Positions 1 to 64,000 of a stretch of 64,000 bases of DNA are shown here, in pieces. The stretch's first letter is position 1, and the number at the start of each line of letters is the position of its first letter. The translations under genes were made by a program, and so were the position numbers. Source of the stretch: Gammaproteobacteria bacterium. Its GTDB lineage: Bacteria > Pseudomonadota > Gammaproteobacteria > UBA4575. The notes under the pieces were generated by a model. That model was not told the origin of the DNA and ran no database searches. It saw only the letters and a list, made by a program, of their open reading frames with translations. The stretch covers positions 12,406-76,405 of the forward strand of contig CBDHFH010000003.1 of assembly GCA_965262455.1 (NCBI GenBank). The letters run 5' to 3'.

Positions 1-35
1 GTTGCATAGCACCAGCTTTTATCGCGAATTTCAGA

Positions 36-1085
36 ATGAGTTCAAACCGACAACATCAAGACAACCAATCGATTTGTATTGTCCGGCTATCCGCCATTGG
101 TGATGTTACTCATATGTTGCCTATCATACACAGCATTCAAAAATTTCGCCCTTCTGCTCGCATTACATGGGTGATTGGCAAACTTGAATATAAACTGGTT
201 GGTGATTTAGCTAATGTAGAATTCATACAATTCGATAAACAATTAGGCTTACGCGCTTACAAGCAGGTGTTAACACAACTTGAGGGCCGCTCATTTGACA
301 TTTTATTAGCGTGTCAGGTATCCCTAAGAGCCAATATACTCAGTGCATTAATCCCGGCCAAACGCAAAATTGGTTACGATAAACAACGCGCTAAAGATTT
401 ACATAGTCTGATGATAAATGAGCATATCCCTACTGCCGATGTTCATGTGTTGGATTCTTTTTTCCAGTTTATTGAACACATTGGGATTCCACATAAAAAA
501 TTAGACTGGTCTGTACCAATACCTGAAGATGCCCATGAATTCGCTAAAACACATATCCCCAAACATTATCCTATCGTCGCCATTAGTCCATGCTCAAGTC
601 ACCCTCTAAGAAACTGGCATGCAGAAGGTTATGCAGCTGTGGCCAATCATGCGATGAAAAAACATCATGCAAAAATCATTTTATTAGGCGGCCCTAGCAA
701 ACTTGAGAGAGACTATGGAGAAAAAATCTCAGCCTTGTTGGATCAACCTGCAATCAACCTAATTGGCAAAGATACATTAAAAAAGCTGCTGGCAATTTTG
801 CAGCGCTGCACAGTATTATTGACGCCAGACTCGGGCCCAGCGCATATGGCGACATGTGTTAACATCCCGGTGATTGGATTACATGCTGCGAGCAATAGTC
901 ATAGAAGCGGCCCCTATCTGAGCCAAAATTGGTGTGTAGACAAATATGATAGTGCAGCTTTACGCTACTTAGGCAAACCTGCCGATCAAATTCGTTGGGG
1001 GACAAAAATAGAAAAACCCGGTGTAATGCAATTAATTCAAGCTGAAGACGTCATAATCAAGTTAGATCATTTACTCAAACAATAG
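36..1085 (+). CDS. ADP-heptose:LPS heptosyltransferase (glycosyltransferase family 9)
   Basis: 349 aa. GT9-like N-terminus (ICIVRLSAIGDVTHMLP) and C-terminal TPDSGPAHMA nucleotide-sugar motif. Sits in a locus with waaF, hldE and Kdo-kinase-like genes. Confidence 0.7.
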   Translation: MSSNRQHQDNQSICIVRLSAIGDVTHMLPIIHSIQKFRPSARITWVIGKLEYKLVGDLANVEFIQFDKQLGLRAYKQVLTQLEGRSFDILLACQVSLRANILSALIPAKRKIGYDKQRAKDLHSLMINEHIPTADVHVLDSFFQFIEHIGIPHKKLDWSVPIPEDAHEFAKTHIPKHYPIVAISPCSSHPLRNWHAEGYAAVANHAMKKHHAKIILLGGPSKLERDYGEKISALLDQPAINLIGKDTLKKLLAILQRCTVLLTPDSGPAHMATCVNIPVIGLHAASNSHRSGPYLSQNWCVDKYDSAALRYLGKPADQIRWGTKIEKPGVMQLIQAEDVIIKLDHLLKQ

Positions 1086-1095
1086 GTACCTACAA

Positions 1096-1482
1096 TTGCA
1101 ACTACTTGCTCCCATCTCGGTTGGTGAACTGATCGATAAAATTACTATTTTAAAAATCAAACAAAGCAAGGCCACCAACACGGAAAAACTCAAGAATATT
1201 GAGCATGAACTGGAACAATTAACCAGCACATGGAATCAGGCTAAAGCGCCCGGGTTGGATATTAGCGATCTGTTCAACCAGCTCACCGAGGTTAATCAGA
1301 CATTGTGGGATATCGAAGATGATATTCGTGCGAAAGAAGCCGCACAGATATTTGATGATGAATTCATTCAGCTAGCACGTTCCGTTTACATACAAAATGA
1401 TTTGCGCGCAGAACTTAAAAAACAAATCAACTTGCACTCAGGGTCAACCTTAGTTGAAGAAAAACTGTATCAAGAGTACTAG
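1096..1482 (+). CDS. hypothetical small helical protein (128 aa)
   Basis: ORF 10 nt downstream of the heptosyltransferase gene. No Cys, no signal peptide. Coding-like composition but no recognisable family. Confidence 0.45.
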   Translation: MQLLAPISVGELIDKITILKIKQSKATNTEKLKNIEHELEQLTSTWNQAKAPGLDISDLFNQLTEVNQTLWDIEDDIRAKEAAQIFDDEFIQLARSVYIQNDLRAELKKQINLHSGSTLVEEKLYQEY

Positions 1483-1628
1483 TGTTAGACGGCTAGCTTA
1501 ATATGTTTGCTGTTCGACTCTAAACTAAAGCAGATCTAAAAAATTAGCGCTTCATGATACTAGGATGCATGTGCATTTATAAGCATGTGTAGTCGTTAAA
1601 ATACATCTTATCAGCATCGATTAATGTT

Positions 1629-2336
1629 TCACGTCACTTGTTTTAGACGCTTATAAAAAGAGGCAATATACATAAACAAAAACATCGCTAATAAACACTC
1701 TTTGGTTTCTCCCGCTCTAATATCCAGTATATGCGGCACTGTCGTGTCAAATAATTTATATGCTTTCTCATGCAGGCTTACTAACACAGCTAATAAACAA
1801 GTGGGTATGTTGACGTATGTTGGCCATAACCAGGTATAAAATGAATCTGCTGATAACTGATTATTGCGTAATAAAAAATAGCACGGCACAAGTACGCCAC
1901 CCACGACAGCAGCAATCGTTAACAGCATCCGTGGCACCTGGTCCAACAGTGCGCTGGTATTATGCAAGTTTGTTTCGCCTTGATCGTTGACATCCATCCA
2001 ACCTTCGGGGGTTGCCCATCCAAACCAGTGTTGACCCCAGCTGATTTCCTCCCCCGCGTAATAAATACAGCCCACTACAAGTAACGTTAGCCATAACTTG
2101 AAAAACGGGAACTGAAACGATTTCATGTTCGTGATAGATAAAATGCCTAAAACAATCGCGATGGCTAATACTACAAATGTATAGTTCTCAATTATGCCTA
2201 ACTCACCATAGACGTATTGATCAGAATCAATGCTTATAATTCGCATCACATAGGGAAATAACGCCACCAACAAGGGTAGCCATAACCATAGCCACTTAGG
2301 CAAATCCAACAGAGGTTGATGTTGCATCATATGCAT
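1629..2336 (-). CDS. integral membrane protein, unknown function
   Basis: 235 aa with several hydrophobic segments (LWLWLPLLVALFPYV, FVVLAIAIVLGIL). Overlaps the downstream kinase-like ORF by about 10 nt, consistent with an operon. Confidence 0.5.
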   Translation of the reverse strand: MHMMQHQPLLDLPKWLWLWLPLLVALFPYVMRIISIDSDQYVYGELGIIENYTFVVLAIAIVLGILSITNMKSFQFPFFKLWLTLLVVGCIYYAGEEISWGQHWFGWATPEGWMDVNDQGETNLHNTSALLDQVPRMLLTIAAVVGGVLVPCYFLLRNNQLSADSFYTWLWPTYVNIPTCLLAVLVSLHEKAYKLFDTTVPHILDIRAGETKECLLAMFLFMYIASFYKRLKQVT

Positions 2337-2998
2337 TTACTCGCTTGTTTTGATAAATATTCCCAGTGTCTAAGACTGCGGTAGTCACGATGATTTTTAC
2401 TTCTTAAGCCTAACTTAAAGCCAATTGCCATAAAAGGATTGGGTGGACATAGATGCTGAGGCATTAAATTAAAGTCATATAATTTTGGCACCCAAACCCC
2501 CTTGGTGTCTTTGACTAAACGAATATTACCAGGGGGTATGTCCAAGTCATACAATCCCACCTTAGCCGCATGCTTAACAATATCATAACCGGCACGCAAT
2601 ACTTCCTTAGGTAATCCGCGACATTGTTGCATTAAATCTTCCAGCCAAATGCCTTCAATATATTCCTGCACAAACGCCAACACATAACCCTGTTCCGGTT
2701 TAATTAGTTGATATGGCTTAGCGACATATTGTTTCAACATATCAGTTTGATAGGCAAGCATATTCCGAGAAAATTCAAACTCTCCTATATTGACTTTATA
2801 TTGTGATTGATATTTTTCAATATACGCTTGCTTATAGACTTTAACTACAACTTGCTGCTCAAGATAATCTGCAAGAAACACTTGCGAGCGCCTTCCCTCA
2901 CCTAATGAATTTTTTATATTAATCTCTTTCGGCAGTGGTAATTGGGCCATGTTAGAATAGCTACTTAAGCGCTTGGAATGGCGCGCAAGTATATACAA
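2327..2998 (-). CDS. LPS kinase (Kdo/WaaP/RIO-like) family protein
   Basis: Gly-rich loop GEGRRSQVF, VVVKVYK lysine motif, DLDIPPGNIRL catalytic-loop-like segment and DFN motif. The true start may be the internal Met at about 2950. Confidence 0.5.
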   Translation of the reverse strand: MYILARHSKRLSSYSNMAQLPLPKEINIKNSLGEGRRSQVFLADYLEQQVVVKVYKQAYIEKYQSQYKVNIGEFEFSRNMLAYQTDMLKQYVAKPYQLIKPEQGYVLAFVQEYIEGIWLEDLMQQCRGLPKEVLRAGYDIVKHAAKVGLYDLDIPPGNIRLVKDTKGVWVPKLYDFNLMPQHLCPPNPFMAIGFKLGLRSKNHRDYRSLRHWEYLSKQASKCI

Positions 2999-3026
2999 TT
3001 ATCACCCATCTAAGTTATTTTTCTTT

Positions 3027-3968
3027 ATGTCTTATAATGTCGGAATCATAGGCGCTGCTAGAAGACATCAAGGCACTGGGCCGTATATTGCGAGAAAATT
3101 CGCCCAGCTTGGACATAACATCGTAGGTATAGTGGGTACAAGCGAACAATCCACGCAACAAGCTGCGCAACATCTGCTTGAAAATTACGCCATAAAGACA
3201 GATGCCCACAGCAGCTTTGATCAGTTATGCCAGCAACAATCACTGGATATATTAGTCATTGCTTCACCGCCAAATACTCACTTAAGCTATTTAGAACAAG
3301 CGCTTGAATATGGCTGTCATATTTTTTGCGAAAAACCACTCTGGTGGCCTAGCAATCAAATAAGCAAAGAAAATTATTTATTAAAAATACAGCACATAAT
3401 TGATCGTGCCCGAGAACAACACTGTCTGGTGCATTTAAATACTCAATGGCCTTATACTTTAAAGGATTTTAACCAGCTATACCCAACAGCTATTAGCAAT
3501 AATCAGATTCATCAATTTGCCATGTGGCTCAGCCCCCAAAGTAGTGGTTCAAACATGCTAATTGATGCTGCCTCACATGGACTGAGTATGCTTTATCAAT
3601 TAGTCGGCAGTGGAGAATTAGACGATATCCAGGTCACTTCTAATGACAACAGTACTCGAATAAATTTTAGTTATAGGCATCAAGCTGGGCTGACAAACTG
3701 CGAATTGCTTTTTATACAATCCAATGAAACTCCCAAGCCCGCCAGCTATCAAATAAACGGCTGCTCAGTTAAACGTATTGTTGCGTTACCCGAGTACCAA
3801 ATTCAGTTACAATCCGAGCAACAGATAACTACGATACATGATCCACTGGACGCATCCATTGAAGACTTTTTGGCGTCTATCGATGCCAGCATAGAAATTG
3901 ATGACATTGCATTAAGTCTCGGTGCCAGGCATCTGTATAAATTGATCGAATATTTTAACAAGAGCTAA
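3027..3968 (+). CDS. Gfo/Idh/MocA family NAD(P)-dependent oxidoreductase
   Basis: Rossmann N-terminus MSYNVGIIGAARRHQG with EKPL motif. Start trimmed to the ATG at 3027; the ORF track begins at 2973. Confidence 0.7.
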   Translation: MSYNVGIIGAARRHQGTGPYIARKFAQLGHNIVGIVGTSEQSTQQAAQHLLENYAIKTDAHSSFDQLCQQQSLDILVIASPPNTHLSYLEQALEYGCHIFCEKPLWWPSNQISKENYLLKIQHIIDRAREQHCLVHLNTQWPYTLKDFNQLYPTAISNNQIHQFAMWLSPQSSGSNMLIDAASHGLSMLYQLVGSGELDDIQVTSNDNSTRINFSYRHQAGLTNCELLFIQSNETPKPASYQINGCSVKRIVALPEYQIQLQSEQQITTIHDPLDASIEDFLASIDASIEIDDIALSLGARHLYKLIEYFNKS

Positions 3969-3970
3969 CC

Positions 3971-5365
3971 ATGGAAAAAATTCACTCAGCTGATGGCGAA
4001 GTGCTAATGGAGATTTCTCCATTAATAGACTTCCGCAAGAAAAATAACATTAAGTCTAGTTTGTCTGTTATTGAGGCTCCCTTGCATGCGAAAAACAATC
4101 AAGATGCACACAAAGATAAGCAGGTCGAGTTATCGCCTATTCATGATTTTTCTGCCAAATTGCGTCAACCCTCTATTATAAATACTTTAAAAGAATATGT
4201 GTTATGGCAAGCCAAGTGGCGCAATGCCTATTCTGCAGGGCAATCAATTGATGAAATACTGGAACAAGTACCCAATCATGCTCCGCTGTCTATCAATTTA
4301 GATGTCACTACCGCATGTAATTATCGTTGCGATCACTGCGTTGATATGGATATTTTGAACACTGGCATTCGTTATGATCATGAGCAGTTAAAAGATTCAC
4401 TGACGACACTAATCAATAGAGGTTTACGTTCCGTGATTATTATCGGTGGCGGCGAGCCCACCGTGTATCCGGGTTTTGCTGACATCGTTCGACACCTGAA
4501 AGCACACGATATACAAATAGGTGTGGTCACGAATGGCAGTCGTATGGATCGAGTTGCTGAGGTTGCAGATGTGCTTACCAAAGGCGACTGGGTGAGGTTA
4601 TCGTTAGACTCAGGCGATAACGAGACCTTCCGAGCTATGCATAAGCCTGTCAGCAAAAAAGTCACGCTAGACTGGATTTGCTCACATATACCTGACATTA
4701 AAAAAATAAATGCAGATTTTCAAATTGGTTATAGTTTTATTGTCGTATGGAAAGACTGCGAAGCTAACGACACTGAAATTATTGATAACACTGACGAAAT
4801 TGTTGAAGCGGCTGAACGTGCTAAACAATATCAATTTGATTATATCTCCTATAAACCTTTCCTAACACGCGCAGAAGAAAATAACGCTGAAGTTGTCAAC
4901 CTCACTCAGGAAGAAAATTCGATTGATAGCATATTGAAGAAGATACGCACCGCAATCGATGCAACAAAATCGCTAGCAAGTGATGACTTTGCTGTCATTG
5001 AGAGTACAAATCTTCGCGTGTTAGAAAATGGCAGTTATAAAGACTTTATTGACCAGCCTAGCACTTGTCATATGCAGTATTTCCGCCAGGTGCTCAGCCC
5101 ATTAGGTGTATTCAACTGTCCGGTTTACCGCCATGTCCCGCAAGCATTACTTGGTGGCAAACATGAATACCAAAACGAAGACAGCTTCAAAGAAACACAA
5201 AAAAATACTTTAAGACTTATAGAAGCGTTTGATGCTAATTACGAATGCCGTAATGTCACATGCTTATATAATCATGCCAATTGGTTGATTGAAGACTTAA
5301 TTCGTCATCCAGAAAAACTGGACTCGCTGACACCCTCTGAAGAACGCCACGATTACTTTCTCTAA
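3971..5365 (+). CDS. radical SAM domain protein
   Basis: CNYRCDHC (CxxxCxxC) motif near residue 115, GGGEPTVYPGF SAM-binding motif, VTNGS. C-terminal extra Cys cluster (C..NCPVY..YECRNVTC). 464 aa. Confidence 0.75.
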   Translation: MEKIHSADGEVLMEISPLIDFRKKNNIKSSLSVIEAPLHAKNNQDAHKDKQVELSPIHDFSAKLRQPSIINTLKEYVLWQAKWRNAYSAGQSIDEILEQVPNHAPLSINLDVTTACNYRCDHCVDMDILNTGIRYDHEQLKDSLTTLINRGLRSVIIIGGGEPTVYPGFADIVRHLKAHDIQIGVVTNGSRMDRVAEVADVLTKGDWVRLSLDSGDNETFRAMHKPVSKKVTLDWICSHIPDIKKINADFQIGYSFIVVWKDCEANDTEIIDNTDEIVEAAERAKQYQFDYISYKPFLTRAEENNAEVVNLTQEENSIDSILKKIRTAIDATKSLASDDFAVIESTNLRVLENGSYKDFIDQPSTCHMQYFRQVLSPLGVFNCPVYRHVPQALLGGKHEYQNEDSFKETQKNTLRLIEAFDANYECRNVTCLYNHANWLIEDLIRHPEKLDSLTPSEERHDYFL

Positions 5366-5421
5366 TCAATGCGACTTATATTCATCAATTATGTAGTAAT
5401 CGTAGCGATTTAACTTAGCAG

Positions 5422-7299
5422 TTAAAATTCTTCCCAATCATCATCAACAACATCGCTGCCGGCAGCCATCTGCACTTCAGCAGGATTTGCTTGCTCAGCA
5501 CGATTGTTAGACCAAGGGCGATCGCTTGAACGGCGCTCTACACCTTTATTAGCAGGTGCAGCTTGGGACATTTCCATATGAGCTTTCATCTTAAAGAAAC
5601 TCACAATGCGATTTAGCTCACTACTTTGCTCTGACATAGATTCGGCGGCGGCCGCGGCTTCTTCTACCATTGCGGTATTCTGCTGGGTGGCTGTATCCAT
5701 TTCAATAATGGCTTTATTGACCTGCTCGATGCCTTGGGCTTGCTCCTGAGTTGCTGATGAAATATCACCGACAATTTCAGCCACTTGACGCACACTCTGC
5801 ATAATTTCTTCCAACGTTTCGCCAGATTGATTGACTAATTGGCTGCCATCAGTGACTTTTTGCACACTGTCTTCAATCAGCTCTTTAATTTCTTTAGCGG
5901 CTGTTGCACTTCGTCCAGCAAGATTACGCACCTCAGTAGCGACGACTGCAAATCCACGTCCCTGCTCCCCAGCGCGTGCCGCTTCAACTGCTGCGTTTAA
6001 TGCTAGCAAGTTAGTTTGGAAAGCTATTTCATCTATCACACCTATGATATCTGAGATCTTATTACTCGATTGGTTAATCTCATGCATTGCCGAGATTGCT
6101 TTGTTTACCACATCTCCGCCAGTAGATGCCTGGTCACGTGCATCAATCGCAAGTTGATTGGCCTCTTTAGCATTATCAGCATTTTGTTTTACGGTGCTGG
6201 TCATTTGCTCCATGCTGGCTGAGGTCTCTTCTAGGCTTGCGGCCTGAGATTCAGTACGACGACTTAAATCTAAATTACCCCGTGATATCTCTTCAGCACC
6301 TGCATTGACAAGTTGGCTGGATTCTCTAATTTGTAAAACAATATCACTAATTTTTTCACAATAACTATTGACGACATTCTTAAGCTTATCAAATTGCCCT
6401 ACATAATTACCATCGACACGCTGATCAGTGTTACCTTCAGCTAAGCTCAACATAACAGAGCTGACTTCTTTTAAGATTGACTCAACAGAAATCTGCATTT
6501 GTTTTTGTTGCGTTATATCGCTGGCAAATTTGATGACCTTGTATGGGTTACCATCAAGATCCAATACTGGGTTATAGGACGCTTGAATCCAAATTTCATT
6601 ACCTCCTTTGGCGACCCGCATAAATTCACCGGCCTGATATTCGCCAGCATTCAAACTTGCCCAGAACTCTCTGTACTCATTACTATTTGCAGTTTCTTGA
6701 TCTACAAACATTCTGTGATGCTTGCCTTTAATTTCATTTAACTGATAACCCATGGCACCGAGAAAGTTATCATTCGCGGTTATTATTGTGCCATCCAAGT
6801 TAAACTCAATAACTGCTTGCGATCTGTAAATTGCATCAATTTTGGAAGAGTTGTTTAAGTTTTCAAATTTTCTTTGTGTCACATCAGTGGCGTATTTAAC
6901 CACCTTGTAAGGTTGACCATTCTCATCAAAAATAGGGTTGTAGCTCGCTTGAATCCAAATTTCGTTACCACTTTTAGTAATGCGTTTAAATTGCTTCGAA
7001 GAAAATTCACCAAGATTAAGGGAAGCCCAAAATTCTTTATACTCATTGCTATTTGCAGTGTCTCTGTCTACAAACATTGAGTGATGTTGTCCTTGAATTT
7101 CATCTAAGCGGTAGCCCATGGCACTCAGAAAATTTTCATTCGCATTAATAATAGTGCCATCCATATTGAATTCTATGACTGCTTGTGACCGCCCGATAGC
7201 TTCAACTTGGCCTTTGTAATCAATCAATTCTCGTTTCAATTGATCAATTTCACTTTTATGACTTGTTCTCATTAATGCGTTCATCATAGCGCCCATCAT
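5422..7299 (-). CDS. soluble methyl-accepting chemotaxis protein with two tandem PAS domains
   Basis: 625 aa, no TM segment. Two roughly 75% identical PAS units. C-terminal MCP signalling domain ([24 protein letters not shown]). Ends in DWEEF, a CheR-tethering-like pentapeptide. Confidence 0.85.
6490..7215 (-). repeat. tandem duplication (about 375-bp unit) encoding the two PAS domains of the MCP
   Basis: Protein units [30 protein letters not shown]... and [30 protein letters not shown]... are near-identical. Mirrored plus-strand shadow ORFs at 6499..6741 and 6874..7080 are also similar to each other. Confidence 0.7.
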
Positions 7300-7549
7300 C
7301 CCTTGTATTTTATTCGTAAAAATCTGTTTATTTAATTATGAATGGGTGTTTCTCAAGCTCAGCCCGCACTCAGATTCACTATTATTCATGCCTTTTAAGC
7401 GGCTTAAAAGAATGCTTCTTTAGCTAAATTTATCGGGGAATACTACCGTCTATGCAGTATTTTGTTACGTCTAAATATTGTTCAATCGATAAGTTGAATT
7501 TCTAATCGAATCGTCAGAGTTTTTCTTAATAATAATTCTTAAAGTATAT

Positions 7550-8528
7550 TTACACTCTATCAATCACTGCCTTAAATACTTGCTCTGGTAGTATATCTTT
7601 AAGACAACGATAGTGATTATAACGACACGTACGCTGCCAACATGGACTGCATTCCAATTTCATATAAAACGTTTTCGCCTGCGCATGTAATGGCGGCGTA
7701 TACACTGGCGTAGTCGCTCCATACATGGCAACCACAGGCACATCCACAGCAGCAGCAATATGCATCAGTCCCGAATCATTACTCACTGCAACACTACAAC
7801 TTGCCAATATATCAATGACATCCAGCAAACTGGTCTTACCGCATAAATTCATCACCGGTTGGCGGCATAACTTCTGTATCTGATCTCCTATTGCGGCATC
7901 TTTTTGTGAGCCGAGAATACAAACTTCCAGACCTTGTTCAACCAGCTTATCTATTAACTTAACAAAGTGCTCAATTGGCCATTGTTTGGAAGGTCCGAAT
8001 TCCGCGCCAACCATACAAGCAATCAGTGGGGCCTGCTGTGGAATGTTATGGTAAGCAATTAACTTGCGTTGATTTTGACTGTCAATTATCAGTTCGGGCG
8101 CGTATGTTTTTTTTTACCTCGGTGATATCTACTTCGATACCTGCATGACGCAAATAATTACACACCGTTGGGATGCTTTTACTTTTGTTAGAACTCAGCA
8201 CATGATTAATTAATCCATGTCGGAACTCTCCCAGTTCACCCACTCGTCGGGGGATGCCAGCCAGCACTGGCACCAGCGCTGATTTATATGACCTAGGCAG
8301 CACCAGTGCTTGAGTAAATGATTCAGCACGTAATGTTACCCCCAGTCGATAACGTTTACTCAAGCCAAACTCCCCATGAGCAACTTCTAACGCATGCACT
8401 TTAGTGATCTCAGGCATACGTTCGAGTAAAGCGCGAGACCATGCAGGCGCTACCACATGTATTTGGGCTGAGTTAGAATGAGCGGCAAGCGCTTTATATA
8501 GTGCTTGCGCCATAACCATATCACCCAC
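7550..8528 (-). pseudogene. waaF: ADP-heptose:LPS heptosyltransferase II (WaaF/RfaF), split by a -1/+2 frameshift inside an A9 tract
   Basis: The N-terminal ORF (8082..8528) ends ITEVKKNIRARTDN*. The C-terminal ORF frame, read back across the tract, gives KKTYAPELIIDSQNQRKLIAYHNIPQQAPLIACMVGAEFGPSKQWP, matching the conserved WaaF segment before the GAEFGPxKxWP motif. Confidence 0.7.
8107..8115 (-). repeat. homopolymeric tract (T9 on plus, A9 in the coding strand) at the waaF frameshift point
   Basis: Read directly: cgtatg-ttttttttt-acctc. A8 or A11 would restore one full-length WaaF ORF. Confidence 0.9.
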
Positions 8529-8588
8529 CCATGCTGGACCGATTACTAAACTTTTATTATTAATATATCACTCCAGATAAAAATTATT

Positions 8589-9479
8589 GTGTTTATACCT
8601 AGCCATCTTCAGCAATCAGCTAAACCCTATGCATTAGGCAAGTACGTGATTCACCCTGCGCATACAAACAACGCCAAACTGGAACAGTGGATTAATGATA
8701 TCCAGTTTGAATATTGTGAAACTCCAGCAAATCGCATGCAATTACATAGCCGCAAAAGAAATAATTTATATTCATTTCATCTTGATGCAATAGATAAACC
8801 TGTGGTACTCAAAGTCTCGCAAATTTCCGCACATTATCGCTGGTACCGAAAGTTAAATTTAATGCTGGTTGGTTTATTTAAAAATTATAGCTTAAATGCC
8901 TATTATGGTGGCATCGCATTAGAAAAAATAAATATAGATAGTATAAAAGTGATTGCACATTGGACATGTAAACACCTGGCTGAAAGTGAAAAATCTTATT
9001 TGCTGTATGAAAAGGTACCGGCTTCTATGTCAGTGTTCGATTTATGCCATGAATTAACTGAGAAAAATCCTAATGCTAAAGAGATCATTCGTCGTATTGC
9101 ATTATCACTTGCGAATATCATTAAAACATTACACCAACATAATATCCGCCATGGTGACCCTCATGCAGGTAATTTTCTGCTCCGCTCATCTGTTACTGAG
9201 CTAGGTCAACTCACACCCGAGGCAGTGACTGATATGAAGTTTACATTAATCGATTTAGATAAAGTGCACTACGCTGACAAAGAAAAGCCCTGGCGCAAGA
9301 AAATTTATGATATTCGCTGCATACGACGATTTTATGTGCATGACTTAAATAGCCAGCAATGCTTACACTACTATTTAGGCAGAAAACCTAAATTAAGCGA
9401 AAAGTTGATTTTATGGTTTTGGCTTAAAGGCGGGTTTAATATCTACAAATGGCTTAAGAGCAGTAAAAAAAGAAATTAA
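8589..9479 (+). CDS. lipopolysaccharide kinase (Kdo kinase/InaA/WaaP family)
   Basis: HGDPHAGNFLL and IDLDKV motifs typical of the Kdo/WaaP kinase family. 296 aa. Divergent from waaF. Confidence 0.6.
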   Translation: MFIPSHLQQSAKPYALGKYVIHPAHTNNAKLEQWINDIQFEYCETPANRMQLHSRKRNNLYSFHLDAIDKPVVLKVSQISAHYRWYRKLNLMLVGLFKNYSLNAYYGGIALEKINIDSIKVIAHWTCKHLAESEKSYLLYEKVPASMSVFDLCHELTEKNPNAKEIIRRIALSLANIIKTLHQHNIRHGDPHAGNFLLRSSVTELGQLTPEAVTDMKFTLIDLDKVHYADKEKPWRKKIYDIRCIRRFYVHDLNSQQCLHYYLGRKPKLSEKLILWFWLKGGFNIYKWLKSSKKRN

Positions 9480-9506
9480 CAGTTGCTCGCAGCAGTAGGA
9501 TTAGTA

Positions 9507-9722
9507 TTACTTTTCAGCATAGCCGAAACTATTCAGCCATGATTTATCTGTCTTTCTTCTACCGCTGGATTTTCTTCGTGCAGAGTCGGGATTTTTAGCT
9601 CGCACAGACTCTAGGGTGCACATATTATCCTTCAGGAAATAGGTGCATATAGGCTCGCTTATTTTTTTAGCTTGCTCATAATCCTCAGCAAGCAAGTTGA
9701 ATGTGACTATAAATTCTTTCAT
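9507..9722 (-). CDS. small hypothetical protein (71 aa), doubtful
   Basis: ORF only, with a basic C-terminus (RRKSSGRRKTDK). Lies between the hldE terminator and the convergent kinase gene. May be spurious. Confidence 0.25.
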   Translation of the reverse strand: MKEFIVTFNLLAEDYEQAKKISEPICTYFLKDNMCTLESVRAKNPDSARRKSSGRRKTDKSWLNSFGYAEK

Positions 9723-9828
9723 CGACTAAAAAAGTGAATTCTCTCCATCTGACGGCAATATAACCCATCTGCGCATCAGATAATCGTACGTCTTTCACAT
9801 TACGACCGACAAACGCGTCTGATCTGAG

Positions 9829-9858
9829 CTAAAAACGTGGCTCACTTGTGAGCCATGC
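9829..9858 (-). terminator. rho-independent terminator downstream of hldE
   Basis: Hairpin cgtggctcac-ttg-gtgagccatg (9-10 bp stem). On the minus strand it is followed by TTTTTAG. Confidence 0.55.
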
Positions 9859-9879
9859 GCCGCCAGCCAAGACATTAGT

Positions 9880-11280
9880 TTAATGTTTATCTACAATCGA
9901 TGAAATAATATTACTGGTTGAGTAGCCCTCAACAAACCGAATAATCTTAACCTCTCCACCACGCTGCATGACATATTCCGCGCCGACCACTTGATCCGGC
10001 GTATAATCACCACCTTTCACTAACACATCGGGATTCAACTCGCGAATTAACTTTTCTGGCGTGTTTTCATCAAAACTGACTATCCAGTCGACACTAGAAA
10101 AATAAGATAACATCTCTGCGCGATCATGTAGTGTATTTATTGGTCGTCCTTCACCTTTAAGTTGCTGAACAGATTGATCTGAGTTCAATGCCAAAACCAA
10201 CATGTCACCCATGGACGCGGCCTCACGTAGTAAATGTGCATGCCCTTTATGCAGCACATCAAAACAGCCATTTGTAAACACCACCGTATGTTGCTTTGCA
10301 TGAGCATCCAAGATGCGTTTAGTTAAAAAGTCACGACTCACCAATTTGCTATTCGGCGATTCATAGCTGAGCATACCGTGTGCAAGTTCTTCGGCTGATA
10401 AGGTTGCCGCACCAAATTTACCCACGACAATACTTGCAGCCACATTGGCAACATAAGCCGCCTGTTTAAAATCGCCATCAGAGGCAAGACTCATGGCAAA
10501 TGCAGAAATAACTGTGTCGCCTGCACCTGTGACATCATAGACTTCACGCATTTGTGCTGGGAAATTTGTCACCGCACCATCTTGCATGATCAATGTCATG
10601 CCTTTTTCGCTGCGCGTGATTAACAATGCTTCAAAATTATATTGTTGACATAAATGTTGTGCTTTTTGATAAATGTCTTGTTCCGACTCACACTCTCCAA
10701 CCACTGCACAAAACTCAGAATAATTTGGCGTCACTACTGATGCATTTTTATATTTGGCAAAATCAGTGCCTTTTGGATCAACAATAACTCTTTTATTATG
10801 TTTAAGTGCATTTTGAATAACTGCTTGCGCATCATCAAGCACACCTTTGCCGTAATCAGATAATATAACAATCGCACAATTTTCAACGACAGCAGAAAAT
10901 CTTTGCTGAATATCCGGCAAACTAACGTGGGCTTGATCATCAAAATCCAAGCGGATAAGTTGTTGGTTGCGACTAACTATCCTGATTTTCGAGGTTGTAC
11001 GAATATCAGGATGAGAACATAACTTGCATTCAATATTTTCTTTATCCAATAATTTTTGTAAGGCGACACCCTCTTGGTCTTCACCAATCGCACCGAGCAA
11101 CGTTACTTTAGATCCCAGTGCACTTATATTCTGCGCAACATTTGCCGCACCACCGGCTCTATCATGTGTCTCATTAATTCTTGCCACGGGCACGGGTGCC
11201 TCAGGCGAAATTCGATCAGCATCCGCATGCCAATATCGATCCAACATGACATCACCAACAACTAGTACATGAACATCCAT
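9880..11280 (-). CDS. hldE: bifunctional D-beta-D-heptose 7-phosphate kinase / heptose 1-phosphate adenylyltransferase
   Basis: N-terminal ribokinase-like domain (VLVVGDVMLDRYW, GAANVA). C-terminal cytidylyltransferase domain (TNGCFDVLHKGH). 466 aa. Confidence 0.9.
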   Translation of the reverse strand: MDVHVLVVGDVMLDRYWHADADRISPEAPVPVARINETHDRAGGAANVAQNISALGSKVTLLGAIGEDQEGVALQKLLDKENIECKLCSHPDIRTTSKIRIVSRNQQLIRLDFDDQAHVSLPDIQQRFSAVVENCAIVILSDYGKGVLDDAQAVIQNALKHNKRVIVDPKGTDFAKYKNASVVTPNYSEFCAVVGECESEQDIYQKAQHLCQQYNFEALLITRSEKGMTLIMQDGAVTNFPAQMREVYDVTGAGDTVISAFAMSLASDGDFKQAAYVANVAASIVVGKFGAATLSAEELAHGMLSYESPNSKLVSRDFLTKRILDAHAKQHTVVFTNGCFDVLHKGHAHLLREAASMGDMLVLALNSDQSVQQLKGEGRPINTLHDRAEMLSYFSSVDWIVSFDENTPEKLIRELNPDVLVKGGDYTPDQVVGAEYVMQRGGEVKIIRFVEGYSTSNIISSIVDKH

Positions 11281-11304
11281 TAGTGTTTAGCAATGGCCCA
11301 TGAG

Positions 11305-12228
11305 TTAGACAGCCGGAGTAAGCCAGTGCGTATAGTTGTCTATTTCACCATGCACAATCTGAAAATATTTGGCTTGTAGCTTTTCCGTAATCGGCCCGCG
11401 CGAGCCAGAACCAATTGGACGGTTATCTAATTCTCGGATAGGTGTTACTTCAGCGGCCGTACCGGTAAAGAATGCCTCATCAGCAATATATACCTCATCG
11501 CGTGAAATTTGCTTCTCAACAACAGGTATTTGCATTTCTGTCGCTAATCCGATAATTGTCTTACGTGTAATGCCATCTAAGGCCGAGCTTAATTCAGGCG
11601 TATAAAGTACATCATCACGAACAATAAAAACATTTTCACCACTGCCTTCTGCAACGAACCCCTGGGGATCAAGTAATAACGCTTCATCGTAGCCATCTTG
11701 AGCTGCTTCTTGTAGAGCTAACATGGAATTAACGTAATGACCATTGACTTTGGCTTTACACATTGTCGCATTCACATGATGTCGCGTATATGAAGATGTC
11801 TTAACGCGAATGCCATTTTCCAGGCATTCTTTGCCCATGTATGCACCCCATTCCCATGCAGCAATAATACAATGCACTTTAAGATTATCTGCGCGCAAGC
11901 CCATCGCTTCTGAGCCATAGAAACACATCGGGCGTATGTAGCCATATTTCATATCATTAGCTTTTACCACATCAACTTGTGCCTGATTCAGCTGTTCAGT
12001 GGTAAATGGAACATCCATACCAATAATCTTGGCAGAATTTAACAAGCGTTTAGTATGATCTTGCAATCGAAAGATAGAAGTGCCTTGCTTCGCATCATAT
12101 GCACGTACACCTTCGAATACGCCTGCACCATAATGCAATGTATGCGTTAATACATGTGTTTCTGCTTGCCGCCAATCAATCATTTCCCCATCACGCCATA
12201 TAATTCCATCGCGATCTGACATGGACAT
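11305..12228 (-). CDS. ilvE: branched-chain amino acid aminotransferase
   Basis: 307 aa with class IV aminotransferase motifs (GAGVFEGVRAY, EAFFTGTAAEVTPI). Confidence 0.9.
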   Translation of the reverse strand: MSMSDRDGIIWRDGEMIDWRQAETHVLTHTLHYGAGVFEGVRAYDAKQGTSIFRLQDHTKRLLNSAKIIGMDVPFTTEQLNQAQVDVVKANDMKYGYIRPMCFYGSEAMGLRADNLKVHCIIAAWEWGAYMGKECLENGIRVKTSSYTRHHVNATMCKAKVNGHYVNSMLALQEAAQDGYDEALLLDPQGFVAEGSGENVFIVRDDVLYTPELSSALDGITRKTIIGLATEMQIPVVEKQISRDEVYIADEAFFTGTAAEVTPIRELDNRPIGSGSRGPITEKLQAKYFQIVHGEIDNYTHWLTPAV

Positions 12229-12254
12229 AACTCGACTCCTATTCCTTTTTATTC

Positions 12255-15131
12255 TTAGTTTGCAAAAAACTTATTCCAGCACTCTCTTACTATACGCCTT
12301 TCATTCTGGTACTCACTGACAGGCACTTCGGGCGTATTCGCTTGCAATGCAATGCGGTGCATAATGTTACGAAATTGGCAATATATATCTGTGATTTCTG
12401 TCGCCATCGAACTTGCGATAAACCCACTATCAGCTAATCGTTCGAGCAAGCGCACATTATCTGAATACTCACATAAATCTATACCCTTGTTTGCATGTGC
12501 TTCATGCGCATAAGCAAGAACAGCATATTGCACCATAAATTCGATATCGGTGATACCTCCTTCGTCGTTTTTAAGGTGAAATACGCCCGCCGTTTTGCTT
12601 GCTTTTGTTTCTAACATTTTCGCGCGCATATTAACCACTTCTTGTGCAAGTCTATTGGCCTCCCGCGGTTGACAAATTATTTGTTGGCGCATTAGTTGAA
12701 ATTTCTTTTTAAGATCGCTAGCACCAGCGATACAACGCGCGCGCACCAGGGCTTGTATTTCCCATGTCCATGCACGTGTTTGATAATAATCATGTACAAA
12801 TGAGAAAAAAGGCATGATTGGACCCGACTCACCATCGGGTCTTAAACGTGTATCAACATCATATAATTTGCCAGACACGGTTTGCAGAGTGAGCATTTGT
12901 GTCAGTCGCTGCGCAAATCGAGTCGCTTTGACAATATAAGGCACATTCATATCGGAAGGATAATCTATTTCGTTTTCATTCTTACATATGTACACCAGAT
13001 CCAAATCCGAGCCATAACTTAATTCGATACCACCTAATTTACCGAAAGCAATCACAGCGACGTTATCCTGCATGACCAGATCAAATTGCTGTTCTAGATA
13101 TTTTACACAGCCATCGACCACCACTTCTGCGGTCCAACTCAGCTGATCGCTCACTTTCATCAGCGGGATTTTACCCAGCACATCCGCGCATGCGACACGC
13201 AACTCACGCGCATGTTTGAATAACCTCACCCGATTCAGTACTGCGTCATATTCGTACTCCTTACTTAACAACACTTCTTCTTTAAAACGCTGGGCTGTCT
13301 GTTGTTTTGTCAACAACAAATCTTGATCTGCACGGACAACAATATCATCCAACAACAAAGGATATGAAGAAATATGACTTGCTATCCATGGACTGGCTGA
13401 AGCCACTGCAATTAATTGTTTCAATACTTCATGATTTTCATACAACAAAACCAGATAGACGGAACGTCGTAGAATATTTTGTAGTAGTAAAAATATGCGC
13501 CCTATGACCAACGCGGGAGACTCGACCTTTTTGAGCTCTAATAAAAAACGTGGAATAAATCTGGTTAAGCGCTGTCGTCCCTCTTGGTCTTGATGACGAT
13601 AAGCATTACTTTGTATGAGCTGTTTGAGTTTTTCTACCACCTGACTAATTTCTTTATAGTCATCTAACTGAAATTCATCAATGGAATCGTCCTGATTAGG
13701 ATCAGCTAATTTCTCCCATAATGAGGCATAGATTTTCTCATCGCTCGAAGTATCCGCATCACTGTGTATTTGGTTAAATATGCGATTGACATTACTTCTG
13801 TGTTGTTCAAGCTCGGCATCAAAGTGATCAATATCAACATAACCCATCGACTGCGCTAACAATAAATGTGACAATTGATCGTCTGGTACCGTATGCGTCT
13901 GCATATCATTCGCCATCTGCAAACGATTTTCGACACGACGCAAAAACTTATAGGCATTTAAAAGTATTTCAGATTCGCTAGCATCCAGGTAACCGGCGAG
14001 TTGAATTTGCTCTATGCCTTGCAAGATTTCACACGTTTGCAGTGCCGCATTACGCCCGCCGTGAACCAACTGAAAAAATTGCACTATAAATTCAATTTCT
14101 CTTATTCCGCCCACGCCGAGCTTAATATTATCGACGTTACCTTTTTTAACAACTTGCTGGGCAATTAAGTTTTTCATTTCGCGCAAGGTACTGATCACAC
14201 CAAAGTCGATATACTTTCTGTATACGAACGAAGTCACCATTTGATTAAAACGCTGTTGATCTTCTGTTACTCCATAGATGACACGTGCTTTGACATAAGC
14301 GTATCGTTCCCACTCGCGCCCATGTGTATAAAGATAATCTTCAATATGATTGAAATTGACCACCAATGGACCTGAGTCACCAAACGGTCGCAGGCGGCAA
14401 TCGACACGATAGACAAAACTATCCACCGTGATTTCTGACAACACACGAATAATGATTTGTACTAATTGGGTAAAAAACTCTTGATTTGAAATTGAATTAG
14501 TACCATCAGTGTGACCACTGTCGGAAAAGCAGAATATGACATCAATATCAGAAGAAAAATTTAGCTCATAGCCACCCAACTTGCCCATGCCTATAACTAC
14601 AAGTTCAATCGGTTCACCTTGATCATTGCGTGGCACACCATACCTGTTAATTAATTTTGTTTGCGACCAACGTACTGCAATATCCATACAGGCATCGGCT
14701 AAATCACTTTGTTGCTTGAGTACAGCAAATATATCTTGCTGCTGAATTAAGTCATTCCAACAAATATGTAAATGCCCATGATGGCGTAGTTCGCGCAGGC
14801 GCTGTTTGAATTCATTTTCATCTTCAATAGTTATTAAGGCGTCACTTTGTTTATCTATTATCAAGCGCAAATAATCAGGCGACTGATTCTCAATAACTGC
14901 TTGCAACCAGTGCGGATACTTATGACAGATACGCACTGCATAGGCACTTTGTTGCCATAACATCTGTATGGCTTGCTTGTGATTAAGCATTTCGCTCGGA
15001 TTAATTTGAGCAACAAATTGCTGCCATAGTGATTCAGTTTCTTGACTTATATCAACGGGAAGCATCATCAACACACGCTTAATGAATAGAGAAGCAAGAA
15101 TTTCCCGGGTAATATAGAAAACACCACACAC
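12255..15131 (-). CDS. glnE: glutamine synthetase adenylyltransferase/deadenylyltransferase
   Basis: Two nucleotidyltransferase domains (VIGMGKLGGYELNFSSDIDVIF and AFGKLGGIELSYGSDLDLVY). The real start is probably the internal MM at about 15068. Confidence 0.9.
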   Translation of the reverse strand: MCGVFYITREILASLFIKRVLMMLPVDISQETESLWQQFVAQINPSEMLNHKQAIQMLWQQSAYAVRICHKYPHWLQAVIENQSPDYLRLIIDKQSDALITIEDENEFKQRLRELRHHGHLHICWNDLIQQQDIFAVLKQQSDLADACMDIAVRWSQTKLINRYGVPRNDQGEPIELVVIGMGKLGGYELNFSSDIDVIFCFSDSGHTDGTNSISNQEFFTQLVQIIIRVLSEITVDSFVYRVDCRLRPFGDSGPLVVNFNHIEDYLYTHGREWERYAYVKARVIYGVTEDQQRFNQMVTSFVYRKYIDFGVISTLREMKNLIAQQVVKKGNVDNIKLGVGGIREIEFIVQFFQLVHGGRNAALQTCEILQGIEQIQLAGYLDASESEILLNAYKFLRRVENRLQMANDMQTHTVPDDQLSHLLLAQSMGYVDIDHFDAELEQHRSNVNRIFNQIHSDADTSSDEKIYASLWEKLADPNQDDSIDEFQLDDYKEISQVVEKLKQLIQSNAYRHQDQEGRQRLTRFIPRFLLELKKVESPALVIGRIFLLLQNILRRSVYLVLLYENHEVLKQLIAVASASPWIASHISSYPLLLDDIVVRADQDLLLTKQQTAQRFKEEVLLSKEYEYDAVLNRVRLFKHARELRVACADVLGKIPLMKVSDQLSWTAEVVVDGCVKYLEQQFDLVMQDNVAVIAFGKLGGIELSYGSDLDLVYICKNENEIDYPSDMNVPYIVKATRFAQRLTQMLTLQTVSGKLYDVDTRLRPDGESGPIMPFFSFVHDYYQTRAWTWEIQALVRARCIAGASDLKKKFQLMRQQIICQPREANRLAQEVVNMRAKMLETKASKTAGVFHLKNDEGGITDIEFMVQYAVLAYAHEAHANKGIDLCEYSDNVRLLERLADSGFIASSMATEITDIYCQFRNIMHRIALQANTPEVPVSEYQNERRIVRECWNKFFAN

Positions 15132-15156
15132 AAATGAGAATACATCTCATTTGTGT
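15128..15156. promoter_or_regulatory. Fur-box-like perfect inverted repeat between glnE and the Fe(3+) ABC transporter operon
   Basis: aCACAAATGAGA-ataca-TCTCATTTGTGt: 12-bp arms and a 5-bp spacer. AT-rich nATwAT-like hexamers. Located 55 nt upstream of fbpA. Confidence 0.35.
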
Positions 15157-15210
15157 TAATATCACTGTCGGCATGGACCATTTTATGACCTTCGAAACGG
15201 ATTAAAACTA

Positions 15211-16236
15211 ATGAAACTTTATTTTAAATCAATACTTTATATTTTTCTTTGTAGCATTCTCGCACAATTTTCCTATGCTCAAGAACAAGACGAGTTAAAT
15301 GTCTATTCTGCTCGTAAAGAGGCTCTTATCAAACCTTTGTTGGATAAATTTGCCAACCAACACAACGTTAAAGTTAATTTAGTCACAAGCAAAGCTGACG
15401 CACTCATTCAACGTCTTAGCAGCGAAGGTAAACACTCACCCGCGGATATATTCATCACGACAGATGCCGGCCGATTGCATCGTGCAAAGCAAGCTGGCTT
15501 ACTGCAAGCAATAACTGATAGTGAGGTGCTATCGCTGGCACCCACTCAATACCGCGATCCGAATGGTTATTGGCTGGGTCTGTCGTTACGTGCTCGTGCC
15601 ATTGTTTACAACCCGGAACACATCAAGCCAAGCGAACTATCAACTTATGAAAATTTAGCTGACCCAATGTGGAAGCAACAAATATGCATTCGCTCCTCCA
15701 ATAATATTTACAATCAATCATTAGTCGCCTCGCTTATTGCTCATCACGGCATTGAAACGACTCAAGACTGGGCAAATAAATTCGTGGAAAACTTTGCACG
15801 TAAACCACAAGGCGGTGATCGAGATCAAGTCAAAGCATTGGCTGCCGGTCAGTGCAACCTTGCCGTCGTCAATACTTACTATTTGGGCAATATGATGGTG
15901 GGCAGTGAAGAAGAACAAGCTGCAGCTGCCAAAGCAAAATTATTCTGGCCCAATCAGGATGACCGTGGTGCGCACGTCAACGTCAGCGGAGTGGGTATTG
16001 CAAAACACTCTAAAAATAAGTCTTTTGCGATGGAATTAATAAAATTTTTATTCACACCAGAAGCACAAGCCTGGTATGCGGATGTCAATCTAGAATACCC
16101 TGTGATTGATAATGTGAGTTCCAACGATATTCTCAACAGTTGGGGAGCATTCAAAGCTGATACACTCAACCTAAGTCAGCTTGGCGAACTGAACACTAAA
16201 GCCGTTCAGATCATGGATAAAGCTCATTGGAGATAA
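15211..16236 (+). CDS. fbpA: Fe(3+) ABC transporter periplasmic substrate-binding protein
   Basis: Signal peptide followed by an FbpA/AfuA-like sequence (ELNVYSARKEALIKPLLDKF, ADIFITTDAGRLHRAKQAG). 341 aa. Confidence 0.75.
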   Translation: MKLYFKSILYIFLCSILAQFSYAQEQDELNVYSARKEALIKPLLDKFANQHNVKVNLVTSKADALIQRLSSEGKHSPADIFITTDAGRLHRAKQAGLLQAITDSEVLSLAPTQYRDPNGYWLGLSLRARAIVYNPEHIKPSELSTYENLADPMWKQQICIRSSNNIYNQSLVASLIAHHGIETTQDWANKFVENFARKPQGGDRDQVKALAAGQCNLAVVNTYYLGNMMVGSEEEQAAAAKAKLFWPNQDDRGAHVNVSGVGIAKHSKNKSFAMELIKFLFTPEAQAWYADVNLEYPVIDNVSSNDILNSWGAFKADTLNLSQLGELNTKAVQIMDKAHWR

Positions 16237-16277
16237 TGCTCCACGACTACCACTATTAGTGCTTACAGTATTCCATC

Positions 16278-17945
16278 ATGCTCACCGCAGTCTCTCGACG
16301 CAATCTATTCACACTGGGTGGGAATATCACATGGCAATGGTTTGTTACCATTTTAGTGATAACGTTGATAATCGTTTTACCGCTACTGGTGGTACTACAA
16401 TTCAACTTTCATGCACGCACTGATACATGGCAACATTTGGTAGATCATGTATTACTAGAGTATGTTAAAAACTCTATTTTTTTAGCCATTGGCGTTGCTT
16501 TTGGCACATTTATTATTGGCGTCCCGACGGCATGCTTATGTGCACTTTACTCATTTCCCGGTAGACGCATACTCGAATTATTACTGTTGCTGCCATTGGC
16601 AATGCCTGCTTATATTATTGCCTATACGTATACTGGCATACTCGACTACAGCGGTCCCGTACAGACTTATTTGCGCAGTGTATTTGATTGGGGTTATGGC
16701 GATTACTGGTTTCCTGAAATACGCTCATTGGGTGGAGCAATTGCTATGTTTTCTTTCGTTCTTTACCCCTATGTATTTTTACTGACTCGTTCAACATTAA
16801 TTAATCAATCCAACAATGTGATAGATGCTGCGCGCTCGCTTGGCGCCACTGGTGTTGAGAGGTTGTTTAATATTATTTTGCCACTAGCTCGTCCGGCAGT
16901 TGCGGCGGGCATTACACTCGCTTTGATGGAAACACTAGCTGATTACGGCACAGTACAATACTTTGGTGTTGATACGTTTACTACAGGGATATTTCGTACT
17001 TGGTTTGGTTTCGGCGAACCCGCGACAGCAGCACAACTCTCTAGCATATTAATGCTGACTGTCTTTATATTATTTATCCTGGAGCAAAGTCAGCGCAAAA
17101 GAATTCGCTACCATAACCCAAGTCATGCTGTTAAAAACCATCATCCAAGAAAGCTGATAGGTTCTCATGCGTTGCTGGCAATCATAATTTGCATGATTCC
17201 ACCGCTATTTGGTTTTATTATTCCGCTGTTACAACTCAGTGCTTGGGCAATTAAAACTGCTGCTGACATGGTCAATAGTGAATTCTATTCACTGGCATTC
17301 AATAGCTTGTTATTAGCCGCTTGTGCAGCTATTACAACCTTAGTGATTGCAACTATCCTTGCTTATGCTAAGCGTGCAAGCAACAACACTTTGCTACATG
17401 GCATGATAAATTTAAGCGCGATGGGTTATGCAGTCCCTGGCACAATTATCGCGGTAGGCACATTAATTGTTTTTGGCAGTCTAGATAATTGGCTAATCAC
17501 ACTGCTAGATAATCAATTCAATATTAACAGCCAATTAATTTTTACTGGTACCATAGCAGCATTAGTGTTTGCGCATACGGTTCGCTTCTTATCGTTGGGC
17601 TTGCAAACTGTCAGCGCCAGCTTAACTAAAATTAATCATTCTATCGATGAAGCCTCTCACTTACTTGGTAGCAGTTTGTTTGCCACTTTGCGTAATATTC
17701 ATCTACCTTTAATACGTAGCGGATTGCTCACCGCCGCGTTACTGGTGTTTGTCGAGGTCATGAAAGAATTACCCGCCACTTTAATTATGCGCCCATTCAA
17801 CTTTAATACTTTAGCGGTACGCGCGTATGAATTGGCATCCGATGAGCGCTTGGCGGATGCTTCGACGGCAGCACTCGCAATTGTTTTAACTGGTATTATC
17901 CCTGTGCTGCTGTTAAATATTGCAATAAAAGCCAATGCCAGATAA
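16278..17945 (+). CDS. fbpB: Fe(3+) ABC transporter permease (two fused permease domains)
   Basis: 555 aa with 12 predicted TM helices and two ABC permease EAA-like regions (DAARSLGATGVERLF, DEASHLLGSSLFATLRNIHLPL). Confidence 0.8.
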   Translation: MLTAVSRRNLFTLGGNITWQWFVTILVITLIIVLPLLVVLQFNFHARTDTWQHLVDHVLLEYVKNSIFLAIGVAFGTFIIGVPTACLCALYSFPGRRILELLLLLPLAMPAYIIAYTYTGILDYSGPVQTYLRSVFDWGYGDYWFPEIRSLGGAIAMFSFVLYPYVFLLTRSTLINQSNNVIDAARSLGATGVERLFNIILPLARPAVAAGITLALMETLADYGTVQYFGVDTFTTGIFRTWFGFGEPATAAQLSSILMLTVFILFILEQSQRKRIRYHNPSHAVKNHHPRKLIGSHALLAIIICMIPPLFGFIIPLLQLSAWAIKTAADMVNSEFYSLAFNSLLLAACAAITTLVIATILAYAKRASNNTLLHGMINLSAMGYAVPGTIIAVGTLIVFGSLDNWLITLLDNQFNINSQLIFTGTIAALVFAHTVRFLSLGLQTVSASLTKINHSIDEASHLLGSSLFATLRNIHLPLIRSGLLTAALLVFVEVMKELPATLIMRPFNFNTLAVRAYELASDERLADASTAALAIVLTGIIPVLLLNIAIKANAR

Positions 17946-19002
17946 GAATGACATACGTGATGTATTGCTGAATGTAAATGAGGTCTCTGCTCATTATGAA
18001 CAGACAGTCATACTCGACAAAACATCATTACAAGTTAACGCCCACGATATTGTTTGTTTACTCGGTCCAAGTGGCTGTGGCAAAACGACTCTGTTGAGAA
18101 CAATTGCTGGCTTACATGAAATAGATCATGGCAGCATTGAAGTCAAGCATGCCGTCATCAGTACACCGGAAATGATGGTAGCGCCAGAGACTCGTAATAT
18201 TGGCATGATGTTCCAGGATCTTGCTTTATTCCCGCACTTAACTGTTTACGACAATGTTGCCTATGGCATCCGCAAACACAGTAAACAACATATTCAACAA
18301 CAGTCGAAACACGTATTAGATTTAGTCGATATAAGCTCAAGTCAATTTCAGAAATATCCTCATGAGCTATCTGGAGGTCAACAACAACGTGTCGCGTTGG
18401 CACGCGCTCTAGCACCAAAGCCTGCCATATTATTACTTGATGAACCGTTCTCCAGCCTTGACCCTGATTTAAGAGAACAGTTAGCCACACAAGTGAGAGA
18501 CATTCTTAAGCTGGAACAGATGACCGCTGTCTTGGTCACACATGATCAACACGAAGCATTTGCAGTCGCGGACTTAGTTGGCGTCATGCAGCAAGGTGAA
18601 ATTGTTCAGTTTGATACGCCTTATAACATTTACCATGAACCTAACTCCCGCTTTGTGGCCGACTTTGTTGGCTTAGGTAATTTAATCCCTGCGACAGTTA
18701 TAGATAAGCACCGCATTGAAACTGTGTTCGGTGAGTTGCATGGCACAATTGACCCGTCATTTGAGCCTGGCGATCAAGTTGACTTATTGGTTCGACCGGA
18801 CGATATCCCGCATGATGATTCCAGCCAGGTATCTGCCATTGTGGAACAGAAACGTTTTCTTGGCGCAGAATTTCTTTACACATTGCGCCTACCCAATGGG
18901 CATAGTGTGTTGTGTTATGCCCCCAGTCACCATGACCATGTCATAGGAAAACCACTTGGCATCGGGCTTGATTTAGAACATTTGGTACTGTTCCGCCGAT
19001 AA
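17935..19002 (+). CDS. fbpC: Fe(3+) ABC transporter ATP-binding protein
   Basis: Walker A (GPSGCGKTT), signature (LSGGQQQRVALARAL), Walker B (LLLDEPFSSLD). C-terminal TOBE-like domain. Overlaps fbpB. Confidence 0.8.
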   Translation: MPDKNDIRDVLLNVNEVSAHYEQTVILDKTSLQVNAHDIVCLLGPSGCGKTTLLRTIAGLHEIDHGSIEVKHAVISTPEMMVAPETRNIGMMFQDLALFPHLTVYDNVAYGIRKHSKQHIQQQSKHVLDLVDISSSQFQKYPHELSGGQQQRVALARALAPKPAILLLDEPFSSLDPDLREQLATQVRDILKLEQMTAVLVTHDQHEAFAVADLVGVMQQGEIVQFDTPYNIYHEPNSRFVADFVGLGNLIPATVIDKHRIETVFGELHGTIDPSFEPGDQVDLLVRPDDIPHDDSSQVSAIVEQKRFLGAEFLYTLRLPNGHSVLCYAPSHHDHVIGKPLGIGLDLEHLVLFRR

Positions 19003-19075
19003 GCTGGAGTGATTCCATAAAAACTTGACGTAACCTATTAAAAGTACAAGAATTATCTAAATTTGAGCTTTTAAT

Positions 19076-19456
19076 TTGAAATCCATGGCAGATTGGTTCC
19101 AACGTTACTTGTCCCGCATCATATTAAGTTGTTGCTTTGTGCTTCACGGCGCTAATGCCGGCATGCTCTCAACACAGCAGATTGAGGTCAGCATGAGTAC
19201 ATCGAGTCAACATCAAATGGTCATGACAACATTACAACGTGATGATGTGCGTAACGCATTAATCAAACATGGCGTAGATCCCGCACATGTTCAGCAACGT
19301 ATTGACCAACTAACAGATCAAGAATTACAGCAGCTTGCTGAGCAATTTGATACCTTGCCTGCCGCTAGCGGTGTTGGACTGGTGTTATTTGCCACGGGGC
19401 CTATTGTATTTATGTTAGAACTCATGGGTTACACTGATTTAACAACAACATTTTAA
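19076..19456 (+). CDS. PA2779-family small secreted protein
   Basis: 126 aa. Signal peptide, a QELQQLAEQF segment and a C-terminal hydrophobic helix. Stop/start overlap (TAATG) with the next gene. Confidence 0.5.
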   Translation: MKSMADWFQRYLSRIILSCCFVLHGANAGMLSTQQIEVSMSTSSQHQMVMTTLQRDDVRNALIKHGVDPAHVQQRIDQLTDQELQQLAEQFDTLPAASGVGLVLFATGPIVFMLELMGYTDLTTTF

Positions 19457-20487
19457 TGCGCTCGCCATTATTCTCTTTCGCACTCGCTATTGGTTTACTT
19501 AACTTGCAATTGTATTTGTCAGGCTGTACTGCTATCGCCGTTGCGGATCGCATCATTCCCAAACAGCCACAGTATTTAGCTTCGGATATAAAAATTGACG
19601 TTCCTTTTATAGAACAAACTGACCATCATTGCGGCCCCGCTGCACTTGCCATGGTTGCAAATTACTATGGCAATACAGTCACCGCAGAACAAGTCGCGCA
19701 ACTTATTTATTTGCCTGAAAAGAAAGGCAGCCTACAAATTGAAATGCAGGCCGCAGCACGCAGTTTAGATTTGGTCGCATACAAAACTCAGCTGGATTTT
19801 GCTTCTTTACGCGCTGAAATAAATGCCGAACGCCCTGTGATTATTTTACAGAACCTTGCATTGAGTCTTTACCCAATCTGGCATTACTCAGTGGTTACTG
19901 GACGTTCTGCCAATAACGACTCTTTCTTATTACATAGCGGCCGTCATGAATATTACAGAAGTGCTTGGACGACACTAGAAAATACCTGGCGCCGAGGGAA
20001 ATATTGGGCGCTTATTGCTGTACCTGCAGGTGACCTTCCAGGCAGCATTAACATAAATGATGCCACTAAAGCGGCGATGGATTTAGAAAAAGTCGGCAAA
20101 TACCGTGCTGCCCAATTGACTTATGCTGCTATAGCACAACGATGGCCTGATAAATTTATCGCTCATGTAGGTTTAGCTAACACCCATATGCAACTCAAAG
20201 AACCATTAGCTGCTAGCCAAGCTTATAAACATGCATTACAACTTAACGCTCAATCTGCAGAGGCTCTCAATAATTTCGCTTATAGCGCATTTGAATTGGG
20301 TTGCGAGGTTACTGCTATAGAAGCAGCTAATTGCGCCATCCGCATCGAAGGTGCTAATCATAAGACGCTTTCTGCCACACTCAGTGAACTTAAAAGTCTT
20401 ACCGCAAGCCCAACTAATCATGCAACTTGCCCAAAAATACAATGCAACAGTCGATCTTTTGCAGCAGTTAAAACTACGCAAAACTAA
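19456..20487 (+). CDS. PA2778-family C39-like cysteine peptidase with TPR repeats
   Basis: Lipoprotein-like N-terminus (LSGCTA). Peptidase C39-like core (HHCGPAALAMVANYYG ... WHYSVVTG). C-terminal TPR-like helices. Confidence 0.6.
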   Translation: MRSPLFSFALAIGLLNLQLYLSGCTAIAVADRIIPKQPQYLASDIKIDVPFIEQTDHHCGPAALAMVANYYGNTVTAEQVAQLIYLPEKKGSLQIEMQAAARSLDLVAYKTQLDFASLRAEINAERPVIILQNLALSLYPIWHYSVVTGRSANNDSFLLHSGRHEYYRSAWTTLENTWRRGKYWALIAVPAGDLPGSININDATKAAMDLEKVGKYRAAQLTYAAIAQRWPDKFIAHVGLANTHMQLKEPLAASQAYKHALQLNAQSAEALNNFAYSAFELGCEVTAIEAANCAIRIEGANHKTLSATLSELKSLTASPTNHATCPKIQCNSRSFAAVKTTQN

Positions 20488-20636
20488 TCAAGCATAATGT
20501 ATTTAATTTAGCTATCATTGCACCCCAAAATTATCAGCACACCCCACTTTATTAAAGCAAGGCGCTTTTTATATTCTCAATGACACATATCACTGCACTT
20601 TAACTATCAGAGTATTATTTCTAAGGAGAGAACTAA

Positions 20637-21254
20637 ATGTCATCATTTAATCGTTGGCGGCCCCACCCTTGGCATGGTATAGATGTCGGGCCCAGGCCTC
20701 CCAAAGTTGTTCATGCTTATATTGAAAGTACTCCTTTCAACCATATTAAATACGAAGTAGATAAACAAACAGGCTATTTAAGAGTCGATCGGCCTCACCG
20801 CACCTCTTCACTACCGCCCACACTGTATGGATTCATTCCACAAACATATTGCGGTCGCCGCGTTGGCGCAAACATGGAAGGCGCCACTCAGGGTGATGAT
20901 GATCCATTGGATATTTGTGTTGTCAGCGATCGTCCAATCGATCGCGCAGAATTGATTTTAAATGCACGCGTGGTTGGTGGCCTACCTATGCTTGATGATG
21001 GTGAAGCTGATGACAAAATTATTGCCGTGCTTGAAAAAGATCACGTCTGGTCAAATGTGCATGATATCTCTGAGCTTCCTCACTCCATAGTAGAACGTTT
21101 GCGCCATTACTTTAGCACTTATAAATCTTTACCCGGAGAAGAATCTAAAGTACATGTTGGTGACGCATATGGCAGCGAACATGCACAAAAAGTTGTTCAG
21201 TTATCTATTGATGACTATCTAGATAAATTTGAACGCCTCTCTTCGAGTAACTAG
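20637..21254 (+). CDS. ppa: inorganic pyrophosphatase, family I (plant-like long form)
   Basis: [18 protein letters not shown] and [10 protein letters not shown] motifs. 205 aa, with an insertion relative to E. coli Ppa. Confidence 0.85.
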
Positions 21255-21459
21255 CGTCATAATAATATTGCATGCTTAGGGACAACATATCTTTTTGGCT
21301 ACTAAAGGCAACACCATCAAGCTTTGATTTACTAAACAGCATCTCAAACAATTGGTGATGTGACGCAGCAATCAAACAAACAATCAGCTCACTATGCTGC
21401 CTCGTACACGAGCACAGTTGGGCTGATTCGCATCAAAGGCACAGCCAATCAAAATTTGC

Positions 21460-22677
21460 TTAAACCGTCTTACGATGTCCAAACGGCTTCCATGCTGGCG
21501 CAATCACATTAGGCATTTCTGAACGATTAATTAAATTAGCAGGCGCAAGAGTAAATTCACCGTAACGTTGATTAATCTTGTCCATAGCTAAATTGATCTG
21601 ATCGCGTTGAGTATCATGAGTTTCAAACAGGCACAGTTGGCGACCTGCAAAGCTAGGATCTAATGCCGTAATCTGCACTTGTGAACAACCTTGCTTGCGC
21701 CATTCATTACGCAAAAATGCATTCGCCAGTTTTTTTATATGCTGACTATCATTAGTCGGTATGTAGTTTTGTGTTTTTTGCGTTATCCAGCCTTGATTTG
21801 TTTTCACACCAATAAAATATGTTTGTGCTTCCAATTGATGTTTGCGCAGCCTGGCAGCAACTTTTTCTGCCATATGATGAAGATACATTTTTATTGTTGT
21901 TATGCTCTTGGTATTAGGCGGCATCACTTTGCCATGCCCGATAGATTTTGGCGCTGCCACACTTTGCTTTACTGGGTCAGGGTCTTGACCTTGCGCCATA
22001 TACCAAATGCGCCTGCCTAAGTTACCAAATCTATTTGCCAATTCACCAATTGGCAAGCGCTGCATATCTCCACATACATGCACGCCTCGATCATTTAGAA
22101 AATTACCAATGCCTGACGCAATACCACTCAGCTCCGTTACGGGTAATGCACTTAGATACTCACGTGCCTGTTTGGGAGGGACTACAAACAATCCATTCGG
22201 TTTTCTTTTTTTTGCGGCATGCTTAGCTGTGGTTTTATCTCCACTCACACCTACACTACACGTTACTCCACTCGCTTCATGGACTAACTGTTTGGCCATC
22301 TCTCCTGCTTCTACAGGGCTGGCATAAATTTTTTGACAACGCGTCACATCCAGGAATGCTTCATCCACGGAAAACACCTCAACATCAGGCGTTACTGTTT
22401 GCAGCACAGACATAATCTCTGTAGATACTTGCGCATAACGATAGGGCCTCGCTGGCACTTGAATTACATCAGGGCAAAGTTGTCGTGCTTGTTTAATATG
22501 CATGCCTGTTTGAATGCCGTACTTTCTTGCTTCGTAAGAACAAGTAATAAAGCATGTGCCAATTTCGCCATTAGTAATACCAATCGGTTTGCCGCGTAAT
22601 TCAGGACGATCAAATTGCTCAATACTGGCAAAGAAAGCATCCATATCAATAAATACTATGGCCCGCTCCCAATGCAT
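21460..22677 (-). CDS. umuC: Y-family translesion DNA polymerase (UmuC-like)
   Basis: IVFIDMDAFFASIEQ and SVDEAFLDVT catalytic motifs. UmuC-like blocks (ITNGEIGTCFITCSYEARKYGI, VGVSGDKTTAKHAAKK). The start overlaps the lexA stop. Confidence 0.75.
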   Translation of the reverse strand: MHWERAIVFIDMDAFFASIEQFDRPELRGKPIGITNGEIGTCFITCSYEARKYGIQTGMHIKQARQLCPDVIQVPARPYRYAQVSTEIMSVLQTVTPDVEVFSVDEAFLDVTRCQKIYASPVEAGEMAKQLVHEASGVTCSVGVSGDKTTAKHAAKKRKPNGLFVVPPKQAREYLSALPVTELSGIASGIGNFLNDRGVHVCGDMQRLPIGELANRFGNLGRRIWYMAQGQDPDPVKQSVAAPKSIGHGKVMPPNTKSITTIKMYLHHMAEKVAARLRKHQLEAQTYFIGVKTNQGWITQKTQNYIPTNDSQHIKKLANAFLRNEWRKQGCSQVQITALDPSFAGRQLCLFETHDTQRDQINLAMDKINQRYGEFTLAPANLINRSEMPNVIAPAWKPFGHRKTV

Positions 22678-22678
22678 T

Positions 22679-23281
22679 TCAATCGTACACTCTCACTTGC
22701 CCCACCAATACACCTTGAATAGTGACGCGTTTAGCTGCGTATTCTTTTGCTTGCATATTTTTATTGGCAGGAATTAACCGCACCGTATTTTTATTCGGGT
22801 ACTGAATACGTTTAAGCGTAACGTCCTGGGCATCAATTAATGCCACTACAATTTGATTACTGCGCGCGCTGCTGGCATGTTCAATAATCACCATGTCACC
22901 ATGACGAATGCCCTCATCCACCATCGACTGCCCTTTTACTTCCAGCACATAACGGTTAGGTCCATTTAATAAATGAGTAAAATTTATTGTTTGTTTATCT
23001 TCAATCGCCTCAATAGGCTTGCCTGCGGCAATACAACCCAACAAGGGCAAATCGTCAATATCTGGGTGATCGGCTAACTCAATACCACGCGTTTTAGGAT
23101 TGCGAATAATATAGCCTTTGTCTTCCAGCGCTGATACATAGCGGTGTACCACCCCTTTAGACTGAATCCCCAAGCCCGTAGCAATTTCAGTCAATAGCGG
23201 CGCTTTGCGCTGTTTAACATAGTAATTAACAATAAAATCGAAGGTGTCTTGTTCGCGTTTGGTTAGCATATAAGTTCTCAT
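22679..23281 (-). CDS. lexA: LexA repressor (wHTH + S24 peptidase domains)
   Basis: N-terminal winged-HTH (LTKREQDTFDFIVNYY...GYIIRNPKTRGIEL). Ala-Gly cleavage site (CIAAGKP). Ser (GQSMVDEGI) and Lys (TLKRI) of the catalytic dyad. The true start is likely the second Met (MLTKREQ). Confidence 0.8.
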   Translation of the reverse strand: MRTYMLTKREQDTFDFIVNYYVKQRKAPLLTEIATGLGIQSKGVVHRYVSALEDKGYIIRNPKTRGIELADHPDIDDLPLLGCIAAGKPIEAIEDKQTINFTHLLNGPNRYVLEVKGQSMVDEGIRHGDMVIIEHASSARSNQIVVALIDAQDVTLKRIQYPNKNTVRLIPANKNMQAKEYAAKRVTIQGVLVGQVRVYD

Positions 23282-23284
23282 AAA

Positions 23285-23313
23285 GTTCTCGATAATGAGA
23301 ACATAGTGAGAAC
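23285..23313 (-). promoter_or_regulatory. candidate LexA operator: GTTCTC-gataat-GAGAAC palindrome overlapping a GAAC-N7-GAAC direct repeat
   Basis: Read directly: GTTCTCgataatGAGAACatagtgaGAAC, ending 4 nt before the annotated lexA start. GTTC-N7-GTTC is the LexA box type known from alphaproteobacteria. No CTGT-N8-ACAG box was found in this intergenic region. Confidence 0.45.
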
Positions 23314-23427
23314 CTTGATGTCAATGTAAAAATTTTTTCCTGAAATACACTGCATAATCAGTAAATTTCACATTCATTAGCATGCAAAACGAGAGTATGC
23401 TTCATTAAATCAGCCATACAACACATC

Positions 23428-24480
23428 ATGCTCATAAATATGCGAACAACATTACAATGCTTAGCATTTATTTTGCTAATAGTTTTTTCATTCAATAGTC
23501 TGGCAGAAAAAATTATTATGCATACAGTGATGGACACAAAGCGCAATATGCCTATGCATCACATTCCATTGCCTGCGGACTGGAAAATAATTACACCTCA
23601 ATCAACAGAAGAGCCCAACATCACGGGCCCAAATGGAATCAAAATATATTATCGCGCGGGTGGCTCTTATGTATTTAGCCAAGACCCTTACATGCAGCAG
23701 ATTTATGCGCAAAGCGGACAAGCGATGCGTCCACCAATTAATGCACAACAAATAGTAGAGCAGGATTTAAAACCAACACTTAGTCAACATGGCTTTAGCC
23801 TAACCAATATGGAGCCATTACCAGAGGTCGCAAAACGCAGCGAAGCGTATAGTAATAAGTTATATCAAAGTGTGCCCGCACAAAAATATTTTGCCGCACT
23901 GGGCACAGAATGGAATGACGGTAAAGGCAATAGTGCATATATTATTATCGACCAGATGATTACCGAAGGACAAGGAAGTACTTTTTGGTACTACTCATTA
24001 AAAATGGTTGAAGCACCTAACGCGCATATAGCCGATGCCAAGCAAGCATTTATTTATGGCATCGTGAATACGCAGGACAATCCACAGCAAATTCAAGCAT
24101 ACAATTTAAGTGAGCAACAAAAATCTGCTCACAGCTGGCAACAACATAATTCACGTATGCAGCAAAACCAGCAAAATTTTGAACGCCAACAAGCGTTACA
24201 CAGAAATACAACAGATGCGATTAATCGTTCTATCAACGAAACCTACCGCAACCAAGATGCTGCCAGTGATCGTATTCAGGACAAGCAAGTCAATGTTATT
24301 CGCGATGAGAGCACTGTCACTAGCCCTTATGATGGTGAAAAGTATCAAGTTGAAGCTGGTGCAGACCAATATTGGATTAACAATGAAGGCGAATATATTT
24401 ATAGCGAAGATCCAAACTATAATCCAAATGCACATCCAGACAATAATCAACAATGGGAACAGGTTGAGCCCGAATACTAA
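23428..24480 (+). CDS. secreted hypothetical protein with a Q/N-rich C-terminal region
   Basis: Signal peptide (LQCLAFILLIVFSFNSLA). Low-complexity Q/N-rich C-terminal half. No recognisable domain. Probable start at 23440. Confidence 0.5.
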   Translation: MLINMRTTLQCLAFILLIVFSFNSLAEKIIMHTVMDTKRNMPMHHIPLPADWKIITPQSTEEPNITGPNGIKIYYRAGGSYVFSQDPYMQQIYAQSGQAMRPPINAQQIVEQDLKPTLSQHGFSLTNMEPLPEVAKRSEAYSNKLYQSVPAQKYFAALGTEWNDGKGNSAYIIIDQMITEGQGSTFWYYSLKMVEAPNAHIADAKQAFIYGIVNTQDNPQQIQAYNLSEQQKSAHSWQQHNSRMQQNQQNFERQQALHRNTTDAINRSINETYRNQDAASDRIQDKQVNVIRDESTVTSPYDGEKYQVEAGADQYWINNEGEYIYSEDPNYNPNAHPDNNQQWEQVEPEY

Positions 24481-24489
24481 CGTATAGAA

Positions 24490-25083
24490 CTAAAACCTAA
24501 TCTTTCCCACCACTTCTATATTATCTTTTAACACAAGCGCTTCTCCCGGGATTAGATTTAAGCCTGTAATCGCCAAAATATTTTCTGGGTGCGTCATCAG
24601 CACAAGCGCATTTGAACTCTTCCAATTAGAAATAACTTTTATTGCTTGTTTAGTGTAATAAGACTTATTCTCTGGTCGCAAATTAAAAGAATCAAATGAA
24701 GCATTTGCAAATGTCATTCCAGGAAAAGCAAGCGTCGCTGTTTCGCGTGTTCGACACCAGCGCGAATGCAGCACAATGCCGACTTTAATATTATTTTTAC
24801 GAAATCTTTGCCCAACTCGTCTTGCTTGGCTGCGCCCAGCTTCCGATAAATTAACTTGCGTACTACAATCACCCATGCGAAATCTGTAAGGATTATCGAT
24901 ACCTTTCACATGCGTATGTGACATCATTAAAATGCCACCTTCACTTAATGCGCGCCATGAAATTTGCTCTTTGAGACGATCGAAGAAAATTGAATTTAAA
25001 TGTGCTGAACAGCAAAGAAATAATGTAAGGCATAAGACAATTGTCTGCCTTAAAAAACTATCCGCCAATAAATTTTCTCGCAT
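24490..25083 (-). CDS. histidine phosphatase superfamily (SixA/PGAM-like) protein, putative
   Basis: N-terminal signal or membrane anchor. Segments LSEAGRSQARRVG and IVLHSRWCRTRETA resemble the PGAM/SixA fold. The RHG motif is not canonical. Confidence 0.4.
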   Translation of the reverse strand: MRENLLADSFLRQTIVLCLTLFLCCSAHLNSIFFDRLKEQISWRALSEGGILMMSHTHVKGIDNPYRFRMGDCSTQVNLSEAGRSQARRVGQRFRKNNIKVGIVLHSRWCRTRETATLAFPGMTFANASFDSFNLRPENKSYYTKQAIKVISNWKSSNALVLMTHPENILAITGLNLIPGEALVLKDNIEVVGKIRF

Positions 25084-25200
25084 AAATACTCCTTTGAGAA
25101 AGTACTTATTTGAATACCTCTACTTATCGACCATAATAAGAAAATTAAAAATTTAATGTGAACCTCTTGACAAAAAATTACGATCATTCGTCAAGTAATT

Positions 25201-25226
25201 TATATTAGAATAATAATTCTAATATA
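25201..25226. other. AT-only inverted repeat (11-bp arms, 4-bp spacer)
   Basis: TATATTAGAAT-aata-ATTCTAATATA. Lies 118 nt upstream of the phosphatase-like gene and downstream of the omp gene. Confidence 0.3.
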
Positions 25227-25337
25227 TTAGCTGCATTAATAGCCCAGATTTTGCATACAAAACCTGAGCTATTTAATTATTTTGATATTCGCTAAAAACT
25301 GACAACGTTATCAATTAATGACGTCTGTGTTTAATAA

Positions 25338-25979
25338 TTAAAACTGTATGACAACACCTGCCGAGATCAAATCAATATCTAAAGTGCCTATCTCACTATC
25401 ACCGATATTATTGAATCTCTCCCATTCAGCTCTGAGTTTAATGTTTTCAGTGATATTATAATGTGCACCAAATCCAAAATGGATATCGGTACCATTTTCA
25501 TCTTCATCGCCAATCAATTCGAGATTATTGTCAGTGATACCAAATTCAATATCCCAATAAATCATTCCCAACTTCATAAGCACACTAAAATTATTAGTCA
25601 AAGGCCATTCAGCCAACCCTGAGAGAAAGAACCCATCAATCTTCACCTCTAAAGTACCCGGAACAATTGCTAACGTATTAACATTTATAAATAAAGCATC
25701 CGCATCTGATTGACCAAAATCAACTGCCCCACCTTCTATAGCAAAATATTGATTAAACTTATAACCAGCATACACTTTCCAACCTAAGTCATCATCACAC
25801 GAGCCAAGCACATCTTCGCATGCATCTTTTTGGTCAGCTTGGCCAACACTTGCACCAACATAAAATCCATTATTGTCATTTTGCGCAAAGCCATTAGGGG
25901 CAATCATAACTAGCGCAAAAATCATGACTAATGCATTTAGCAAATATATTCGCTTATTACGTATTTGAAATACTTTCAC
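25338..25979 (-). CDS. outer-membrane beta-barrel (OmpA-like/porin family) protein
   Basis: Signal peptide, alternating amphipathic beta-strands and a C-terminal aromatic residue (VVIQF). 213 aa. Confidence 0.65.
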   Translation of the reverse strand: MKVFQIRNKRIYLLNALVMIFALVMIAPNGFAQNDNNGFYVGASVGQADQKDACEDVLGSCDDDLGWKVYAGYKFNQYFAIEGGAVDFGQSDADALFINVNTLAIVPGTLEVKIDGFFLSGLAEWPLTNNFSVLMKLGMIYWDIEFGITDNNLELIGDEDENGTDIHFGFGAHYNITENIKLRAEWERFNNIGDSEIGTLDIDLISAGVVIQF

Positions 25980-26192
25980 TTTATTACTCCAAAATTTATT
26001 AATATTTATTTTTTATATAAATAATTATTGATTAATACACATTTAATGCTTGGAATTCAGATCAACTGCAATGTTGATCGCGCATTCGGTAAATGTTTTT
26101 GTTAATTGATTTTGTGTTTGATTGAGACTCGTTAACAGCTGAGGCATCCGGTATAGTACGCGCACATATTTATGACAAACTACTAACAAACA

Positions 26193-27869
26193 ATGACTAA
26201 AAAACTTCGACCTCATTCATCTATTGTTGTTGATGGCACCGAGCGCGCACCCAGTCGCGCAATGTTGCGTGCAGTAGGATTTAAAGACGACGATTTCAAA
26301 AAACCGCAAATAGGAATCGCATCGACATGGAGCATGGTCACACCATGTAATATGCACATTAATAAGTTGGCAGAAAAGGCCGCGGCGGGCGCCGATAGTG
26401 CCGGCGGCAAAGGCGTCATCTTCAATACAATTACCATTTCAGATGGTATTTCAATGGGCTCCGAAGGTATGAAGTATTCGTTAGTATCACGCGAAGTGAT
26501 TGCTGACTCCATTGAGACAGTCACCGGTTGCGAGGGATTTGATGGCGTCGTTGCCATCGGTGGCTGTGATAAAAATATGCCTGGTTGTTTGATCGCACTC
26601 GCGCGTCTCAATCGACCCGCAGTGTTTGTATATGGCGGCACCATCATGCCCGGCAATTATAAAGGTACAAAGGTCGATGTGGTTTCCGTCTTTGAAGCTG
26701 TTGGTCAACATGCCAAACGGCAGATTACCAATCAAGAATTAAAACAAGTGGAATCAACCGCCATCCCTGGTGCCGGTTCCTGTGGCGGGATGTATACCGC
26801 CAACACAATGGCCTCAGCGATTGAGGCACTGGGAATGAGCTTGCCAGGCAGTTCTGCTCAAGCAGCAATTTCTAAATCAAAAGAAACGGACTGCCGTAAT
26901 GCAGGCAAAGCTGTGTATAACTTATTAAAGAAAAACATACTTCCTAGTGACATTATGACGCGCCAGGCATTTTTAAATGCGATTGCTGTCATTACTGCAT
27001 TAGGTGGTTCAACCAACGCCGTATTGCATTTACTTGCAATGGCACATGCAATGAAAGTCAAACTAACCATTGATGACTTCACGCGTGTAGGCAAAAAAGT
27101 CCCTGTGCTCGCTGATTTACGTCCAAGCGGCAAATATATGATGTCAGAACTAATCGCCATTGGTGGTATTCAGCCGCTAATGAAGATGCTATTGGATAAA
27201 GGCTTACTTTATGGTGACTGCCTCACGGTTACCGGCAAGACGCTAAAGCAAAATCTTAAAGACGTTAAGCCATACTCAAAACGTCAGCAAATCGTGCGTA
27301 GTTTTGATAACCCAATAAAGAAAGACGGGCACTTGGTTATCCTGTATGGAAATTTAGCACCACAAGGTGCCGTGGCGAAAATATCAGGCAAAGAAGGACT
27401 CGCTTTCACTGGCATAGCAAAAGTTTTTGCCTCAGAAGAGACCGCATTAAAGAAAATATTAGATGGCGGCATCAAAGCCGGTGATGTCATTGTGATTCGT
27501 TATGAAGGCCCGATTGGCGGGCCCGGCATGCGTGAAATGCTGTCGCCCACTTCCGCCATTATGGGCAAAGGGTTAGGCAAAGACGTCGCACTCATCACGG
27601 ATGGTAGATTTTCTGGTGGCAGTCATGGGTTTGTTGTCGGTCATATCACTCCTGAAGCCGCCGTCGGAGGCCCATTGGCGCTGGTAAAAAATGGGGACAA
27701 AATTACGATTGACGCTAAAAACCGCGAAATGACGCTACATGTTAGCAAAAATGAGCTAAACAAGCGCAAACGCTCATGGAAAGCGCCCAAACCAAATTAC
27801 ACTCGCGGGGTACTTGCCAAATACGCGAAACAAGTGAGCTCTGCTTCTGATGGAGCTGTAACAGATTAG
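26193..27869 (+). CDS. ilvD: dihydroxy-acid dehydratase (short form)
   Basis: 558 aa. Fe-S cluster Cys motifs ([13 protein letters not shown]) and [11 protein letters not shown] near the C-terminus. Confidence 0.9.
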
Positions 27870-28237
27870 GCATTTTAATCATGTATTTACATAGTTCACT
27901 CGCTTAGAGTTTATATGCAGACTCAGAAGTGTTTGCATGACTCATGCACGTAAGCACTTGAACAATGTAGAAAAACAAAAAATATTATGTCTGCTTTTCG
28001 ACCTGGAGTAAGGCTCGAAACTATTGCTGCGAGATAGATGAGGGTAGCACTCAGCCTCTATCCAGTATAAATTACCCTCGTTATGAGTTTACTGAAGCAG
28101 ATACGACAAAAACAGGCGTCAAAATAACAAACATATACGCACTGAATCCCACGATTTGTAGATTACATTTGGAGCACACTCTACCCCTCACTGGGAATCG
28201 TCCAGTTATTCACATTTTAAATATAAGGAGCAGTTGA

Positions 28238-28870
28238 ATGTCACTGACACCAGAAGAATTAGAAGCCATCATGGAACGTAAAAATAAGATGCGACGCGAG
28301 GCATATGACCGTCGCAACGCACAAGAAAACAAGGATGAGGTTAGCGCTAAAGCCGTTAAACGCTTTATGGAGCTGCCTGACTATCAGAATGCTCACTGTG
28401 TTATGTGGTACATCGACTGCCGATCAGAAACGCGCACCAAGCCTGAGTTACTCGCAGAAGTCGCCAAGGGCGAAAAGAAAATTATCGTGCCTTACTGCAC
28501 TGAAGATGAAAACGGTGAAAACAAACTTGGTCTATGGTGGATGGAAAGCCTAGAAGAGATGGTGGTTGGTAAATGGGATATCCTTGAGCCGCCTAAAGAA
28601 ATGTGGGGCAATCCAGAAAAAGAAGTTGAAGCTGAAGACCTCGATCTTGTTATGGTTCCTGGCGTTGGCTTTGACCGTAATGGGGGACGCATGGGTAATG
28701 GCCAAGGTTACTATGACCGCTTGCTGGAAAAAGTTCGCCCAGAATCACCTTTGATTGCGCTCTGCTACGAGTCGCAGTTATTCGACAATGTGTTAGTGGC
28801 ACCACATGATGTTTACATGGATAAAGTTGTTACTGAAGATGCTGTTTACGAAGGTAAAGGAAGAGACTAA
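28238..28870 (+). CDS. 5-formyltetrahydrofolate cyclo-ligase (MTHFS) family protein
   Basis: 210 aa. MTHFS-family signature (MVPGVGFDRNGGRMGNGQGYYDRLL). Stop overlaps the fhcD start (TAATG). Confidence 0.7.
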   Translation: MSLTPEELEAIMERKNKMRREAYDRRNAQENKDEVSAKAVKRFMELPDYQNAHCVMWYIDCRSETRTKPELLAEVAKGEKKIIVPYCTEDENGENKLGLWWMESLEEMVVGKWDILEPPKEMWGNPEKEVEAEDLDLVMVPGVGFDRNGGRMGNGQGYYDRLLEKVRPESPLIALCYESQLFDNVLVAPHDVYMDKVVTEDAVYEGKGRD

Positions 28871-29793
28871 TGACTGCCATTATTGATGACACTTATGCAG
28901 AAGCGTTTAGAAGCTTCTACACAGAGTTTCTAATTACTGCAAAAGACTTGAAGTGGGTGGAGCACGCCGTGAATGCGGCCACAGGCAATGCATCAAGTTC
29001 CATTCTATGTGATTGTGAAGCCGGGCTAGATCGATATGTGGGTCCTGGTGCTGATGAGAGTTTTGAAACACCTGATGGTCGTCCTGGCGCATTGGTGCAG
29101 TTGCACGTGCCACGTTTTCGCAAAGATCGCGTAGAAGCATTAGAGCGCTCTGCGTTAGTGAGGATCAGTCAGAATGTGATGACATGCCCAACTGCATCAT
29201 GTTTCAACATGATTGACTCTGAGAACTACTATCATATGGGCCGCAAAGTCGCTTACTTCGGTAATGGTTACCAAAAACGTATTGAACGTTATGGGCGCAA
29301 AATGTGGTGGATCCCGATTCTTGGTGGCGAGTTTGTGCTTGATCGCCGATTGGGGCAAGCCGATGGTCTAATGGGGGGCAATCTTTGGTTCTTTGGTAAA
29401 GATGTTGACTCTGCACTGGAAGCCGCCGAAAAAGGCTGCGAAGCTATTTCTCCTATCGATGGCGTGATCACTACATTCCCGGGCGGTATTGCTGGCAGCG
29501 GTTCTAAAGCTGGTAGTAATTACGATTTCACTATTGCAAGTACCTATGAAAAGTTTTGTCCACTACTGCAAGATGATCCCACCGTTGAACATGGTCTCCC
29601 TGAAGGCGTTAACTCAGTGATGGAAATTATCATGAATGGACGCGATATGGCTTGCATTGTTGAAGCAACTCAAGCGGCGATCCAAGCATCTAAAGAAACA
29701 GATGGACTCATTATGATATCAGCAGGTAACTATAATGGACGTCTAGGTAAGAGCTTTATTTACCTGGATCCGAGCAAACAGCCCAATGACTAA
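28870..29793 (+). CDS. fhcD: formylmethanofuran:tetrahydromethanopterin N-formyltransferase (Ftr/FhcD)
   Basis: 307 aa. Ftr-like throughout (DDTYAEAFRSFYTEFLITA, GNASSSILCDCEAGLDRYV). No fhcA/B/C adjacent. Confidence 0.85.
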   Translation: MTAIIDDTYAEAFRSFYTEFLITAKDLKWVEHAVNAATGNASSSILCDCEAGLDRYVGPGADESFETPDGRPGALVQLHVPRFRKDRVEALERSALVRISQNVMTCPTASCFNMIDSENYYHMGRKVAYFGNGYQKRIERYGRKMWWIPILGGEFVLDRRLGQADGLMGGNLWFFGKDVDSALEAAEKGCEAISPIDGVITTFPGGIAGSGSKAGSNYDFTIASTYEKFCPLLQDDPTVEHGLPEGVNSVMEIIMNGRDMACIVEATQAAIQASKETDGLIMISAGNYNGRLGKSFIYLDPSKQPND

Positions 29794-29904
29794 TAATTGC
29801 ATTGGCACACCAGCATTTGCAGCAATAAGTAATATGCACTATTGGTATTTATATTTAGTAGATATTGCTAATAAATCATAGATTGTTCGGTTGTAAGTTG
29901 CACC

Positions 29905-29945
29905 TAAGGCCAGTTGAATTAAACTCAATTGGCCTTTTTTAATTG
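29905..29945 (+). terminator. rho-independent terminator after fhcD
   Basis: Hairpin GGCCAGTTG-aattaaact-CAATTGGCC, followed by TTTTTTAATTG. Confidence 0.5.
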
Positions 29946-29976
29946 TTTCACAGACCTAAACAACGAGGGTTTAACA

Positions 29977-30834
29977 GTGGTTATCGACGGCAAAAAAGTT
30001 GCTTTACAAATTCGCAACAGAATCAAAGCACAACTAGAAAACTTCCCACATGCAAACATTACCCTAGCCACTGTTATTGTCGGCAAGAACCCTGCAAGTC
30101 AGTTATACGTAGGCATGAAACACCGTGAAGCAAATGCAGCGGGCATTCACTCGAAACATGTCGAACTAGATGAAAACATTACCCAACTTGAATTAGAGCA
30201 ACAAATTACACTGTTAGCGAATGACGATAACGTCCATGGCATACTTGTACAATTGCCGTTGCCAAAGCATTTGAACAAAGAAAAAATGCTGGAAAAAATT
30301 CCTGCGGAGAAAGACGTTGATGGTTTGACTGACACCAACATGGGCCGTCTACTGCAAGGACATAAACAACTTGTGCCCTGTACACCCTTGGGTGTGATGC
30401 GTCTAATTGAAGCATACAATGTCACTACCAACGGCAAAAACGCGGTAGTTATTGGGCGCTCATCTTTGGTTGGCTTACCGCAAGTGTTATTGCTTGCAGA
30501 ACGCGGCGCAGATGCCACTGTCACACTGGCTCATTCACGCACTCAAGATCTAGCCGAGGTATGCAAACAGGCCGATATATTAGTAAGTGCAGTGGGCTCT
30601 CCCGCACTTGTTACAGAGCAGTTTATTAAACCTGGTGCAATGGTATTTGATGTTGGCGTAACTCGCCTAGATAACCAAAAAATCCAGGGTGATGTTGATT
30701 TTGATGCAGCGATAAAAATTGCTGGCGGCGTCACGCCTATGCCGGGCGGAACAGGCCCGATGACGGTGGCTTGTTTACTCGAAAACACTATTCTTGCAGC
30801 CACCCTGCAAGACGCATTACCCAGATCACATTAA
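29977..30834 (+). CDS. folD: bifunctional methylene-H4F dehydrogenase / methenyl-H4F cyclohydrolase
   Basis: FolD motifs (GKNPASQLYVGMKHRE, VQLPLPKHL, GRSSLVGLP, GGVTPMPGGTGPMT). Start set at the GTG at 29977, preceded by GAGGG. The ORF track begins at 29929. Confidence 0.85.
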   Translation: MVIDGKKVALQIRNRIKAQLENFPHANITLATVIVGKNPASQLYVGMKHREANAAGIHSKHVELDENITQLELEQQITLLANDDNVHGILVQLPLPKHLNKEKMLEKIPAEKDVDGLTDTNMGRLLQGHKQLVPCTPLGVMRLIEAYNVTTNGKNAVVIGRSSLVGLPQVLLLAERGADATVTLAHSRTQDLAEVCKQADILVSAVGSPALVTEQFIKPGAMVFDVGVTRLDNQKIQGDVDFDAAIKIAGGVTPMPGGTGPMTVACLLENTILAATLQDALPRSH

Positions 30835-31067
30835 GCAATAAAACATCGGTAAAAGCAGTCAAACTGATCTTGTGGCTAAGGCTGTGCTTGTGGCATTATG
30901 GCGAACTTTTCGAACATGGCGGAAATATCCATCATGTTTGCATGACTCTGATTCAACCTATACATATCAGACTCGACTGTTTTCATAGAAGCTGTTTTTC
31001 ACGTATCACAATTACAGTTTCAATTATTTTATTTCATATAAATTAACTCACATTAAAAGGTACTGTT

Positions 31068-32351
31068 ATGCCTGGCGAAAAACTTAGTTACCCTGGAAGA
31101 AATTATCTATTTGCACCTGGTCCGACGCATATCCCTAATGAAGTAATGAATGCCATGGTCGTTCCCCAAGAAGACCATCGCGCACCGGACTTTCCACAAC
31201 TAGTGAAGCCCTTACTAGAAGACTTGAAGAAAATTTTCAGAACTAAAAAAGGCCAGTGTTTTATTTTTCCTGCAACCGGCACAGCAGGTTGGGAAATTGC
31301 ATTAGCAAATACATTATCACCTGGCGATAAAATACTGACATCACGTTTTGGTCAGTTCAGTCACTTGTGGTATGACTTAGCCATACGCATCGGCCTAGAC
31401 GTTGAACTTATTGAAATCCCATGGGGCGAAGGTGTGCCAGTCATGGAATTTAAAAAGCGTCTTCGTGCTGATAAAGATCACAAAATTAAAGCCGTTGTTG
31501 CATGTCATAATGAAACTGCGACTGGTGTGACAAGCGATATCGCCGCACTTGGCAAAATGATAAAGAAGGATCTCAAACATCCTGCGCTGTTAATGGTTGA
31601 CGGTGTTAGCTCAATTGCGAGTATTGATTTTCGCATGGACGAGTGGGGTGTAGACGTTGCCGTAAGCGGATCACAAAAAGGCTTCATGCTTCCTGCGGGT
31701 ATGGCGCTGTTAGCATTTAGTCCCAAGGCACTTGCTAAGCATAAATCTTCAAAGTGCGCGAAGTGCTTTTTAGATATCAAAGATCACATCAATACTAATA
31801 AAGACGGCTTCTTCCCGTACACGCCTTCAGTACCCATGTTACGTGGTTTACGTGCCTCACTCGACTTGCTACTCGGAGAAGGCCTAGACAATGTCTATGC
31901 TCGACACTTCCGTCTTGCCGAAGGAGTGCGTAAGGCCGTTAAAGCATGGGGCTTAGAGACGTGTGCCACTTCTCCAAAATGGCGTTCTGACACAGTTACC
32001 GCAATTTTGGCCCCACCCAGTGTTAATGCGGCAGAAGTCATCCACATTGCATATCATCGTTACAATATCTCCTTGGGTGCCGGCCTGACAAAAGTCGCAG
32101 GTAAAGTATTTCGCATCGGCCATCTTGGTGATAATAACGATGTGCGCATGATGGCCGCACTTGGTGGCGTTGAAATGGCCATGCGTGATGCCGGTATCCG
32201 TATCAAACCCGGCAGCGGTACAGGTGCAGCATGCGAATACTATCGTAAGACTGCTAAAGCAATTCCTGCGTTTAAAGCACCGGCCGCGACTAAACCTAAA
32301 GCAAAGCGTAAAACTAAAAGAAGAACAGTTAAACGCACAGCTGCAAAATAA
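31068..32351 (+). CDS. sga: serine-glyoxylate aminotransferase with a C-terminal lysine/alanine-rich basic tail
   Basis: Class V aminotransferase, SGAT-like throughout (LFAPGPTHIPNEVMNAM, SGSQKGFMLPAG). 427 aa, including a roughly 25-aa tail APAATKPKAKRKTKRRTVKRTAAK. Confidence 0.85.
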   Translation: MPGEKLSYPGRNYLFAPGPTHIPNEVMNAMVVPQEDHRAPDFPQLVKPLLEDLKKIFRTKKGQCFIFPATGTAGWEIALANTLSPGDKILTSRFGQFSHLWYDLAIRIGLDVELIEIPWGEGVPVMEFKKRLRADKDHKIKAVVACHNETATGVTSDIAALGKMIKKDLKHPALLMVDGVSSIASIDFRMDEWGVDVAVSGSQKGFMLPAGMALLAFSPKALAKHKSSKCAKCFLDIKDHINTNKDGFFPYTPSVPMLRGLRASLDLLLGEGLDNVYARHFRLAEGVRKAVKAWGLETCATSPKWRSDTVTAILAPPSVNAAEVIHIAYHRYNISLGAGLTKVAGKVFRIGHLGDNNDVRMMAALGGVEMAMRDAGIRIKPGSGTGAACEYYRKTAKAIPAFKAPAATKPKAKRKTKRRTVKRTAAK

Positions 32352-32367
32352 GAGAGGATATTAACCT

Positions 32368-33315
32368 ATGAGTTTTACACAACCTACACCTGCCAGACAA
32401 AGAGTGCAGCGATGCGAGCTCGCAGTACCTGCATCCAATGTCAAAATGATCGAGAAGTCCGCCGACTGTGATGCAGACTTTGTATTTCTAGATTTAGAAG
32501 ATGCCGTCGCACCGGGTGACAAAGTTCAAGCACGTAAGAACGCCATTGAAGCGGTCAATGATATTGACTGGGCTGGTAAAGGCAAAACGATTGCAGTTCG
32601 CATTAATGGCCTTGATACACATTATATGTATCGTGATGTCATAGATCTTGTCGAACAAGCAGGCAGTAAGCTCGATACGATTTTTATTCCTAAAGCGGGT
32701 GTTCCGGCGGATGTTTACATGGTTGATGCCTTACTTACTCAAATCGAGGAAGCCAAAGGATTCGAAAATAAAATCGCCATAGAAGCCATCATTGAAACCA
32801 CCTTAGGCATGTCCAACGTAGAGTCGATTGCGCAATCAAGCCCGCGCCTGGAAGCTCTGCACTTTGGTGTAGCGGACTACTCAGCTAGTTGTCGTGCGCG
32901 TACCGTTAATATTGGTGGGTTAAATCCAGATTACCCGGGTGACCAGTGGCATTCCGCAATCTCACGCATGGTTGTTGCTTGTCGCGCATATGGTTTACGT
33001 CCTATTGACGGTCCATTCGGCGATATCAAAGACCCGGAAGGTTACATGCTGGCATGTCGTCGTGGTGCTGCACTTGGTATCGAGGGTAAATGGGCTATCC
33101 ACCCATCACAAATTGAAATGGCGAATGAGGTCTTCTCTCCACCTGAAGAAGAGGTCGCAAAAGCACATCGAATTCTAGAAGAACTAGAAAAAGCCGCTCA
33201 AGCGGGCCAAGGCGCTGCCACCTTGGATGGCAAAATGATCGACGCGGCGTCAGCAAAAATGGCAGAGAACGTTGTTCGTGCCGCTGAAGCCATTGCTGCT
33301 AAGAGTAAATCTTAA
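32368..33315 (+). CDS. mcl: malyl-CoA lyase
   Basis: Near-collinear with MclA of serine-cycle methylotrophs (FLDLEDAVAP, INGLDTHYMYRDV, GKWAIHPSQI). 315 aa. Confidence 0.9.
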   Translation: MSFTQPTPARQRVQRCELAVPASNVKMIEKSADCDADFVFLDLEDAVAPGDKVQARKNAIEAVNDIDWAGKGKTIAVRINGLDTHYMYRDVIDLVEQAGSKLDTIFIPKAGVPADVYMVDALLTQIEEAKGFENKIAIEAIIETTLGMSNVESIAQSSPRLEALHFGVADYSASCRARTVNIGGLNPDYPGDQWHSAISRMVVACRAYGLRPIDGPFGDIKDPEGYMLACRRGAALGIEGKWAIHPSQIEMANEVFSPPEEEVAKAHRILEELEKAAQAGQGAATLDGKMIDAASAKMAENVVRAAEAIAAKSKS

Positions 33316-33327
33316 TCACATATCTCC

Positions 33328-33353
33328 TCATGTACCTTGCACTATAGTGCAAG
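33328..33353. repeat. perfect 26-bp palindrome immediately downstream of mcl
   Basis: GTACCTTGCACTATAGTGCAAGGTAC equals its own reverse complement. No strong T-tract follows. Confidence 0.9.
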
Positions 33354-33511
33354 GTACCCCTAAAATAGTCGTATAAAAATAATAACCATATATTTTTTAC
33401 GTCTTTCCAAATCCAACGTAAGTAAATTGATGGAGTAATAATTACTCGCACGCACACTCTGTATGCGCGCGTATATTTCTTTTTTCACATTTAACATGGG
33501 AGGGAGATGCT

Positions 33512-34687
33512 GTGGACATCCACGAGTATCAAGCAAAAGAGCTATTATCCAAATTCGGCGTCAGTATCGCGCCAGGTGGATTAGCATACAGCCCGGAACA
33601 GGCTGTTTATCGCGCTAAAGAAATTGGCGGAAATAAATGGGTGGTTAAAGCACAAATACACTCTGGCGCACGCGGAAAAGCAGGCGGTGTAAAACTGTGT
33701 ACGTCTGAAGAAGAAGTACTCGCTGTTGCCACTGAGTTACTTGGAAAAACCCTAGTCACGCACCAAACCGGGCCACAAGGAAAAGTTGTCTACCGCCTGT
33801 ATATAGAAGAAGGCACAGACATCGAAAAAGAACTCTACGTTGCGCTTGTGCTTGACCGAGTTAAACAACGCGTGGCAATTATTGCATCAACCGAAGGCGG
33901 CATGGACATTGAAGAAGTGGCCGCCACTAATCCTGATGCCATTATTCGAACTGAAATCGAACCACAAGTCGGTTTGACCGACTTCCAGGCACGTGAAATC
34001 GCGTTCCAACTTGGTCTCGATCCTTCTCTTATCTCTCAAGCAGTAAAAACCTTAAAAGGTGCATACCGCTCTTTCACAGAACTTGATGCAACTATGGTTG
34101 AAATCAATCCATTAGTGATTACCAAGGACGGCCACATCCGTGCACTTGATGCCAAAATGGGATTTGATAGTAATGCCCTATTCCGTCGCCCACAAATTGC
34201 TGAATTACGTGATAAATCTCAAGAAGATCCTCGCGAAACTGCAGCTTCAGACTATGGCTTAAGTTATGTTGGTTTAGACGGCGATATCGGTTGCATGATT
34301 AACGGTGCCGGCTTAGCCATGGCATCCCTTGATATGATCAAGCACAAAGGCGGCGAACCTGCCAACTTCCTAGATATTGGTGGCGGTGCCTCACCCGAAC
34401 GTGTCGCAAAAGCATTTGAACTGGTACTTGCAGATGAGGGCGTAAAAGCATTTCTAGTCAATATTTTTGCCGGCATTAACCGTTGCGATTGGATTGCTGA
34501 AGGGATTGTTCAAGCCTTCAAACAGTTAGACGTGAAAGTACCTCTCGTGGTTAGACTCTCTGGAACCAATGTTGAGCAAGGACAAAAAATTCTTGCCGAT
34601 AGCGGTTTACCAATTATCAATGCGCACACACTTGCTGAAGCTGCTGAAAAAGCGGTAGAAGCACGCAACCAAGCCGTTGGCGCCTAG
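33512..34687 (+). CDS. mtkA: malate thiokinase (malate-CoA ligase) large/beta subunit
   Basis: ATP-grasp succinyl-CoA-synthetase-beta-like ([28 protein letters not shown]). 391 aa. Lies in the serine-cycle block. Confidence 0.9.
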
Positions 34688-34711
34688 TTCAAGGAAAAGG
34701 GAGATTAACTT

Positions 34712-35599
34712 ATGACTGTATTACTTAATGAAAATACCAAAGTAATCGTACAAGGTTTTACCGGAAAGATTGGTACTTTCCACGCTGAAGAAATGATGGA
34801 ATACGGCACCAACCTAGTGGGCGGCGTAACACCGGGTAAAGGCGGAAAAGAGCATCTTGGCAAGCCAGTATTCAATACTGTTAAAGAAGCTGTCAACGAA
34901 GTCGGCGCTGAAGCCAGCATCATTTTCGTCCCGGCAGCATTTGCTGCTGACTCCATCATGGAAGCGGCAGATGCGGGCATTAAATATTGTGTCGCTATTT
35001 CTGATGGCATCCCAGCGCAAGACATGATGAAAGTGAAGCGCTACATGTATCGTTACAAAAAAGAAGACCGCATGGTCCTCACTGGCCCTAACTGTGCAGG
35101 CACCATCAGCCCAGGCAAAGCCATGCTAGGCATTATGCCAGGCCATATATACATGGAAGGCAATGTCGGTGTGGTCGGCCGCTCTGGCACATTGGGATAC
35201 GAAGCAGCATCACAAATGAAAGCGCTAGGCATTGGTATCACTACCAGTGTTGGCATTGGCGGTGACCCCATCAATGGCAGCTCTCACAAAGACATACTCG
35301 AGCACTTCGAAAAAGATCCAGATACTAAAGCGGTGATGATGATAGGTGAAATCGGTGGTCCACAAGAAGCCGAAGCAGCCGAGTTCTTCAAAAATCATAT
35401 GACAAAGCCATTGGTGGCTTATATTGCAGGCCTCACAGCACCTAAAGGACGACGCATGGGTCATGCTGGAGCAATTGTTTCGGGTGTCGGTGAAAGCGCT
35501 GCAGAGAAAGTCGCACTTCTCCAAGAAGCGGGCGTGACTGTTGCACCTAATCCATCGGATCTAGGCATTACGATGGAAAAAGTACTCAAAGAAATGTAA
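34712..35599 (+). CDS. mtkB: malate thiokinase small/alpha subunit
   Basis: SucD-like CoA-binding subunit (VIVQGFTGKIGTFH, catalytic His region GHAGAIVSG). 295 aa. Confidence 0.9.
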   Translation: MTVLLNENTKVIVQGFTGKIGTFHAEEMMEYGTNLVGGVTPGKGGKEHLGKPVFNTVKEAVNEVGAEASIIFVPAAFAADSIMEAADAGIKYCVAISDGIPAQDMMKVKRYMYRYKKEDRMVLTGPNCAGTISPGKAMLGIMPGHIYMEGNVGVVGRSGTLGYEAASQMKALGIGITTSVGIGGDPINGSSHKDILEHFEKDPDTKAVMMIGEIGGPQEAEAAEFFKNHMTKPLVAYIAGLTAPKGRRMGHAGAIVSGVGESAAEKVALLQEAGVTVAPNPSDLGITMEKVLKEM

Positions 35600-35669
35600 C
35601 TACGTATTGCGTGCAGTCATGCTGCCCAATCGCAAATCGGAATAAATCAATTTAGGGAGAGTCCTGAAA

Positions 35670-36638
35670 ATGAGTAAACCTAAAGTTATCGTTACCCGCA
35701 AATGGCCAGAACCCGTTGAAGCTCAGCTTAAAGAGTTATACGACGTTCAACTTAATGACAATGACGTTGCAATGACGCCAGACGAAATGAAAGCAGCACT
35801 TAATAACTGCGATGCATTTTGTCCTACGGTAACAGATCCAGTTAACGCAGATGTGTTAGGAACAGCGGATATTTCAGCGAAGATAATTGCCAGCTATGGT
35901 GTTGGCTTTAACCATATCGACTTGGACGCGGCAAAAGCACGCAATCTTACTGTCACCAACACACCTGAAGTGTTAACAGACTGCACTGCTGACATTGCCA
36001 TGGGTTTACTACTTTCTGCCGCACGCAGAATTGGCGAAGGTGAACGTCACTTGCGTGGTGGCGAATGGACTGGTTGGCGTCCAACTCACATGATGGCAAC
36101 TAAAGTCACTGGAAAAACCTTGGGCTGTATTGGCTTTGGACGTATCGCACAAGCCACCGCTGCGCGTGCACATTTTGGTTTCGGTATGAAAATCATTTTC
36201 AGTGATCCTTACCCACCTTCACAAGAAGTGATGAATCGCTTTGGCGCTACTCAAATGAGTGTCGAGGAAGTGTTACAGCAAGCTGACTTTGTTTCACTGC
36301 ATTGCCCTGGCGGTAAAGATACATATCACTTACTTAACGAAGAGCGCATTGGCATGATGCAAAAACATGCTGTGCTTGTTAACTCAGCACGAGGAGATGT
36401 CATCGACAACCAAGCGCTAATCAAAGCACTAAAAGATGGCACTATTGCAGGCGCAGGTTTAGATGTGTTTGAAGGTGAACCTAAGTTGGATCCTGGCTTT
36501 TTAGATTGCGAAAATGCCGTGTTACTTCCGCACCTTGGAAGTGCATCAATCGAAACACGTATTGCCATGGGTGAGCGCGTGTTAGAAAACTTAAAAGCAT
36601 TTTTTGCGGGCGATGTCCCTCGTGATAAGTTGGTATAA
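35670..36638 (+). CDS. hprA: hydroxypyruvate reductase / D-glycerate dehydrogenase (D-2-hydroxyacid dehydrogenase family)
   Basis: NAD-binding motif GCIGFGRIAQA. Catalytic R/E/H of D-2-hydroxyacid dehydrogenases. Position between mtkB and ppc. Confidence 0.7.
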   Translation: MSKPKVIVTRKWPEPVEAQLKELYDVQLNDNDVAMTPDEMKAALNNCDAFCPTVTDPVNADVLGTADISAKIIASYGVGFNHIDLDAAKARNLTVTNTPEVLTDCTADIAMGLLLSAARRIGEGERHLRGGEWTGWRPTHMMATKVTGKTLGCIGFGRIAQATAARAHFGFGMKIIFSDPYPPSQEVMNRFGATQMSVEEVLQQADFVSLHCPGGKDTYHLLNEERIGMMQKHAVLVNSARGDVIDNQALIKALKDGTIAGAGLDVFEGEPKLDPGFLDCENAVLLPHLGSASIETRIAMGERVLENLKAFFAGDVPRDKLV

Positions 36639-36710
36639 TCCAATAGCATATTATTGCTATAAACATACTTCGCATCTTCTGATGTGAAGAGTTTAGTTTA
36701 ATAAGTTAAC

Positions 36711-36740
36711 AAAAGGAGGCTGCCAGCCTCCTTTTGTACG
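36711..36740 (+). terminator. rho-independent (probably bidirectional) terminator between hprA and ppc
   Basis: AAAAGGAGGCTG-c-CAGCCTCCTTTT: near-perfect 12-bp stem flanked by A-run and T-run. Confidence 0.7.
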
Positions 36741-36761
36741 TATACAAAGCAAGTTAAAACC

Positions 36762-39557
36762 ATGACAACCAAGAAGAAATCAATGTCTATAAAATCGTTT
36801 TTATCAAACTGGACTCAGTTTGTATCGATGTCGAGTAGCGCTTCAATCTCAGAGCGAGTAACCAAGTACGGCGACGAAGTATCGGAACTTTTATTCAACA
36901 GTTTGCTTGCTGTCATTCGCAAACGTAGCCCTGAAATTGAAGATATTATTCTTGGTAACCAGGAGCTACGACAGTCGAACGAAACATTACTGACTCACGC
37001 ACTGCAAGCATATGGCATTTGGTTTCAGTTATTATCTATTCTTGATCAACATGTTCATGAAAAGCGCTTGCGCTTGATAGAAACAGATATAGGTCATGAT
37101 CAAGTACCCGGGACATTTGCGCAAGTCGTTGCACAAGCAGCAAACGAAGGTGTCACAGCGGAACAACTGCAAAACGTATTACAAAACTCATCTATCTTGC
37201 CCACTATTACGGCACACCCAACAGAAGCAAAGCGCGTGACTGTGCTGGAAATTCATCACCGAATTTATATGCTACTTAAGCAGCTCGAGAAAGACCGCAC
37301 TACTCCACGCGAAAAAGATATGCTTAAACAAAAAGTCAAAGATGAAATTGATCTACTTTGGCTGACGGGTGAGATTCGTCTCGAAAAACCAACGGTTCTA
37401 CAAGAAGTATCTTGGGGAATGCATTTCTTTAAAGAGTCACTATACGAAGGGGTGGTGCAACTCTATTCAGAATTAGAACGTGTGCTTATTACCTATTATC
37501 CGGATAGCGAATTTAATATTCCGGCATTTTTCCAGTTTGGTTCATGGATTGGTGGCGATCGTGATGGTAATCCTTTTGTTACTACCGAAGTGACAGATCA
37601 TGCAGTTAAACAATCTGCTAAAGCCACTCTGCAACATTACCTTACTGAATTAAAGCAACTTGGTTCTTATTTAAGTATCGCTAATCATTCAGTTGAGTTA
37701 CCCGAAAAATTTTATGATGAACTAAATAATATCCTAGAAAAAAGCGGAGAAGCAGATAACATAAAGTCACGCAATCCGGGCGAAGTATTTAGACAGATTG
37801 TCTATTGCATTGTTAAACGCCTTACCGCCAATCTTTATCAACTTTCTACTGACAGCAAACAAATCATTGCTTATGCATCTGCCGGTGAAATCGCAGCTGA
37901 TTTGCGCGTCATAGAAGATGGACTTATTGCAGCCAAGTGTGAATCACTATGCATGAACTATATTCGTCCATTCCGCCATGCTGTCGAAGCATTTGGTTTT
38001 CACACCACAAGCTTGGATCTAAGACAAAATTCAACCGTCACCACACAGGCATTACAAGACATCTGGAAAGTACAAAATGGTCTAGATGACGAGCCGCCGG
38101 CGAAAGAGAGTAAACAATGGCGTGATTGGCTATTAGAGAAAATTCAAGAGCCTATCGATCGGCTGCCACAGTTTAGCTCGCTATCGGAAATGAGTGCAGC
38201 GACGCTCGAGCTGATGGCTTTAATTCGTAACCTGCAAGAAAAAGTCGATCGTGATGCATTTGGTGTGTTTATTTTAAGTATGACGCAGTCGAGTGAAGAC
38301 ATTATCGGCGTTTACCTGCTTGCCAAGTATGCTGGCCTGTTTACAGATGCCAAGCATGTCGAATCAAGCCGCATCTTGATTGTGCCACTGCTAGAAACGA
38401 TTGATGATTTACGCAATGGCCCAGCTATTTTAGAGGATTTACTCGATATCCCATTTGTTCGTCGTACGATTGTGGAACATGGTGGCCATCAAGAAATCAT
38501 GGTGGGTTACTCTGATTCCAATAAAGATGGTGGTTGCGTGTGTTCTACTTGGGAAGTCAGTAAAGCTCAAACAATGATTTATCAAGCCGGCCAAAAACAT
38601 GGTATTGAAATTTCATTTTTCCATGGTCGTGGCGGTTCTGTCTCTCGTGGCGGCGCACCTGCTGGTCGCGCTATTGCTGCACAACCGGCTGGCACAATTA
38701 ATGGGCGCATGCGAGTGACTGAACAAGGTGAAGTCGTCTCAAGTAAATTTGCTAACCGTGAAGTTGCTGAGCAACAGATGGAGCTGCTTGCTGCAAGTGT
38801 TCTATCGCACACACTATTCTCAAAACAGGATCCCAACTTACAAAAACGTTCTGAATATGACGAGATCATGGAGATACTGTCTTCAACGTCGCAAATAAGA
38901 TATCGAGAGTTAGTCGAAACACCGGGATTGGTCGATTTCTATCAATATGCCAGTCCGGTTGAAGAACTCACTCTGATGAAAATTGGGTCACGCCCGGCAC
39001 GACGCTTTGGCGCTTCAAGTCTTGATGACTTACGTGCAATTCCATGGGTATTTGCCTGGACTCAGAACCGCTTAATGGTTCCGGGGTGGTATGGCTATGG
39101 TACAGCAATTAATCATCTGCTAAATGAACGTGGCGAGGATGGCTTAACAATATTGCATGAAATGTTTGAGAAGTGCCCTATCTTCAGACTCATCACAGAC
39201 AACGTAGAAAAAATGTTATTTCTGACTGACTTTGATGTCGCCAATGAATATGCATCATTAGTCGAAGATGAAACAAGCTGCAAAGAAATTATGGGCTTAA
39301 TTCAGTCAGAGCGTGAACTCACAGAACAAATGTTACTTAAAGTGACACAAGAAACAGAGTTGTGTAAGCGTTTCCCTAATTTCCATGACACAATGGTCGC
39401 AAGAATTGACGGCATCAAACAAATTGGCTTGGAACAAGTAAAACTTGTCAAGCAATTCAGAGATCCTGATACGACCAAGATTAGCGGACAGGAAAGCTTG
39501 GTTCCGCTGTTGTTATCAATTAACTGCGTAGCTGCTGGTTTAGGCTGGACCGGATAA
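36762..39557 (+). CDS. ppc: phosphoenolpyruvate carboxylase
   Basis: 931 aa with PEPC signatures (VMVGYSDSNKDGG, FHGRGGSVSRGG). Possible start at 36783. Confidence 0.9.
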   Translation: MTTKKKSMSIKSFLSNWTQFVSMSSSASISERVTKYGDEVSELLFNSLLAVIRKRSPEIEDIILGNQELRQSNETLLTHALQAYGIWFQLLSILDQHVHEKRLRLIETDIGHDQVPGTFAQVVAQAANEGVTAEQLQNVLQNSSILPTITAHPTEAKRVTVLEIHHRIYMLLKQLEKDRTTPREKDMLKQKVKDEIDLLWLTGEIRLEKPTVLQEVSWGMHFFKESLYEGVVQLYSELERVLITYYPDSEFNIPAFFQFGSWIGGDRDGNPFVTTEVTDHAVKQSAKATLQHYLTELKQLGSYLSIANHSVELPEKFYDELNNILEKSGEADNIKSRNPGEVFRQIVYCIVKRLTANLYQLSTDSKQIIAYASAGEIAADLRVIEDGLIAAKCESLCMNYIRPFRHAVEAFGFHTTSLDLRQNSTVTTQALQDIWKVQNGLDDEPPAKESKQWRDWLLEKIQEPIDRLPQFSSLSEMSAATLELMALIRNLQEKVDRDAFGVFILSMTQSSEDIIGVYLLAKYAGLFTDAKHVESSRILIVPLLETIDDLRNGPAILEDLLDIPFVRRTIVEHGGHQEIMVGYSDSNKDGGCVCSTWEVSKAQTMIYQAGQKHGIEISFFHGRGGSVSRGGAPAGRAIAAQPAGTINGRMRVTEQGEVVSSKFANREVAEQQMELLAASVLSHTLFSKQDPNLQKRSEYDEIMEILSSTSQIRYRELVETPGLVDFYQYASPVEELTLMKIGSRPARRFGASSLDDLRAIPWVFAWTQNRLMVPGWYGYGTAINHLLNERGEDGLTILHEMFEKCPIFRLITDNVEKMLFLTDFDVANEYASLVEDETSCKEIMGLIQSERELTEQMLLKVTQETELCKRFPNFHDTMVARIDGIKQIGLEQVKLVKQFRDPDTTKISGQESLVPLLLSINCVAAGLGWTG

Positions 39558-39720
39558 TCTTGTTATTGCATTCGAATATACTGTATTAAAAAATAATTTA
39601 AGCTGCGGATTTACTCAATATAAATTCGTCACTTGAATTATTTGTTTGCCTTGTACTTTTATCGCTAGTAACACAGAAATAATTAAACTGAATTAATATA
39701 AAATTTACCCATCAAATCTA

Positions 39721-40578
39721 ATGAAAAAGTTACTTTACCATTTCGATACTGACAAGATACCCAGTGTTTTTGATTCTGTGGTGGCCTATGACGGTGGCGC
39801 AGATCATGTTACTCAACTGGCAGGCATTAATCCTGACAATTGTTATTCCCTAGTTGAAGGGGCAATTTATACGCGTGCACCTAAACACAAGAAAAATACC
39901 GCTTTGTTTATTGGAGGTAGCGATTTAGCTGCCGGCCAAACATTATTTGAAGCAGTACAAAAAATATTTTTTCAAAACTTCCGTGTATCTGTGATGCTTG
40001 ATAGTAACGGCTGTAACACAACCGCTGCTGCAGGGGTAGCACTGATCGCTAACTCTACTGATATTCAAGGCAAAACGGCAGTCGTATTAGCTGGCACCGG
40101 TCCTGTTGGTCAGCGTGCCGCCGCAATGCTTGCCATGAACGGTGCTAATGTTCGTTTAACTTCACGCAAATTAGATCGTTCCCAACAATCATGTGAATTA
40201 ATGCAACAGCAATTTGGTGTCGAATTAACTCCTATGGTTGCCGCGGATGATGAATCGATTAGTCAAGCACTGGATAATGCTCATATTGTATTTGGTGCTG
40301 GCAAGACAGGCATTCAGTTATTAAATGCACAGCAGTGGCAAGATCATCCAACCATCGAAGTCATGGCAGACGTTAATACCGCGCCACCTCTTGGTTTTGA
40401 GGGCATCGACATGATGGATAAAAATGAGCAGCGCTTTGGCAAGCGTATTTTTGGCGGCATCGGCATTGGCGCACTTAAATTACAATTGCATCGTGCATGT
40501 ATTGCGCGTTTATTTGAAAGTAATGACTTGGTGCTTGACGCCAAAGAAGTTTATCAGACTGCAGAATCGCTACTTTAA
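39721..40578 (+). CDS. mtdA: NADP-dependent methylene-H4MPT/methylene-H4F dehydrogenase
   Basis: 285 aa, MtdA-like (VVAYDGGADHV, AVVLAGTGPVGQRAA Rossmann motif). Confidence 0.85.
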   Translation: MKKLLYHFDTDKIPSVFDSVVAYDGGADHVTQLAGINPDNCYSLVEGAIYTRAPKHKKNTALFIGGSDLAAGQTLFEAVQKIFFQNFRVSVMLDSNGCNTTAAAGVALIANSTDIQGKTAVVLAGTGPVGQRAAAMLAMNGANVRLTSRKLDRSQQSCELMQQQFGVELTPMVAADDESISQALDNAHIVFGAGKTGIQLLNAQQWQDHPTIEVMADVNTAPPLGFEGIDMMDKNEQRFGKRIFGGIGIGALKLQLHRACIARLFESNDLVLDAKEVYQTAESLL

Positions 40579-40588
40579 CATCAAGCTT

Positions 40589-40969
40589 ATGCAACGCAAT
40601 CAACATCCAACATTCGGATATAAGCGTATATTCAATGCGGTAATCTTTTCTTTTCGCGGCATTGCTGCTACCTGGAAAAGTGAAGCGGCTTTTCGTGAAG
40701 AGATTATTTCGGGTATTATTTTATTCCCCGCGGCATTTTTACTTGGCGAATCACTCACGCAGACAGCCATATTAATCATTCCATTATTTATAGTATTGAT
40801 TGTTGAATTACTTAATACCGGGATTGAACACGTGGTTGACCGCGTTGGCTTGGAACATCATGAGTTATCAAAATTGGCAAAAGATGCGGGTTCCGCTGCG
40901 GTATTCCTGGGCAATATGTTAATCATTAGTGTATGGACACTGGTGGCATTCGATCGATTCCTTTTCTAA
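40589..40969 (+). CDS. dgkA: diacylglycerol kinase
   Basis: 127 aa from the ATG at 40589. E. coli DgkA-like (FREEIISGI, VELLNTGIEHVVDRVGLEHHELSKLAKDAGSAAV). The ORF track begins upstream at a non-homologous extension. Confidence 0.85.
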   Translation: MQRNQHPTFGYKRIFNAVIFSFRGIAATWKSEAAFREEIISGIILFPAAFLLGESLTQTAILIIPLFIVLIVELLNTGIEHVVDRVGLEHHELSKLAKDAGSAAVFLGNMLIISVWTLVAFDRFLF

Positions 40970-41033
40970 TCATTCAGCAATACTTTCTTCAATTTCTATG
41001 TTTTGATACTGGCGTTGGTCATATAATCACACT

Positions 41034-42182
41034 ATGACTAAACTCCCCACACAACTTGAAATGCTTGAGACCCTCATTTCTAGCCCTTCAATCAGTAGTA
41101 ATCATCCTCATCTTGATAGCAGCAACATAACTGTGATCACACATCTTGCAGAGTGGTTTGAATCTGCAGGCTTTAGTGTCGAAGTATGCCCGTTGCCAGA
41201 TCAACCCAGTAAGGCCAATATGATTGCACGTATGGGAGTTGGCGATGACGGTTTAGTATTATCGGGACATACCGATACGGTGCCATGTGATGAAAACTTG
41301 TGGCAAGTAGACCCTTTTAAATTCACCGCAAAAGACAATCGCTTTTATGGCCTTGGCTCAAGCGACATGAAAAGCTTTTTTGCCTTGGTATTATCAAGCT
41401 TAAAAGATATCAACCTCAAGCAACTAAAAAAACCACTCACGATACTGGCCACTGCTGACGAAGAAAGCTCGATGGCAGGCGCCAAAGCATTACTTAAAGA
41501 TCAGACCAGGTTAGGACAATACTGCATTATAGGAGAACCCACTTCACTGAAACCGGTTCACCAACATAAAGGCATTTTTATGGAGAGCATTCGCTTACTA
41601 GGACAGTCCGGTCATTCAAGCGACCCCTCATTGGGGAACAACGCCTTGGAGGGCATGCATGAAATCATGCAGGCAATGATGAACTATCGTGACCACTTAG
41701 GTAAGCGGTTTGCCAACCAGGACTTTGCGGTACCCACTCCCACGCTAAATTTAGGTCATATCCATGGCGGTGATAATGCTAATCGCATCTGTGGCCAGTG
41801 TGAATTGCATTACGATTTGCGTTTGCTACCTGATATGCACATCGATAGCATTAAGAATAATTTACATAGCATTGCACACGAAATCGCGCAACGTCGTAAA
41901 CTAAAATGTGAATTCATTAGTTTATTTGACGGAACGCCCGCATTATCAACTCCTGCTGATAGCAACATAGTGAAAATGGCCGAGCAGCTCACACATGCAA
42001 GCAGTAATTCCGTGGTGTTCGCAACAGAGGGACCATATTTTTCTCAAATGGGAATAGAAACGATTATCCTCGGCCCTGGTAGTATTGATGTCGCTCATCA
42101 GCCCAATGAATATATCGATATGCAACAACTTGAATCTGCTGTCCCTTTATATAGGCAGTTTATAGAAAAGATTTGTTGTTGA
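41034..42182 (+). CDS. argE: acetylornithine deacetylase (M20 family)
   Basis: ArgE-like (LSGHTDTVP, GLGSSDMK, ATADEESSMAGA). 382 aa. Confidence 0.75.
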   Translation: MTKLPTQLEMLETLISSPSISSNHPHLDSSNITVITHLAEWFESAGFSVEVCPLPDQPSKANMIARMGVGDDGLVLSGHTDTVPCDENLWQVDPFKFTAKDNRFYGLGSSDMKSFFALVLSSLKDINLKQLKKPLTILATADEESSMAGAKALLKDQTRLGQYCIIGEPTSLKPVHQHKGIFMESIRLLGQSGHSSDPSLGNNALEGMHEIMQAMMNYRDHLGKRFANQDFAVPTPTLNLGHIHGGDNANRICGQCELHYDLRLLPDMHIDSIKNNLHSIAHEIAQRRKLKCEFISLFDGTPALSTPADSNIVKMAEQLTHASSNSVVFATEGPYFSQMGIETIILGPGSIDVAHQPNEYIDMQQLESAVPLYRQFIEKICC

Positions 42183-42334
42183 CTTAATAAGCTAAAAGTC
42201 TAGAAAAATTTAGCTACATACAGGCCATAACCAACAGTGTTTATTAGTCATGTCCTGTATGCGTTAGTGAAAAATAGTTGCCAAAAAAATCATACGCAGA
42301 ATAATCACATTGGATTATTTTTACATTTAATTTG

Positions 42335-43105
42335 TTAACTCTTGGCAATGCGGGTTCTATTAAACATCAAGCCTGCAATCGCTGATAAGAATAACCAAAT
42401 ACCCGCAGGGATAGGCACAACAGTTGAATTGAATGCATCTACGCCCGCTTCAAACAGCTCTTCACTTAAACCATTGTTAAAAAATAAGCCAAATGTATGC
42501 GAGTCCATAATGCCGGATTGATCAGTAGTCAGTGACATCAACAAGCCATACGCGCCTGTTAAGCCATTATTCAATGTAAAGTCGACATGCTCATGCACAA
42601 CTCCATCAATACCTGCCTGGCCGATGATATTTTCTTCCATGCCAGATAGATAACCGGCAAGGTCTGAAACAGTACTACTAGATATTACTGATGCAGTACT
42701 AGGAAAACCATTATCATCAATTGTTATAGTCGCTGATCCAGGATCCAGAAACTGTGTACCATCCCAGTAAGAGAGTGGGCCTAATATGTTGAATCCTAAA
42801 AATGAACCATTTGCTAGTCTTGACGACAGTGGAAACTCTTCATTATCGAAACCAGGGTCTTCAGTCTTACCATTAGGTTGATCGTCAATTTCAGGGCTAT
42901 TGAAATCACCTTCAAATACGAAAAGACCTGGCTCGGGGAGTTCAAATTCGATTTTTCCGTCTACGATTTCGTACTCGACATCGCTATGAACCTCAGTCGC
43001 TAATGCGCTGTTAATTGGTAATAAGCCAAGCGCACAAATTGCAGCAACCAATGATGAAAAGCACAAAATCTTACTGGTTACTATTGAATAATATTTTCTA
43101 AGCAT
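42335..43105 (-). CDS. secreted protein with a VPxP (VPLPA/PEP-CTERM-like) C-terminal sorting signal; paralog A
   Basis: Signal peptide. C-terminus VPIPAGIWLFLSAIAGLMFNRTRIAKS (motif, TM helix, basic tail). Shares blocks with 45632..46495 (LSYWDG/LQYWDP, HEHVDF/HVHMDW, GAY). The ORF-track start is TTG; the first ATG is at 43105. Confidence 0.6.
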   Translation of the reverse strand: MLRKYYSIVTSKILCFSSLVAAICALGLLPINSALATEVHSDVEYEIVDGKIEFELPEPGLFVFEGDFNSPEIDDQPNGKTEDPGFDNEEFPLSSRLANGSFLGFNILGPLSYWDGTQFLDPGSATITIDDNGFPSTASVISSSTVSDLAGYLSGMEENIIGQAGIDGVVHEHVDFTLNNGLTGAYGLLMSLTTDQSGIMDSHTFGLFFNNGLSEELFEAGVDAFNSTVVPIPAGIWLFLSAIAGLMFNRTRIAKS

Positions 43106-43131
43106 TCTTATCTCTCCCAAATAGACATATA

Positions 43132-43170
43132 ATGATATAACATAGCTTCAACTGCATTATGTTATATCAT
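43132..43170. promoter_or_regulatory. Fur-box-like inverted repeat in the divergent promoter region of paralog A and TBDR1
   Basis: ATGATATAACAT-agcttcaactgcatt-ATGTTATATCAT: 12-bp perfect arms. The left arm plus its 5' flank reads tATAATGATAtaaCAT, close to the GATAATGATAATCATTATC consensus. Confidence 0.4.
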
Positions 43171-43241
43171 AACAATAAAATAAAGCAGTTCCTGTAAACA
43201 AATTTTTAAAGTTACTTTTCAGTAATATTTTGATCGCTCAT

Positions 43242-45608
43242 ATGACAAATTCGCTGTACATAGTTGCGGTTCATAGCGTTATCTTCGCTATCGCACCAAA
43301 ATTGATCTATGCACAAATCGAAGAATTGCACGACAACTATCAACACTTCAATCCCACACACTATAATTCACAGCCGACGTCTTACAATAATGCCAGTACC
43401 AATATAGTCGTTCTTGAGGATAAATCAGAACAACAAATAAATAATCATGTGCATACTGACTTACATGAACCTATCAAACTTGCAGAGACTGTTGCTGAAG
43501 ATAACAACCAGCAATATAGCAAAGCAACTAACTCAAATAATGAATCACTGGAGGATGCAGATATTTTATTGGAAACTATTGAAGTGATTGGTGAGAAAAA
43601 TAACTTTAAAACAGAACCTGCATCTACTTTAAAGGGTGACGAACTCACACAAGAACTTGCACCAACCTTAGGTGAAACATTACAAAACCAAGCTGGGGTA
43701 CATAACTCAACATTTGGTCCTGGCGTAGGAATACCCGTAATCAGAGGAATGACAGGTTCTAGAATTAAAGTCTTGCAAAGTTCTATGGGTACTTTTGATG
43801 CATCCTCGGTCAGTCCTGATCATGCGATTACAATTGAACCCTTATTAGTGAAAGAAATTAAAGTCTTGAGAGGTCCTGCAACATTTCGTTATAACGGTAC
43901 AGCTATGGGAGGCGCAGTTGATGTTAAGACGGGGCGTATTCCAGAGTGGATTCCTGATAACAACATAGATGCAACATTTGAGTCTCGATATGACTGGAAT
44001 TCTGATCTTACTGCAAATGTTTTTAAATTAGATGCCGGTACTGGCCCTCTAGTAGTCCATATTGATGGTTATGATCGAAGTTCCAACAATATTCATATTC
44101 CCGATAATGCATTGGCTGAAGAAGCGGTACTGGAACAATTCGGCAACCTCATAGAGTTTGACAATACCGATGGATTTGTTGCTAATTCGGATAGTGAAAG
44201 TCATGGATACTCATTTGGCTCATCTTTGGTTTTTGACCAGGGTTATATAGGTTTTGCCGTAAATGAACTTGAAAATAACTATGGCATCCCACCTGGTGGG
44301 TTGCCACCACATAGTGATGATCCTGCAAATGTCCCGGTGACACCTGAGAATCTGCGTATTGATATGGATCAAACACGATGGGATTTTGCAACTGAAATAT
44401 ATGATTTACCTTATGGCATAAATTCTGTCTCACTCAAGTTTGGCGATGTTGATTACACTCATTCAGAATTAGCTAGGGGCTTACCTTCGACAACATATGA
44501 TAGTGACGCCCAGGAATTTCGATTTGATATAGATGTCACTCATAACGAATTCTTTCAAGGCAGTTTTGGCTATCAATGGTCTGATCAAGAGTTTGGCGCT
44601 GTAGGTATTGAATCTTTTATTCCACCCTCAGATATTGAAAGATATAGTTTTTATATCATTGAATCTATATGGATACAGGATTTTCTTAATTTCGAATTTG
44701 GTTATCGTGAAGAGTCATCTAAAATTAAACCCAAGGATGACTTTCGTAATGTTAGCGGCACTCTAGTCGAGTTACCTGATTTTGATCATACAGCACATTC
44801 ATTATCTGGTGCATTCGAATTAATCATCACAGATAACATAAGTATCAGATTAGCTTTAACTCAAGCTCAGCGCACTCCTGCTATACAAGAAGTATTATCA
44901 CTTGGCCCGCATTTTGCCACACGCAGTTATGAAATCGGCAATATTGAATTAGAGGACGAGGAAATTTCTAACGTCGATCTTGGTGTTGGCTTTAGTAATG
45001 AGCATTTGGATTTCAATGTAAATATTTTTCAAAGTGACATAGACAACTTTATATATCAGGAAAATATTGGATTTTTTTATGATATTGAAACACGCGGTTT
45101 TCAACTGGCATGTGTACAAGTGACGGATTGTGTCCCCGTGTTTGCCTATTTTCAACAAGACGCTGAATTTTCAGGTTATGAAGCTGAGTTAAAATTTCGT
45201 CCTGTAACTCTTGATAATTTTTCTGCTGAAGTTGGATTTTTTGCTGATTATGTGCGCGGTAAGTTTGTTAATGCAACAAATGATGCCGAAGATGTGCCGC
45301 GTCTACCTCCTCGTCGTGCTGGTGTGTTTTTCGAGAGCTCATGGGATGCTTTTGATTTTAATTGGCGCTTTACTCATGCATCTGATCAAAAACGTGCTGG
45401 CCTGAATGAAACACCTACCGAGGGTTACAACCGCATTGATGCAGGACTAACTTACAACTGGCCATTCATGTTTGAAAGTGATGCAAAACTTTTTCTGAAT
45501 GCAAAAAATATTACTGATGAAGAAATCAGGCACTCAACATCATTTTTAAGAAATTTTACTCCTGAGCCAGGACGGTCAATTGAGCTAGGACTACGACTAA
45601 GTTTTTAA
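43242..45608 (+). CDS. TonB-dependent outer-membrane receptor
   Basis: Signal peptide. Long low-complexity N-terminal extension. TonB box/plug (ETIEVIG, TLGETLQNQAGV, IRGMTG). C-terminal beta-barrel ending RLSF. First ATG at 43242; the ORF-track start is TTG at 43230. Confidence 0.85.
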   Translation: MTNSLYIVAVHSVIFAIAPKLIYAQIEELHDNYQHFNPTHYNSQPTSYNNASTNIVVLEDKSEQQINNHVHTDLHEPIKLAETVAEDNNQQYSKATNSNNESLEDADILLETIEVIGEKNNFKTEPASTLKGDELTQELAPTLGETLQNQAGVHNSTFGPGVGIPVIRGMTGSRIKVLQSSMGTFDASSVSPDHAITIEPLLVKEIKVLRGPATFRYNGTAMGGAVDVKTGRIPEWIPDNNIDATFESRYDWNSDLTANVFKLDAGTGPLVVHIDGYDRSSNNIHIPDNALAEEAVLEQFGNLIEFDNTDGFVANSDSESHGYSFGSSLVFDQGYIGFAVNELENNYGIPPGGLPPHSDDPANVPVTPENLRIDMDQTRWDFATEIYDLPYGINSVSLKFGDVDYTHSELARGLPSTTYDSDAQEFRFDIDVTHNEFFQGSFGYQWSDQEFGAVGIESFIPPSDIERYSFYIIESIWIQDFLNFEFGYREESSKIKPKDDFRNVSGTLVELPDFDHTAHSLSGAFELIITDNISIRLALTQAQRTPAIQEVLSLGPHFATRSYEIGNIELEDEEISNVDLGVGFSNEHLDFNVNIFQSDIDNFIYQENIGFFYDIETRGFQLACVQVTDCVPVFAYFQQDAEFSGYEAELKFRPVTLDNFSAEVGFFADYVRGKFVNATNDAEDVPRLPPRRAGVFFESSWDAFDFNWRFTHASDQKRAGLNETPTEGYNRIDAGLTYNWPFMFESDAKLFLNAKNITDEEIRHSTSFLRNFTPEPGRSIELGLRLSF

Positions 45609-45631
45609 ATCAAAATATTTGGAGACAAATA

Positions 45632-46495
45632 ATGCTACGTTTATTCACTTTAATACTTGGATGCCTACTATCGACAGCTTCCATGGCAATACACCTGGAT
45701 GTTGCTGTTTCCTCTGAAAGTGGCAAATTGAAAACGGATTTTTGTCTAGAGCCGGCACAAGGCGGGATCGCATGTGATGAACTTCCTGTGCTAATACTGC
45801 TAGGCGTCCCTCCGCTCACTACGCCGGTTGATATTGAAACCGGCAAGAATATATTTGTATCTGATTTTAATGATTTTGAAGGTGGGCCGAATGCTGTAGA
45901 CGACCCAGGTTTCATATCAGGCACTTCTAGCGTAAGCAATCTTCCCGCCGGACTGCGCCTAAGCTATGAAGCAGTTGGCCAACTTCAGTACTGGGATCCT
46001 GTAGTTAAAGCATGGACCACTAATGTCCCCGGCTCAACTCGCATCGAGTTATTCGGTGGTATTGAAGTACTCACAGGCCCCCAGTGCGCTCCTTTACTTA
46101 TCTGTTTTCAGCCTGGCAGTACGCTATTTTCTGAAAGCGGCATTTCCGGTACGCCCTCTTTAATTGTTGGCGACACAAATTCTTCGGGTGTACTGCATGT
46201 ACATATGGACTGGTTTTTAGAAGACAGTAGCAATAATCCAGGCGGGCCGGACGGTGCTTACATGATCGAGATGAAATTAACTGCGCAAGGTTATCAGGAT
46301 AGTGAGTCATTCTTTATTATGTTTGCAAAAGAACTGTCTACAGAACAATTTGGCGAGGCTTTAGCTGCAAGAATTTCTTCACAACAAGCTGTGCCTGCAG
46401 TTCAGGTTCCAATGCCACAGCCTTATATATTTATTTTAATAATGTTACTTATAGCCAGTGCTATTTATGTGATTAGATCAAGCAAACATAAATAA
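45632..46495 (+). CDS. secreted protein with a VPxP (VPLPA/PEP-CTERM-like) C-terminal sorting signal; paralog B
   Basis: Signal peptide. C-terminus VPMPQPYIFILIMLLIASAIYVIRSSKHK. Homologous to 42335..43105 over the mature domain. Confidence 0.6.
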   Translation: MLRLFTLILGCLLSTASMAIHLDVAVSSESGKLKTDFCLEPAQGGIACDELPVLILLGVPPLTTPVDIETGKNIFVSDFNDFEGGPNAVDDPGFISGTSSVSNLPAGLRLSYEAVGQLQYWDPVVKAWTTNVPGSTRIELFGGIEVLTGPQCAPLLICFQPGSTLFSESGISGTPSLIVGDTNSSGVLHVHMDWFLEDSSNNPGGPDGAYMIEMKLTAQGYQDSESFFIMFAKELSTEQFGEALAARISSQQAVPAVQVPMPQPYIFILIMLLIASAIYVIRSSKHK

Positions 46496-46568
46496 TCATC
46501 AGTTAATTCGAACCACTAATCGCATGCGCCTAATTTGATCCGATTACTAACTGATTATGATTGGTTAA

Positions 46569-47099
46569 TTATCTTTTCACAGGATATTTTTGTAACTTGC
46601 GTTGCAATGTTCGGCGATGCATATTCAGTGCGCGTGCCGCTGCTGACACATTGCCATCATGCTCAAGCAACACTTTCTGCAAATGCTCCCACTCCAAGCG
46701 CTTAACCGATAGGGTTTTTTCTTCAATAGGTTGCTGCGGATTTGCTTGGTTGTTATGCAACTTGTTAATAATATCCTGCACGGATGCCGGTTTAGTTAAA
46801 TAGTTAATGGCACCAAGCTTAATGGCTTCTACTGTTGTAGCAATACTTGCATATGCAGTAAGCATGACGATTTTAATGTCGGGATTTTTTGCTAATAAAA
46901 ATTTAATTGCATTCAGCCCTGAATCTGCACCAATGCGTAAATCCACGACACCAAACTGCATGGCATGCAGGTTATCAAGTTTTTCCAGTTCGGCAATATT
47001 ATTCACTACACTAGTGGAGTAATCACGTTTTTCGAATGCCCGCGATAACGCGGCACCGAAAGCAACATCATCATCAACAATGACTACATTCATACTCAT
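46569..47099 (-). CDS. RegA/PrrA/ActR-family response regulator (REC + Fis-type HTH)
   Basis: Receiver domain (VVIVDDD..., D in VVDLRIGADSG). C-terminal HTH GNVSAAARALNMHRRTLQRKL. Confidence 0.8.
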   Translation of the reverse strand: MSMNVVIVDDDVAFGAALSRAFEKRDYSTSVVNNIAELEKLDNLHAMQFGVVDLRIGADSGLNAIKFLLAKNPDIKIVMLTAYASIATTVEAIKLGAINYLTKPASVQDIINKLHNNQANPQQPIEEKTLSVKRLEWEHLQKVLLEHDGNVSAAARALNMHRRTLQRKLQKYPVKR

Positions 47100-47101
47100 G
47101 A

Positions 47102-48346
47102 TTACTTTATTGGCTGTAATGGAAGTGTAATTAATGTTTCTACACCTCCAACTGTTCGGTTAGACAATTTTATAGCACCACCCAAGCGCTGAATAATTTC
47201 ATGCGCAAGAAATGCGCCCAGACCAATGCCTTCTGGTTTCGTCGAGTAAGGACGTACACCAATCTCTTTTATCAGCGTTGGATCTATGCCTTCGCCACGA
47301 TCAATAATCGTCAATTGTGCTTGGTCGTTCTGCCAATGCGCTTCAATAGACACCGACTCGGGTGACGCATCTGCAGCGTTATCAAGCAAGTTAATTAACG
47401 CTTTAGATAAAGTTTTACTCGCCACTACTCCAGCGGTGTCCGCGCCATTAAGCTGTCTATTCAGCTGAACATTTGGCCGTGTTTTCTGCCAGCTTGTTAG
47501 TAGTTGATTTATATATTCTTCAAATTTGACTACACCATCACTTTCAACGAGTCCAGTTCCCGCGCTGGTTGACATTTCCGCTAGCGCTTCCTTACAGCGC
47601 GATACTTGCTGCAATAAAATATCAATATCGTCTTGAGTGATTTTATTTTCTTCTAAATCCGAAATAATCAATTGTATCGTGCCTAACGGCGTACCCATCT
47701 CATGTGCGGTACTGGCAGCCAACGCGCCTAAGGAGACAAGTTTTTCATCATTCATTACGCGTTCCTTTGCTAACGCCAATTGATGATCTTTTTGCTGCAA
47801 TGCGGAGCGCATTTTAACTACAAAATAAGCCATCACAGTGGCGCTTAAAACGAAACTCACCCACATGCCTAGTACGTGTAAACCAAATGACTGTTGATGA
47901 TGAGCATGCTCATTAGGGAACCACCACATCAAAAATGAGTATGCAGCGATACTTATTATCGCTAATACCCATACCCAGGACTTCGGCAATAACACTGCAC
48001 TAATCGCCAAAGGCAGTAAGTACATAGAGACAAATGGATTGGTCGCCCCGCCGGAAAAGAAGAACAGCGCAGTCAGGGCACTAATATCTATGAGTAATTG
48101 AATAAATACTTCCGTGTCACTGGCATCAGAGACAAGATTTGCACGATATAGAGTAATGCCGTTGACGGCTGCCAGCCCTGCAATCACTAAGGTCACTGCC
48201 CAGCCATTGAGGGGGAAATCAAATATAAACGTTGCTAGTAAACACGCGACAACCTGGCCGATGATTGAGGCCGCGCGAAACCAGAATAATAATTTCAACG
48301 TATTCTGTTCTCGGGTAATACCCCATGGAAAATTCATTTTTGCCAT
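47102..48346 (-). CDS. RegB/PrrB/ActS-family sensor histidine kinase
   Basis: Six N-terminal TM helices. H-box AASTAHEMGTPLGTI. HATPase motifs (NLLDNAADA, IDRGEGI, GIGLG). 2 nt from the regulator gene. Confidence 0.75.
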   Translation of the reverse strand: MAKMNFPWGITREQNTLKLLFWFRAASIIGQVVACLLATFIFDFPLNGWAVTLVIAGLAAVNGITLYRANLVSDASDTEVFIQLLIDISALTALFFFSGGATNPFVSMYLLPLAISAVLLPKSWVWVLAIISIAAYSFLMWWFPNEHAHHQQSFGLHVLGMWVSFVLSATVMAYFVVKMRSALQQKDHQLALAKERVMNDEKLVSLGALAASTAHEMGTPLGTIQLIISDLEENKITQDDIDILLQQVSRCKEALAEMSTSAGTGLVESDGVVKFEEYINQLLTSWQKTRPNVQLNRQLNGADTAGVVASKTLSKALINLLDNAADASPESVSIEAHWQNDQAQLTIIDRGEGIDPTLIKEIGVRPYSTKPEGIGLGAFLAHEIIQRLGGAIKLSNRTVGGVETLITLPLQPIK

Positions 48347-48511
48347 TATTTATCGTTATTGTTCGTTAGCATCTCAACGCGAGTTGTCGATCATTATAAA
48401 CAAGTCTTTTCTATAACAATCAAATACCTATGCGACATTTTGTCACATTGCTGGAGAGTTAATATTTGCTACTCTGCGCGACATTCGTATCGCCCCCACA
48501 AGAAGGAAGCC

Positions 48512-50638
48512 ATGTCAGTTACAAGGAAGCACACTTACATTTTTATTTCGGCAAGTATACTAGCATCTCTGCATACATCCTGGTTATCTGCCGAACAGCT
48601 TCAGCCGATCTCAGTCACAGACACAGTAATAGAAGATTCCAACTCCGCCAAACCTAAAACAGTTGAGACAGACGTGACTCACATGATGGAATCCGTCCCT
48701 GGTGGTGGTATTCACAGTAATGGGGCAATTAGCGGTCAAACTTATTTTCGTGGGATTTTTGGCCCAAGAATGAATGTGCTGATAGACGATGTTCGTATCC
48801 AGAGTGGTGGCCCCAACTGGATGGACCCTCCTTTACATTACATGCCAAATACTTTGGTTGATTCATTTGAAGTGGAACGCGGCATTGACGCAATCAGTAA
48901 TGGCAGCACCTTAGGAACTACCGTCAAAGTCACCCCTAAGACAAGTAAATTCACCAATACAGACCAATTCAAAGTTAGTAGCGATGTAGAGATCTCCGGT
49001 CACACTGTCGACTCGGGTTATAACGCTGGCGGTGTTGTAGGATTGTCTAACAAACAGCATCGTATACATATTTCTGGCAGTCATGACCAAGGCGATGATT
49101 TTAGTTCTGGTGATGGTGAAATTGATGGCACAGAATATGAACGCAGCAGCATAGGTGCTGGTTACGGTTACCAGATTGGCACACACGAATTATCATTTGA
49201 CGCACGTTATGTCAGTTCAAAAGACTCAGGCACACCTTCATTACCTCTTGACCCAAATTACTTCCACACTCAATTGTACAATGCGAAGTATATAGGCGAA
49301 GTCGCTGACTTTGATGTTGAGCTCACACTATTTCATACTGATGTTGAACATCAGATGAATAACTTTGATCAACGTCCTGCGCCGAATTTTTCTAACATAA
49401 TGCTACCGCCATTTGCAGGCACCGATCGTCGAGTGGTTGATGTAAAGTCTGACGATACTGGTGCCAAGCTCAAGCTAACTCGAGCGATTTCAAATGGGCA
49501 GATTAGTATTGGTGTTAATGGACATAATGCGGATCATGATTCAGTAATTACTGACCCTGACTTTGCGCCATTTGAGGTGGTCAACTTTAATAATGCAGAA
49601 GAAGATCATTTGAGTATATTTACTGAATGGAATGGTAACATTCAGCAGGCAAATGTTGAGATTGGTATGCGTTATCAGCGTGTCAAAACTGATGCTGATG
49701 AAATTTCTATCGTCCCGCCTGCATTAGCCCCTGCTGTCGCATTACGTGATCGATTCAACTCCTCTGATCGATCTAAATCAGATGATAACGTTGACTTTGC
49801 TGCCAAATTAAGTATACCAATTAGCAACGAGGTAGATTTTATTGCGGGCTATGCACGCAAAACTCGATCCCCAACTTACATAGAGCGCTATCAATGGATA
49901 CCTCTTAATGTCAATGCTGGCTTGGGTGATGGCAATAATTACATCGGCAATCCTGACCTGGATGCAGAATGGTCCAATCAATTTGAATTAGGATTCAATT
50001 GGGCAACAGATAAAACCTACTTTAGCCCACGTGCATATTACCAACGCATTAATAACTATATTCAAGGTGTTGCCACTGCAGACACACCAACGGTAATGGT
50101 CAGCATGAATGCCAATGGCGACGCGACGCCACTGCAATTTGAAAACGTCGACGCTGAAATTTATGGTATCGATACTGATTGGGGTTATGAAATTAATCAG
50201 GATTGGATGTTGTCAGGTACCGCTAGCTATGTGCGCGGCAAGCGACGTGATGTCAACGATGATTTATTTCATATTGCTCCGCCACGTACTAGTGCTGCTG
50301 TAACCAGACACTTTGGCAACGGTTCCGCGACCATTGAGGGCGTGCTCGTTGCAAGTCAAACAAAGATTTCTGATGAGTTGACTGACGACCCTAACAACCC
50401 TAATAATAATAACGATGCCACACCTGGATATGGTTTGATAAATTTATATGGCCAATATAGCCCAGCAAGCATGTCAAATCTGACTATTCAAGCAGGCATA
50501 GAAAATTTATTAGACAAAGAATATACCGATCACCTGAATGGCTTTAATCGTGTCGCCGGCAATGGTGTTGATGTTGGTGAACGTCTGCCGGGCCCTGGCA
50601 TCAATGCTTACTTCACCATTGGTATTGCTTTTCAGTAA
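48512..50638 (+). CDS. TonB-dependent outer-membrane receptor
   Basis: Start set at MSVTRKHTYIF, preceded by GGAAG. Plug domain (TYFRGIFGPRMNVLIDDVRIQSGGPNWMDPPLHYMPNTLVDSFEVERG). Barrel ends GIAFQ. Confidence 0.8.
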   Translation: MSVTRKHTYIFISASILASLHTSWLSAEQLQPISVTDTVIEDSNSAKPKTVETDVTHMMESVPGGGIHSNGAISGQTYFRGIFGPRMNVLIDDVRIQSGGPNWMDPPLHYMPNTLVDSFEVERGIDAISNGSTLGTTVKVTPKTSKFTNTDQFKVSSDVEISGHTVDSGYNAGGVVGLSNKQHRIHISGSHDQGDDFSSGDGEIDGTEYERSSIGAGYGYQIGTHELSFDARYVSSKDSGTPSLPLDPNYFHTQLYNAKYIGEVADFDVELTLFHTDVEHQMNNFDQRPAPNFSNIMLPPFAGTDRRVVDVKSDDTGAKLKLTRAISNGQISIGVNGHNADHDSVITDPDFAPFEVVNFNNAEEDHLSIFTEWNGNIQQANVEIGMRYQRVKTDADEISIVPPALAPAVALRDRFNSSDRSKSDDNVDFAAKLSIPISNEVDFIAGYARKTRSPTYIERYQWIPLNVNAGLGDGNNYIGNPDLDAEWSNQFELGFNWATDKTYFSPRAYYQRINNYIQGVATADTPTVMVSMNANGDATPLQFENVDAEIYGIDTDWGYEINQDWMLSGTASYVRGKRRDVNDDLFHIAPPRTSAAVTRHFGNGSATIEGVLVASQTKISDELTDDPNNPNNNNDATPGYGLINLYGQYSPASMSNLTIQAGIENLLDKEYTDHLNGFNRVAGNGVDVGERLPGPGINAYFTIGIAFQ

Positions 50639-50659
50639 TCAGAAAATGATACAAGCTAA

Positions 50660-50695
50660 ACAAAAATGCAGTTGATGTCACAACATCAACTGCAT
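50660..50695 (-). terminator. rho-independent terminator (12-bp perfect stem) for the minus-strand hypothetical gene; possibly bidirectional
   Basis: TGCAGTTGATGT-caca-ACATCAACTGCA. On the minus strand it is followed by TTTTTGTTT. Confidence 0.65.
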
Positions 50696-50727
50696 TGCAG
50701 GATAAATGATTATTGAATGATTAAGAT

Positions 50728-51516
50728 CTATTTGTCTCGACTTGCTAGCTCATCATCTAAAGCAGCAATGACTTTCTTTAGATCATCACCAGATTTGGCA
50801 AAATCTGTTTCAGCTCTAGCCTGCTTCACTTTAGCATAAGACTCATCCAGTGATTTTCGATAACTTCCAATGTGTGTTGCCTCATCTACCATATCTTCTT
50901 TGAGGCGCGCATAAAAATCTGGAAATTTTTGAAAGGCATACAGCATCGACATGTAGGCAGCCGCAAACCGAAAGTCGTATGAAGGATAATCTTGTAAATT
51001 TTCTACCACTTGACGATTTCTCATCATGTCAACTTCAAAAGTGCTTTTATAACTGAGTAATGTTTCTTTAAACTCACCTTCAATTTGATAATCTGCGATT
51101 AAGTGAGGAATCACATCAGCTATCGACAACCTTACTAAATCATGATCCATGAGTTGCTTGAATAATTTTTCTTCCGCCTGTTGAATTTCATCTTCGTTAG
51201 CGGCAGTCAGCTCTAAGCTTTGTAAGTGTGATTGACGTAAATCGCTGATTTCTTCTGTCGAGAGCTTGGATAAATTTTCCGGCACATTAAATACGATTGT
51301 GTCTTGAATCGGCATTCCGCCATCTGCTTGAAGATTGGCTGTAAACGAAATAAGTGTGATTGCACAGACAATCGCTACGGTGCTTGCAAGCCGTGCACTC
51401 TTCTCAGCAAAAGTAGTCTTATGTTTAGCTAACATACTGTATTTTCCAAATATTCGGCCTCTTTTGGCCTTGTTCTTTAATGATCGAGTTATTGCGTAGA
51501 ATATTACCATAGGCAC
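50728..51516 (-). CDS. hypothetical secreted protein
   Basis: Probable start at MLAKHK (about 51435), with signal peptide TVAIVCAITLISFTANLQA. Helical and charged. No family recognised. Confidence 0.5.
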   Translation of the reverse strand: MPMVIFYAITRSLKNKAKRGRIFGKYSMLAKHKTTFAEKSARLASTVAIVCAITLISFTANLQADGGMPIQDTIVFNVPENLSKLSTEEISDLRQSHLQSLELTAANEDEIQQAEEKLFKQLMDHDLVRLSIADVIPHLIADYQIEGEFKETLLSYKSTFEVDMMRNRQVVENLQDYPSYDFRFAAAYMSMLYAFQKFPDFYARLKEDMVDEATHIGSYRKSLDESYAKVKQARAETDFAKSGDDLKKVIAALDDELASRDK

Positions 51517-51605
51517 TATACATAAATATTAGGCTGACCACATTTTTACTTTTTATTTGCGTATAATTCCTGACAAATATTCCGCTTTTTATTAAGATTC
51601 TTGCT

Positions 51606-52883
51606 ATGGAAACATTTGATATTGAAACATTTCGCAGCGCTGCGCCATACATCTATGCGCACCAAGGGAATGTATTTGTCATCACCATTCCAAATAGCAT
51701 GCTTAACAGTGAGCAATTGCCCGCATTAGTACAAGATTTAGCCCTAATGCAAACATTAGGCATTAAGCTCGTGCTTGTTTATGCCACTGGATTAGTCTCA
51801 AAATCAAGAAAAAAACCTGCTGTCATTGATGAAAGAAAACTGACCAAATTACAGCATAGAATTGGGGAACTACAGTCACGTCTAGAGTCATTATTCTCTA
51901 CTGGCTTGGTCAACACGCCGATGGCAGGCATGAAGCTCACTACCATCTCCGGGAACTTTGTCCATGCCAAACCCAGCGGCGTCGTTGATGGCGTAGATCT
52001 TCAATATCATGGTGAAGTACGCAGGGTGGATACGCAATCAATCCTCAAGCAACTCGACAATGGCAATATCGTATTACTTTCATCAATCGGCTACTCACCA
52101 AGTGGCGAGTGTTTTTATCTAGATGAACACGATGTTGCTACCACGGTGGCGGCGAGTATTCCTTCTGAAAAATTAATTTTCTTAATGGATGACAAAACGC
52201 TATTAAATAGCCGCAAACAACGCATCAAGTTCCTGACGCTAAAAGGCGCACAAAACCTTTTAACACGACGCAAGACTCTTGATGCTAGTGCAAGACAGTA
52301 TATTGAATTCGCAATTAACGCGTGCCTGAATCGCGTGCAACGTGTGCATCTATTGAGTACGCATGCGCAAGGCGCATTATTACAAGAACTATATAGCCAT
52401 GATGGGGCTGGCACACTGATTACTGCAGAACAGTATGATGATATTCGCCCTGCTACCATTGAAGATGTAGGTGGAATATTGTCGTTGATCAATCCTCTTG
52501 AAGAACAACAAGTGCTGGTTGAGCGAACTCGCGAACAGATTGAATTAGAAATTCACAATTATGATGTGATTGAACATGATGGTTTTGTCATTGCATGCGG
52601 CGCCTTGCATCCCGTTAAAGAAAAACATATCGGTGAAATTGCATGTCTCGCAGTGCATTCTGACTATCAAAAAGAAGGCTTAGGTAATCGCTTGTTAAAG
52701 CACTTAGAGCAAAAGGCCTGGTCACTGAATTTAAATGCCGTGTTTGTATTAACCACCAAAGCATTACATTGGTTTCGCGAGCATGGTTATCGCAAGTCGA
52801 GTATCCAGAAATTACCCATCAGCAAACAGAAAACGTATAATTACCAGAGAAATTCACGGGTTTATTTAAAGTCCTGCAGGTAA
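51606..52883 (+). CDS. argA: amino-acid N-acetyltransferase (N-acetylglutamate synthase)
   Basis: N-terminal amino-acid-kinase fold (GNVFVITIP..., LVLVYATG). C-terminal GNAT domain. 425 aa. Confidence 0.85.
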   Translation: METFDIETFRSAAPYIYAHQGNVFVITIPNSMLNSEQLPALVQDLALMQTLGIKLVLVYATGLVSKSRKKPAVIDERKLTKLQHRIGELQSRLESLFSTGLVNTPMAGMKLTTISGNFVHAKPSGVVDGVDLQYHGEVRRVDTQSILKQLDNGNIVLLSSIGYSPSGECFYLDEHDVATTVAASIPSEKLIFLMDDKTLLNSRKQRIKFLTLKGAQNLLTRRKTLDASARQYIEFAINACLNRVQRVHLLSTHAQGALLQELYSHDGAGTLITAEQYDDIRPATIEDVGGILSLINPLEEQQVLVERTREQIELEIHNYDVIEHDGFVIACGALHPVKEKHIGEIACLAVHSDYQKEGLGNRLLKHLEQKAWSLNLNAVFVLTTKALHWFREHGYRKSSIQKLPISKQKTYNYQRNSRVYLKSCR

Positions 52884-53040
52884 TTTTTATGTCATTTCAT
52901 ATACGAATTACCAAGAATATTAAATTTTTTTAATGTATTTGCAATGATGTGAGCCTGTCATGCCAGTAAAATTCGCATGAAATCAAACGCTAGATTAGTG
53001 GGTCTTTTATTCACAGCAGGTAATTACTTGGAGATTAATA

Positions 53041-53307
53041 ATGAAACTATTTATTGCAGCATGCTTGGCCGCACTTGTCACCTTCTCTACTCAAGCATTT
53101 TCTTTGGGCGGCGGGCTAGACCTCAAAGATGGTCTATTCTGGAGCGCTGATCTGAATCGTAACGAACAGCTAGATATTAATGAAGCAAAAGCGATTTATA
53201 ACCTGGGTGATGAGAAAGTATTTGCTAAATACGATACCAGTGGAGAAGGCGTAATCACAAAATTTGAATTTTATGATTATTTGAATAGACGAAGTAGCTC
53301 TGAGTAA
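53041..53307 (+). CDS. small periplasmic EF-hand calcium-binding protein
   Basis: Signal peptide. Two canonical 12-residue EF loops (DLNRNEQLDINE and DTSGEGVITKFE). Confidence 0.6.
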   Translation: MKLFIAACLAALVTFSTQAFSLGGGLDLKDGLFWSADLNRNEQLDINEAKAIYNLGDEKVFAKYDTSGEGVITKFEFYDYLNRRSSSE

Positions 53308-53326
53308 TTCAACTTAAACAAATGCA

Positions 53327-54766
53327 TTAAAGCTCTTTAGAGCGAATCACTATTTGTTTATCAATTTGCATGTCTTCAAAGGTGTAGGGAATTCCCCCTA
53401 CGCCTAATCCTGATTGGCGCAAGCCAGCAAAGGGCATCCAGTCGACACGGAAAGCAGTGTGGTCGTTAATCATCACACTGGCCGCATCCAGACGTTGACT
53501 GCAACGCAAGCCAACATCCAAATTTTGCGTAAGCACTGAGGCTTGAAATGCATATGGCAAGTTATTCGCCTGTGCGATTGCCGCATCGATATCCTCATAT
53601 GCATACACGCATACTGCCGGGCCAAAGATTTCCTGCTGACTGATAATTGATTGCTCGGAGGGATTTAATAATACCGTGCACTCATAACTTGTTTCTGAGA
53701 GAGGCTTACCGCCAAAGACGACACTAGCACCCTGTTTAACTGCGTCATCAACCCACGTTGTAACACGCTCACATTCGCGCGGTCGAATTAGCGGCCCAAC
53801 TTCTGTTGTTGCTAAAGTTGGGTCACCGATGTTCATGGCTTCTGCAAACGATGCTAAACGCTGCGCCACCTCATTTGCCATTGCCTTTGGTGCAAACACT
53901 CTTTGCACTGACACACAGACTTGCCCAGCATGATAATAACCACCCTTGGCAATTAATGGCAATGTGTCATCAAGATCTGCACTTTCATCAATAATCACGG
54001 GTGCCACGCCGCCATGCTCTAATGCACAACGTGCTCCTGCAGCTAATTTTGAACGCAGCATCCAGCCGACTTTGGCACTACCGATAAATGAGAAGAAACT
54101 TACGCGTTCATCCGTAACAAGTTTTTCTGCCACGCTTAGATCACTGGTGACACATGCCTGGCAGTATTCTTCAGGCAAGCCGGCATCCCTTAAAATTTGT
54201 ACAAAACGAAAACAAGATAACGGTGTATCTTCAGCCGGTTTCACTATCACGGGACAACCCGCGGCAACGGCAGGGCCCACTTGATGCACAATTAAATTCA
54301 ATGGATGGTTGAAAGCACTGACAGCCACTACCACACCAATCGGTTCTTTACGCGTAAACGCTAAACGATTTTGAGAAGCTGCGTTTAGCCCCATAGGTAT
54401 TTCACGTCCACTTTCAGTACGCAATACTTCAATACAGTTTTTCACCCCATCAATTGCACGTGCCACTTCAACACGCGAATCCATTAATGGCTTACCACCC
54501 TCTCGCGCAGCTTCTATCGCGAGTGTTTCTGCTTGGGCTTGCATGAGTTGCGCAGTCTTTTCTAATACTTCAATACGCTTGGGGATCGGCAACCACCGTT
54601 CGCGATCACGATAAATAGCATATGCAGTTTGCAGCGCATGTTCAGCATCATCAATTGAGATGGTAGGAACATCACTAATAGGTGATAAATCCCATGGAGC
54701 AACAACAGTGATAGTATTGCCGTCACCATGTGCACCTGGAATCATTAAATTGAATGTTTCACTCAT
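53327..54766 (-). CDS. NAD(P)-dependent aldehyde dehydrogenase
   Basis: 479 aa with ALDH motifs (catalytic Cys region QVCVSVQRV, Glu region ALEHGG, GxPxNxP-like). Confidence 0.85.
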   Translation of the reverse strand: MSETFNLMIPGAHGDGNTITVVAPWDLSPISDVPTISIDDAEHALQTAYAIYRDRERWLPIPKRIEVLEKTAQLMQAQAETLAIEAAREGGKPLMDSRVEVARAIDGVKNCIEVLRTESGREIPMGLNAASQNRLAFTRKEPIGVVVAVSAFNHPLNLIVHQVGPAVAAGCPVIVKPAEDTPLSCFRFVQILRDAGLPEEYCQACVTSDLSVAEKLVTDERVSFFSFIGSAKVGWMLRSKLAAGARCALEHGGVAPVIIDESADLDDTLPLIAKGGYYHAGQVCVSVQRVFAPKAMANEVAQRLASFAEAMNIGDPTLATTEVGPLIRPRECERVTTWVDDAVKQGASVVFGGKPLSETSYECTVLLNPSEQSIISQQEIFGPAVCVYAYEDIDAAIAQANNLPYAFQASVLTQNLDVGLRCSQRLDAASVMINDHTAFRVDWMPFAGLRQSGLGVGGIPYTFEDMQIDKQIVIRSKEL

Positions 54767-54798
54767 GATCAGTATTTAAAACGTGTGACACTAACAGT

Positions 54799-56463
54799 TT
54801 ATTCTTCACCACCATTGCCTGTCACCAGGCGACTAAGTTCTTCAGTTAATTTCATATTTTCTGAGTAATCTACCGGACAATCAACGATTACAACTGTGTC
54901 ATCTGCAATTGCTTGCTTCAACGTAGGCACTAATTCTTCAGCACTATTGACGCGATAGCCTTTGGCTCCAAAGCTCTCGGCATATTTAACAAAATCAGGA
55001 TTTGTAAATTCAATATGACTTGATCGCCCCAACTTACGCATTTGATGCCATTTAATTAAGCCATACTCGCTGTCATTCCATACCAGGATCACAATCGCGA
55101 CGCCAATACGCAATGCTGTTTCGATTTCTTGTGAATTCATCATGAATCCTGCATCACCTGTTACAGTTAGCGCAGTGATATTTGGATTAACTAACTTCGC
55201 AGCAATAGCACCTGGTACGCCAATACCCATGGAGGCAAAGCCGTTTGAAATAATGCATGTATTTGGGCGTTCAGCTTGATACATTCGCGCCATCCACATT
55301 TTATGTGCGCCGACATCAGAAATAACAACATCTTCAGGATTCAGCACCGCACGTAAATCACAAATAATCTTTTGTGGTTTAATTGGGAAACATGTGTCTG
55401 CTGCGTGCTCATTTAATTCATTCACAATCGTATCACGCAGTTCATCGTTAAACCCACCGATATGTGGTTTAGCAATTTTAGCAATCTCTTGTAAACCAGA
55501 TTTAATATCTCCAGTTACGCCAACCTCAAGTATGTAGTGCTCATCCACTTCTGCTGGGCTCATGTCAATGTGAATAATCTTTTTATCTTTATACTTGTGC
55601 CAAATGTGTGGATGGAACTCGACCATGTCAAAGCCGACACAAATAATCACATCTGATTTTTCAAACCCGCAGGCAACATAATCTTTTGCTTGCAGACCCA
55701 CTGTACCTAACGATAATTTATGTGAGAATGGAATTGCACCTTTGGCCATAAATGTGGTGGCTACCGCTATGTTTAACTGCTCAGCAAATTCCACTAACTG
55801 ACTAGACGCATTATTTCTAATCACACCGTTGCCCGCCATGATAATGGGGTAACTGGCTTGGCTAATTACCTCAGCTGCTTGTTGAATTTTTTCTATGGGT
55901 GGCACAGGTTCTAATGGAGACTGCACTTTTAGTGGATGTTTTTCTACCGGCATTTTTGCGCCCGCAATATTTTCCGGGAAATCAATAAAACTGCCGCCCG
56001 GCTTTTCCATTTGTGCATCTTTAAATGCTTTACGCACAATTTCAGGAATTATTTGTGGTGCGCGTATCTGAGTGCTGTATTTTGAAATAGGCTCAAACAA
56101 ATTCACCAAATCCAATACCTGATGGCTTTCCTTATGCATACGAGTGGTTGCACCTTGCCCGGCGATGGCTACTATTGGTGCACGATCCATATCGGCATCG
56201 GCAAAACCCGTGACTAAATTGGTTGCGCCCGGACCCAATGTCGCTAAACACACACCGGCTTTACCTGTAAGCCGGCCGTAGACATCGGCCATAAATGCGG
56301 CGCCTTGTTCATGCCGTGTAGTAATAAATTTAATCTTGCTATCTAATAGTGCATCCATGACATCGAGATTTTCTTCGCCAGGAATACCAAAAATATACTC
56401 AACCCCTTCATTTTCAAGGCATTTAATAAACAGTTCAGATGCTTTCATAAGCTCCTCTCTCAC
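54799..56463 (-). CDS. acetolactate synthase-like thiamine-pyrophosphate enzyme (catabolic AlsS type)
   Basis: TPP-enzyme N-terminal, central and C-terminal domains (GIPGEENLDVMDAL, RHEQGAAFMADVYGRLTGK, GDAGFMMNSQE). Confidence 0.75.
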   Translation of the reverse strand: MREELMKASELFIKCLENEGVEYIFGIPGEENLDVMDALLDSKIKFITTRHEQGAAFMADVYGRLTGKAGVCLATLGPGATNLVTGFADADMDRAPIVAIAGQGATTRMHKESHQVLDLVNLFEPISKYSTQIRAPQIIPEIVRKAFKDAQMEKPGGSFIDFPENIAGAKMPVEKHPLKVQSPLEPVPPIEKIQQAAEVISQASYPIIMAGNGVIRNNASSQLVEFAEQLNIAVATTFMAKGAIPFSHKLSLGTVGLQAKDYVACGFEKSDVIICVGFDMVEFHPHIWHKYKDKKIIHIDMSPAEVDEHYILEVGVTGDIKSGLQEIAKIAKPHIGGFNDELRDTIVNELNEHAADTCFPIKPQKIICDLRAVLNPEDVVISDVGAHKMWMARMYQAERPNTCIISNGFASMGIGVPGAIAAKLVNPNITALTVTGDAGFMMNSQEIETALRIGVAIVILVWNDSEYGLIKWHQMRKLGRSSHIEFTNPDFVKYAESFGAKGYRVNSAEELVPTLKQAIADDTVVIVDCPVDYSENMKLTEELSRLVTGNGGEE

Positions 56464-56626
56464 CAGCTAACAATGTTAAGATGAATCAACTTCAAACTGA
56501 CTTATAATTGACTATTTCTACATATCGGCAAATTGGATATTTATTTAACTAAATGTTCAGATAAATCACTCAATCACAAGCATTTTTATACCCTAGCATA
56601 GATCGCCAATTATTATCCCAAATGAT

Positions 56627-57604
56627 ATGAACCATACGACCGATGAACGTGCTGCGTTATTACACGCATGGATTAGTCGACATTATCCGATAGTAGAAAA
56701 TTCATTCATGAGTGTTTCAGGCGATGCAAGTTTTCGTCGCTATTTTAGATTTACAGTCGAACAAACTGATGGATCAGACAATCTCAGTCTGATCGCAGTT
56801 GATGCTCCGCCTGAATTAGAAAATAGCCAGCCATTTCTGGACATTGCGCAATTACTCGCTACCAATAATTTATCGGTACCGATTATTTATGAGCATGATT
56901 TACAGCAAGGCTTTTATATTCAACAAGATTTTGGTGATCAATTATTACTTGATTTATTAAACGGCAATTCAGTTGATAGTTTTTACCAACAGGCAATGCA
57001 AGACATTGCACACCTACAGCATGTCGAGTGTGATCAGTTGCCCTTGTATAACTCACAACTGCTGCATAGAGAAATGAATTTATTCACTGAGTGGTACCTA
57101 GCAAATCACTTAAATGTCACGCTTAATGAAATAGAAAAAAAATGTTTACAGGCTTGTTATCAATTATTAGAGGCTAATGCTGTCGAACAACCACAAGTAT
57201 TTGTTCATCGGGATTATCATTCAAGAAATCTAATGGTGCTGGATAACAACACACTTGGCATGATTGATTTCCAGGATGCAGTGAAGGGCCCGATTACTTA
57301 TGACTTAGTATCATTGCTTAGAGACTGTTACATCGCTTGGCCACAGGATAAAATTAATCAATGGTTAAGTTATTTTCATACCTATATTGTTAGTGCGATT
57401 CCAATCGATACTTTCACGCGTTGGTTTGATCTTATGGGTATGCAACGCCACCTTAAAGCAACCGGTATATTTTGTCGCTTACACTATCGTGACGACAAGC
57501 CGGGTTATCTTAATGACATCCCCCGCACGATGAATTATATCAAACAAGTTAGCGCAAAGTATCCTGAACTGAACGAGTTTAATCAGCTAGTGAGCAAGTT
57601 GTGA
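56627..57604 (+). CDS. amgK: N-acetylmuramate/N-acetylglucosamine anomeric kinase (aminoglycoside-phosphotransferase fold)
   Basis: APH/ChoK fold (VHRDYHSRNLMV, IDFQDA). Overlaps and precedes a MurU-like gene. Confidence 0.65.
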   Translation: MNHTTDERAALLHAWISRHYPIVENSFMSVSGDASFRRYFRFTVEQTDGSDNLSLIAVDAPPELENSQPFLDIAQLLATNNLSVPIIYEHDLQQGFYIQQDFGDQLLLDLLNGNSVDSFYQQAMQDIAHLQHVECDQLPLYNSQLLHREMNLFTEWYLANHLNVTLNEIEKKCLQACYQLLEANAVEQPQVFVHRDYHSRNLMVLDNNTLGMIDFQDAVKGPITYDLVSLLRDCYIAWPQDKINQWLSYFHTYIVSAIPIDTFTRWFDLMGMQRHLKATGIFCRLHYRDDKPGYLNDIPRTMNYIKQVSAKYPELNEFNQLVSKL

Positions 57605-58272
57605 AAGCCATGATATTAGCTGCAGGGCGAGGCGCTCGACTAAGTCCGCTCACCGATAAAATCCCCAAGCCTTTAGTCAAAGTCGGTCATGATACTCTTA
57701 TTGAGCATCATATAAGGAAGCTTGCAAAAGCAGGCTTCGAGAGCATTGTGATTAACACTGCGCATTTAGGCGAAAAAATTCGCAGTCACCTTGGAGACGG
57801 AGAACAATACGGTATAGCCATCGAATATTCCGATGAAGGCGAGCAGGCACTAGAAACCGCAGGCGGCATTGCATACGCACTGCCACTACTGGGTAAGCAA
57901 CCATTTTTAGCGATTAGTTCAGATGTGTATTGCGATATTCCCTTTGATACACATTTCCAGCTAAAGCAGAGTCGCATGCACTTAATTATGGTGAACAATC
58001 CGCCACATCACCCCAATGGAGATTTTAATGCGCAAGAAATTAATCTCGATAGTGCACCAGAGCTACGCTTTACTTACAGTGGCATCGCTTACATTAACCC
58101 TAACTTATTTACTCATGAGAAAAAAACTTACCCACTTATTGACGTCATTAAGCAATGCATAGAAGAAAATACCATTAGTGCCGACTTATATGAGGGCAAA
58201 TGGATTGATGTAGGGACTATCGATCGAGTGCATGCAGCCAATAAAGCAGCAATGAAAATTGGAGCACATTAG
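57601..58272 (+). CDS. murU: N-acetylmuramate alpha-1-phosphate uridylyltransferase
   Basis: Nucleotidyltransferase motif MKAMILAAGRGARLSPLTDKIPKPL. 223 aa. 4-nt overlap with amgK. Confidence 0.7.
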   Translation: MKAMILAAGRGARLSPLTDKIPKPLVKVGHDTLIEHHIRKLAKAGFESIVINTAHLGEKIRSHLGDGEQYGIAIEYSDEGEQALETAGGIAYALPLLGKQPFLAISSDVYCDIPFDTHFQLKQSRMHLIMVNNPPHHPNGDFNAQEINLDSAPELRFTYSGIAYINPNLFTHEKKTYPLIDVIKQCIEENTISADLYEGKWIDVGTIDRVHAANKAAMKIGAH

Positions 58273-58295
58273 CCCCAAATAGGTCAATATATAAT

Positions 58296-58320
58296 GACCG
58301 CTTTCGACCCAAAGCAGACA
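58296..58320. repeat. possible degenerate copy of the 25-bp island repeat (12 of the first 12 nt identical, then divergent)
   Basis: AATGACCGCTTTcgacccaaagcagac, versus AATGACCGCTTTtgcgctgaaaacggact at 61820. Lies 20 nt after the murU stop, at the left edge of the AT-rich islet. Confidence 0.3.
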
Positions 58321-58381
58321 TTTATGAGTCATTACAATATTATGTATTTTTGTTATTAAATTCTTTTTAAAGTCGAATAAT

Positions 58382-59290
58382 ATGAATAAATATATACTAA
58401 TTGTACTTGGGATATTTATTCTTACTGGGTGTGGCGAATCCTATACAGTTCCTAGAGCTACATTTCATATTGATTTAAATAATCCCGATGAAGCAAAAAA
58501 ACTCTCTTTACAAATGAATGAGTTTTTGCTTTCTGAGGGGTTTGAGGATTTAGGAATTTATGAAGAAATGATTGATTTACTCTCGCACAATGGTGCAAGA
58601 GATGAATACAATATGAAGGACATATATGACGACCAGATTCAGAGAACTAGATTAGAGAGAAACTATATAAACAGAACTAGAAAAATAGATGTGATGATAA
58701 CCGACTACTCTGATCCTGAACTAAAAAAGCGATATGTCAATTATCCTACATCTGAATCTACAATTACTGACCTACCATCACTGGAAGTAAATATTCATAA
58801 TATGCGTCCTGGTGGTTTCTCTGCTGATGCGCTTCTTTTTTATGAAAAATTTCATTCGCTTATTAAAAGCAAACATGACGGTGATATAAATATTGTGTTT
58901 AGCCCACCAAAATCTGATCAAAAAGAATTTTATAGGATTAGCGCAAAGAACTTTATTGGAAAAATTTTTAATTGGTTAGTTGTATTTGCCGTGTCGATTA
59001 CAATATTTGGTTTAATAATTATCAAATTGTTGAAACTAACCAAACTAAATATATTGCAAAAACGAGCAATATTCGGTATTTCTGGCTCAATCTTATCAAC
59101 TCCCTTGCCATTTCCGATTGCTACAATATTTACAACCTTATTACCGAGTGTGTTAGCAATACCTCTAATTGGATCAGACTATTTCTCAAGAATAGCTGAT
59201 GTGGGAATTAAATCATTTTTAGTTTGCTTTTCCTTATGCGCGATACTATCGGTACTTCTCATTAAAGAAAAGAAAACAGCTGGCGAATGA
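58382..59290 (+). CDS. lipoprotein with a C-terminal polytopic membrane domain
   Basis: Lipobox LTGC. Soluble N-terminal region. Four hydrophobic helices in the C-terminal third. Very AT-rich codon usage. Confidence 0.55.
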   Translation: MNKYILIVLGIFILTGCGESYTVPRATFHIDLNNPDEAKKLSLQMNEFLLSEGFEDLGIYEEMIDLLSHNGARDEYNMKDIYDDQIQRTRLERNYINRTRKIDVMITDYSDPELKKRYVNYPTSESTITDLPSLEVNIHNMRPGGFSADALLFYEKFHSLIKSKHDGDINIVFSPPKSDQKEFYRISAKNFIGKIFNWLVVFAVSITIFGLIIIKLLKLTKLNILQKRAIFGISGSILSTPLPFPIATIFTTLLPSVLAIPLIGSDYFSRIADVGIKSFLVCFSLCAILSVLLIKEKKTAGE

Positions 59291-59462
59291 CCTCTAATGC
59301 GCCGATAGGCGACATTAAACTTCTAGAAAAAATATAATTAAAACATAGATTTATATATATGCTATTAACATCATATAAAATATTTAATATTTTTGATAAA
59401 TACTTAAAGAAAAGTATATATACTAAAAGAGTACTCTTAATCTGATCACATGGTGAATTCTG

Positions 59463-61823
59463 ATGCGTTGCATTAACTTGTCACCGACTTATTACGCAAT
59501 ACCCATACAATCTTGTACTATTAGACTATTAAAGTTATGTGCATTTTCTATTTTATTTTTTTTATTAGCCGTCCCCTCATTTGCAGTAGATACTGACAAC
59601 GACGGTATTTCTGACGCTACAGAATTGTTAATTGGTAGTGATCCCTATGTTGGTGAAACGTCAACATTAAGCTTACATACTGAGGATAATAATCCGATTC
59701 TAGAAGGTTGGACAGGTAACTTATCAGCTGGGATGACTACCTCGGGTATTCAAAATGATTTAGGATTTGATTCTTGGGGTATTGGTACAATATTTGTAGG
59801 TAGCAGTGGTGGGTATACTCAAACACTCAACTCAACTCAACAATATGGATGGGCTTTGATTGCAAGAATTAGAGCTTCTGAGTTTACAAGTCCACCAGGT
59901 AATAATCCTCTAGTCTTCACACAGTACTCTACAGGCTCTTCAAGATACTCTTTAACATTCTCTGGCAATAATTTTACTGATACAACTGTTTATACTAATG
60001 ATGGGCGTTCCCATACCCTTACCGGAGAAGGAAGCGTATACCATTTATACCAAATTATTTTTAATCCCTTTACACAATCTGCTCAAGTATATATAAATGA
60101 TAGTCTGATTTTTGATGATTATGCGGGTAATGAAGTTGCATCTACTCAAGAAATATTTTTTGGTAGTGCGACAACTACCGCAGTTGGTGGAGGTCGTTAC
60201 AACTTAGTTCAGTTTGTTACTATTAATGGGGATGCCGATAGAGATGGTGATGGTCTAACTGAACACGAAGAGTTAACGCTCAATACAAATCCACTATCAA
60301 TGGATACTGATGGTGATGGATTTAATGATAGAGTTGAAGTTAACTTTGGAACTGACCCGTTATCTGAGTTAAACAACCCAGTACTAACTAAAGTTGTTCC
60401 CAACGATGTTGATGATGATGATCGATTTGGCGGAAGTGTCGCACTATCGGCTGATACTGCTATTGTAAGCGCACTTCAAAATAGCAATGGTCTTGGTGCA
60501 GCATATGTTTACACTCGAAGTGGTAATAATTGGATTGAACAGCAAAAACTTGTTCCAAGTGGAAACTTCGTGGGTTTTGGATCGAGTGTGGATATTGATG
60601 GGGATACAGTGATCGTTGGTGCTGGAGCAAATGAAGAAGCCTATGTCTTCACTAGAACTGGTTCGACCTGGAGTGAACAGCAAACACTTACTTCGAGTGA
60701 TATGTTTTTTGGTGATAATTTTGGCTTTAGTGTTGGCATCTCTGGTGATACAGCAGTCGTTGGTGCGTATTTAGATAATGAAAATGGGATCCAGTCCGGG
60801 TCAGCATATGTATTTACTCGCAATGGGTCACTTTGGAGTGAGCAACAAAAGCTAACAGCGAGTGATGCTGCCTCAGGAGATCTGTTTGGTAACTGTATCG
60901 ATGTGTCAGGTGATACAGTTGTTGTTTGTGCAATTAATGATGATGATAATGGTGTCAATTCAGGATCTATTTATGCATTTACTCGCAATGGATTAGTCTG
61001 GAATGAACAGCAAAAGTTAACTGCAAGTGATGCCGCTATTTTAGACAGCTTTGGTAGTGATGTTGCAATTGAGAACGACACTATTGTGGTTGGTGCAAAT
61101 TCAACAGATGAAAATGAATTTAATTCTGGTGCAGCCTATGTCTTCACCCGCAGTGGAGTAAATTGGAGTGAACAGCAAAAGTTAACTGCAAGTGATGCTG
61201 ATGCTAATGATAAGTTTGGAAACAGTGTTTCAATTTCCGGCAACAAGATCATCATAGGTTCAGCATTTGATGATCTAAGTACAAGTAATTCCGGCTCAGC
61301 CTATCTTTTTATTAGGACAAGCAATTCATGGGAAGAGGTAACTAAACTAGTAGCTATTGATGCTGATAGTGAAGACTTATTTGGTTGGGATGTAGCACTA
61401 TCTAATGACATTGTTATAAATGGTGCATTCTCTGATGAGGCGAATGGAATGAACTCTGGCTCTGCTTATTTATTTGACATGGACATTGACGATGACAATT
61501 TGATCAACGAAATAGAAATACAATTAGGAACAGATCAATTCTTATCAGATAGCGATGAAGATGGCTTGAATGATTTCAATGAACTTAATATTGATGGTGA
61601 CCCTACAAACTATACAGTTGGAATTGATACTGATCCAAATAATAGTGATACAGACAACGATGGGTTTAGTGACAGTGAAGAAGTAAATTCAGGCTCTGAC
61701 CCAAATGACCCATTATCTATACCAAGTATTCCCAGTGTCAAAGTGCCATCACCTTCTTGGTTATTCCATGTATTAGTCTTAACATTACTTATTATTGCTT
61801 TCAGACAAATTAGTGCTCAATGA
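59463..61823 (+). CDS. large surface protein: TSP3-type Ca-binding repeats + LamG-like region + 7 FG-GAP beta-propeller repeats + VPxP C-terminal sorting signal
   Basis: DxDxDGxxD motifs (DTDNDGISD, DRDGDGLTE, DTDGDGFND, DTDNDGFSD). Seven roughly 55-aa repeats FGxSVxIxGDTxVVGA...GSAYVFTRxGxxWxEQQKLTASD. C-terminus VKVPSPSWLFHVLVLTLLIIAFRQ. Confidence 0.75.
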   Translation: MRCINLSPTYYAIPIQSCTIRLLKLCAFSILFFLLAVPSFAVDTDNDGISDATELLIGSDPYVGETSTLSLHTEDNNPILEGWTGNLSAGMTTSGIQNDLGFDSWGIGTIFVGSSGGYTQTLNSTQQYGWALIARIRASEFTSPPGNNPLVFTQYSTGSSRYSLTFSGNNFTDTTVYTNDGRSHTLTGEGSVYHLYQIIFNPFTQSAQVYINDSLIFDDYAGNEVASTQEIFFGSATTTAVGGGRYNLVQFVTINGDADRDGDGLTEHEELTLNTNPLSMDTDGDGFNDRVEVNFGTDPLSELNNPVLTKVVPNDVDDDDRFGGSVALSADTAIVSALQNSNGLGAAYVYTRSGNNWIEQQKLVPSGNFVGFGSSVDIDGDTVIVGAGANEEAYVFTRTGSTWSEQQTLTSSDMFFGDNFGFSVGISGDTAVVGAYLDNENGIQSGSAYVFTRNGSLWSEQQKLTASDAASGDLFGNCIDVSGDTVVVCAINDDDNGVNSGSIYAFTRNGLVWNEQQKLTASDAAILDSFGSDVAIENDTIVVGANSTDENEFNSGAAYVFTRSGVNWSEQQKLTASDADANDKFGNSVSISGNKIIIGSAFDDLSTSNSGSAYLFIRTSNSWEEVTKLVAIDADSEDLFGWDVALSNDIVINGAFSDEANGMNSGSAYLFDMDIDDDNLINEIEIQLGTDQFLSDSDEDGLNDFNELNIDGDPTNYTVGIDTDPNNSDTDNDGFSDSEEVNSGSDPNDPLSIPSIPSVKVPSPSWLFHVLVLTLLIIAFRQISAQ
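60400..61490 (+). repeat. tandem in-frame roughly 165-bp coding repeats (FG-GAP blades) with high nucleotide identity between units
   Basis: For example tttactcgcaatgg...gagcaacaaaagctaacagcgagtgatgc, versus tttactcgcaatgg...gaacagcaaaagttaactgcaagtgatgc, versus cttcacccgcagtgg...gaacagcaaaagttaactgcaagtgatgc. Confidence 0.7.
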
Positions 61824-61847
61824 CCGCTTTTGCGCTGAAAACGGACT
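61823..61847. repeat. 25-bp direct repeat, copy 1 (ACCGCTTTTGCGCTGAAAACGGACT); overlaps the stop codon of the FG-GAP gene
   Basis: Identical 25-mer recurs at 62801..62825. Contains an imperfect hairpin CCGcTTTT-gcgctg-AAAACGG. Confidence 0.85.
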
Positions 61848-62000
61848 TAATTTGAGTAGGTTCAATAAATTTATAACTGAGGATACTTTCTTAATAGATT
61901 AGCGTGTACATTACAAAGTGATATTAATAGTTTCATTTTTCATTGAGAAGTTTGTAAGAGGTATCGTTGCTACATAGAATTACACTAAATTTTAAAAACT

Positions 62001-62540
62001 GTGGAATATAAAAAGGATGCCCAATTGAACTTATCCGTGCCAATACCGTTAAATGAAATGGAGAGACTAGCCGCAGTTAGAGATCTAGGCTCTCATACTT
62101 CAATTAATAGTGATAAATTTGACCAAATTACTTATCACACTGCAAAACAACTAAATACACCTTTCTGCTTCTTATCAGTAATTTATAGTTCAAAAATAAA
62201 ATTTTTATCTTCCTTTGGTTCAGAAGTTAAAGAAATTCCTCGTGAATTTGGGATTTGCACACATGTAATCGCCGAGATTAAAACAAGAAATCACTTTGAG
62301 CGTTTATATGAAATATCTAATATGCTCGACGATCATAAGTTTAGGGATAACCCTCTAGTGTGTAACTCACCAGAAGTGCGTTCTTATCTGGGCTATACAC
62401 TGCAATCAGCAAATGGTTGCAACCTAGGGACATTGTGTGTAATGGATTCTTCTCCCAGAAATTTTAGTAACGAGAATAAATTTAATTTAGCTGTCTTGGG
62501 TGAGATAGCAAACAAATTATTACTCGGTTCAATCAACTAA
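62001..62540 (+). CDS. stand-alone GAF domain protein
   Basis: GAF-like signature (ERLAAVRDLG ... DNPLV ... GCNLGTLCVMDSSPRNFS). 179 aa. A later start (MERLAAV) is possible. Confidence 0.65.
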   Translation: MEYKKDAQLNLSVPIPLNEMERLAAVRDLGSHTSINSDKFDQITYHTAKQLNTPFCFLSVIYSSKIKFLSSFGSEVKEIPREFGICTHVIAEIKTRNHFERLYEISNMLDDHKFRDNPLVCNSPEVRSYLGYTLQSANGCNLGTLCVMDSSPRNFSNENKFNLAVLGEIANKLLLGSIN

Positions 62541-62565
62541 ATAAAAAACCAAATAGTTTCAATCA

Positions 62566-62775
62566 ATGATAAGCAAAGATAATGAAAACTCTGATCAAGT
62601 ATTTGATCTTATTGATCGGATTAGATCCACTGAAATAGAGCTTATGAAATCTGCTCTATTGAAAGCGAATGGCGACCCAAATGTTGTAGCGCAAAGCTTT
62701 GGTGTAGAAGTATCGTATGTCTTTAGTAAAACACGAGAGTTAGACCTTGAGGAGTACTTACAGATTAATATATAA
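62566..62775 (+). CDS. small Fis/NtrC-C-terminal-type HTH protein
   Basis: 69 aa. A C-terminal helix-turn-helix-like segment (IELMKSALLKANGDPNVVAQSFGVEVSYVFSK) resembles the DNA-binding tail of Fis/sigma54 activators. Confidence 0.45.
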   Translation: MISKDNENSDQVFDLIDRIRSTEIELMKSALLKANGDPNVVAQSFGVEVSYVFSKTRELDLEEYLQINI

Positions 62776-62800
62776 ATATACTTCAACATATCTATTAATC

Positions 62801-62825
62801 ACCGCTTTTGCGCTGAAAACGGACT
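62801..62825. repeat. 25-bp direct repeat, copy 2 (ACCGCTTTTGCGCTGAAAACGGACT)
   Basis: Exact match to 61823..61847. Lies 26 nt after the HTH gene stop. Confidence 0.85.
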
Positions 62826-62936
62826 CTTGCTAGAAATTCATGCAAATTTATCTCTTAATAATGATTGCACGTACAGATTAATAATAAACAAAGTATAAAT
62901 TTAATTATATATATTCAGTTACGATTTCCTATTTAG

Positions 62937-63872
62937 CTATTGCCGACTCTCTGCGGCTTGTTGATCCGCGTGATATGACGACCGCACCATGGGTCCACTA
63001 GCGACATTGGCAAATCCCATTGCAAGCCCCTCTTCTTTCAGTATGTTGAATTCTTCGGGTGTTACATAACGCATCACAGGTAAATGATGTTTTGATGGTT
63101 GCAGATATTGACCGAGCGTTAACATATCGCATTGATGTTCACGCAGGTCGCGCATGACTTGCCTGACTTCATCTAACTGTTCGCCTAAACCCAGCATAAG
63201 ACCTGACTTGGTAGGGATATGAGGATTGTCTAGTTTGAATTTGTTAAGCAAGTCGAGCGACCATTGATAATCTGACCCTGGCCGGGCTTGTTTATATAAT
63301 CGCGGAACCGTTTCTAGATTATGGTTAAACACATCAGGCAACTGTGGTTGTAACGCTGTTAATGCTCTGTCCATTCGGCCACGAAAGTCTGGTACAAGCA
63401 CTTCTATTTTTATATCTGGATTCAATCTGCGTACGTGTTCGATACATTTCTGAAAATGTGTCGCACCACCATCCTTTAGATCATCTCGATCCACTGATGT
63501 AATAACCACATAATTAAGCTGCATTAATTTAATTGTTTCTGCCAGCTTACGCGGTTCTTCTTCATCAGGAGGTTGAGGCCGACCATGAGCGACATCGCAA
63601 AATGGACAACGGCGTGTACATAAGTCGCCAAGTATCATGAATGTCGCCGTACCATGGGCATAACATTCATTTAAGTTAGGACAAGACGCTTCTTCGCATA
63701 CGGTATATAAATCATGTTGTTTAATAAGCTTTTTTAAATGCGAAACTTTGTCAGAGTTAGTAATCTTGATACGTATCCAATCCGGCTTGCGCAATACAGC
63801 ATCTGACGGTAGTACTTTTATGGGAATGCGCGAGACTTTTTCCGCACCTCGTTGTTTTTGATGACTACCCAT
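62937..63872 (-). CDS. lipA: lipoyl synthase
   Basis: Radical-SAM CxxxCxxC (CTRRCPFC) plus the N-terminal auxiliary-cluster Cys motif ([12 protein letters not shown]). 311 aa. Confidence 0.9.
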
Positions 63873-64000
63873 ATGATATTAAACAATATAATTAATAAAA
63901 TTCATCTTGTATAAACGTTTCAAATGATAACGCTACATCATTAAGTGATTGTTGTATACCTAATTGCTTTAGCTGTATAACTTTCATGTTGGTTAACCCA

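Follow-up and report, generated by a model that had tools for sequence, protein, structure and literature searches.

A tightly coupled MTHFS-ftr gene pair in marine Gammaproteobacteria and Planctomycetota that probably supplies folate with formyl groups for carbon assimilation, by a previously undescribed route

In methylotrophs, the link between formaldehyde oxidation on H4MPT and assimilation on folate is held to run only via free formate, by way of Fhc and then formate-tetrahydrofolate (THF) ligase. The product of Ftr is an N5-formyl pterin, whereas MTHFS (5-formyltetrahydrofolate cyclo-ligase) consumes N5-formyl-THF; on H4MPT, Mch interconverts 5-formyl-H4MPT, which is a regular intermediate, and methenyl-H4MPT near equilibrium and without ATP. 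To our knowledge, the Ftr family has been described solely with H4MPT and methanofuran, and we know of no Ftr that accepts tetrahydrofolate. Several described systems resemble the gene pair analyzed here. FhcD of the FhcABCD complex of Methylorubrum extorquens (PDB 6s6y; PMC6926001) belongs to the same family as the formyltransferase of the pair, with two Ftr lobes and a catalytic Glu, and acts at the same node, i.e., the formyl level of C1 oxidation. The stand-alone archaeal Ftr enzymes (Methanopyrus, PDB 1ftr and 2fhj; Archaeoglobus, 1m5h; Methanosarcina, 1m5s) are likewise encoded apart from any Fwd/Fhc complex. The FtfL-Fch-MtdA route of Methylorubrum has the formyl input, the methylene-THF output for SHMT and the cost of one ATP that we predict for the pair, and it has the same partners (sga, hpr, mtkAB, mcl, ppc, and mtdA). 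Housekeeping MTHFS proteins (YgfA and YqgN; PDB 1ydm, 1sou, and 3hxt) share the family and motifs of the MTHFS-like protein of the pair, and the MTHFS homologues of folate-free methanogens (MTH204; PMC3087415) place this family in an H4MPT/methanofuran setting.

The gene pair lies on the plus strand of a 64-kb stretch of DNA, which we refer to as the window and in which all features described below are also on the plus strand. The MTHFS-like gene (28238..28870) encodes a protein of 210 amino acids and is preceded by a Shine-Dalgarno-like motif, AAGGAG (28225..28230), which we read from the sequence 7 nt 5' of the start codon. In a Pfam scan, the protein aligns with the whole of PF01812 (E = 1.4e-39, model positions 1-186 of 186), and it contains GNGQGYYDR, which represents the GxGxGYYDR family motif. 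It is ~30% identical to the solved MTHFS structures 1ydm, 1sou, 2jcb, and 3hxt and scores as a normal bacterial MTHFS (TIGR02727, MTHFS_bact, 131 bits versus a cutoff of 84.9). The following ftr gene (28870..29793) encodes an Ftr/FhcD-family formyltransferase of 307 amino acids. The two-lobe architecture is full length, with a distal FTR lobe (PF01913, E = 2e-41, residues 4-150) and a proximal FTR_C lobe (PF02741, E = 2e-45, residues 153-299), and the protein aligns end to end with four solved Ftr/FhcD structures. It scores above the cutoff of NF002554 (310.7 versus 297) and only just, by ~1 bit, above that of TIGR03119 for fhcD (293.5 versus 292.6). The stop codon TAA of the MTHFS-like gene (28868-28870) and the start codon ATG of ftr (28870-28872) have one base in common (TAATG). 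An earlier note on this DNA had claimed both family assignments and the one-nucleotide overlap, and all three are borne out.

The window Ftr belongs to a tight clade with at least 66-70% identity within it, the members of which come from Planctomycetota and uncultured marine Gammaproteobacteria; the clade representative is from Planctomycetota, and we refer to these proteins as Planctomycete-type Ftr. Ftr/FhcD proteins outside the clade are at most 45% identical, with the best full-length representatives at 43-45% and proteobacterial FhcD at ~38%. Because the identity to any canonical Ftr/FhcD is at most 45% and the protein has a clade of its own, in addition to being full length and highly conserved, we rule out that the gene is a duplicated fragment of a canonical fhcD, as the earlier note had considered. 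Among proteins of solved structure, the archaeal Ftr enzymes come closest, at 216-224 bits along the full length, with 224 bits to 1m5h versus 168 bits to FhcD of M. extorquens (6s6y_D). The catalytic Glu is kept, in that the Glu of "MEII" aligns with that of "YEIV" in 1ftr (Mk Glu245; Glu252 in FhcD). Similarly, 24 of the 27 canonical columns (conserved in ≥85% of the canonical sequences) are retained in the clade, the remaining three being Arg22→Glu, Asp129→Asn/Asp, and Pro199→Thr (Mk numbering). Changes that are invariant in the clade include Arg22→Glu, which is a charge reversal, Phe43→Asn, and Cys96→Asn, and these changes distinguish the clade from the archaeal enzymes, as do its hosts, which are aerobic bacteria and planctomycetes, and the pairing of ftr with MTHFS. 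A single-sequence AlphaFold model (pLDDT 30) was discarded as meaningless.

The pairing is conserved far beyond the window. Among species genomes found with Ftr, the MTHFS gene lies immediately 5' of ftr in 63/63 non-planctomycete genomes and in 8/13 planctomycete-labelled genomes; in the reverse search with the MTHFS protein, Ftr is encoded immediately 3' in 59 of 64 metagenome loci. The spacing of the two genes ranges from −4 to +7 nt in 134 of 149 loci, and in the planctomycete loci, the pair alone is conserved and the other neighbours change. Altogether, the coupled module was seen at about 150 loci of Gammaproteobacteria and Planctomycetota. Uncultured marine Gammaproteobacteria, free-living as well as sponge-associated, account for at least 67 species-level genomes with the module, and it also occurs in Pirellulaceae. 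Complete chromosomes that carry the pair include OZ245760.1, whose Ftr is 93% identical to that of the window, CP070821.1, OZ243040.1, OZ244717.1, and OZ244209.1 of Pirellulaceae. Recovered from either search direction and kept across two phyla, the adjacency is far beyond chance, and the counts of the two-way search together with the tight gap rule out a chance adjacency. The earlier note had read the coupling as a sign of a functional link and had named co-occurrence across genomes as the check; the MTHFS-like gene is not unlinked from ftr in relatives, supporting that the two genes are functionally linked. In a full-text search of the literature, we found no description of the MTHFS-ftr/fhcD adjacency; the one related statement was a speculation on MTHFS homologues of methanogens (PMC3087415).

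In the window, the pair is followed by genes for the serine cycle. A terminator-like hairpin of putative function (29906..29945; consensus scan), which consists of a 12-bp stem followed by a T run, is located between ftr and folD. The RNA fold of this hairpin has an energy of −17.2 kcal/mol (z = −3.57), and none of 200 shuffled sequences was equally stable. Because it lies before folD, co-transcription of the pair with the serine-cycle genes is not assured. The folD gene (29977..30834; PF00763 and PF02882) encodes methylene-THF dehydrogenase/methenyl-THF cyclohydrolase; it likely starts at the GTG at 29977, which is preceded by GAGGG, rather than at the TTG at 29929, with which a longer ORF starts, and the family alignments start at residue 16-18 of that longer ORF. 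It is followed by genes for a class-V aminotransferase of the serine/aspartate-glyoxylate type (31068..32351; PF00266; NF045640, 574 bits and under the cutoff of 650; sga-like by context) and a malyl-CoA lyase-like protein of the HpcH/HpaI/CitE family (32368..33315; PF03328, E = 1e-36; no NCBIfam equivalog cutoff passed; mcl-like by context). Next are mtkA for the beta subunit of malate-CoA ligase (malate thiokinase) (33512..34687; NF010647, 696 bits versus a cutoff of 604) and mtkB for the malate/succinate-CoA ligase alpha subunit (34712..35599; NF004230, 430 bits versus a cutoff of 336). The cluster continues with hpr for a hydroxypyruvate/glyoxylate reductase-like 2-hydroxyacid dehydrogenase (35670..36638; the best NCBIfam matches, glyoxylate reductase and GhrB, are both under cutoff), ppc for phosphoenolpyruvate carboxylase (36762..39557; NF000584, 772 bits and just under the cutoff of 815; PF00311 in relatives) and an mtdA orthologue for an NADP-dependent methylene-H4F/methylene-H4MPT dehydrogenase (39721..40578; PF09176, Mpt_N). 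The last protein matches the M. extorquens MtdA structures 1lu9 and 6tge over the full length (336 bits, E = 1.6e-99). Thus, sga, hpr, mtkA/mtkB, mcl, ppc, and mtdA are co-located; mtkA and mtkB pass equivalog cutoffs, and the sga-like, mcl-like, and hpr-like genes and ppc are family-level matches. The window scan gave neither ftfL nor fch, in that none of the scanned ORFs matched the FTHFS or Fch families.

This arrangement is not restricted to the window. The order of the serine-cycle genes is conserved in relatives, folD is immediately 3' of ftr in 58 of the 64 non-planctomycete genome loci, and sga and mcl come next after folD in 51/60 loci. In the gammaproteobacterial serine-cycle operon, the pair is at the head and the mtdA orthologue at the end, and this gammaproteobacterial context, with folD, then the serine cycle and mtdA, is linked to tetrahydrofolate. 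The pair appears to be a dedicated two-gene module in which the MTHFS-like protein is predicted to have ATP-dependent activity on 5-formyl-THF, and the adjacency to folD favours THF.

To look for H4MPT and methanofuran genes, all ORFs of at least 150 amino acids in the 64 kb were scanned against Pfam, and tblastn was done with FhcA/B/C, Fae, Mch, MptG, and MfnB. By these two approaches, we found none of fhcA/B/C, mch, fae, mptG, and mfn in the window, and the mtdA orthologue is the sole H4MPT/methanofuran-related gene besides ftr; the description of ftr as an orphan thus holds for the window. Likewise, fhcA/B/C are in none of the 80 genome loci (for comparison, the canonical fhcABCD arrangement is seen in loci L084 and L086), and the 10-kb flanks of ~60 serine-cycle-type loci contain no H4MPT/methanofuran genes.

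The pair occurs in three kinds of genomic context. In the gammaproteobacterial loci L077, L147, L151, and L152, it forms a fae-MTHFS-ftr-mfnB island. In chromosome CP070821.1, folD, ftr, and MTHFS, with MTHFS transcribed first, are divergent from hpr, an aminotransferase-like gene, mptG, mtdB, an ATP-grasp gene, mch, rimK, citG, and fae. A relative has a syntenic cluster (identities to CP070821.1 of 68% for MptG, 75% for MtdB, 71% for Mch, and 91% for Fae), and the pair in CP070821.1 sits in the slot of the canonical fhcB-fhcA-fhcD-fhcC of this relative, the formyltransferases of the two being 38% identical. No FhcA of CP070821.1 is among the best 120 FhcA homologues listed (≥68% identity), a range outside which planctomycete-type versions would lie, and related marine gammaproteobacterial contigs appear among the matches listed for both MptG and FhcA. 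In other genomes, clade Ftr proteins of 73-87% identity are encoded next to mfnB, fae, and mptG. The earlier note had tied the pair to H4MPT; the island and the mptG-mtdB-mch-fae neighbours in relatives agree with such a tie, whereas the mechanism via 5-formyl-H4MPT that it had suggested is not supported, as set out below.

We propose that the pair is a formyl shunt into tetrahydrofolate. In the first step, as inferred from family chemistry, the Ftr-type enzyme would take formyl off a carrier amine and place it on N5 of a tetrahydropterin. Methanofuran/methylofuran would be the carrier where that cofactor exists, with the formyl ultimately from 5-formyl-H4MPT, and the acceptor could be tetrahydrofolate, giving 5-formyl-THF. 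In the second step, following MTHFS family chemistry, the cyclo-ligase would irreversibly convert 5-formyl-THF to 5,10-methenyl-THF at the expense of one ATP; being irreversible and ATP driven, this step would pull the first one forward. In the third step, the adjacent FolD and the MtdA encoded at the end of the operon would, by reducing methenyl-THF, supply the serine cycle of the same operon with methylene-THF. We assign a probability of roughly 0.4 to this sequence of N5-formylation of a pterin by Ftr, ATP-dependent formation of methenyl-THF by MTHFS and feeding of the serine cycle by FolD/MtdA. More tentatively, we suggest that 5-formyl-THF is a true pathway intermediate, that Planctomycete-type Ftr moves formyl from H4MPT/methanofuran or another formyl amine to N5 of THF, and that the dedicated MTHFS with ATP replaces the Fhc hydrolase, free formate, FtfL, and Fch in feeding the serine cycle of widespread uncultured marine gammaproteobacteria, including sponge symbionts. 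In Methylorubrum, the corresponding job falls to Fhc hydrolase, free formate, FtfL, and Fch, at an equal cost of one ATP; however, the module would enter via N5-formyl-THF and without free formate, whereas FtfL and Fch enter via N10-formyl-THF. For this shunt, the choice of pterin and formyl donor and the flux direction are inferred. Compared with FhcABCD, the window Ftr is distant from FhcD, has no adjacent fhcA/B/C and is partnered with a member of an ATP-dependent cyclo-ligase family instead of a hydrolase, and the pair replaces fhcBADC in CP070821.1. Similarly, housekeeping MTHFS removes a dead-end by-product, whereas 5-formyl-THF would be an intermediate of the module, and the gene is coupled to a formyltransferase gene. 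What speaks against the shunt is that the described substrates of the Ftr family are H4MPT and methanofuran, that the window showed neither a formyl donor nor H4MPT/methanofuran genes other than ftr and mtdA, and that the terminator-like hairpin separates the pair from folD.

An alternative that we regard as doubtful is that the pathway is the ordinary one and its genes are scattered. Here, a Planctomycete-type FhcD would function in H4MPT-dependent formaldehyde oxidation with methanofuran, fhcABC or another formyl-methanofuran hydrolase would be encoded elsewhere, and the MTHFS would be a co-regulated repair enzyme for 5-formyl-THF. Planctomycetes have been reported to have full or partial H4MPT pathways (PMC9874027, PMC5020050); the clade representative is from this phylum, and the clade Ftr may simply be an ordinary planctomycete FhcD. 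A housekeeping MTHFS is needed because SHMT makes the inhibitor 5-formyl-THF, and the MTHFS beside the serine-cycle genes could repair the 5-formyl-THF made by SHMT. The normal MTHFS score, the 24 retained columns and the contexts with fae/mfnB and mptG-mtdB-mch-fae are all compatible with this alternative. However, mere co-regulation would not be expected to hold a gap of −4 to +7 nt across two phyla while the other neighbours change, the MTHFS-like relatives are almost always next to ftr (59/64), and in CP070821.1, the pair occupies the fhcBADC slot, with no proteobacterial-type FhcA among the matches listed.

We consider it rather improbable that the formyl donor has changed, i.e., that in marine gammaproteobacteria lacking methanofuran and H4MPT, Ftr obtains its formyl from a different N-formyl amine (for instance, an N-formyl amino acid or a compound of the formamide type) and hands it to THF, with activation by MTHFS, in a scavenging route. 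Glutamate formiminotransferases can reportedly pass the formyl of 5-formyl-THF to glutamate and back (Jeanguenin et al. in 2010), which we count for this alternative. It is also in line with the lack of H4MPT/methanofuran genes in the window and in the 10-kb flanks of the ~60 serine-cycle-type loci, with ~14 other pair-bearing complete chromosomes not being among the best 120 MptG matches listed (to 51% identity), and with the clade-invariant substitutions in columns that are conserved elsewhere in the family, among them the charge reversal at Arg22 (Mk), which becomes Glu. This support is, however, negative evidence among the matches listed, and the clade members beside mfnB, fae, and mptG argue, by their 73-87% identity, against a wholesale change of substrate.

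Finally, it is improbable that both enzymes act on H4MPT, with Ftr making 5-formyl-H4MPT and an ATP-dependent cyclo-ligase converting it to methenyl-H4MPT for salvage or as a reductive drive: although Thauer's group speculated that 5-formyl-H4MPT is the substrate of MTHFS homologues in methanogens without folate (PMC3087415), H4MPT and methanofuran genes flank the pair at some loci and MtdA accepts both methylene-H4MPT and methylene-H4F (according to the name of PDB entry 6tge), such a cyclo-ligase would waste ATP in a futile cycle wherever Mch is present because Mch interconverts the same species without ATP, as in CP070821.1, in which Mch is encoded in the cluster adjoining the pair; moreover, the direction opposes Fae-initiated oxidation, methenyl-/methylene-H4MPT is no substrate for the serine cycle encoded alongside, for which methylene-THF is required, and FolD, encoded by the conserved neighbour, is a folate enzyme. 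The methanogen hosts lack folate and have no reported ftr adjacency, whereas the hosts of the pair have FolD and THF metabolism.

Returning to the proposed shunt into tetrahydrofolate, the conserved Ftr-MTHFS module points to a second link between the H4MPT and folate systems that does without formate and, if the shunt operates, would give 5-formyl-THF and MTHFS a biosynthetic instead of a repair role. Because the module is widespread in marine Gammaproteobacteria and Pirellulaceae, it bears on C1 assimilation in the ocean and on the reading of partial H4MPT pathways with an "orphan Ftr" in metagenome-assembled genomes. Upstream of the pair, 368 nt away, lies an ilvD/edd-family gene, which we left out of the module; it is conserved in one gammaproteobacterial subgroup only.

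The MTHFS-like gene (28238-28870) and the Ftr/FhcD-family gene ftr (28870-29793) both lie on the forward strand, and base 28870 is common to the MTHFS stop codon TAA and the ftr start codon ATG; the sequence and the family matches thus confirm the one-nucleotide overlap described in the earlier note. The 210-aa MTHFS-like protein is a full-length match to the 5-formyl-THF cyclo-ligase family (PF01812, E 1.4e-39; TIGR02727, 131 bits, cutoff 84.9), has the motif GNGQGYYDR and aligns with ~30% identity to solved MTHFS structures. The 307-aa Ftr carries the two lobes of its family (PF01913 and PF02741), keeps the catalytic Glu in an alignment to solved Ftr/FhcD proteins, and clears the NCBIfam Ftr/FhcD models by a narrow margin (310.7 versus 297; 293.5 versus 292.6). 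Judged by these matches, both proteins are members of known families, Ftr being a borderline member by curated score. In bacterial Fhc, fhcD is encoded alongside fhcABC, a feature that the window Ftr lacks. Based on a Pfam scan of every window ORF of at least 150 aa and tblastn with queries from canonical clusters, FhcA/B/C, as previously noted, and also Fae, Mch, MptG and MfnB are absent from the 64-kb window.

By score, the window Ftr is closer to archaeal Ftr (216-224 bits) than to Methylorubrum extorquens FhcD (168 bits). A homologue search of 1.84 billion representatives returned one full-length representative at 66% identity, from a cluster named Planctomycetota, while all other full-length ones were at most 45% identical. 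In a neighbour-joining tree, the window protein shares one long branch with other marine gammaproteobacterial and Pirellulaceae sequences, separate from archaeal Ftr and proteobacterial FhcD, which places it in a distinct clade by sequence. This clade retains 24 of 27 canonical columns (those at least 85% conserved in canonical sequences); its invariant substitutions include Arg22 to Glu (Methanopyrus kandleri numbering), Phe43 to Asn and Cys96 to Asn. With both lobes present and a distinct clade, ftr is not a duplicated fhcD fragment. Four Ftr-family representatives (P0138, 541 aa; P0155, 592 aa; P0166, 655 aa; P0153, 391 aa) are far longer than 300 aa, and their Ftr domain is therefore fused to extra sequence.

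Using one genome per GTDB species, we recovered 80 loci with Ftr at 70-98% identity. They come from Pirellulaceae and other Planctomycetota and from uncultured marine Gammaproteobacteria (labels Ca. Oxydemutatoraceae, Ca. Porisulfidus, 'Thiotrichales' or 'Chromatiales') whose chromosomes measure 1.6-2.7 Mb. The MTHFS-like gene is directly upstream of ftr in 63/63 non-planctomycete genomes, with folD directly downstream in 58/64 and sga plus mcl downstream in 51/60. Among planctomycete-labelled genomes, it is directly upstream in 8/13 (two more are divergent), folD is downstream in 0/11 and sga plus mcl in 0/10, and no neighbour is conserved apart from the pair itself. Reciprocally, when metagenomes were queried with the MTHFS-like protein, Ftr was directly downstream in 59/64 informative loci, arguing that the MTHFS-like gene is not unlinked to ftr in relatives. 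In 134/149 loci, the interval between the MTHFS stop and the ftr start measures −4 to +7 nt. The pair is, therefore, a conserved module, and the pairing in both search directions together with the tight gap strongly supports the functional link that the earlier note regarded as not established. Some MAG labels look odd for their gene content (L044, L051 and L029): bins named 'Planctomycetaceae' have Ftr at 80% identity, and one named 'Mycobacterium sp.' has a complete gammaproteobacterial serine-cycle arrangement. Such conflicts likely reflect mis-binning or mislabelling.

Three kinds of context were found. In the first, that of the window, the pair is followed on the same strand by a serine-cycle operon comprising folD, an sga-like aminotransferase gene (427 aa, ending at 32351), an mcl-like lyase gene, mtkA, mtkB, an hpr-like dehydrogenase gene, ppc and an mtdA orthologue, whose product matches the M. 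extorquens MtdA structure 1lu9 with 336 bits, a clear orthology by sequence. Formate-THF ligase and Fch were not found in this operon. A terminator-like hairpin (29906-29945; 12-bp stem, then a T run; z = −3.6) begins 113 nt past the ftr stop, and the pair may therefore form its own bicistronic unit with read-through. The hairpin overlaps the TTG 'start' of a longer folD ORF; folD itself probably begins with the GTG at 29977, which is preceded by GAGGG. The second context is a four-gene island, fae-MTHFS-ftr-mfnB (locus L077, 8624-11672; recurring in L147, L151 and L152), with Fae at E 8e-57 and the methanofuran-biosynthesis 4-HFC-P synthase at E 2e-67, compactly placed among gammaproteobacterial housekeeping genes (era-rnc-lepB-lepA, rseB, ppk/ppx). 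In the third, on chromosome CP070821.1 (87% Ftr identity to the window protein), MTHFS, ftr and folD diverge from a cluster of hpr, an aminotransferase-like gene, mptG (beta-RFA-P synthase family, TIGR00144, 168 versus 113.5), an mtdB-like gene, an ATP-grasp gene, mch, a RimK/MptN-like gene, citG and fae. The orthologous H4MPT cluster also occurs in a related marine gammaproteobacterium (MptG 68%, MtdB 75%, Mch 71% and Fae 91% identity), where the same slot holds canonical fhcB-fhcA-fhcD-fhcC, with an FhcD only 38% identical to the CP070821.1 Ftr (loci compared: L086, 4636-9296, with the canonical fhc genes, and L085, 4833-6391, with folD, planctomycete-type ftr and MTHFS). By this comparison, MTHFS-Ftr-FolD seems to have taken the place of the Fhc complex as a non-orthologous substitute.

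By family chemistry, Ftr places a formyl group on N5 of a tetrahydropterin, and MTHFS uses ATP to activate an N5-formyl group, converting it to the 5,10-methenyl form. Ftr would thus make the type of substrate that MTHFS uses, which fits the translational coupling. We tentatively propose, at a probability of roughly 40%, a THF-directed route into the serine cycle: a formyl carrier would supply Ftr to give 5-formyl-THF, MTHFS would convert this with ATP to methenyl-THF, and FolD or MtdA would yield methylene-THF for the serine cycle. Methanofuran could shuttle formyl groups between 5-formyl-H4MPT and THF, which would account for mfnB in the four-gene island. With THF as the pterin, the whole sequence of steps is coherent, and this reading would also account for the folD adjacency, the operon-head position and the replacement of fhcBADC. 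The cost would be one ATP, the same as for FtfL plus Fch.

The leading alternative, which we consider unlikely, is that the Ftr is a planctomycete-type FhcD of the ordinary kind, that Fhc is encoded elsewhere, and that the MTHFS is a repair enzyme under shared regulation. Among the best 120 FhcA matches (down to 68% identity), no pair-bearing chromosome was listed, and among the best 120 MptG matches (down to 51% identity), only CP070821.1 was; planctomycete-type genes would escape both queries. Because relatives of CP070821.1 occur in both lists and CP070821.1 itself is not among the FhcA matches listed, the search suggests that it lacks a proteobacterial-type FhcA. Given the scope of these lists, the 'orphan' status of ftr is shown at the scale of the 64-kb window, not of the genome. 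The same lists suggest that a proteobacterial-type MptG is missing from serine-cycle-type genomes. Use of another formyl donor, in genomes that lack H4MPT, is a further, improbable reading. Least favoured is the earlier proposal that both enzymes act on H4MPT, with 5-formyl-H4MPT as the MTHFS substrate, since the ATP-driven step and Mch, whose gene neighbours the pair in CP070821.1, would together cycle futilely; that step would also run contrary to Fae-initiated oxidation and would give a product unusable by the adjacent serine cycle.

In the literature searched, we found no description of a conserved Ftr-MTHFS module, of its spread across Planctomycetota and marine Gammaproteobacteria, or of its heading serine-cycle operons or substituting for fhcBADC; the nearest published statement is a speculation on methanogen MTHFS homologues (PMC3087415). 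The module matters to C1 specialists, and the THF-directed hypothesis is directly testable with two soluble enzymes.

Elsewhere in the window, the sga-like aminotransferase (~418 aa in relatives) owes its extra length to a strongly basic, Lys/Arg/Ala-rich C-terminal tail (32280-32351; …ATKPKAKRKTKRRTVKRTAAK). The diacylglycerol-kinase ORF (40424-40969), as listed, overlaps the mtdA 3' end by ~150 nt; because its Pfam match begins at residue 75, the true start is probably further downstream. A 154-aa ORF (7550-8014) matches only the C-terminal half of a heptosyltransferase family (Glyco_transf_9 positions 113-246); in this LPS-core region, the gene may have been truncated or its start miscalled. 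At 21460-23281, a LexA/UmuD-like S24 peptidase gene followed by a Y-family (ImpB/MucB/UmuC) polymerase gene forms an SOS mutagenesis-type pair, and 59463-61823 encodes a large secreted-type protein with seven FG-GAP and four bacterial TSP3 repeats.

Follow-up and report, generated by a model that had tools for sequence, protein, structure and literature searches.

The window analysed here is a 64-kb stretch of DNA from a methylotroph host, in which serine-cycle and H4MPT genes are present. An ORF check of the window recovered six open reading frames at the positions that an earlier note on this DNA had assigned to them. Three of these make up a conserved unit, namely paralog A (42335-43105, minus strand), the receptor TBDR1 (43242-45608, plus strand) and paralog B (45632-46495, plus strand), where A is divergent from TBDR1-B and a 13-nt perfect inverted repeat lies between them. 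B starts 23 nt 3' of TBDR1 and the two genes are probably co-transcribed. The other three, located outside the conserved module, are a RegA-like response regulator (46569-47099, minus strand), a RegB-like histidine kinase (47102-48346, minus strand) and a second receptor, TBDR2 (48512-50638, plus strand). B and the regulator gene converge and therefore belong to separate transcription units.

Paralog A is a protein of 256 aa, identical to a database protein (P0011), with ATG 43105 as its likely true start. It is built from a signal peptide, a beta-sandwich core and a VPIPAG sorting-type tail, and its AF2 model (pLDDT 85.6) is mostly beta with a C-terminal helix at residues 234-255. The signal peptide (MLRKYY...INSALA; 42998-43105, minus strand) was read from the translation and coincides with helix 2-27 of the model, where the cleavage site, read by eye, gives a predicted mature start of TEVHSD. 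Two blocks hold candidate metal ligands, both located from alignments and with their coordinates verified on the minus strand. The first is H-S-D at the mature N-terminus (H40 and D42; 42980-42988), where both residues show no variation in the 19-sequence alignments and D42 none in the 53-sequence alignment either. The second is H-E-H-V-D-F (H171 and H173; 42578-42595), which is invariant in the 19 sequences and kept in at least 90% of the 53. With the family HMM A reaches 229.9 bits, and it belongs to an A-type subfamily that is without a Cys-containing insertion.

Paralog B, an ORF of 287 aa for which homologs were found, belongs to the B-type subfamily, where the insertion bears four invariant cysteines (C38, C48, C152 and C158) that fit with an extracytoplasmic location. 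Its AF2 model (pLDDT 84.3) ends in a helix at residues 263-285. Alignments and the translation place the equivalent blocks on the plus strand as H-L-D at the mature N-terminus (H21 and D23; 45692-45700) and H-V-H-M-D (H189 and H191; 46196-46210). That A and B are paralogs, as previously proposed, was borne out by BLASTP (31% identity over 195 residues, E=2e-12), and both carry an N-terminal hydrophobic, signal-like segment.

A and B are members of a large unnamed protein family, which comprises 1,235 cluster representatives and for whose core domain no Pfam or NCBIfam model was found. The family invariants are H-x-D at the mature N-terminus, DPG, H-x-H and GAY. Both proteins do contain the blocks that the earlier note had described as shared, namely YWD, H-x-H-x-D-[FW] and GAY; H-x-H and GAY were observed to be invariant in 19 close homologs and the tryptophan of YWD to be kept in at least 90%. 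Three of the four histidines of A are invariant, and likewise three of the four in B. Homologs bear His/Asp/Glu-rich tracts; no His-rich tract occurs in A or B of this window. Of the outcomes that the earlier note had named as refuting, neither a loss of the HxH and YWD blocks in homologs nor a match of the paralogs to a known non-metal family was observed.

Plug and barrel domains were found in both receptors, which agrees with the earlier count of two TonB-dependent receptors. TBDR1, with ATG 43242 as its likely true start, carries an acidic extension of about 100 aa at its N-terminus. Its best NCBIfam model is ZnuD (336.7 bits, equivalog cutoff 950), and among PDB entries only ZnuD 4rdr is related to it at E<=1e-10 (E=4.6e-56). 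The substrate of a receptor is not deducible from sequence alone.

The divergent promoter between A and TBDR1 is 136 bp long. The inverted repeat within it, ATGATATAACATA ... TATGTTATATCAT (43132-43170, with halves at 43132-43144 and 43158-43170), is composed of two Zur-box-like elements. The stronger is the Zur box core TGTTATATCATAACA (43160-43174, plus strand), which shows one mismatch to TGTTATANTATAACA, sits 68 bp 5' of the TBDR1 ATG and, with two mismatches allowed, is the sole Zur-core match of the whole 64 kb. The weaker element is mirrored on the gene A side (43127-43141, minus strand; reverse complement TGTTATATCATTATA) and has three mismatches as counted by eye. The consensus used is gamma-proteobacterial (PMC2706843; PMC2895646). 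The palindrome reported earlier as Fur-box-like is real, but it carries a Zur box and not a Fur box; a search of the window that allowed three mismatches found no 19-bp Fur box. A simple sigma-70 scan gave no promoter for the intergenic region, and neither zur nor znuABC is encoded within the window.

The operator was observed to be conserved. Across six loci, all nine Zur matches at up to two mismatches fall in the A/receptor divergent promoter and none in the other ~155 kb; five related loci carry an equivalent site in the same promoter and no other site. L001 has the site cAAATGTTATgTTATAACATTTC, which matches the gamma-proteobacterial consensus at 20 of 22 positions, and in L018 AAATGTTATGTTATAACATTT lies immediately 5' of a distant family member. 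The GC-rich promoter of L017 holds a different palindrome, not the TGTTATATCATAACA-type Zur box.

Family members stand beside a ZnuD-like receptor at 10 of 12 independent loci, the window counted, and at these ten the receptor is usually flanked by two or three paralogs; no receptor was found within the short stretch covered at L011 and L015. For each co-located receptor, TBDR1 included, ZnuD is the best-scoring model (231-347 bits). In addition, a FUR-family gene with Zur as its best model adjoins the unit in L008 (82.9 bits) and L003 (129 bits). The L017 operon reads member-member-ZepA opposite a TonB receptor, and its ZepA gene reaches 255.8 bits with the NF040463 model (cutoff 75); there is probably a second locus with a true ZepA neighbour. 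Both A-type and B-type copies are kept in every trio locus and their roles are therefore probably non-redundant, with one diffusible and one receptor-proximal protein as a possible division. The strict pairing of the family with the receptor and its co-occurrence with ZepA bear against the proposal that A and B are not metal shuttles at all. They would then be receptor accessory or envelope/matrix proteins, placed under Zur by chance, which strip zinc from macromolecules in the manner of a piracy co-receptor or serve as zinc-independent stand-ins for zinc-requiring surface proteins. His and Asp, the residues found to be invariant, are typical metal ligands rather than a sugar-binding signature, and the His/Asp/Glu-rich tracts of the homologs also point to metal, which leaves this proposal quite improbable.

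The earlier note had favoured a six-gene module in which MopE/CorA-like proteins capture copper, iron or a lanthanide for both receptors under redox control by RegB/RegA. The methylotroph host is in keeping with this, and the two regulatory genes were correctly named, as their best models are ActS/PrrB/RegB for the kinase (235.5 bits, cutoff 350) and ActR/PrrA/RegA for the regulator (162.5 bits, cutoff 250). TBDR2, with ATG 48512 as its likely true start, is also OprC/NosA-like: it has TonB-copper as its best NCBIfam model (170.6 bits, cutoff 472), has OprC as its nearest PDB relative (E=3.7e-27) and keeps an H-x-M and a Met aligned with OprC. The position that we take to be the ligand Cys of OprC is Gly in TBDR2. 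However, neither the RegB/RegA pair nor the OprC-like TBDR2 occurs at any related locus examined, including the nine other loci that pair family members with a ZnuD-like receptor, and they look like separate neighbours. No inverted repeat was found in the intergenic region between the kinase and TBDR2. Sequence and fold comparison gave no similarity of A or B to MopE or CorA. The proposed metals are likewise not supported, since the operator is of Zur and not Fur type, TBDR1 is ZnuD-like, and Zur-like genes and a true ZepA occur in related loci. We consider the six-gene module very improbable.

Metal capture and uptake is still the best reading, with A and B functionally tied to the TBDR1 between them. 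From the Zur box, the ZnuD-like TBDR1 and the Zur-like and ZepA genes at related loci, zinc is most likely the metal rather than copper, iron or lanthanides. A receptor flanked by two related secreted proteins behind a Zur-type operator looks like a zinc-scavenging unit, and on these sequence features we think it likely that the three genes serve Zur-controlled zinc acquisition, with RegB/RegA and TBDR2 as unrelated neighbours. When zinc is plentiful, Zur on the operator of the 136-bp promoter would repress gene A and the TBDR1-B operon, as the conservation of the operator suggests. Under zinc shortage both proteins would be made and Sec-exported, and their PEP-CTERM/VPLPA-CTERM-type tails would either release them to the cell envelope or keep them attached there. 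Each is a predicted beta-sandwich of about 200 residues with few histidines, nearly all invariant, where H-x-D at the mature N-terminus and H-x-H-x-D may form a Zn2+ site. Many homologs have additional His/Asp/Glu-rich tracts like those of ZnuA, ZinT and ZepA. Zinc-loaded A and B would then hand zinc to TBDR1 for import, on the model of hemophore-receptor pairs and of the part suggested for ZepA.

For A and B we infer that they bind zinc, are located at the surface and depend on an exosortase. The tripartite form of the tail described earlier was found in both, as VPIPAG... in A (VPIPAGIWLFLSAIAGLMFNRTRIAKS; 42338-42418, minus strand) and VPMPQP... in B (VPMPQPYIFILIMLLIASAIYVIRSSKHK; 46406-46492, plus strand), followed by a hydrophobic stretch and basic residues. 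Profile searches with CTERM models agreed for the homologs but not for the two proteins themselves: the best NCBIfam match of the A tail, VPLPA-CTERM, reaches 16.5 bits and stays under the 25.35 cutoff, and no CTERM model matches the B tail. VPLPA-CTERM is matched by 8 of the 19 close homologs and PEP-CTERM by 3; 31 of 53 wider homologs match Pfam PEP-CTERM (PF07589), and the TIGR02595 cutoff was exceeded in 5 of the 10 homologs tested. The sub-threshold and unmatched tails, which are plausible transmembrane anchors in the models (helices 234-255 and 263-285), and the lack of an exosortase gene within the window would suit zinc chaperones of the periplasm that an uncleaved C-terminal helix and basic cluster hold at the inner membrane. 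Regulation and metal would be the same, and only location and direction of transfer would differ, with zinc passing from the ZnuD-like receptor through A and B to an inner-membrane importer in a ZinT- or AztD-like way. We regard such chaperones as unlikely, because bona fide PEP-CTERM domains occur on most homologs, autotransporter or dockerin-like surface-display modules replace the tail in others, and the analogous ZepA is located outside the cell (PMC10957091).

Zinc acquisition by secreted proteins, our preferred reading, has a functionally analogous published counterpart, which does not support the earlier description of the combination as 'not a described system'. ZepA (All3515) of Anabaena is a Zur-repressed PEP-CTERM exoprotein that was shown experimentally to bind zinc and mediate zinc uptake, and genes of TonB-dependent transporters lie near its own (Sarasa-Buisan et al. 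2024, PMC10957091); its model, NF040463, is named 'all3515 family Zur-repressed PEP-CTERM protein'. In both families a signal peptide precedes a beta-rich mature domain (about 200-230 aa) that ends in a PEP-CTERM-type tail, with VPLPA-CTERM, dockerin and RTX variants of the tail. They also share an upstream Zur operator, conserved histidines as the proposed zinc site, His/acidic N-terminal tracts, and TonB-dependent transporters and FUR-family genes nearby, and in L017 a true ZepA gene shares an operon with two A/B-family members. No homology to ZepA is detectable once the sorting tail is taken off, where profile-profile comparison gives a probability of 1.7%, and A and B do not match NF040463. 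The motifs differ as well: A and B have H-x-D near the N-terminus and H-x-H-x-D near residue 170-190, whereas ZepA has H-X2-9-H-[FY]-H near residue 80-91. Furthermore, the A/B family stands beside a ZnuD-like receptor at 10 of 12 loci, usually as two or three paralogs, whereas no receptor was found at the two ZepA loci examined.

ZnuD of Neisseria meningitidis (PDB 4RDR; NF038289) provides the best model and only close solved relative of TBDR1, and a Zur box lies upstream of znuD as it does for TBDR1 (PMC2895646). The score of TBDR1, far under the equivalog cutoff, places it in a ZnuD-like clade and not as an ortholog. TBDR1 differs in its acidic N-terminal extension and in coming with dedicated secreted partner proteins; such partners are not known for ZnuD. 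The tails of A and B share the tripartite VP-x-P, hydrophobic helix and basic cluster of PEP-CTERM/VPLPA-CTERM substrates (TIGR02595, TIGR03370, PF07589), but the Glu of P-E-P is missing from both. MopE and CorA, copper-binding surface proteins of methanotrophs, resemble A and B as secreted or surface metal-binding proteins of C1-utilising bacteria. HasA-HasR and azurin-OprC, the latter cited in PMC10957091, have other ligands and no sequence or fold kinship with A and B; in these pairs a scarce metal or cofactor is bound by a secreted protein and brought to a cognate TonB-dependent receptor encoded nearby, and A and B may deliver zinc to TBDR1 in the same manner.

The six open reading frames which the earlier note had joined into a single copper, iron or lanthanide module were all found in place. 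The ORF of A lies on the minus strand (42335-43120), where the likely start ATG at 43105 gives a 256-aa protein identical to database protein P0011, and is followed on the plus strand by those of TBDR1 (43230-45608, likely start ATG 43242) and B (45632-46495). The response regulator (46569-47099) and histidine kinase (47102-48346) are encoded on the minus strand and TBDR2 (48359-50638, likely start ATG 48512) on the plus strand. TBDR1 and B are separated by a gap of 23 nt, while B is convergent with the regulator gene across a spacer of 73 bp. The arrangement of an A-type gene divergent from a receptor gene which is then followed by a B-type gene was observed in five other loci, L001 (identical to L005), L002 (identical to L006), L003, L004 and L007. 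The genes flanking this trio otherwise differ from locus to locus, and neither a RegB/RegA pair nor a second receptor was found in any of the five. Since these genes are missing from the trio loci and B and the regulator gene are convergent, only three of the six genes form a conserved unit, and the other three are an unrelated trio next to it. We also considered that the two-component genes and TBDR2 were inserted between B and a 262-aa gene conserved with L001, and rejected this since the two 262-aa proteins are unrelated.

The intergenic region between A and TBDR1 contains a perfect 13-nt inverted repeat (43132-43144 and 43158-43170), the right arm of which belongs to TGTTATATCATAACA (43160-43174). 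This sequence has one mismatch to the core of the gamma-proteobacterial Zur-box consensus GAAATGTTATANTATAACATTTC (PMC2706843, PMC2895646) and is the sole match to this core within the 64-kb window when up to two mismatches are allowed. A weaker mirrored Zur-like copy, with three mismatches counted by eye, is located at 43127-43141. We scanned the window and the five trio loci with TGTTATANTATAACA at up to two mismatches and all nine matches were found to fall inside the divergent promoters of A and the receptor (0.2-1.3% of each sequence scanned), with none across the other ~155 kb. As an example, the L001 promoter carries cAAATGTTATgTTATAACATTTC, which agrees with the full Zur consensus at 20 of 22 positions. 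The 19-bp Fur box GATAATGATAATCATTATC has no match anywhere in the window at up to three mismatches. Judged by its sequence, the palindrome is a Zur box and not a Fur box; the earlier note was right that a palindrome is present and wrong to liken it to a Fur box. A scan for sigma-70 promoters and terminators gave nothing in this intergenic region, with fewer sites than in shuffled controls. We noticed that the divergent promoter of the GC-rich locus L017 (3520-3600) has three copies of the palindrome GCAAC-N3-GTTGC and no AT-rich Zur box; this palindrome may be a lineage-specific operator for Zur or for another regulator.

The best NCBIfam model for TBDR1 is ZnuD (NF038289) with 336.7 bits, which is under the equivalog cutoff of 950 bits and ~220 bits above the next model at 115. 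The protein consists of a plug and a 22-strand barrel, and Neisseria ZnuD (4rdr, E=4.6e-56) is its only relative in the PDB at E<=1e-10. A predicted Zur box lies upstream, as it does for ZnuD. The receptors of L001, L003, L007, L008 and L017 likewise have ZnuD as their top model (231-347 bits). An acidic low-complexity N-terminal extension of ~70-150 aa precedes the plug in the window (43242-43590) and at the equivalent positions of L001, L002, L004 and L007, and that of the window receptor includes NNHVHTDLHE. A His-rich extension was considered as a common trait of these receptors and set aside, as the extensions are acidic and only some are His-rich.

A and B share 31% identity over 195 residues (E=2e-12). 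The paralogy proposed for them, together with the hydrophobic signal-type N-terminus, the C-terminal VP-x-P motif with its hydrophobic stretch and basic end, and the YWD, H-x-H-x-D-[FW] and GAY blocks, was seen in both translations. Neither protein matches any Pfam family. They had also been compared to the copper proteins MopE and CorA, an analogy for which sequence and fold comparison gave no match. Close homologs in a collection of 5.8 billion proteins number only 10 for B and only 9 for A. A profile of 19 close sequences recovered 1,235 representatives of 50% identity clusters at E<=1e-3, or 621 when the threshold is tightened to E<=1e-10; most representatives are ~235-250 aa long with the layout of A and B. 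Where the sources give these proteins a name it is "hypothetical protein".

Five residues (D42, P84, G85, G168 and Y186 in the numbering of A) are invariant in an alignment of 53 sequences, and H171, H173, G184, A185, S202 and VP-x-P are conserved at 90% or above. Among the 19 close sequences H40, D42, H171 and H173 are invariant, so that the conservation expected of the H-x-H block was borne out in both sets. A and B have four histidines each, three of which are the invariant ones, located in an H-x-D at residues 40-42 of A and 21-23 of B and in an H-x-H-x-D at 171-175 of A and 189-193 of B. B-type proteins contain an insertion with four invariant cysteines, and many homologs have extra His/Asp/Glu-rich tracts behind the signal peptide or within a loop. 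In some representatives (P0023, P0024 and P0085) the core domain was found on other surface or secretion devices. It is fused to T5SS/autotransporter-type regions instead of the tail in proteins of 517 and 933 aa, and a 681-aa representative has three tandem core domains, DH-rich linkers and a dockerin-like repeat at its end. These fusions and the tandem form suggest that one domain is displayed by several surface or secretion devices.

[quoted passage not shown] The tail of A scores 16.5 bits on VPLPA-CTERM (TIGR03370), under the cutoff of 25.35, and that of B matches no CTERM model. Homolog tails exceed the 16-bit cutoff of PEP-CTERM (TIGR02595) in five of the ten tested (21.9-26.1 bits). 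The Pfam PEP-CTERM family (PF07589) is matched by 31 of the 53 family members, and any other Pfam family only weakly and by at most four of them. The window has 47 ORFs of 150 aa or more, and no exosortase was found among them. The main rival explanation concerns the fate of these tails: A and B would be periplasmic proteins held by an uncleaved tail, with the roles of zinc and Zur unchanged. The reading preferred here has the tails sort both proteins to, or beyond, the outer membrane.

The family was observed to pair with a ZnuD-like receptor in 10 of 12 independent loci, window included; the remaining two, L011 and L015, have no receptor within the short sequence present there. A metagenome scan with the narrower alignment A7 gave two loci only. 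In the marine locus L008 (same as L009 and L010) a FUR-family gene is followed by two members, a beta-helix protein, a ZnuD-like receptor and a third member. The best model of the FUR-family gene is Zur at 82.9 bits, with Fur models at or below 35. The beta-helix-like protein inside the clusters of L008-L010 (L008 2537-4054) has 505 aa, weak pectate-lyase-like Pfam matches and no NCBIfam match. A Zur-like ORF (129 bits) adjoins the A-type gene of L003, and in the marine locus L018 a near-canonical Zur box accompanies member P0046 and a ZnuD-like receptor. Locus L016 has divergent receptor and member genes, an ORF of ~1,000 codons with the family domain and a C-terminal fragment that scores best on all3515_fam (33 bits). 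In L017 the genes of an ExbB-like protein, TonB and a ZnuD-like receptor (509 bits against TBDR1) are divergent from those of P0049, another member and a protein matching NF040463, the model of the "all3515 family Zur-repressed PEP-CTERM protein". The latter protein (5290-6129) scores 255.8 bits against a cutoff of 75, which serves as a positive control for the model, and is 41% identical to the Trichormus ortholog of the zinc exoprotein ZepA. L011 encodes, at 1387-1716, a protein of 109 aa that has a signal peptide and a dense His tract (AHDHLEHSDHHNHAGHTD...SSSHD). Its gene lies ~950 nt upstream of one for a family member with a canonical PEP-CTERM tail, and the two are separated by a 252-aa N_methyl (pseudopilin-like) gene. 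In the 64-kb window itself neither zur nor znuABC was found.

The metal proposed earlier, copper, iron or a lanthanide, gives way to zinc, as the operator is a predicted Zur box, the receptor is ZnuD-like and it is Zur-like genes and ZepA that co-occur with the family. The A/TBDR1/B locus is probably a zinc module under Zur, a reading that draws on operator conservation, receptor type, gene linkage, Zur-like and ZepA co-occurrence and conservation of ligand-type residues, all of which were observed computationally. When zinc is sufficient, Zur would bind and repress the divergent promoter. When zinc is limiting, A and B would be exported, and their sorting tails would place them at the outer membrane or beyond it. 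They would bind Zn2+ through their invariant His and Asp residues and hand it to the ZnuD-like receptor, which would import it in a TonB-dependent manner; the A-type and B-type copies may differ in role. What is retained of the earlier interpretation is the idea of metal-capture proteins that are secreted, sorted and partnered with a TonB receptor, and its metal, Fur box, MopE analogy, redox system and second receptor are given up.

The two-component pair is RegB/RegA-like, as had been described. The best model of the kinase is ActS/PrrB/RegB (NF033792; 235.5 bits, cutoff 350) and that of the regulator is ActR/PrrA/RegA (NF033791; 162.5 bits, cutoff 250), and both lead other models by a wide margin while remaining under their cutoffs. 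The kinase contains GGATNPF and, downstream of the H-box, an R-C-K cysteine (...SRCKEAL...); the quinone-site heptapeptide GGXXNPF and a redox cysteine downstream of the H-box are what we take to be the hallmarks of RegB. The region between the kinase and TBDR2 has no inverted repeat and carries a direct repeat of the octamer GCGACATT (48432-48439 and 48478-48485, 46 bp apart), which could be an operator tying the two-component system to TBDR2. The first copy lies within GCGACATTTTGTCAC, which resembles what is presumably the PrrA/RegA half-site arrangement, GCGNC-N5-GNCGC. TBDR2 (48512-50638 from its likely start) has TonB-copper (TIGR01778) as its best model, at 170.6 bits against a cutoff of 472, and OprC as its closest PDB relative (E=3.7e-27). 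We take the copper site of OprC/NosA receptors to be CxxxM/HxM. In the alignment, ...PNRMD... and ...DHIMDNF... of OprC correspond to SGGPNWMD and EHQMNNF of TBDR2, where the Met and the H-x-M are kept. At the presumed ligand-Cys position TBDR2 has Gly and the aligned PDB chain has Ala. By its sequence TBDR2 may be a receptor for copper or another soft metal with an altered site and, given its likeness to OprC and the retained Met and H-x-M, copper may concern TBDR2 rather than A and B.

The rest of the window (~41% GC) includes a cluster at 28238-40578 which encodes 5-formyl-THF cyclo-ligase, the formyltransferase FTR, a FolD-type dehydrogenase/cyclohydrolase, a class-V aminotransferase, an HpcH-type (malyl-CoA-lyase-like) lyase, two CoA-ligase subunits (malate-thiokinase-like), a 2-hydroxyacid dehydrogenase, PEP carboxylase and a methylene-H4MPT dehydrogenase-like (Mtd-type) protein. 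The cluster indicates a serine-cycle methylotroph or methanotroph, and from its serine-cycle and H4MPT-pathway genes the host is taken to be a methylotrophic gammaproteobacterium; the two named relatives are Gammaproteobacteria MAGs. The zinc assignment corrects the copper and redox reading that this methylotroph context invited. Elsewhere, a 154-aa ORF (7550-8014) matches only the C-terminal half of Glyco_transf_9, the heptosyltransferase family (profile positions 113-246 of 247); it may stem from the truncation or frame shift of a gene in an LPS-core region. At 21460-23281 a gene for a LexA/UmuD-like S24 peptidase precedes one for an ImpB/UmuC-family polymerase, an arrangement that resembles an SOS mutagenesis pair. 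GC content within the window is lowest at 58001-60000 (0.338 against ~0.41-0.42); this stretch could be acquired DNA and adjoins the gene of a 786-aa protein (59463-61823) with seven FG-GAP repeats and bacterial TSP3 repeats.

Outer-membrane zinc import is poorly understood in environmental bacteria, and ZnuD-type receptors are usually thought to import free zinc or small zincophores. We tentatively propose, as a possibility we would not yet bet on, that A and B represent a previously unrecognised widespread family (at least 1,235 clusters at 50% identity) of zincophores for ZnuD-type receptors, that the A-type and B-type proteins form a two-step relay with one released and the other receptor-proximal, and that the L017 operon identifies the ZepA receptor. 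If so, the L017 operon of TonB, receptor, two members and ZepA would supply the outer-membrane receptor that zinc exoproteins of the ZepA type have so far lacked, and scavenging zinc by means of proteins would be a strategy general to environmental Gram-negative bacteria, one which evolved at least twice, on different folds. The genetic pairing of the family with a specific receptor, at times in one operon with ZepA, offers a concrete candidate receptor-ligand pair and a putative function for a large family now labelled "hypothetical protein".

Among secreted proteins that handle zinc, ZepA, described in 2024, is the only one of this type that we found in the literature. It is a Zur-repressed Anabaena exoprotein (All3515) with a signal peptide and PEP-CTERM. 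Each monomer binds ~1.5 Zn and the protein supports growth when zinc is low; the neighbours of its homologs include TonB-dependent transporters, FUR-family genes and "other PEP-CTERM proteins" (PMC10957091). Its proposed zinc motif is H-X2-9-H-[FY]-H in the N-terminal third, near residues 80-91 (PMC10957091). This motif is missing from A and B, which have H-x-D and H-x-H-x-D instead. Neither protein matches NF040463 at E<=0.01, and BLASTP of both against the published ZepA sequence gave nothing. The family profile aligned to the single ZepA sequence with 20% probability over only the C-terminal ~65 columns, sorting tail included. With hhalign, the 53-sequence family profile and a 22-sequence ZepA profile reached 96.5% over the last strands and PEP-CTERM only, and the probability was 1.7% after the sorting tail was trimmed. 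Membership of A and B in the ZepA family was therefore rejected. At the two ZepA loci checked (L012/L013 and L014) no family members or receptors were found. A Zur operator upstream, as in ZepA, is also predicted for the A/B locus, which with its relatives would represent a second, unrelated family sharing the ZepA architecture and putative Zur control. As there is no detectable mature-domain homology, no NF040463 match and no ZepA motif, we regard the family as a functional analogue of ZepA which sometimes shares an operon with it, and the A/B system as a variant of this recently described kind built on an unrelated, large and unannotated family.

Follow-up and report, generated by a model that had tools for sequence, protein, structure and literature searches.

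An AT-rich islet inserted between murU and lipA of an uncultured gammaproteobacterium encodes a predicted multidomain surface protein and carries a cassette-like repeat

Several described systems resemble parts of the locus analyzed here. In neisserial minimal mobile elements whole genes vary in the interval between two conserved ones, and VPLPA-CTERM sorting signals (TIGR03370) are paired with exosortase D. Integron cassette arrays, including those without an integrase (CALINs), consist of small accessory genes in one orientation, each with a short imperfect-palindromic site (attC, ~57-141 nt) behind it that often overlaps the stop codon; one unit can recur in several arrays, whose homology then stops at these sites. 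Integrin alpha has seven FG-GAP blades, and Myxococcus MtsD and CglD have TSP3 Ca-binding repeats. Proteins of PEP-CTERM/exosortase systems combine a signal peptide with a Pro-containing motif, a TM segment and one or more basic residues, and there are several such tails per genome; the sorting signals are defined by this tripartite motif/TM/basic layout (bioRxiv 10.1101/2023.06.07.544157), and PEP-CTERM proteins adjoin TonB-dependent transporters in the ZepA zinc system (PMC10957091).

The DNA studied here (the window, the whole 64-kb stretch that was analyzed) belongs to an uncultured methylotroph-like gammaproteobacterium and has an AT-rich islet at the convergent murU/lipA junction. Its relevant features are as follows:

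42335-46495, no strand assigned: ZnuD-like TBDR (43230-45608) flanked by two VPxP-tailed secreted paralogs
56627-57604, plus strand: amgK, left core flank (NCBIfam NF045759, Pfam APH, synteny)
57601-58272, plus strand: murU, left core flank (NF045761)
58273-62936, no strand assigned: AT-rich inserted islet, 4,664 bp (~4.7 kb), from GC and comparison with relatives
58293-58321, plus strand: R1, degenerate repeat copy 21 nt past the murU stop
58382-59290, plus strand: ORF302 lipoprotein, N-terminal alpha/beta domain followed by three TM helices at the C terminus
59286-59314, plus strand: R2, degenerate repeat copy whose TGA is the ORF302 stop codon (arms 8/11)
59463-61823, plus strand: ORF786, predicted secreted multidomain surface protein
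59463-59585, plus strand: ORF786 signal peptide, aa 1-41 (ending ...AVPSFA before VD), hydrophobic at aa 22-40 by sequence reading
59814-60212, plus strand: ORF786 ConA-like lectin domain, aa 118-250 matched (Pfam PF09264)
60378-61490, plus strand: ORF786 seven-bladed FG-GAP beta-propeller, aa 306-676 (FG-GAP_2, AF2, Foldseek to integrin alpha at E 2e-16)
61548-61712, plus strand: ORF786 C-terminal DxDxDG (TSP3-type) Ca-binding motif segments (Pfam TSP3_bac, motifs)
61737-61820, plus strand: ORF786 C-terminal tail, VKVPSPSW, hydrophobic helix, Arg, QISAQ
61819-61847, plus strand: R3, repeat whose TGA is the ORF786 stop codon
62001-62540, plus strand: stand-alone GAF-domain protein, 179 aa (Pfam, PDB match)
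62566-62775, plus strand: conserved 69-aa ORF that accompanies the GAF gene (orthologs downstream of GAF)
62797-62825, plus strand: R4, repeat 22 nt past the stop of the 69-aa ORF
62937-63872, minus strand: lipA, right core flank (TIGR00510)

The islet is an insertion with deviating composition. Its GC content is 0.351 versus 0.420 in the remaining window, and GC3 is 0.245-0.300 for its four genes versus 0.374 ± 0.038 for the 50 other window genes, in agreement with the sharp drop after murU that was reported in an earlier sequence-only reading; that reading's description of the spacers as almost pure A/T was overstated, as they have 20-29% GC and are no different from spacers outside the islet (29% at 56464-56626 and 26% at 63873-64000). 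The flanking genes are core genes: AmgK scores 263 bits against NF045759, under the curated cutoff of 550, but also matches Pfam APH and is syntenic in all relatives compared, MurU scores 270 bits against NF045761 (cutoff 250), and LipA scores 446 bits against TIGR00510. In blastn comparisons homology to the relatives stops at 58244 inside murU and restarts at 62947 inside lipA. For example, window positions 53076-58244 align with 3406-8584 of relative L084 at 75.7% identity and 62947-64000 align with its positions 8699-9755 at 76%, and only 114 bp separate the two aligned segments in L084. The gene order ArgA-like/EF-hand/Aldedh/TPP/AmgK/MurU and then LipA/LipB/DUF6498 is the same in L084-87, L094 and L095/96, and there murU and lipA are separated by gaps of 85, 47 and 163 bp (range 47-163 bp). 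Because murU and lipA are this close in four related lineages, the islet is a lineage-specific insertion between them, as had been proposed in the earlier reading, whose own suggested comparison with relatives thus speaks for it. The nearest relative found is only ~76% identical in DNA, too distant to date the insertion. The flank order is also conserved in L088, which has one different gene (236 aa, unrelated to that for ORF302) between murU and lipA, and in distant gammaproteobacteria the two genes are still convergent with variable content between them (a gap of 78 bp in L044). No integrase, transposase, tRNA or IS adjoins the islet within the window.

The islet is a mosaic of three co-oriented units, namely ORF302, ORF786, and the GAF gene with its 69-aa partner. 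The GAF pair is found in five different neighborhoods, and in four other genomic contexts it occurs without ORF786; its DNA in those places is 74-81% identical to window positions 61819-62811. Homologs of ORF302 adjoin an IS110 transposase or a NERD-kinase-helicase gene and never FG-GAP genes. Since the ORF302 family and the GAF pair each occur by themselves in other contexts, the islet is not a single adhesin or surface-layer module as had been suggested, and nothing in it points to an S-layer. ORF302 itself belongs, by its sequence, to a conserved, unannotated lipoprotein/membrane family with 75 representative homologs (the best is 43% identical over its full length). Its LTGC lipobox, whose Cys17 is kept by 90% or more of the sequences in an alignment of 20 family members (which also shows conserved RPGGFS and TPLPFP motifs), and its three C-terminal TM segments bear out the view that it is a lipoprotein with a polytopic tail; the AF2 model has a pLDDT of 87.5, and the predicted fold has no PDB match. 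The GAF/HTH pair that had been assigned downstream held up in its first half: the 179-aa protein scores 21.1 bits against Pfam GAF (slightly under the gathering score of 22.4), matches PDB 4zmu_A (GAF-GGDEF) with E 1e-11, and has homologs of 59-88% identity elsewhere. Domain and fold comparison of the 69-aa ORF gave no HTH support; its orthologs (81% and 51% identical) are always immediately downstream of the GAF gene.

Downstream of each islet unit lies a ~29-nt repeat that starts with AATGACCGCT and often overlaps the upstream stop codon. R1-R4 are imperfect palindromes of the form AATGACCGCTT-N8-9-AAGCrGaCATT. R3 and R4 are identical at 28 of 29 positions (chance expectation 0), and R1 and R2 are the next-best matches to the repeat across the entire window; the arms of R1 are complementary at 9 of 11 positions, and its core AATGACCGCTTTCGACC is identical in L081. 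The unrelated contig L092 has a second array, in which four repeat copies each lie directly 3' of a gene, and its homology to the window is bounded by the repeats, beginning at R3 and ending inside R4. A model built from seven copies found nothing further at E<0.01 over 1.55 Mb, and the empty murU/lipA sites of relatives have no R copies. Only R1, R2 and one L082 copy are significantly palindromic, and as RNA the repeat folds no better than shuffled sequence. The repeats are present and mark the unit borders, and they may have had some role in islet assembly. The parallels with integron arrays and CALINs are the small co-oriented genes each with a short imperfect-palindromic site, its frequent overlap with the stop codon, and the occurrence of one unit in more than one array, where homology stops at the sites. 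The differences are that R is ~29 nt long rather than the length of attC, is conserved in sequence (AATGACCGCT), and on reading lacks the RYYYAAC/GTTRRRY cores, and that there is no IntI or attI near the islet.

ORF786 is not "giant" at 786 aa, which was an exaggeration, but Pfam and structure prediction agree with its reading as a TSP3, LamG-like and seven-bladed FG-GAP protein. Its lectin domain matches PF09264 (Sial-lect-inser) at 27.6 bits, with a gathering score of 25.8, which makes "LamG-like" a fair description, and the domain sits between DxDxDG (TSP3-type) segments at 59589-59654 and 60231-60368. Pfam identifies seven FG-GAP_2 units (E 2.5e-109), the propeller DNA has a 165-nt periodicity, and the AF2 model of this region has 28 strands with pLDDT 94-98, its best PDB matches by Foldseek being integrin alpha4, alpha5 and alphaX (E ~1e-16). 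These results show the domain folds. Integrin alpha differs from ORF786 in that identity is ~15% and ORF786 has no beta-subunit partner, and the Myxococcus MtsD and CglD proteins match its TSP3 repeats locally. There are five DxDxDG motifs, and by Pfam there are four TSP3_bac stretches. The protein is a singleton at 90% identity, and it alone in a set of 5.8 billion proteins has the order TSP3-lectin-TSP3-propeller-TSP3-VPxP tail; in that set only P0032 matches its C-terminal half and the others match only the propeller (~46% of the query). By domain analogy ORF786 may be an adhesin, although FG-GAP_2 propellers also combine with many other anchors and partners.

Is the ORF786 tail a sorting signal? 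Its elements are VKVPSPSW, a helix of 16 aa (pLDDT 71-88 in the model) and one Arg, in the tripartite layout. As had been noted, it is the third VPxP tail in the window: the proteins at 42335-43120 (minus strand) and 45632-46495 (plus strand), which flank the TBDR and are mutual paralogs (31% identity, E 2e-12), also end in VPxP, a TM segment and basic residues, and one of them scores 21.3 bits against VPLPA-CTERM. P0032, the sole architecture-level relative of ORF786, ends in VNVPLPLW-TM-RRVRR, which scores only 13.8 bits against VPAMP-CTERM. ORF786 shares with PEP-CTERM proteins the signal peptide, Pro-containing motif, TM segment and basic residue, and the window has several such tails; it differs in having VPSPSW instead of PEP, no Glu and a single Arg, and none of the NCBIfam models of sorting domains hits its tail, even at E<=10. 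No exosortase is visible among the polytopic proteins of the 64-kb window. Dependence of the three VPxP-tailed window proteins on a common sorting machinery is plausible, given their three tails of one pattern and the like tail of P0032. Alternatively, the VPxP-helix could be a mere membrane anchor by which ORF786 stays tethered to the periplasmic side of the inner membrane, unprocessed by any sortase-type enzyme and unconnected with the TBDR paralogs. The failure of the sorting-domain HMMs, the lone basic residue past the helix and the lack of a sorting enzyme in the window all fit such an anchor, which we nevertheless consider rather unlikely, as V-x-V-P-x-P-x-W is kept in ORF786 and P0032 despite different preceding linkers, two unrelated proteins at a distance of 12-16 kb also have the VPxP+helix+basic layout (one at ~21 bits on VPLPA-CTERM), and domains of the lectin, TSP3 and integrin-like propeller kinds typically belong to extracellular proteins.

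The origin of the islet and the nature of R can also be read differently. R could be an element of transcript 3' ends (terminator-like, a stabilizing hairpin or REP-type) that travels with accessory genes and has no recombination role, the islet having arrived by homologous recombination in its flanks after DNA uptake as in the minimal mobile elements. This is a strong competitor, though we hold it to be somewhat short of an even chance. R lies directly past stop codons in gene orientation and is absent from the empty sites, no recombinase is nearby, and the junction is empty, occupied by the 236-aa gene (L088) or by the islet depending on the lineage, with conserved flanks and no mobility genes; however, a repeat after each gene is no part of the definition of minimal mobile elements, R has no T-tract and its RNA fold is no better than that of shuffles, REPs pepper core intergenic regions while R is absent from the ~59 kb of window core and the relatives' core, and the window-L092 homology starts exactly at one R and stops within the next. 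A far less probable idea, disfavored by parsimony, is that the locus had all four genes ancestrally and the relatives lost them in independent deletions, the low GC of the genes resulting from weak expression or selection. The ~76% identity of the nearest relative does preclude a within-species comparison, and L088 does hold a gene at the site, but that gene is unrelated to ORF302, murU and lipA are adjacent in the four relative lineages and distant L044, relatives have the GAF pair elsewhere (in one case on a different contig of the L088 assembly), and all four islet genes are in the low GC3 tail.

We thus favor, with reasonable though far from complete confidence, a lineage-specific, horizontally acquired mosaic whose ORF786 protein would function as follows: it would be exported via Sec by its N-terminal signal peptide, its TSP3 repeats would bind Ca2+ and act as spacers, and its ConA-like lectin and integrin-like propeller would bind extracellular carbohydrate or protein ligands, making it an adhesin or matrix protein. 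The VPxP-helix-Arg tail would anchor it in the inner membrane pending cleavage by a PEP-CTERM-type (exosortase-like) enzyme encoded outside the window, which would release or attach the protein, and the same enzyme may handle both TBDR-linked paralogs. Overall, we judge this to be a small acquired islet of an ordinary kind that combines domains in a new way and has an unexplained cassette-like repeat.

The genes at this locus lie as follows, and our open reading frame map agrees at these coordinates with the layout that had been read from the sequence:

Genes at the murU-lipA locus (window coordinates)
56627-57604, amgK (Pfam APH; NF045759 at 263 bits, under its cutoff of 550)
57601-58272, murU (NF045761 at 270 bits, passing the curated cutoff)
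58382-59290, ORF302
59463-61823, ORF786
62001-62540, ORF179 (GAF)
62566-62775, ORF69
62937-63872, minus strand, lipA (TIGR00510 at 446 bits, passing the curated cutoff)

Average GC is 42% for the window and 35.1% for the stretch between murU and lipA (58273-62936, the islet; 0.351 versus 0.420 elsewhere). The GC3 values of its four genes (0.257, 0.245, 0.289 and 0.300) lie 2 to 3.4 standard deviations under the window mean, the other 50 genes having 0.374 ± 0.038, and only two non-islet genes in the window are equally low. Windowed GC and per-gene GC3 thus bear out the proposed drop in base composition after murU. The accompanying description of the intergenic stretches as "almost pure A/T" was an overstatement, because the islet spacers are 20-29% GC and spacers outside the islet are similar. 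GC skew is strongly positive at 60.4-61.6 kb because of repeated FG-GAP coding units, which recur there with a 165-nt period. A second AT-rich dip at 25-26 kb (GC 0.33) contains an OmpA-like beta-barrel gene (25338-25979, minus strand, GC3 0.29), and the TonB-dependent receptor (TBDR) gene at 43230-45608 is likewise low in GC3 (0.27); neither has near it a copy of the ~29-nt repeat, R, that follows the islet units (below).

A LipA scan of species-representative genomes returned relatives of no more than 71% identity among the matches listed; of the 80 gammaproteobacterial loci among these, 7 have murU next to lipA in convergent orientation, with 78 bp to 7.8 kb between the two and none of the islet genes in the gap. 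Closer relatives were obtained by homolog searches with the MurU and GAF proteins. In the closest of them (contigs L084-L087, MurU 80% identical) the order is ArgA-like, EF-hand, Aldedh, TPP enzyme, AmgK, MurU, an 85-bp spacer, LipA, LipB and DUF6498, and window positions 53076-58244 and 62947-64000 align by blastn to L084 as two blocks that are separated there by 114 bp. The murU-lipA spacer is 47 bp in L094 (an NCBI MAG, 70%) and 163 bp in L095 and L096 (JGI, 71%), and in L088 (73%) the site is occupied by a single unrelated 236-aa gene; in all, four lineages have an empty junction, and in two it is variable. The sequence-only reading had taken the islet for an insertion, to be abandoned if relatives had the same genes between murU and lipA. 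Relatives in fact retain both flanks without it, and acquisition is favoured because those with conserved flanks have a junction that lacks the islet genes. It is thus supported that the islet was acquired and carries a surface adhesin-like protein. The islet resembles a genomic island in its absence from flank-sharing relatives and in its deviating composition and codon usage, and differs from one in that no border integrase, tRNA or IS was seen for it within the window: there is no tRNA anywhere in the window, the window ORFs that were scanned or read have neither an integrase nor a transposase domain, and plasmids gave no match to islet DNA.

Two of the other junctions have features of their own. 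The L088 gene (10758-11468) encodes a secreted protein without a family match; it was considered as a relative of ORF302 and rejected as unrelated on comparison, and because its GC is under that of its surroundings (0.371 versus 0.403) a second insertion may have occurred independently at this junction. The empty spacers of L095 (5437-5599) and L096 (3468-3630) have their own 18-nt direct repeat, GTCATGACATGACGATTA, in two copies, which is unrelated to R except for an ATGAC core.

ORF786 begins with an N-terminal Sec signal peptide (by sequence reading, hydrophobic residues 22-40 followed by SFA|VD) and has seven Pfam FG-GAP_2 matches (E 2.5e-109), four TSP3_bac matches and five DxDxDG motifs (aa 43, 257, 281, 696 and 729). 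The last of the Pfam families confirms the thrombospondin-type-3 repeats that had been proposed. The region described as "LamG-like" is probably a ConA-like lectin, since aa 118-250 match PF09264 (Sial-lect-inser, the Vibrio cholerae sialidase lectin domain, of ConA-type fold) above its gathering score (27.6 versus 25.8 bits, E 2.8e-6). Structure prediction by AF2 was limited to aa 292-786, because in the full-length alignment A1 the lectin domain was misaligned with additional repeats of the propeller; it gave a 28-strand propeller (pLDDT 94-98) and a helix at the C-terminus, with low confidence for the TSP3 region. The top Foldseek matches of the propeller in the PDB are integrin alpha (E 2e-16, probability 1.00), so that Pfam, AF2 and Foldseek agree on a seven-bladed, integrin-alpha-like FG-GAP propeller; phmmer found no relative of ORF786 among PDB sequences. 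As no S-layer-type domain was detected, we set aside the suggestion of a surface-layer module. Nearly all of 5,971 database matches to ORF786 cover the propeller alone (~46% of the query) and bear many different anchors, MYXO-CTERM and dockerin-like ends among them. The propeller-TSP3-tail arrangement is common to just one of these matches, the database protein P0032, and ORF786 is a singleton at 90% identity. It combines familiar extracellular modules in a new arrangement.

Sorting signals have a tripartite C-terminus of signature motif, TM helix and Arg-rich cluster (bioRxiv 10.1101/2023.06.07.544157). ORF786 ends in VPSPSW, a 16-aa helix (in the AF2 model), one Arg and then QISAQ, and P0032 ends in VNVPLPLW-TM-RRVRR, with a full basic cluster. 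As had been claimed, ORF786 is the third VPxP-tailed protein of the window: three proteins share a C-terminus in which V-P-x-P and an aromatic residue precede a hydrophobic helix and one or more basic residues, and the other two, which flank a ZnuD-like TBDR, are paralogs. ORF786 is like proteins with a PEP-CTERM-type signal in its signal peptide and in the presence of several such tails in one genome; of the tripartite C-terminus, its tail has a motif and a helix, with one Arg in the place of the Arg-rich cluster. Its 40-aa tail gave no match at E<=10 to the NCBIfam sorting-domain models (TIGR02595, TIGR03370 and others), and nothing scored above cutoff when the three window tails and P0032 were scanned with these models: the paralog at 42335-43120 reached 21.3 bits with VPLPA-CTERM (TIGR03370, cutoff 25.35) and the P0032 tail 13.8 bits with VPAMP-CTERM (cutoff 32). 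VPLPA-CTERM pairs with exosortase D. The polytopic proteins encoded in these 64 kb (an ABC permease, a RegB-like kinase and a protein of 235 aa without an assigned function) include no exosortase. We infer that ORF786 would depend on sorting, and the most economical reading is that the VPxP tails would share an exosortase-type pathway, because their layout resembles the standard tripartite sorting design.

The two paralogs are part of a larger neighbourhood (42335-50638): the ZnuD-like TBDR (43230-45608; NF038289 at 337 bits, under cutoff) lies between the paralogs, and after these genes come a two-component pair resembling RegB/RegA and a copper-receptor-like TBDR. In gene layout this region is like the zinc-uptake neighbourhoods in which ZepA, a PEP-CTERM exoprotein, is found with a TBDT (PMC10957091). 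Positions 28238-40578 hold a serine-cycle/H4MPT C1 gene cluster, several assignments in which were made by reading translations only; it includes Ftr (PF01913/PF02741), PEP carboxylase, an Mpt_N dehydrogenase and FolD-like, serine-glyoxylate aminotransferase-like, malyl-CoA lyase-like, malate thiokinase-like and hydroxypyruvate reductase-like proteins. Because of this cluster, the gene content suggests that the host is a methylotrophic gammaproteobacterium. On the minus strand at 7550-8528, adjacent ORFs of 148 and 154 aa read as the N- and C-terminal halves of an ADP-heptose:LPS heptosyltransferase, and the split could be due to a frameshift or a sequencing error, or mark a pseudogene. At 19076-20487 a DUF6627 gene is followed immediately by one for a C39-like peptidase/TPR lipoprotein, an uncharacterised pair.

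ORF179 scores 21.1 bits with Pfam GAF, slightly under the gathering score of 22.4, and its aa 11-156 match PDB 4zmu_A (GAF-GGDEF) at E 1.1e-11, which bears out the GAF assignment; more remote homologs bear PF01590/PF13185, and the identification as a GAF-domain protein is sound. Homologs of ORF179 in other genomes are 59-88% identical, and directly 3' of every one is a gene of 55-94 aa, which is an ORF69 ortholog wherever DNA was available. ORF69 is a genuine conserved gene. The helix-turn-helix attributed to it was a resemblance by eye, and a Fis-type HTH was not supported: ORF69 has no Pfam match at E<=10, an hhalign probability of 0.9% with the HTH_8 of the window's RegA, and no relevant match in the PDB. 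The pair occupies five different neighbourhoods:

Neighbourhoods of the GAF+69-aa pair
Window: ORF786, pair, lipA
L081: tRNA-Thr, pair, VCPO
L082/83: comM, pair, DUF1499 region
L092/93: SnoaL, pair, 205-aa gene
Contig of the database protein P0130: MICAH, pair

L081 and L088 belong to one assembly, so the pair is present in a genome whose murU/lipA site holds different content. In L081 (9629-9810) the GAF+68-aa unit starts 88 nt downstream of tRNA-Thr(UGU), and between the two is an R-like core, AATGACCGCTTTCGACC, identical to that of window copy R1.

ORF302 belongs to a family of 75 representatives (exhaustive HMMER search), the top one 43% identical over its full length, in which the lipobox Cys, RPGGFS and TPLPFP are conserved. 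Its AF2 model (pLDDT 87.5) has an alpha/beta domain and membrane helices, and has no significant match among PDB folds. A locus search with a 5-sequence alignment (one of 20 sequences was too diverse) placed metagenomic homologs next to an IS110 transposase (L089) or in the same region as a TBDR and a NERD-kinase-helicase protein (L091), and never beside FG-GAP genes in the loci found. A functional pairing of ORF302 with ORF786 was rejected because the neighbours of ORF302 homologs differ. In L091 (26-4870) the homolog is ~3 kb downstream of the gene for a NERD-protein kinase-SF1 helicase protein of 1,614 aa, surroundings that resemble a defence island, and three spacers of that locus (6838, 9010 and 10567) have weak R-like hairpins. 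Because the GAF+69-aa pair has five neighbourhoods and ORF302 homologs never adjoin FG-GAP genes, ORF302, ORF786 and the pair are three independent units; of the single adhesin module proposed by the sequence-only reading, the surface adhesin-like protein stands and the single module does not.

These units are bounded by R. Copies R3 (61819-61847) and R4 (62797-62825) are identical at 28 of 29 nt (0 matches expected by chance), and degenerate copies, which rank next among all matches in the window, follow murU (R1, 58293) and ORF302 (R2, 59286). The TGA within the AATGACC of the repeat is the stop codon of both ORF302 and ORF786. An unrelated contig, L092 (GC 0.345), has four copies, each immediately 3' of a gene, in the order gene1-R-SnoaL-R-GAF-69aa-R-205aa-R-DUF4437. 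Window 61819-62811 is 80.9% identical to L092 684-1680, and this alignment starts at the first base of R3 and stops in the middle of R4, the sequences being unrelated beyond. In 1.55 Mb of sequence (all relatives, 80 unrelated gammaproteobacterial loci and the window itself), a model built from seven copies found no further ones at E<0.01. Weaker copies adjoin the GAF unit of both L081 and L082, none was found in empty murU/lipA sites or in the relatives' core DNA, and the exact R3 core is absent from JGI metagenomes.

What R does could be explained by a recombination site or by a 3' transcript element. It is an imperfect inverted repeat with 11-nt arms (AATGACCGCTT / AAGCrGaCATT) around an 8-9-nt spacer, and in size and layout is like a tyrosine-recombinase core site; the arms are complementary at 9 of 11 positions in R1 and 8 of 11 in R2, and not significantly so in R3, R4 and the further copies Ra-Rc. 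Its position at gene ends would also suit a transcript element. A stable RNA hairpin was rejected, as R folds no better than shuffled sequence (z-scores -1.8 to +0.2); R has no T-tract, no terminator-like sites were found at the gene ends, and neither R nor islet DNA matched any Rfam family. The arrays differ from those of integrons in that R is ~29 nt and attC 57-141 nt, on reading R lacks the RYYYAAC...GTTRRRY cores, and IntI integrase and attI were not found in the window; L092 is only 4 kb long. We consider it unlikely, on present evidence, that R serves as the recombination site of an integron-like cassette system, not previously described, in an uncultured clade of gammaproteobacteria. 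Under such a system the GAF+69-aa, ORF302 and ORF786 units would have been captured one by one at R sites, the murU/lipA islet and L092 would be two such cassette arrays, and the recombinase acting on R would be encoded away from both.

Taken alone, the islet is an ordinary small acquired islet with a surface protein of well-known modules, which contributes a new domain combination in ORF786 and shows the convergent murU/lipA junction to be a variable site in this clade. The VPxP-helix-basic tail occurs in three proteins within 64 kb and is missed by current sorting-signal models; these tails may form a new class of signal, or else be a VPLPA/PEP-CTERM signal that has diverged. The unexpected part is that one conserved ~29-nt element, overlapping stop codons, bounds accessory units in this islet as well as on an independent contig; if R is a recombination site, it would represent a new route of gene-cassette array assembly outside classical integrons.
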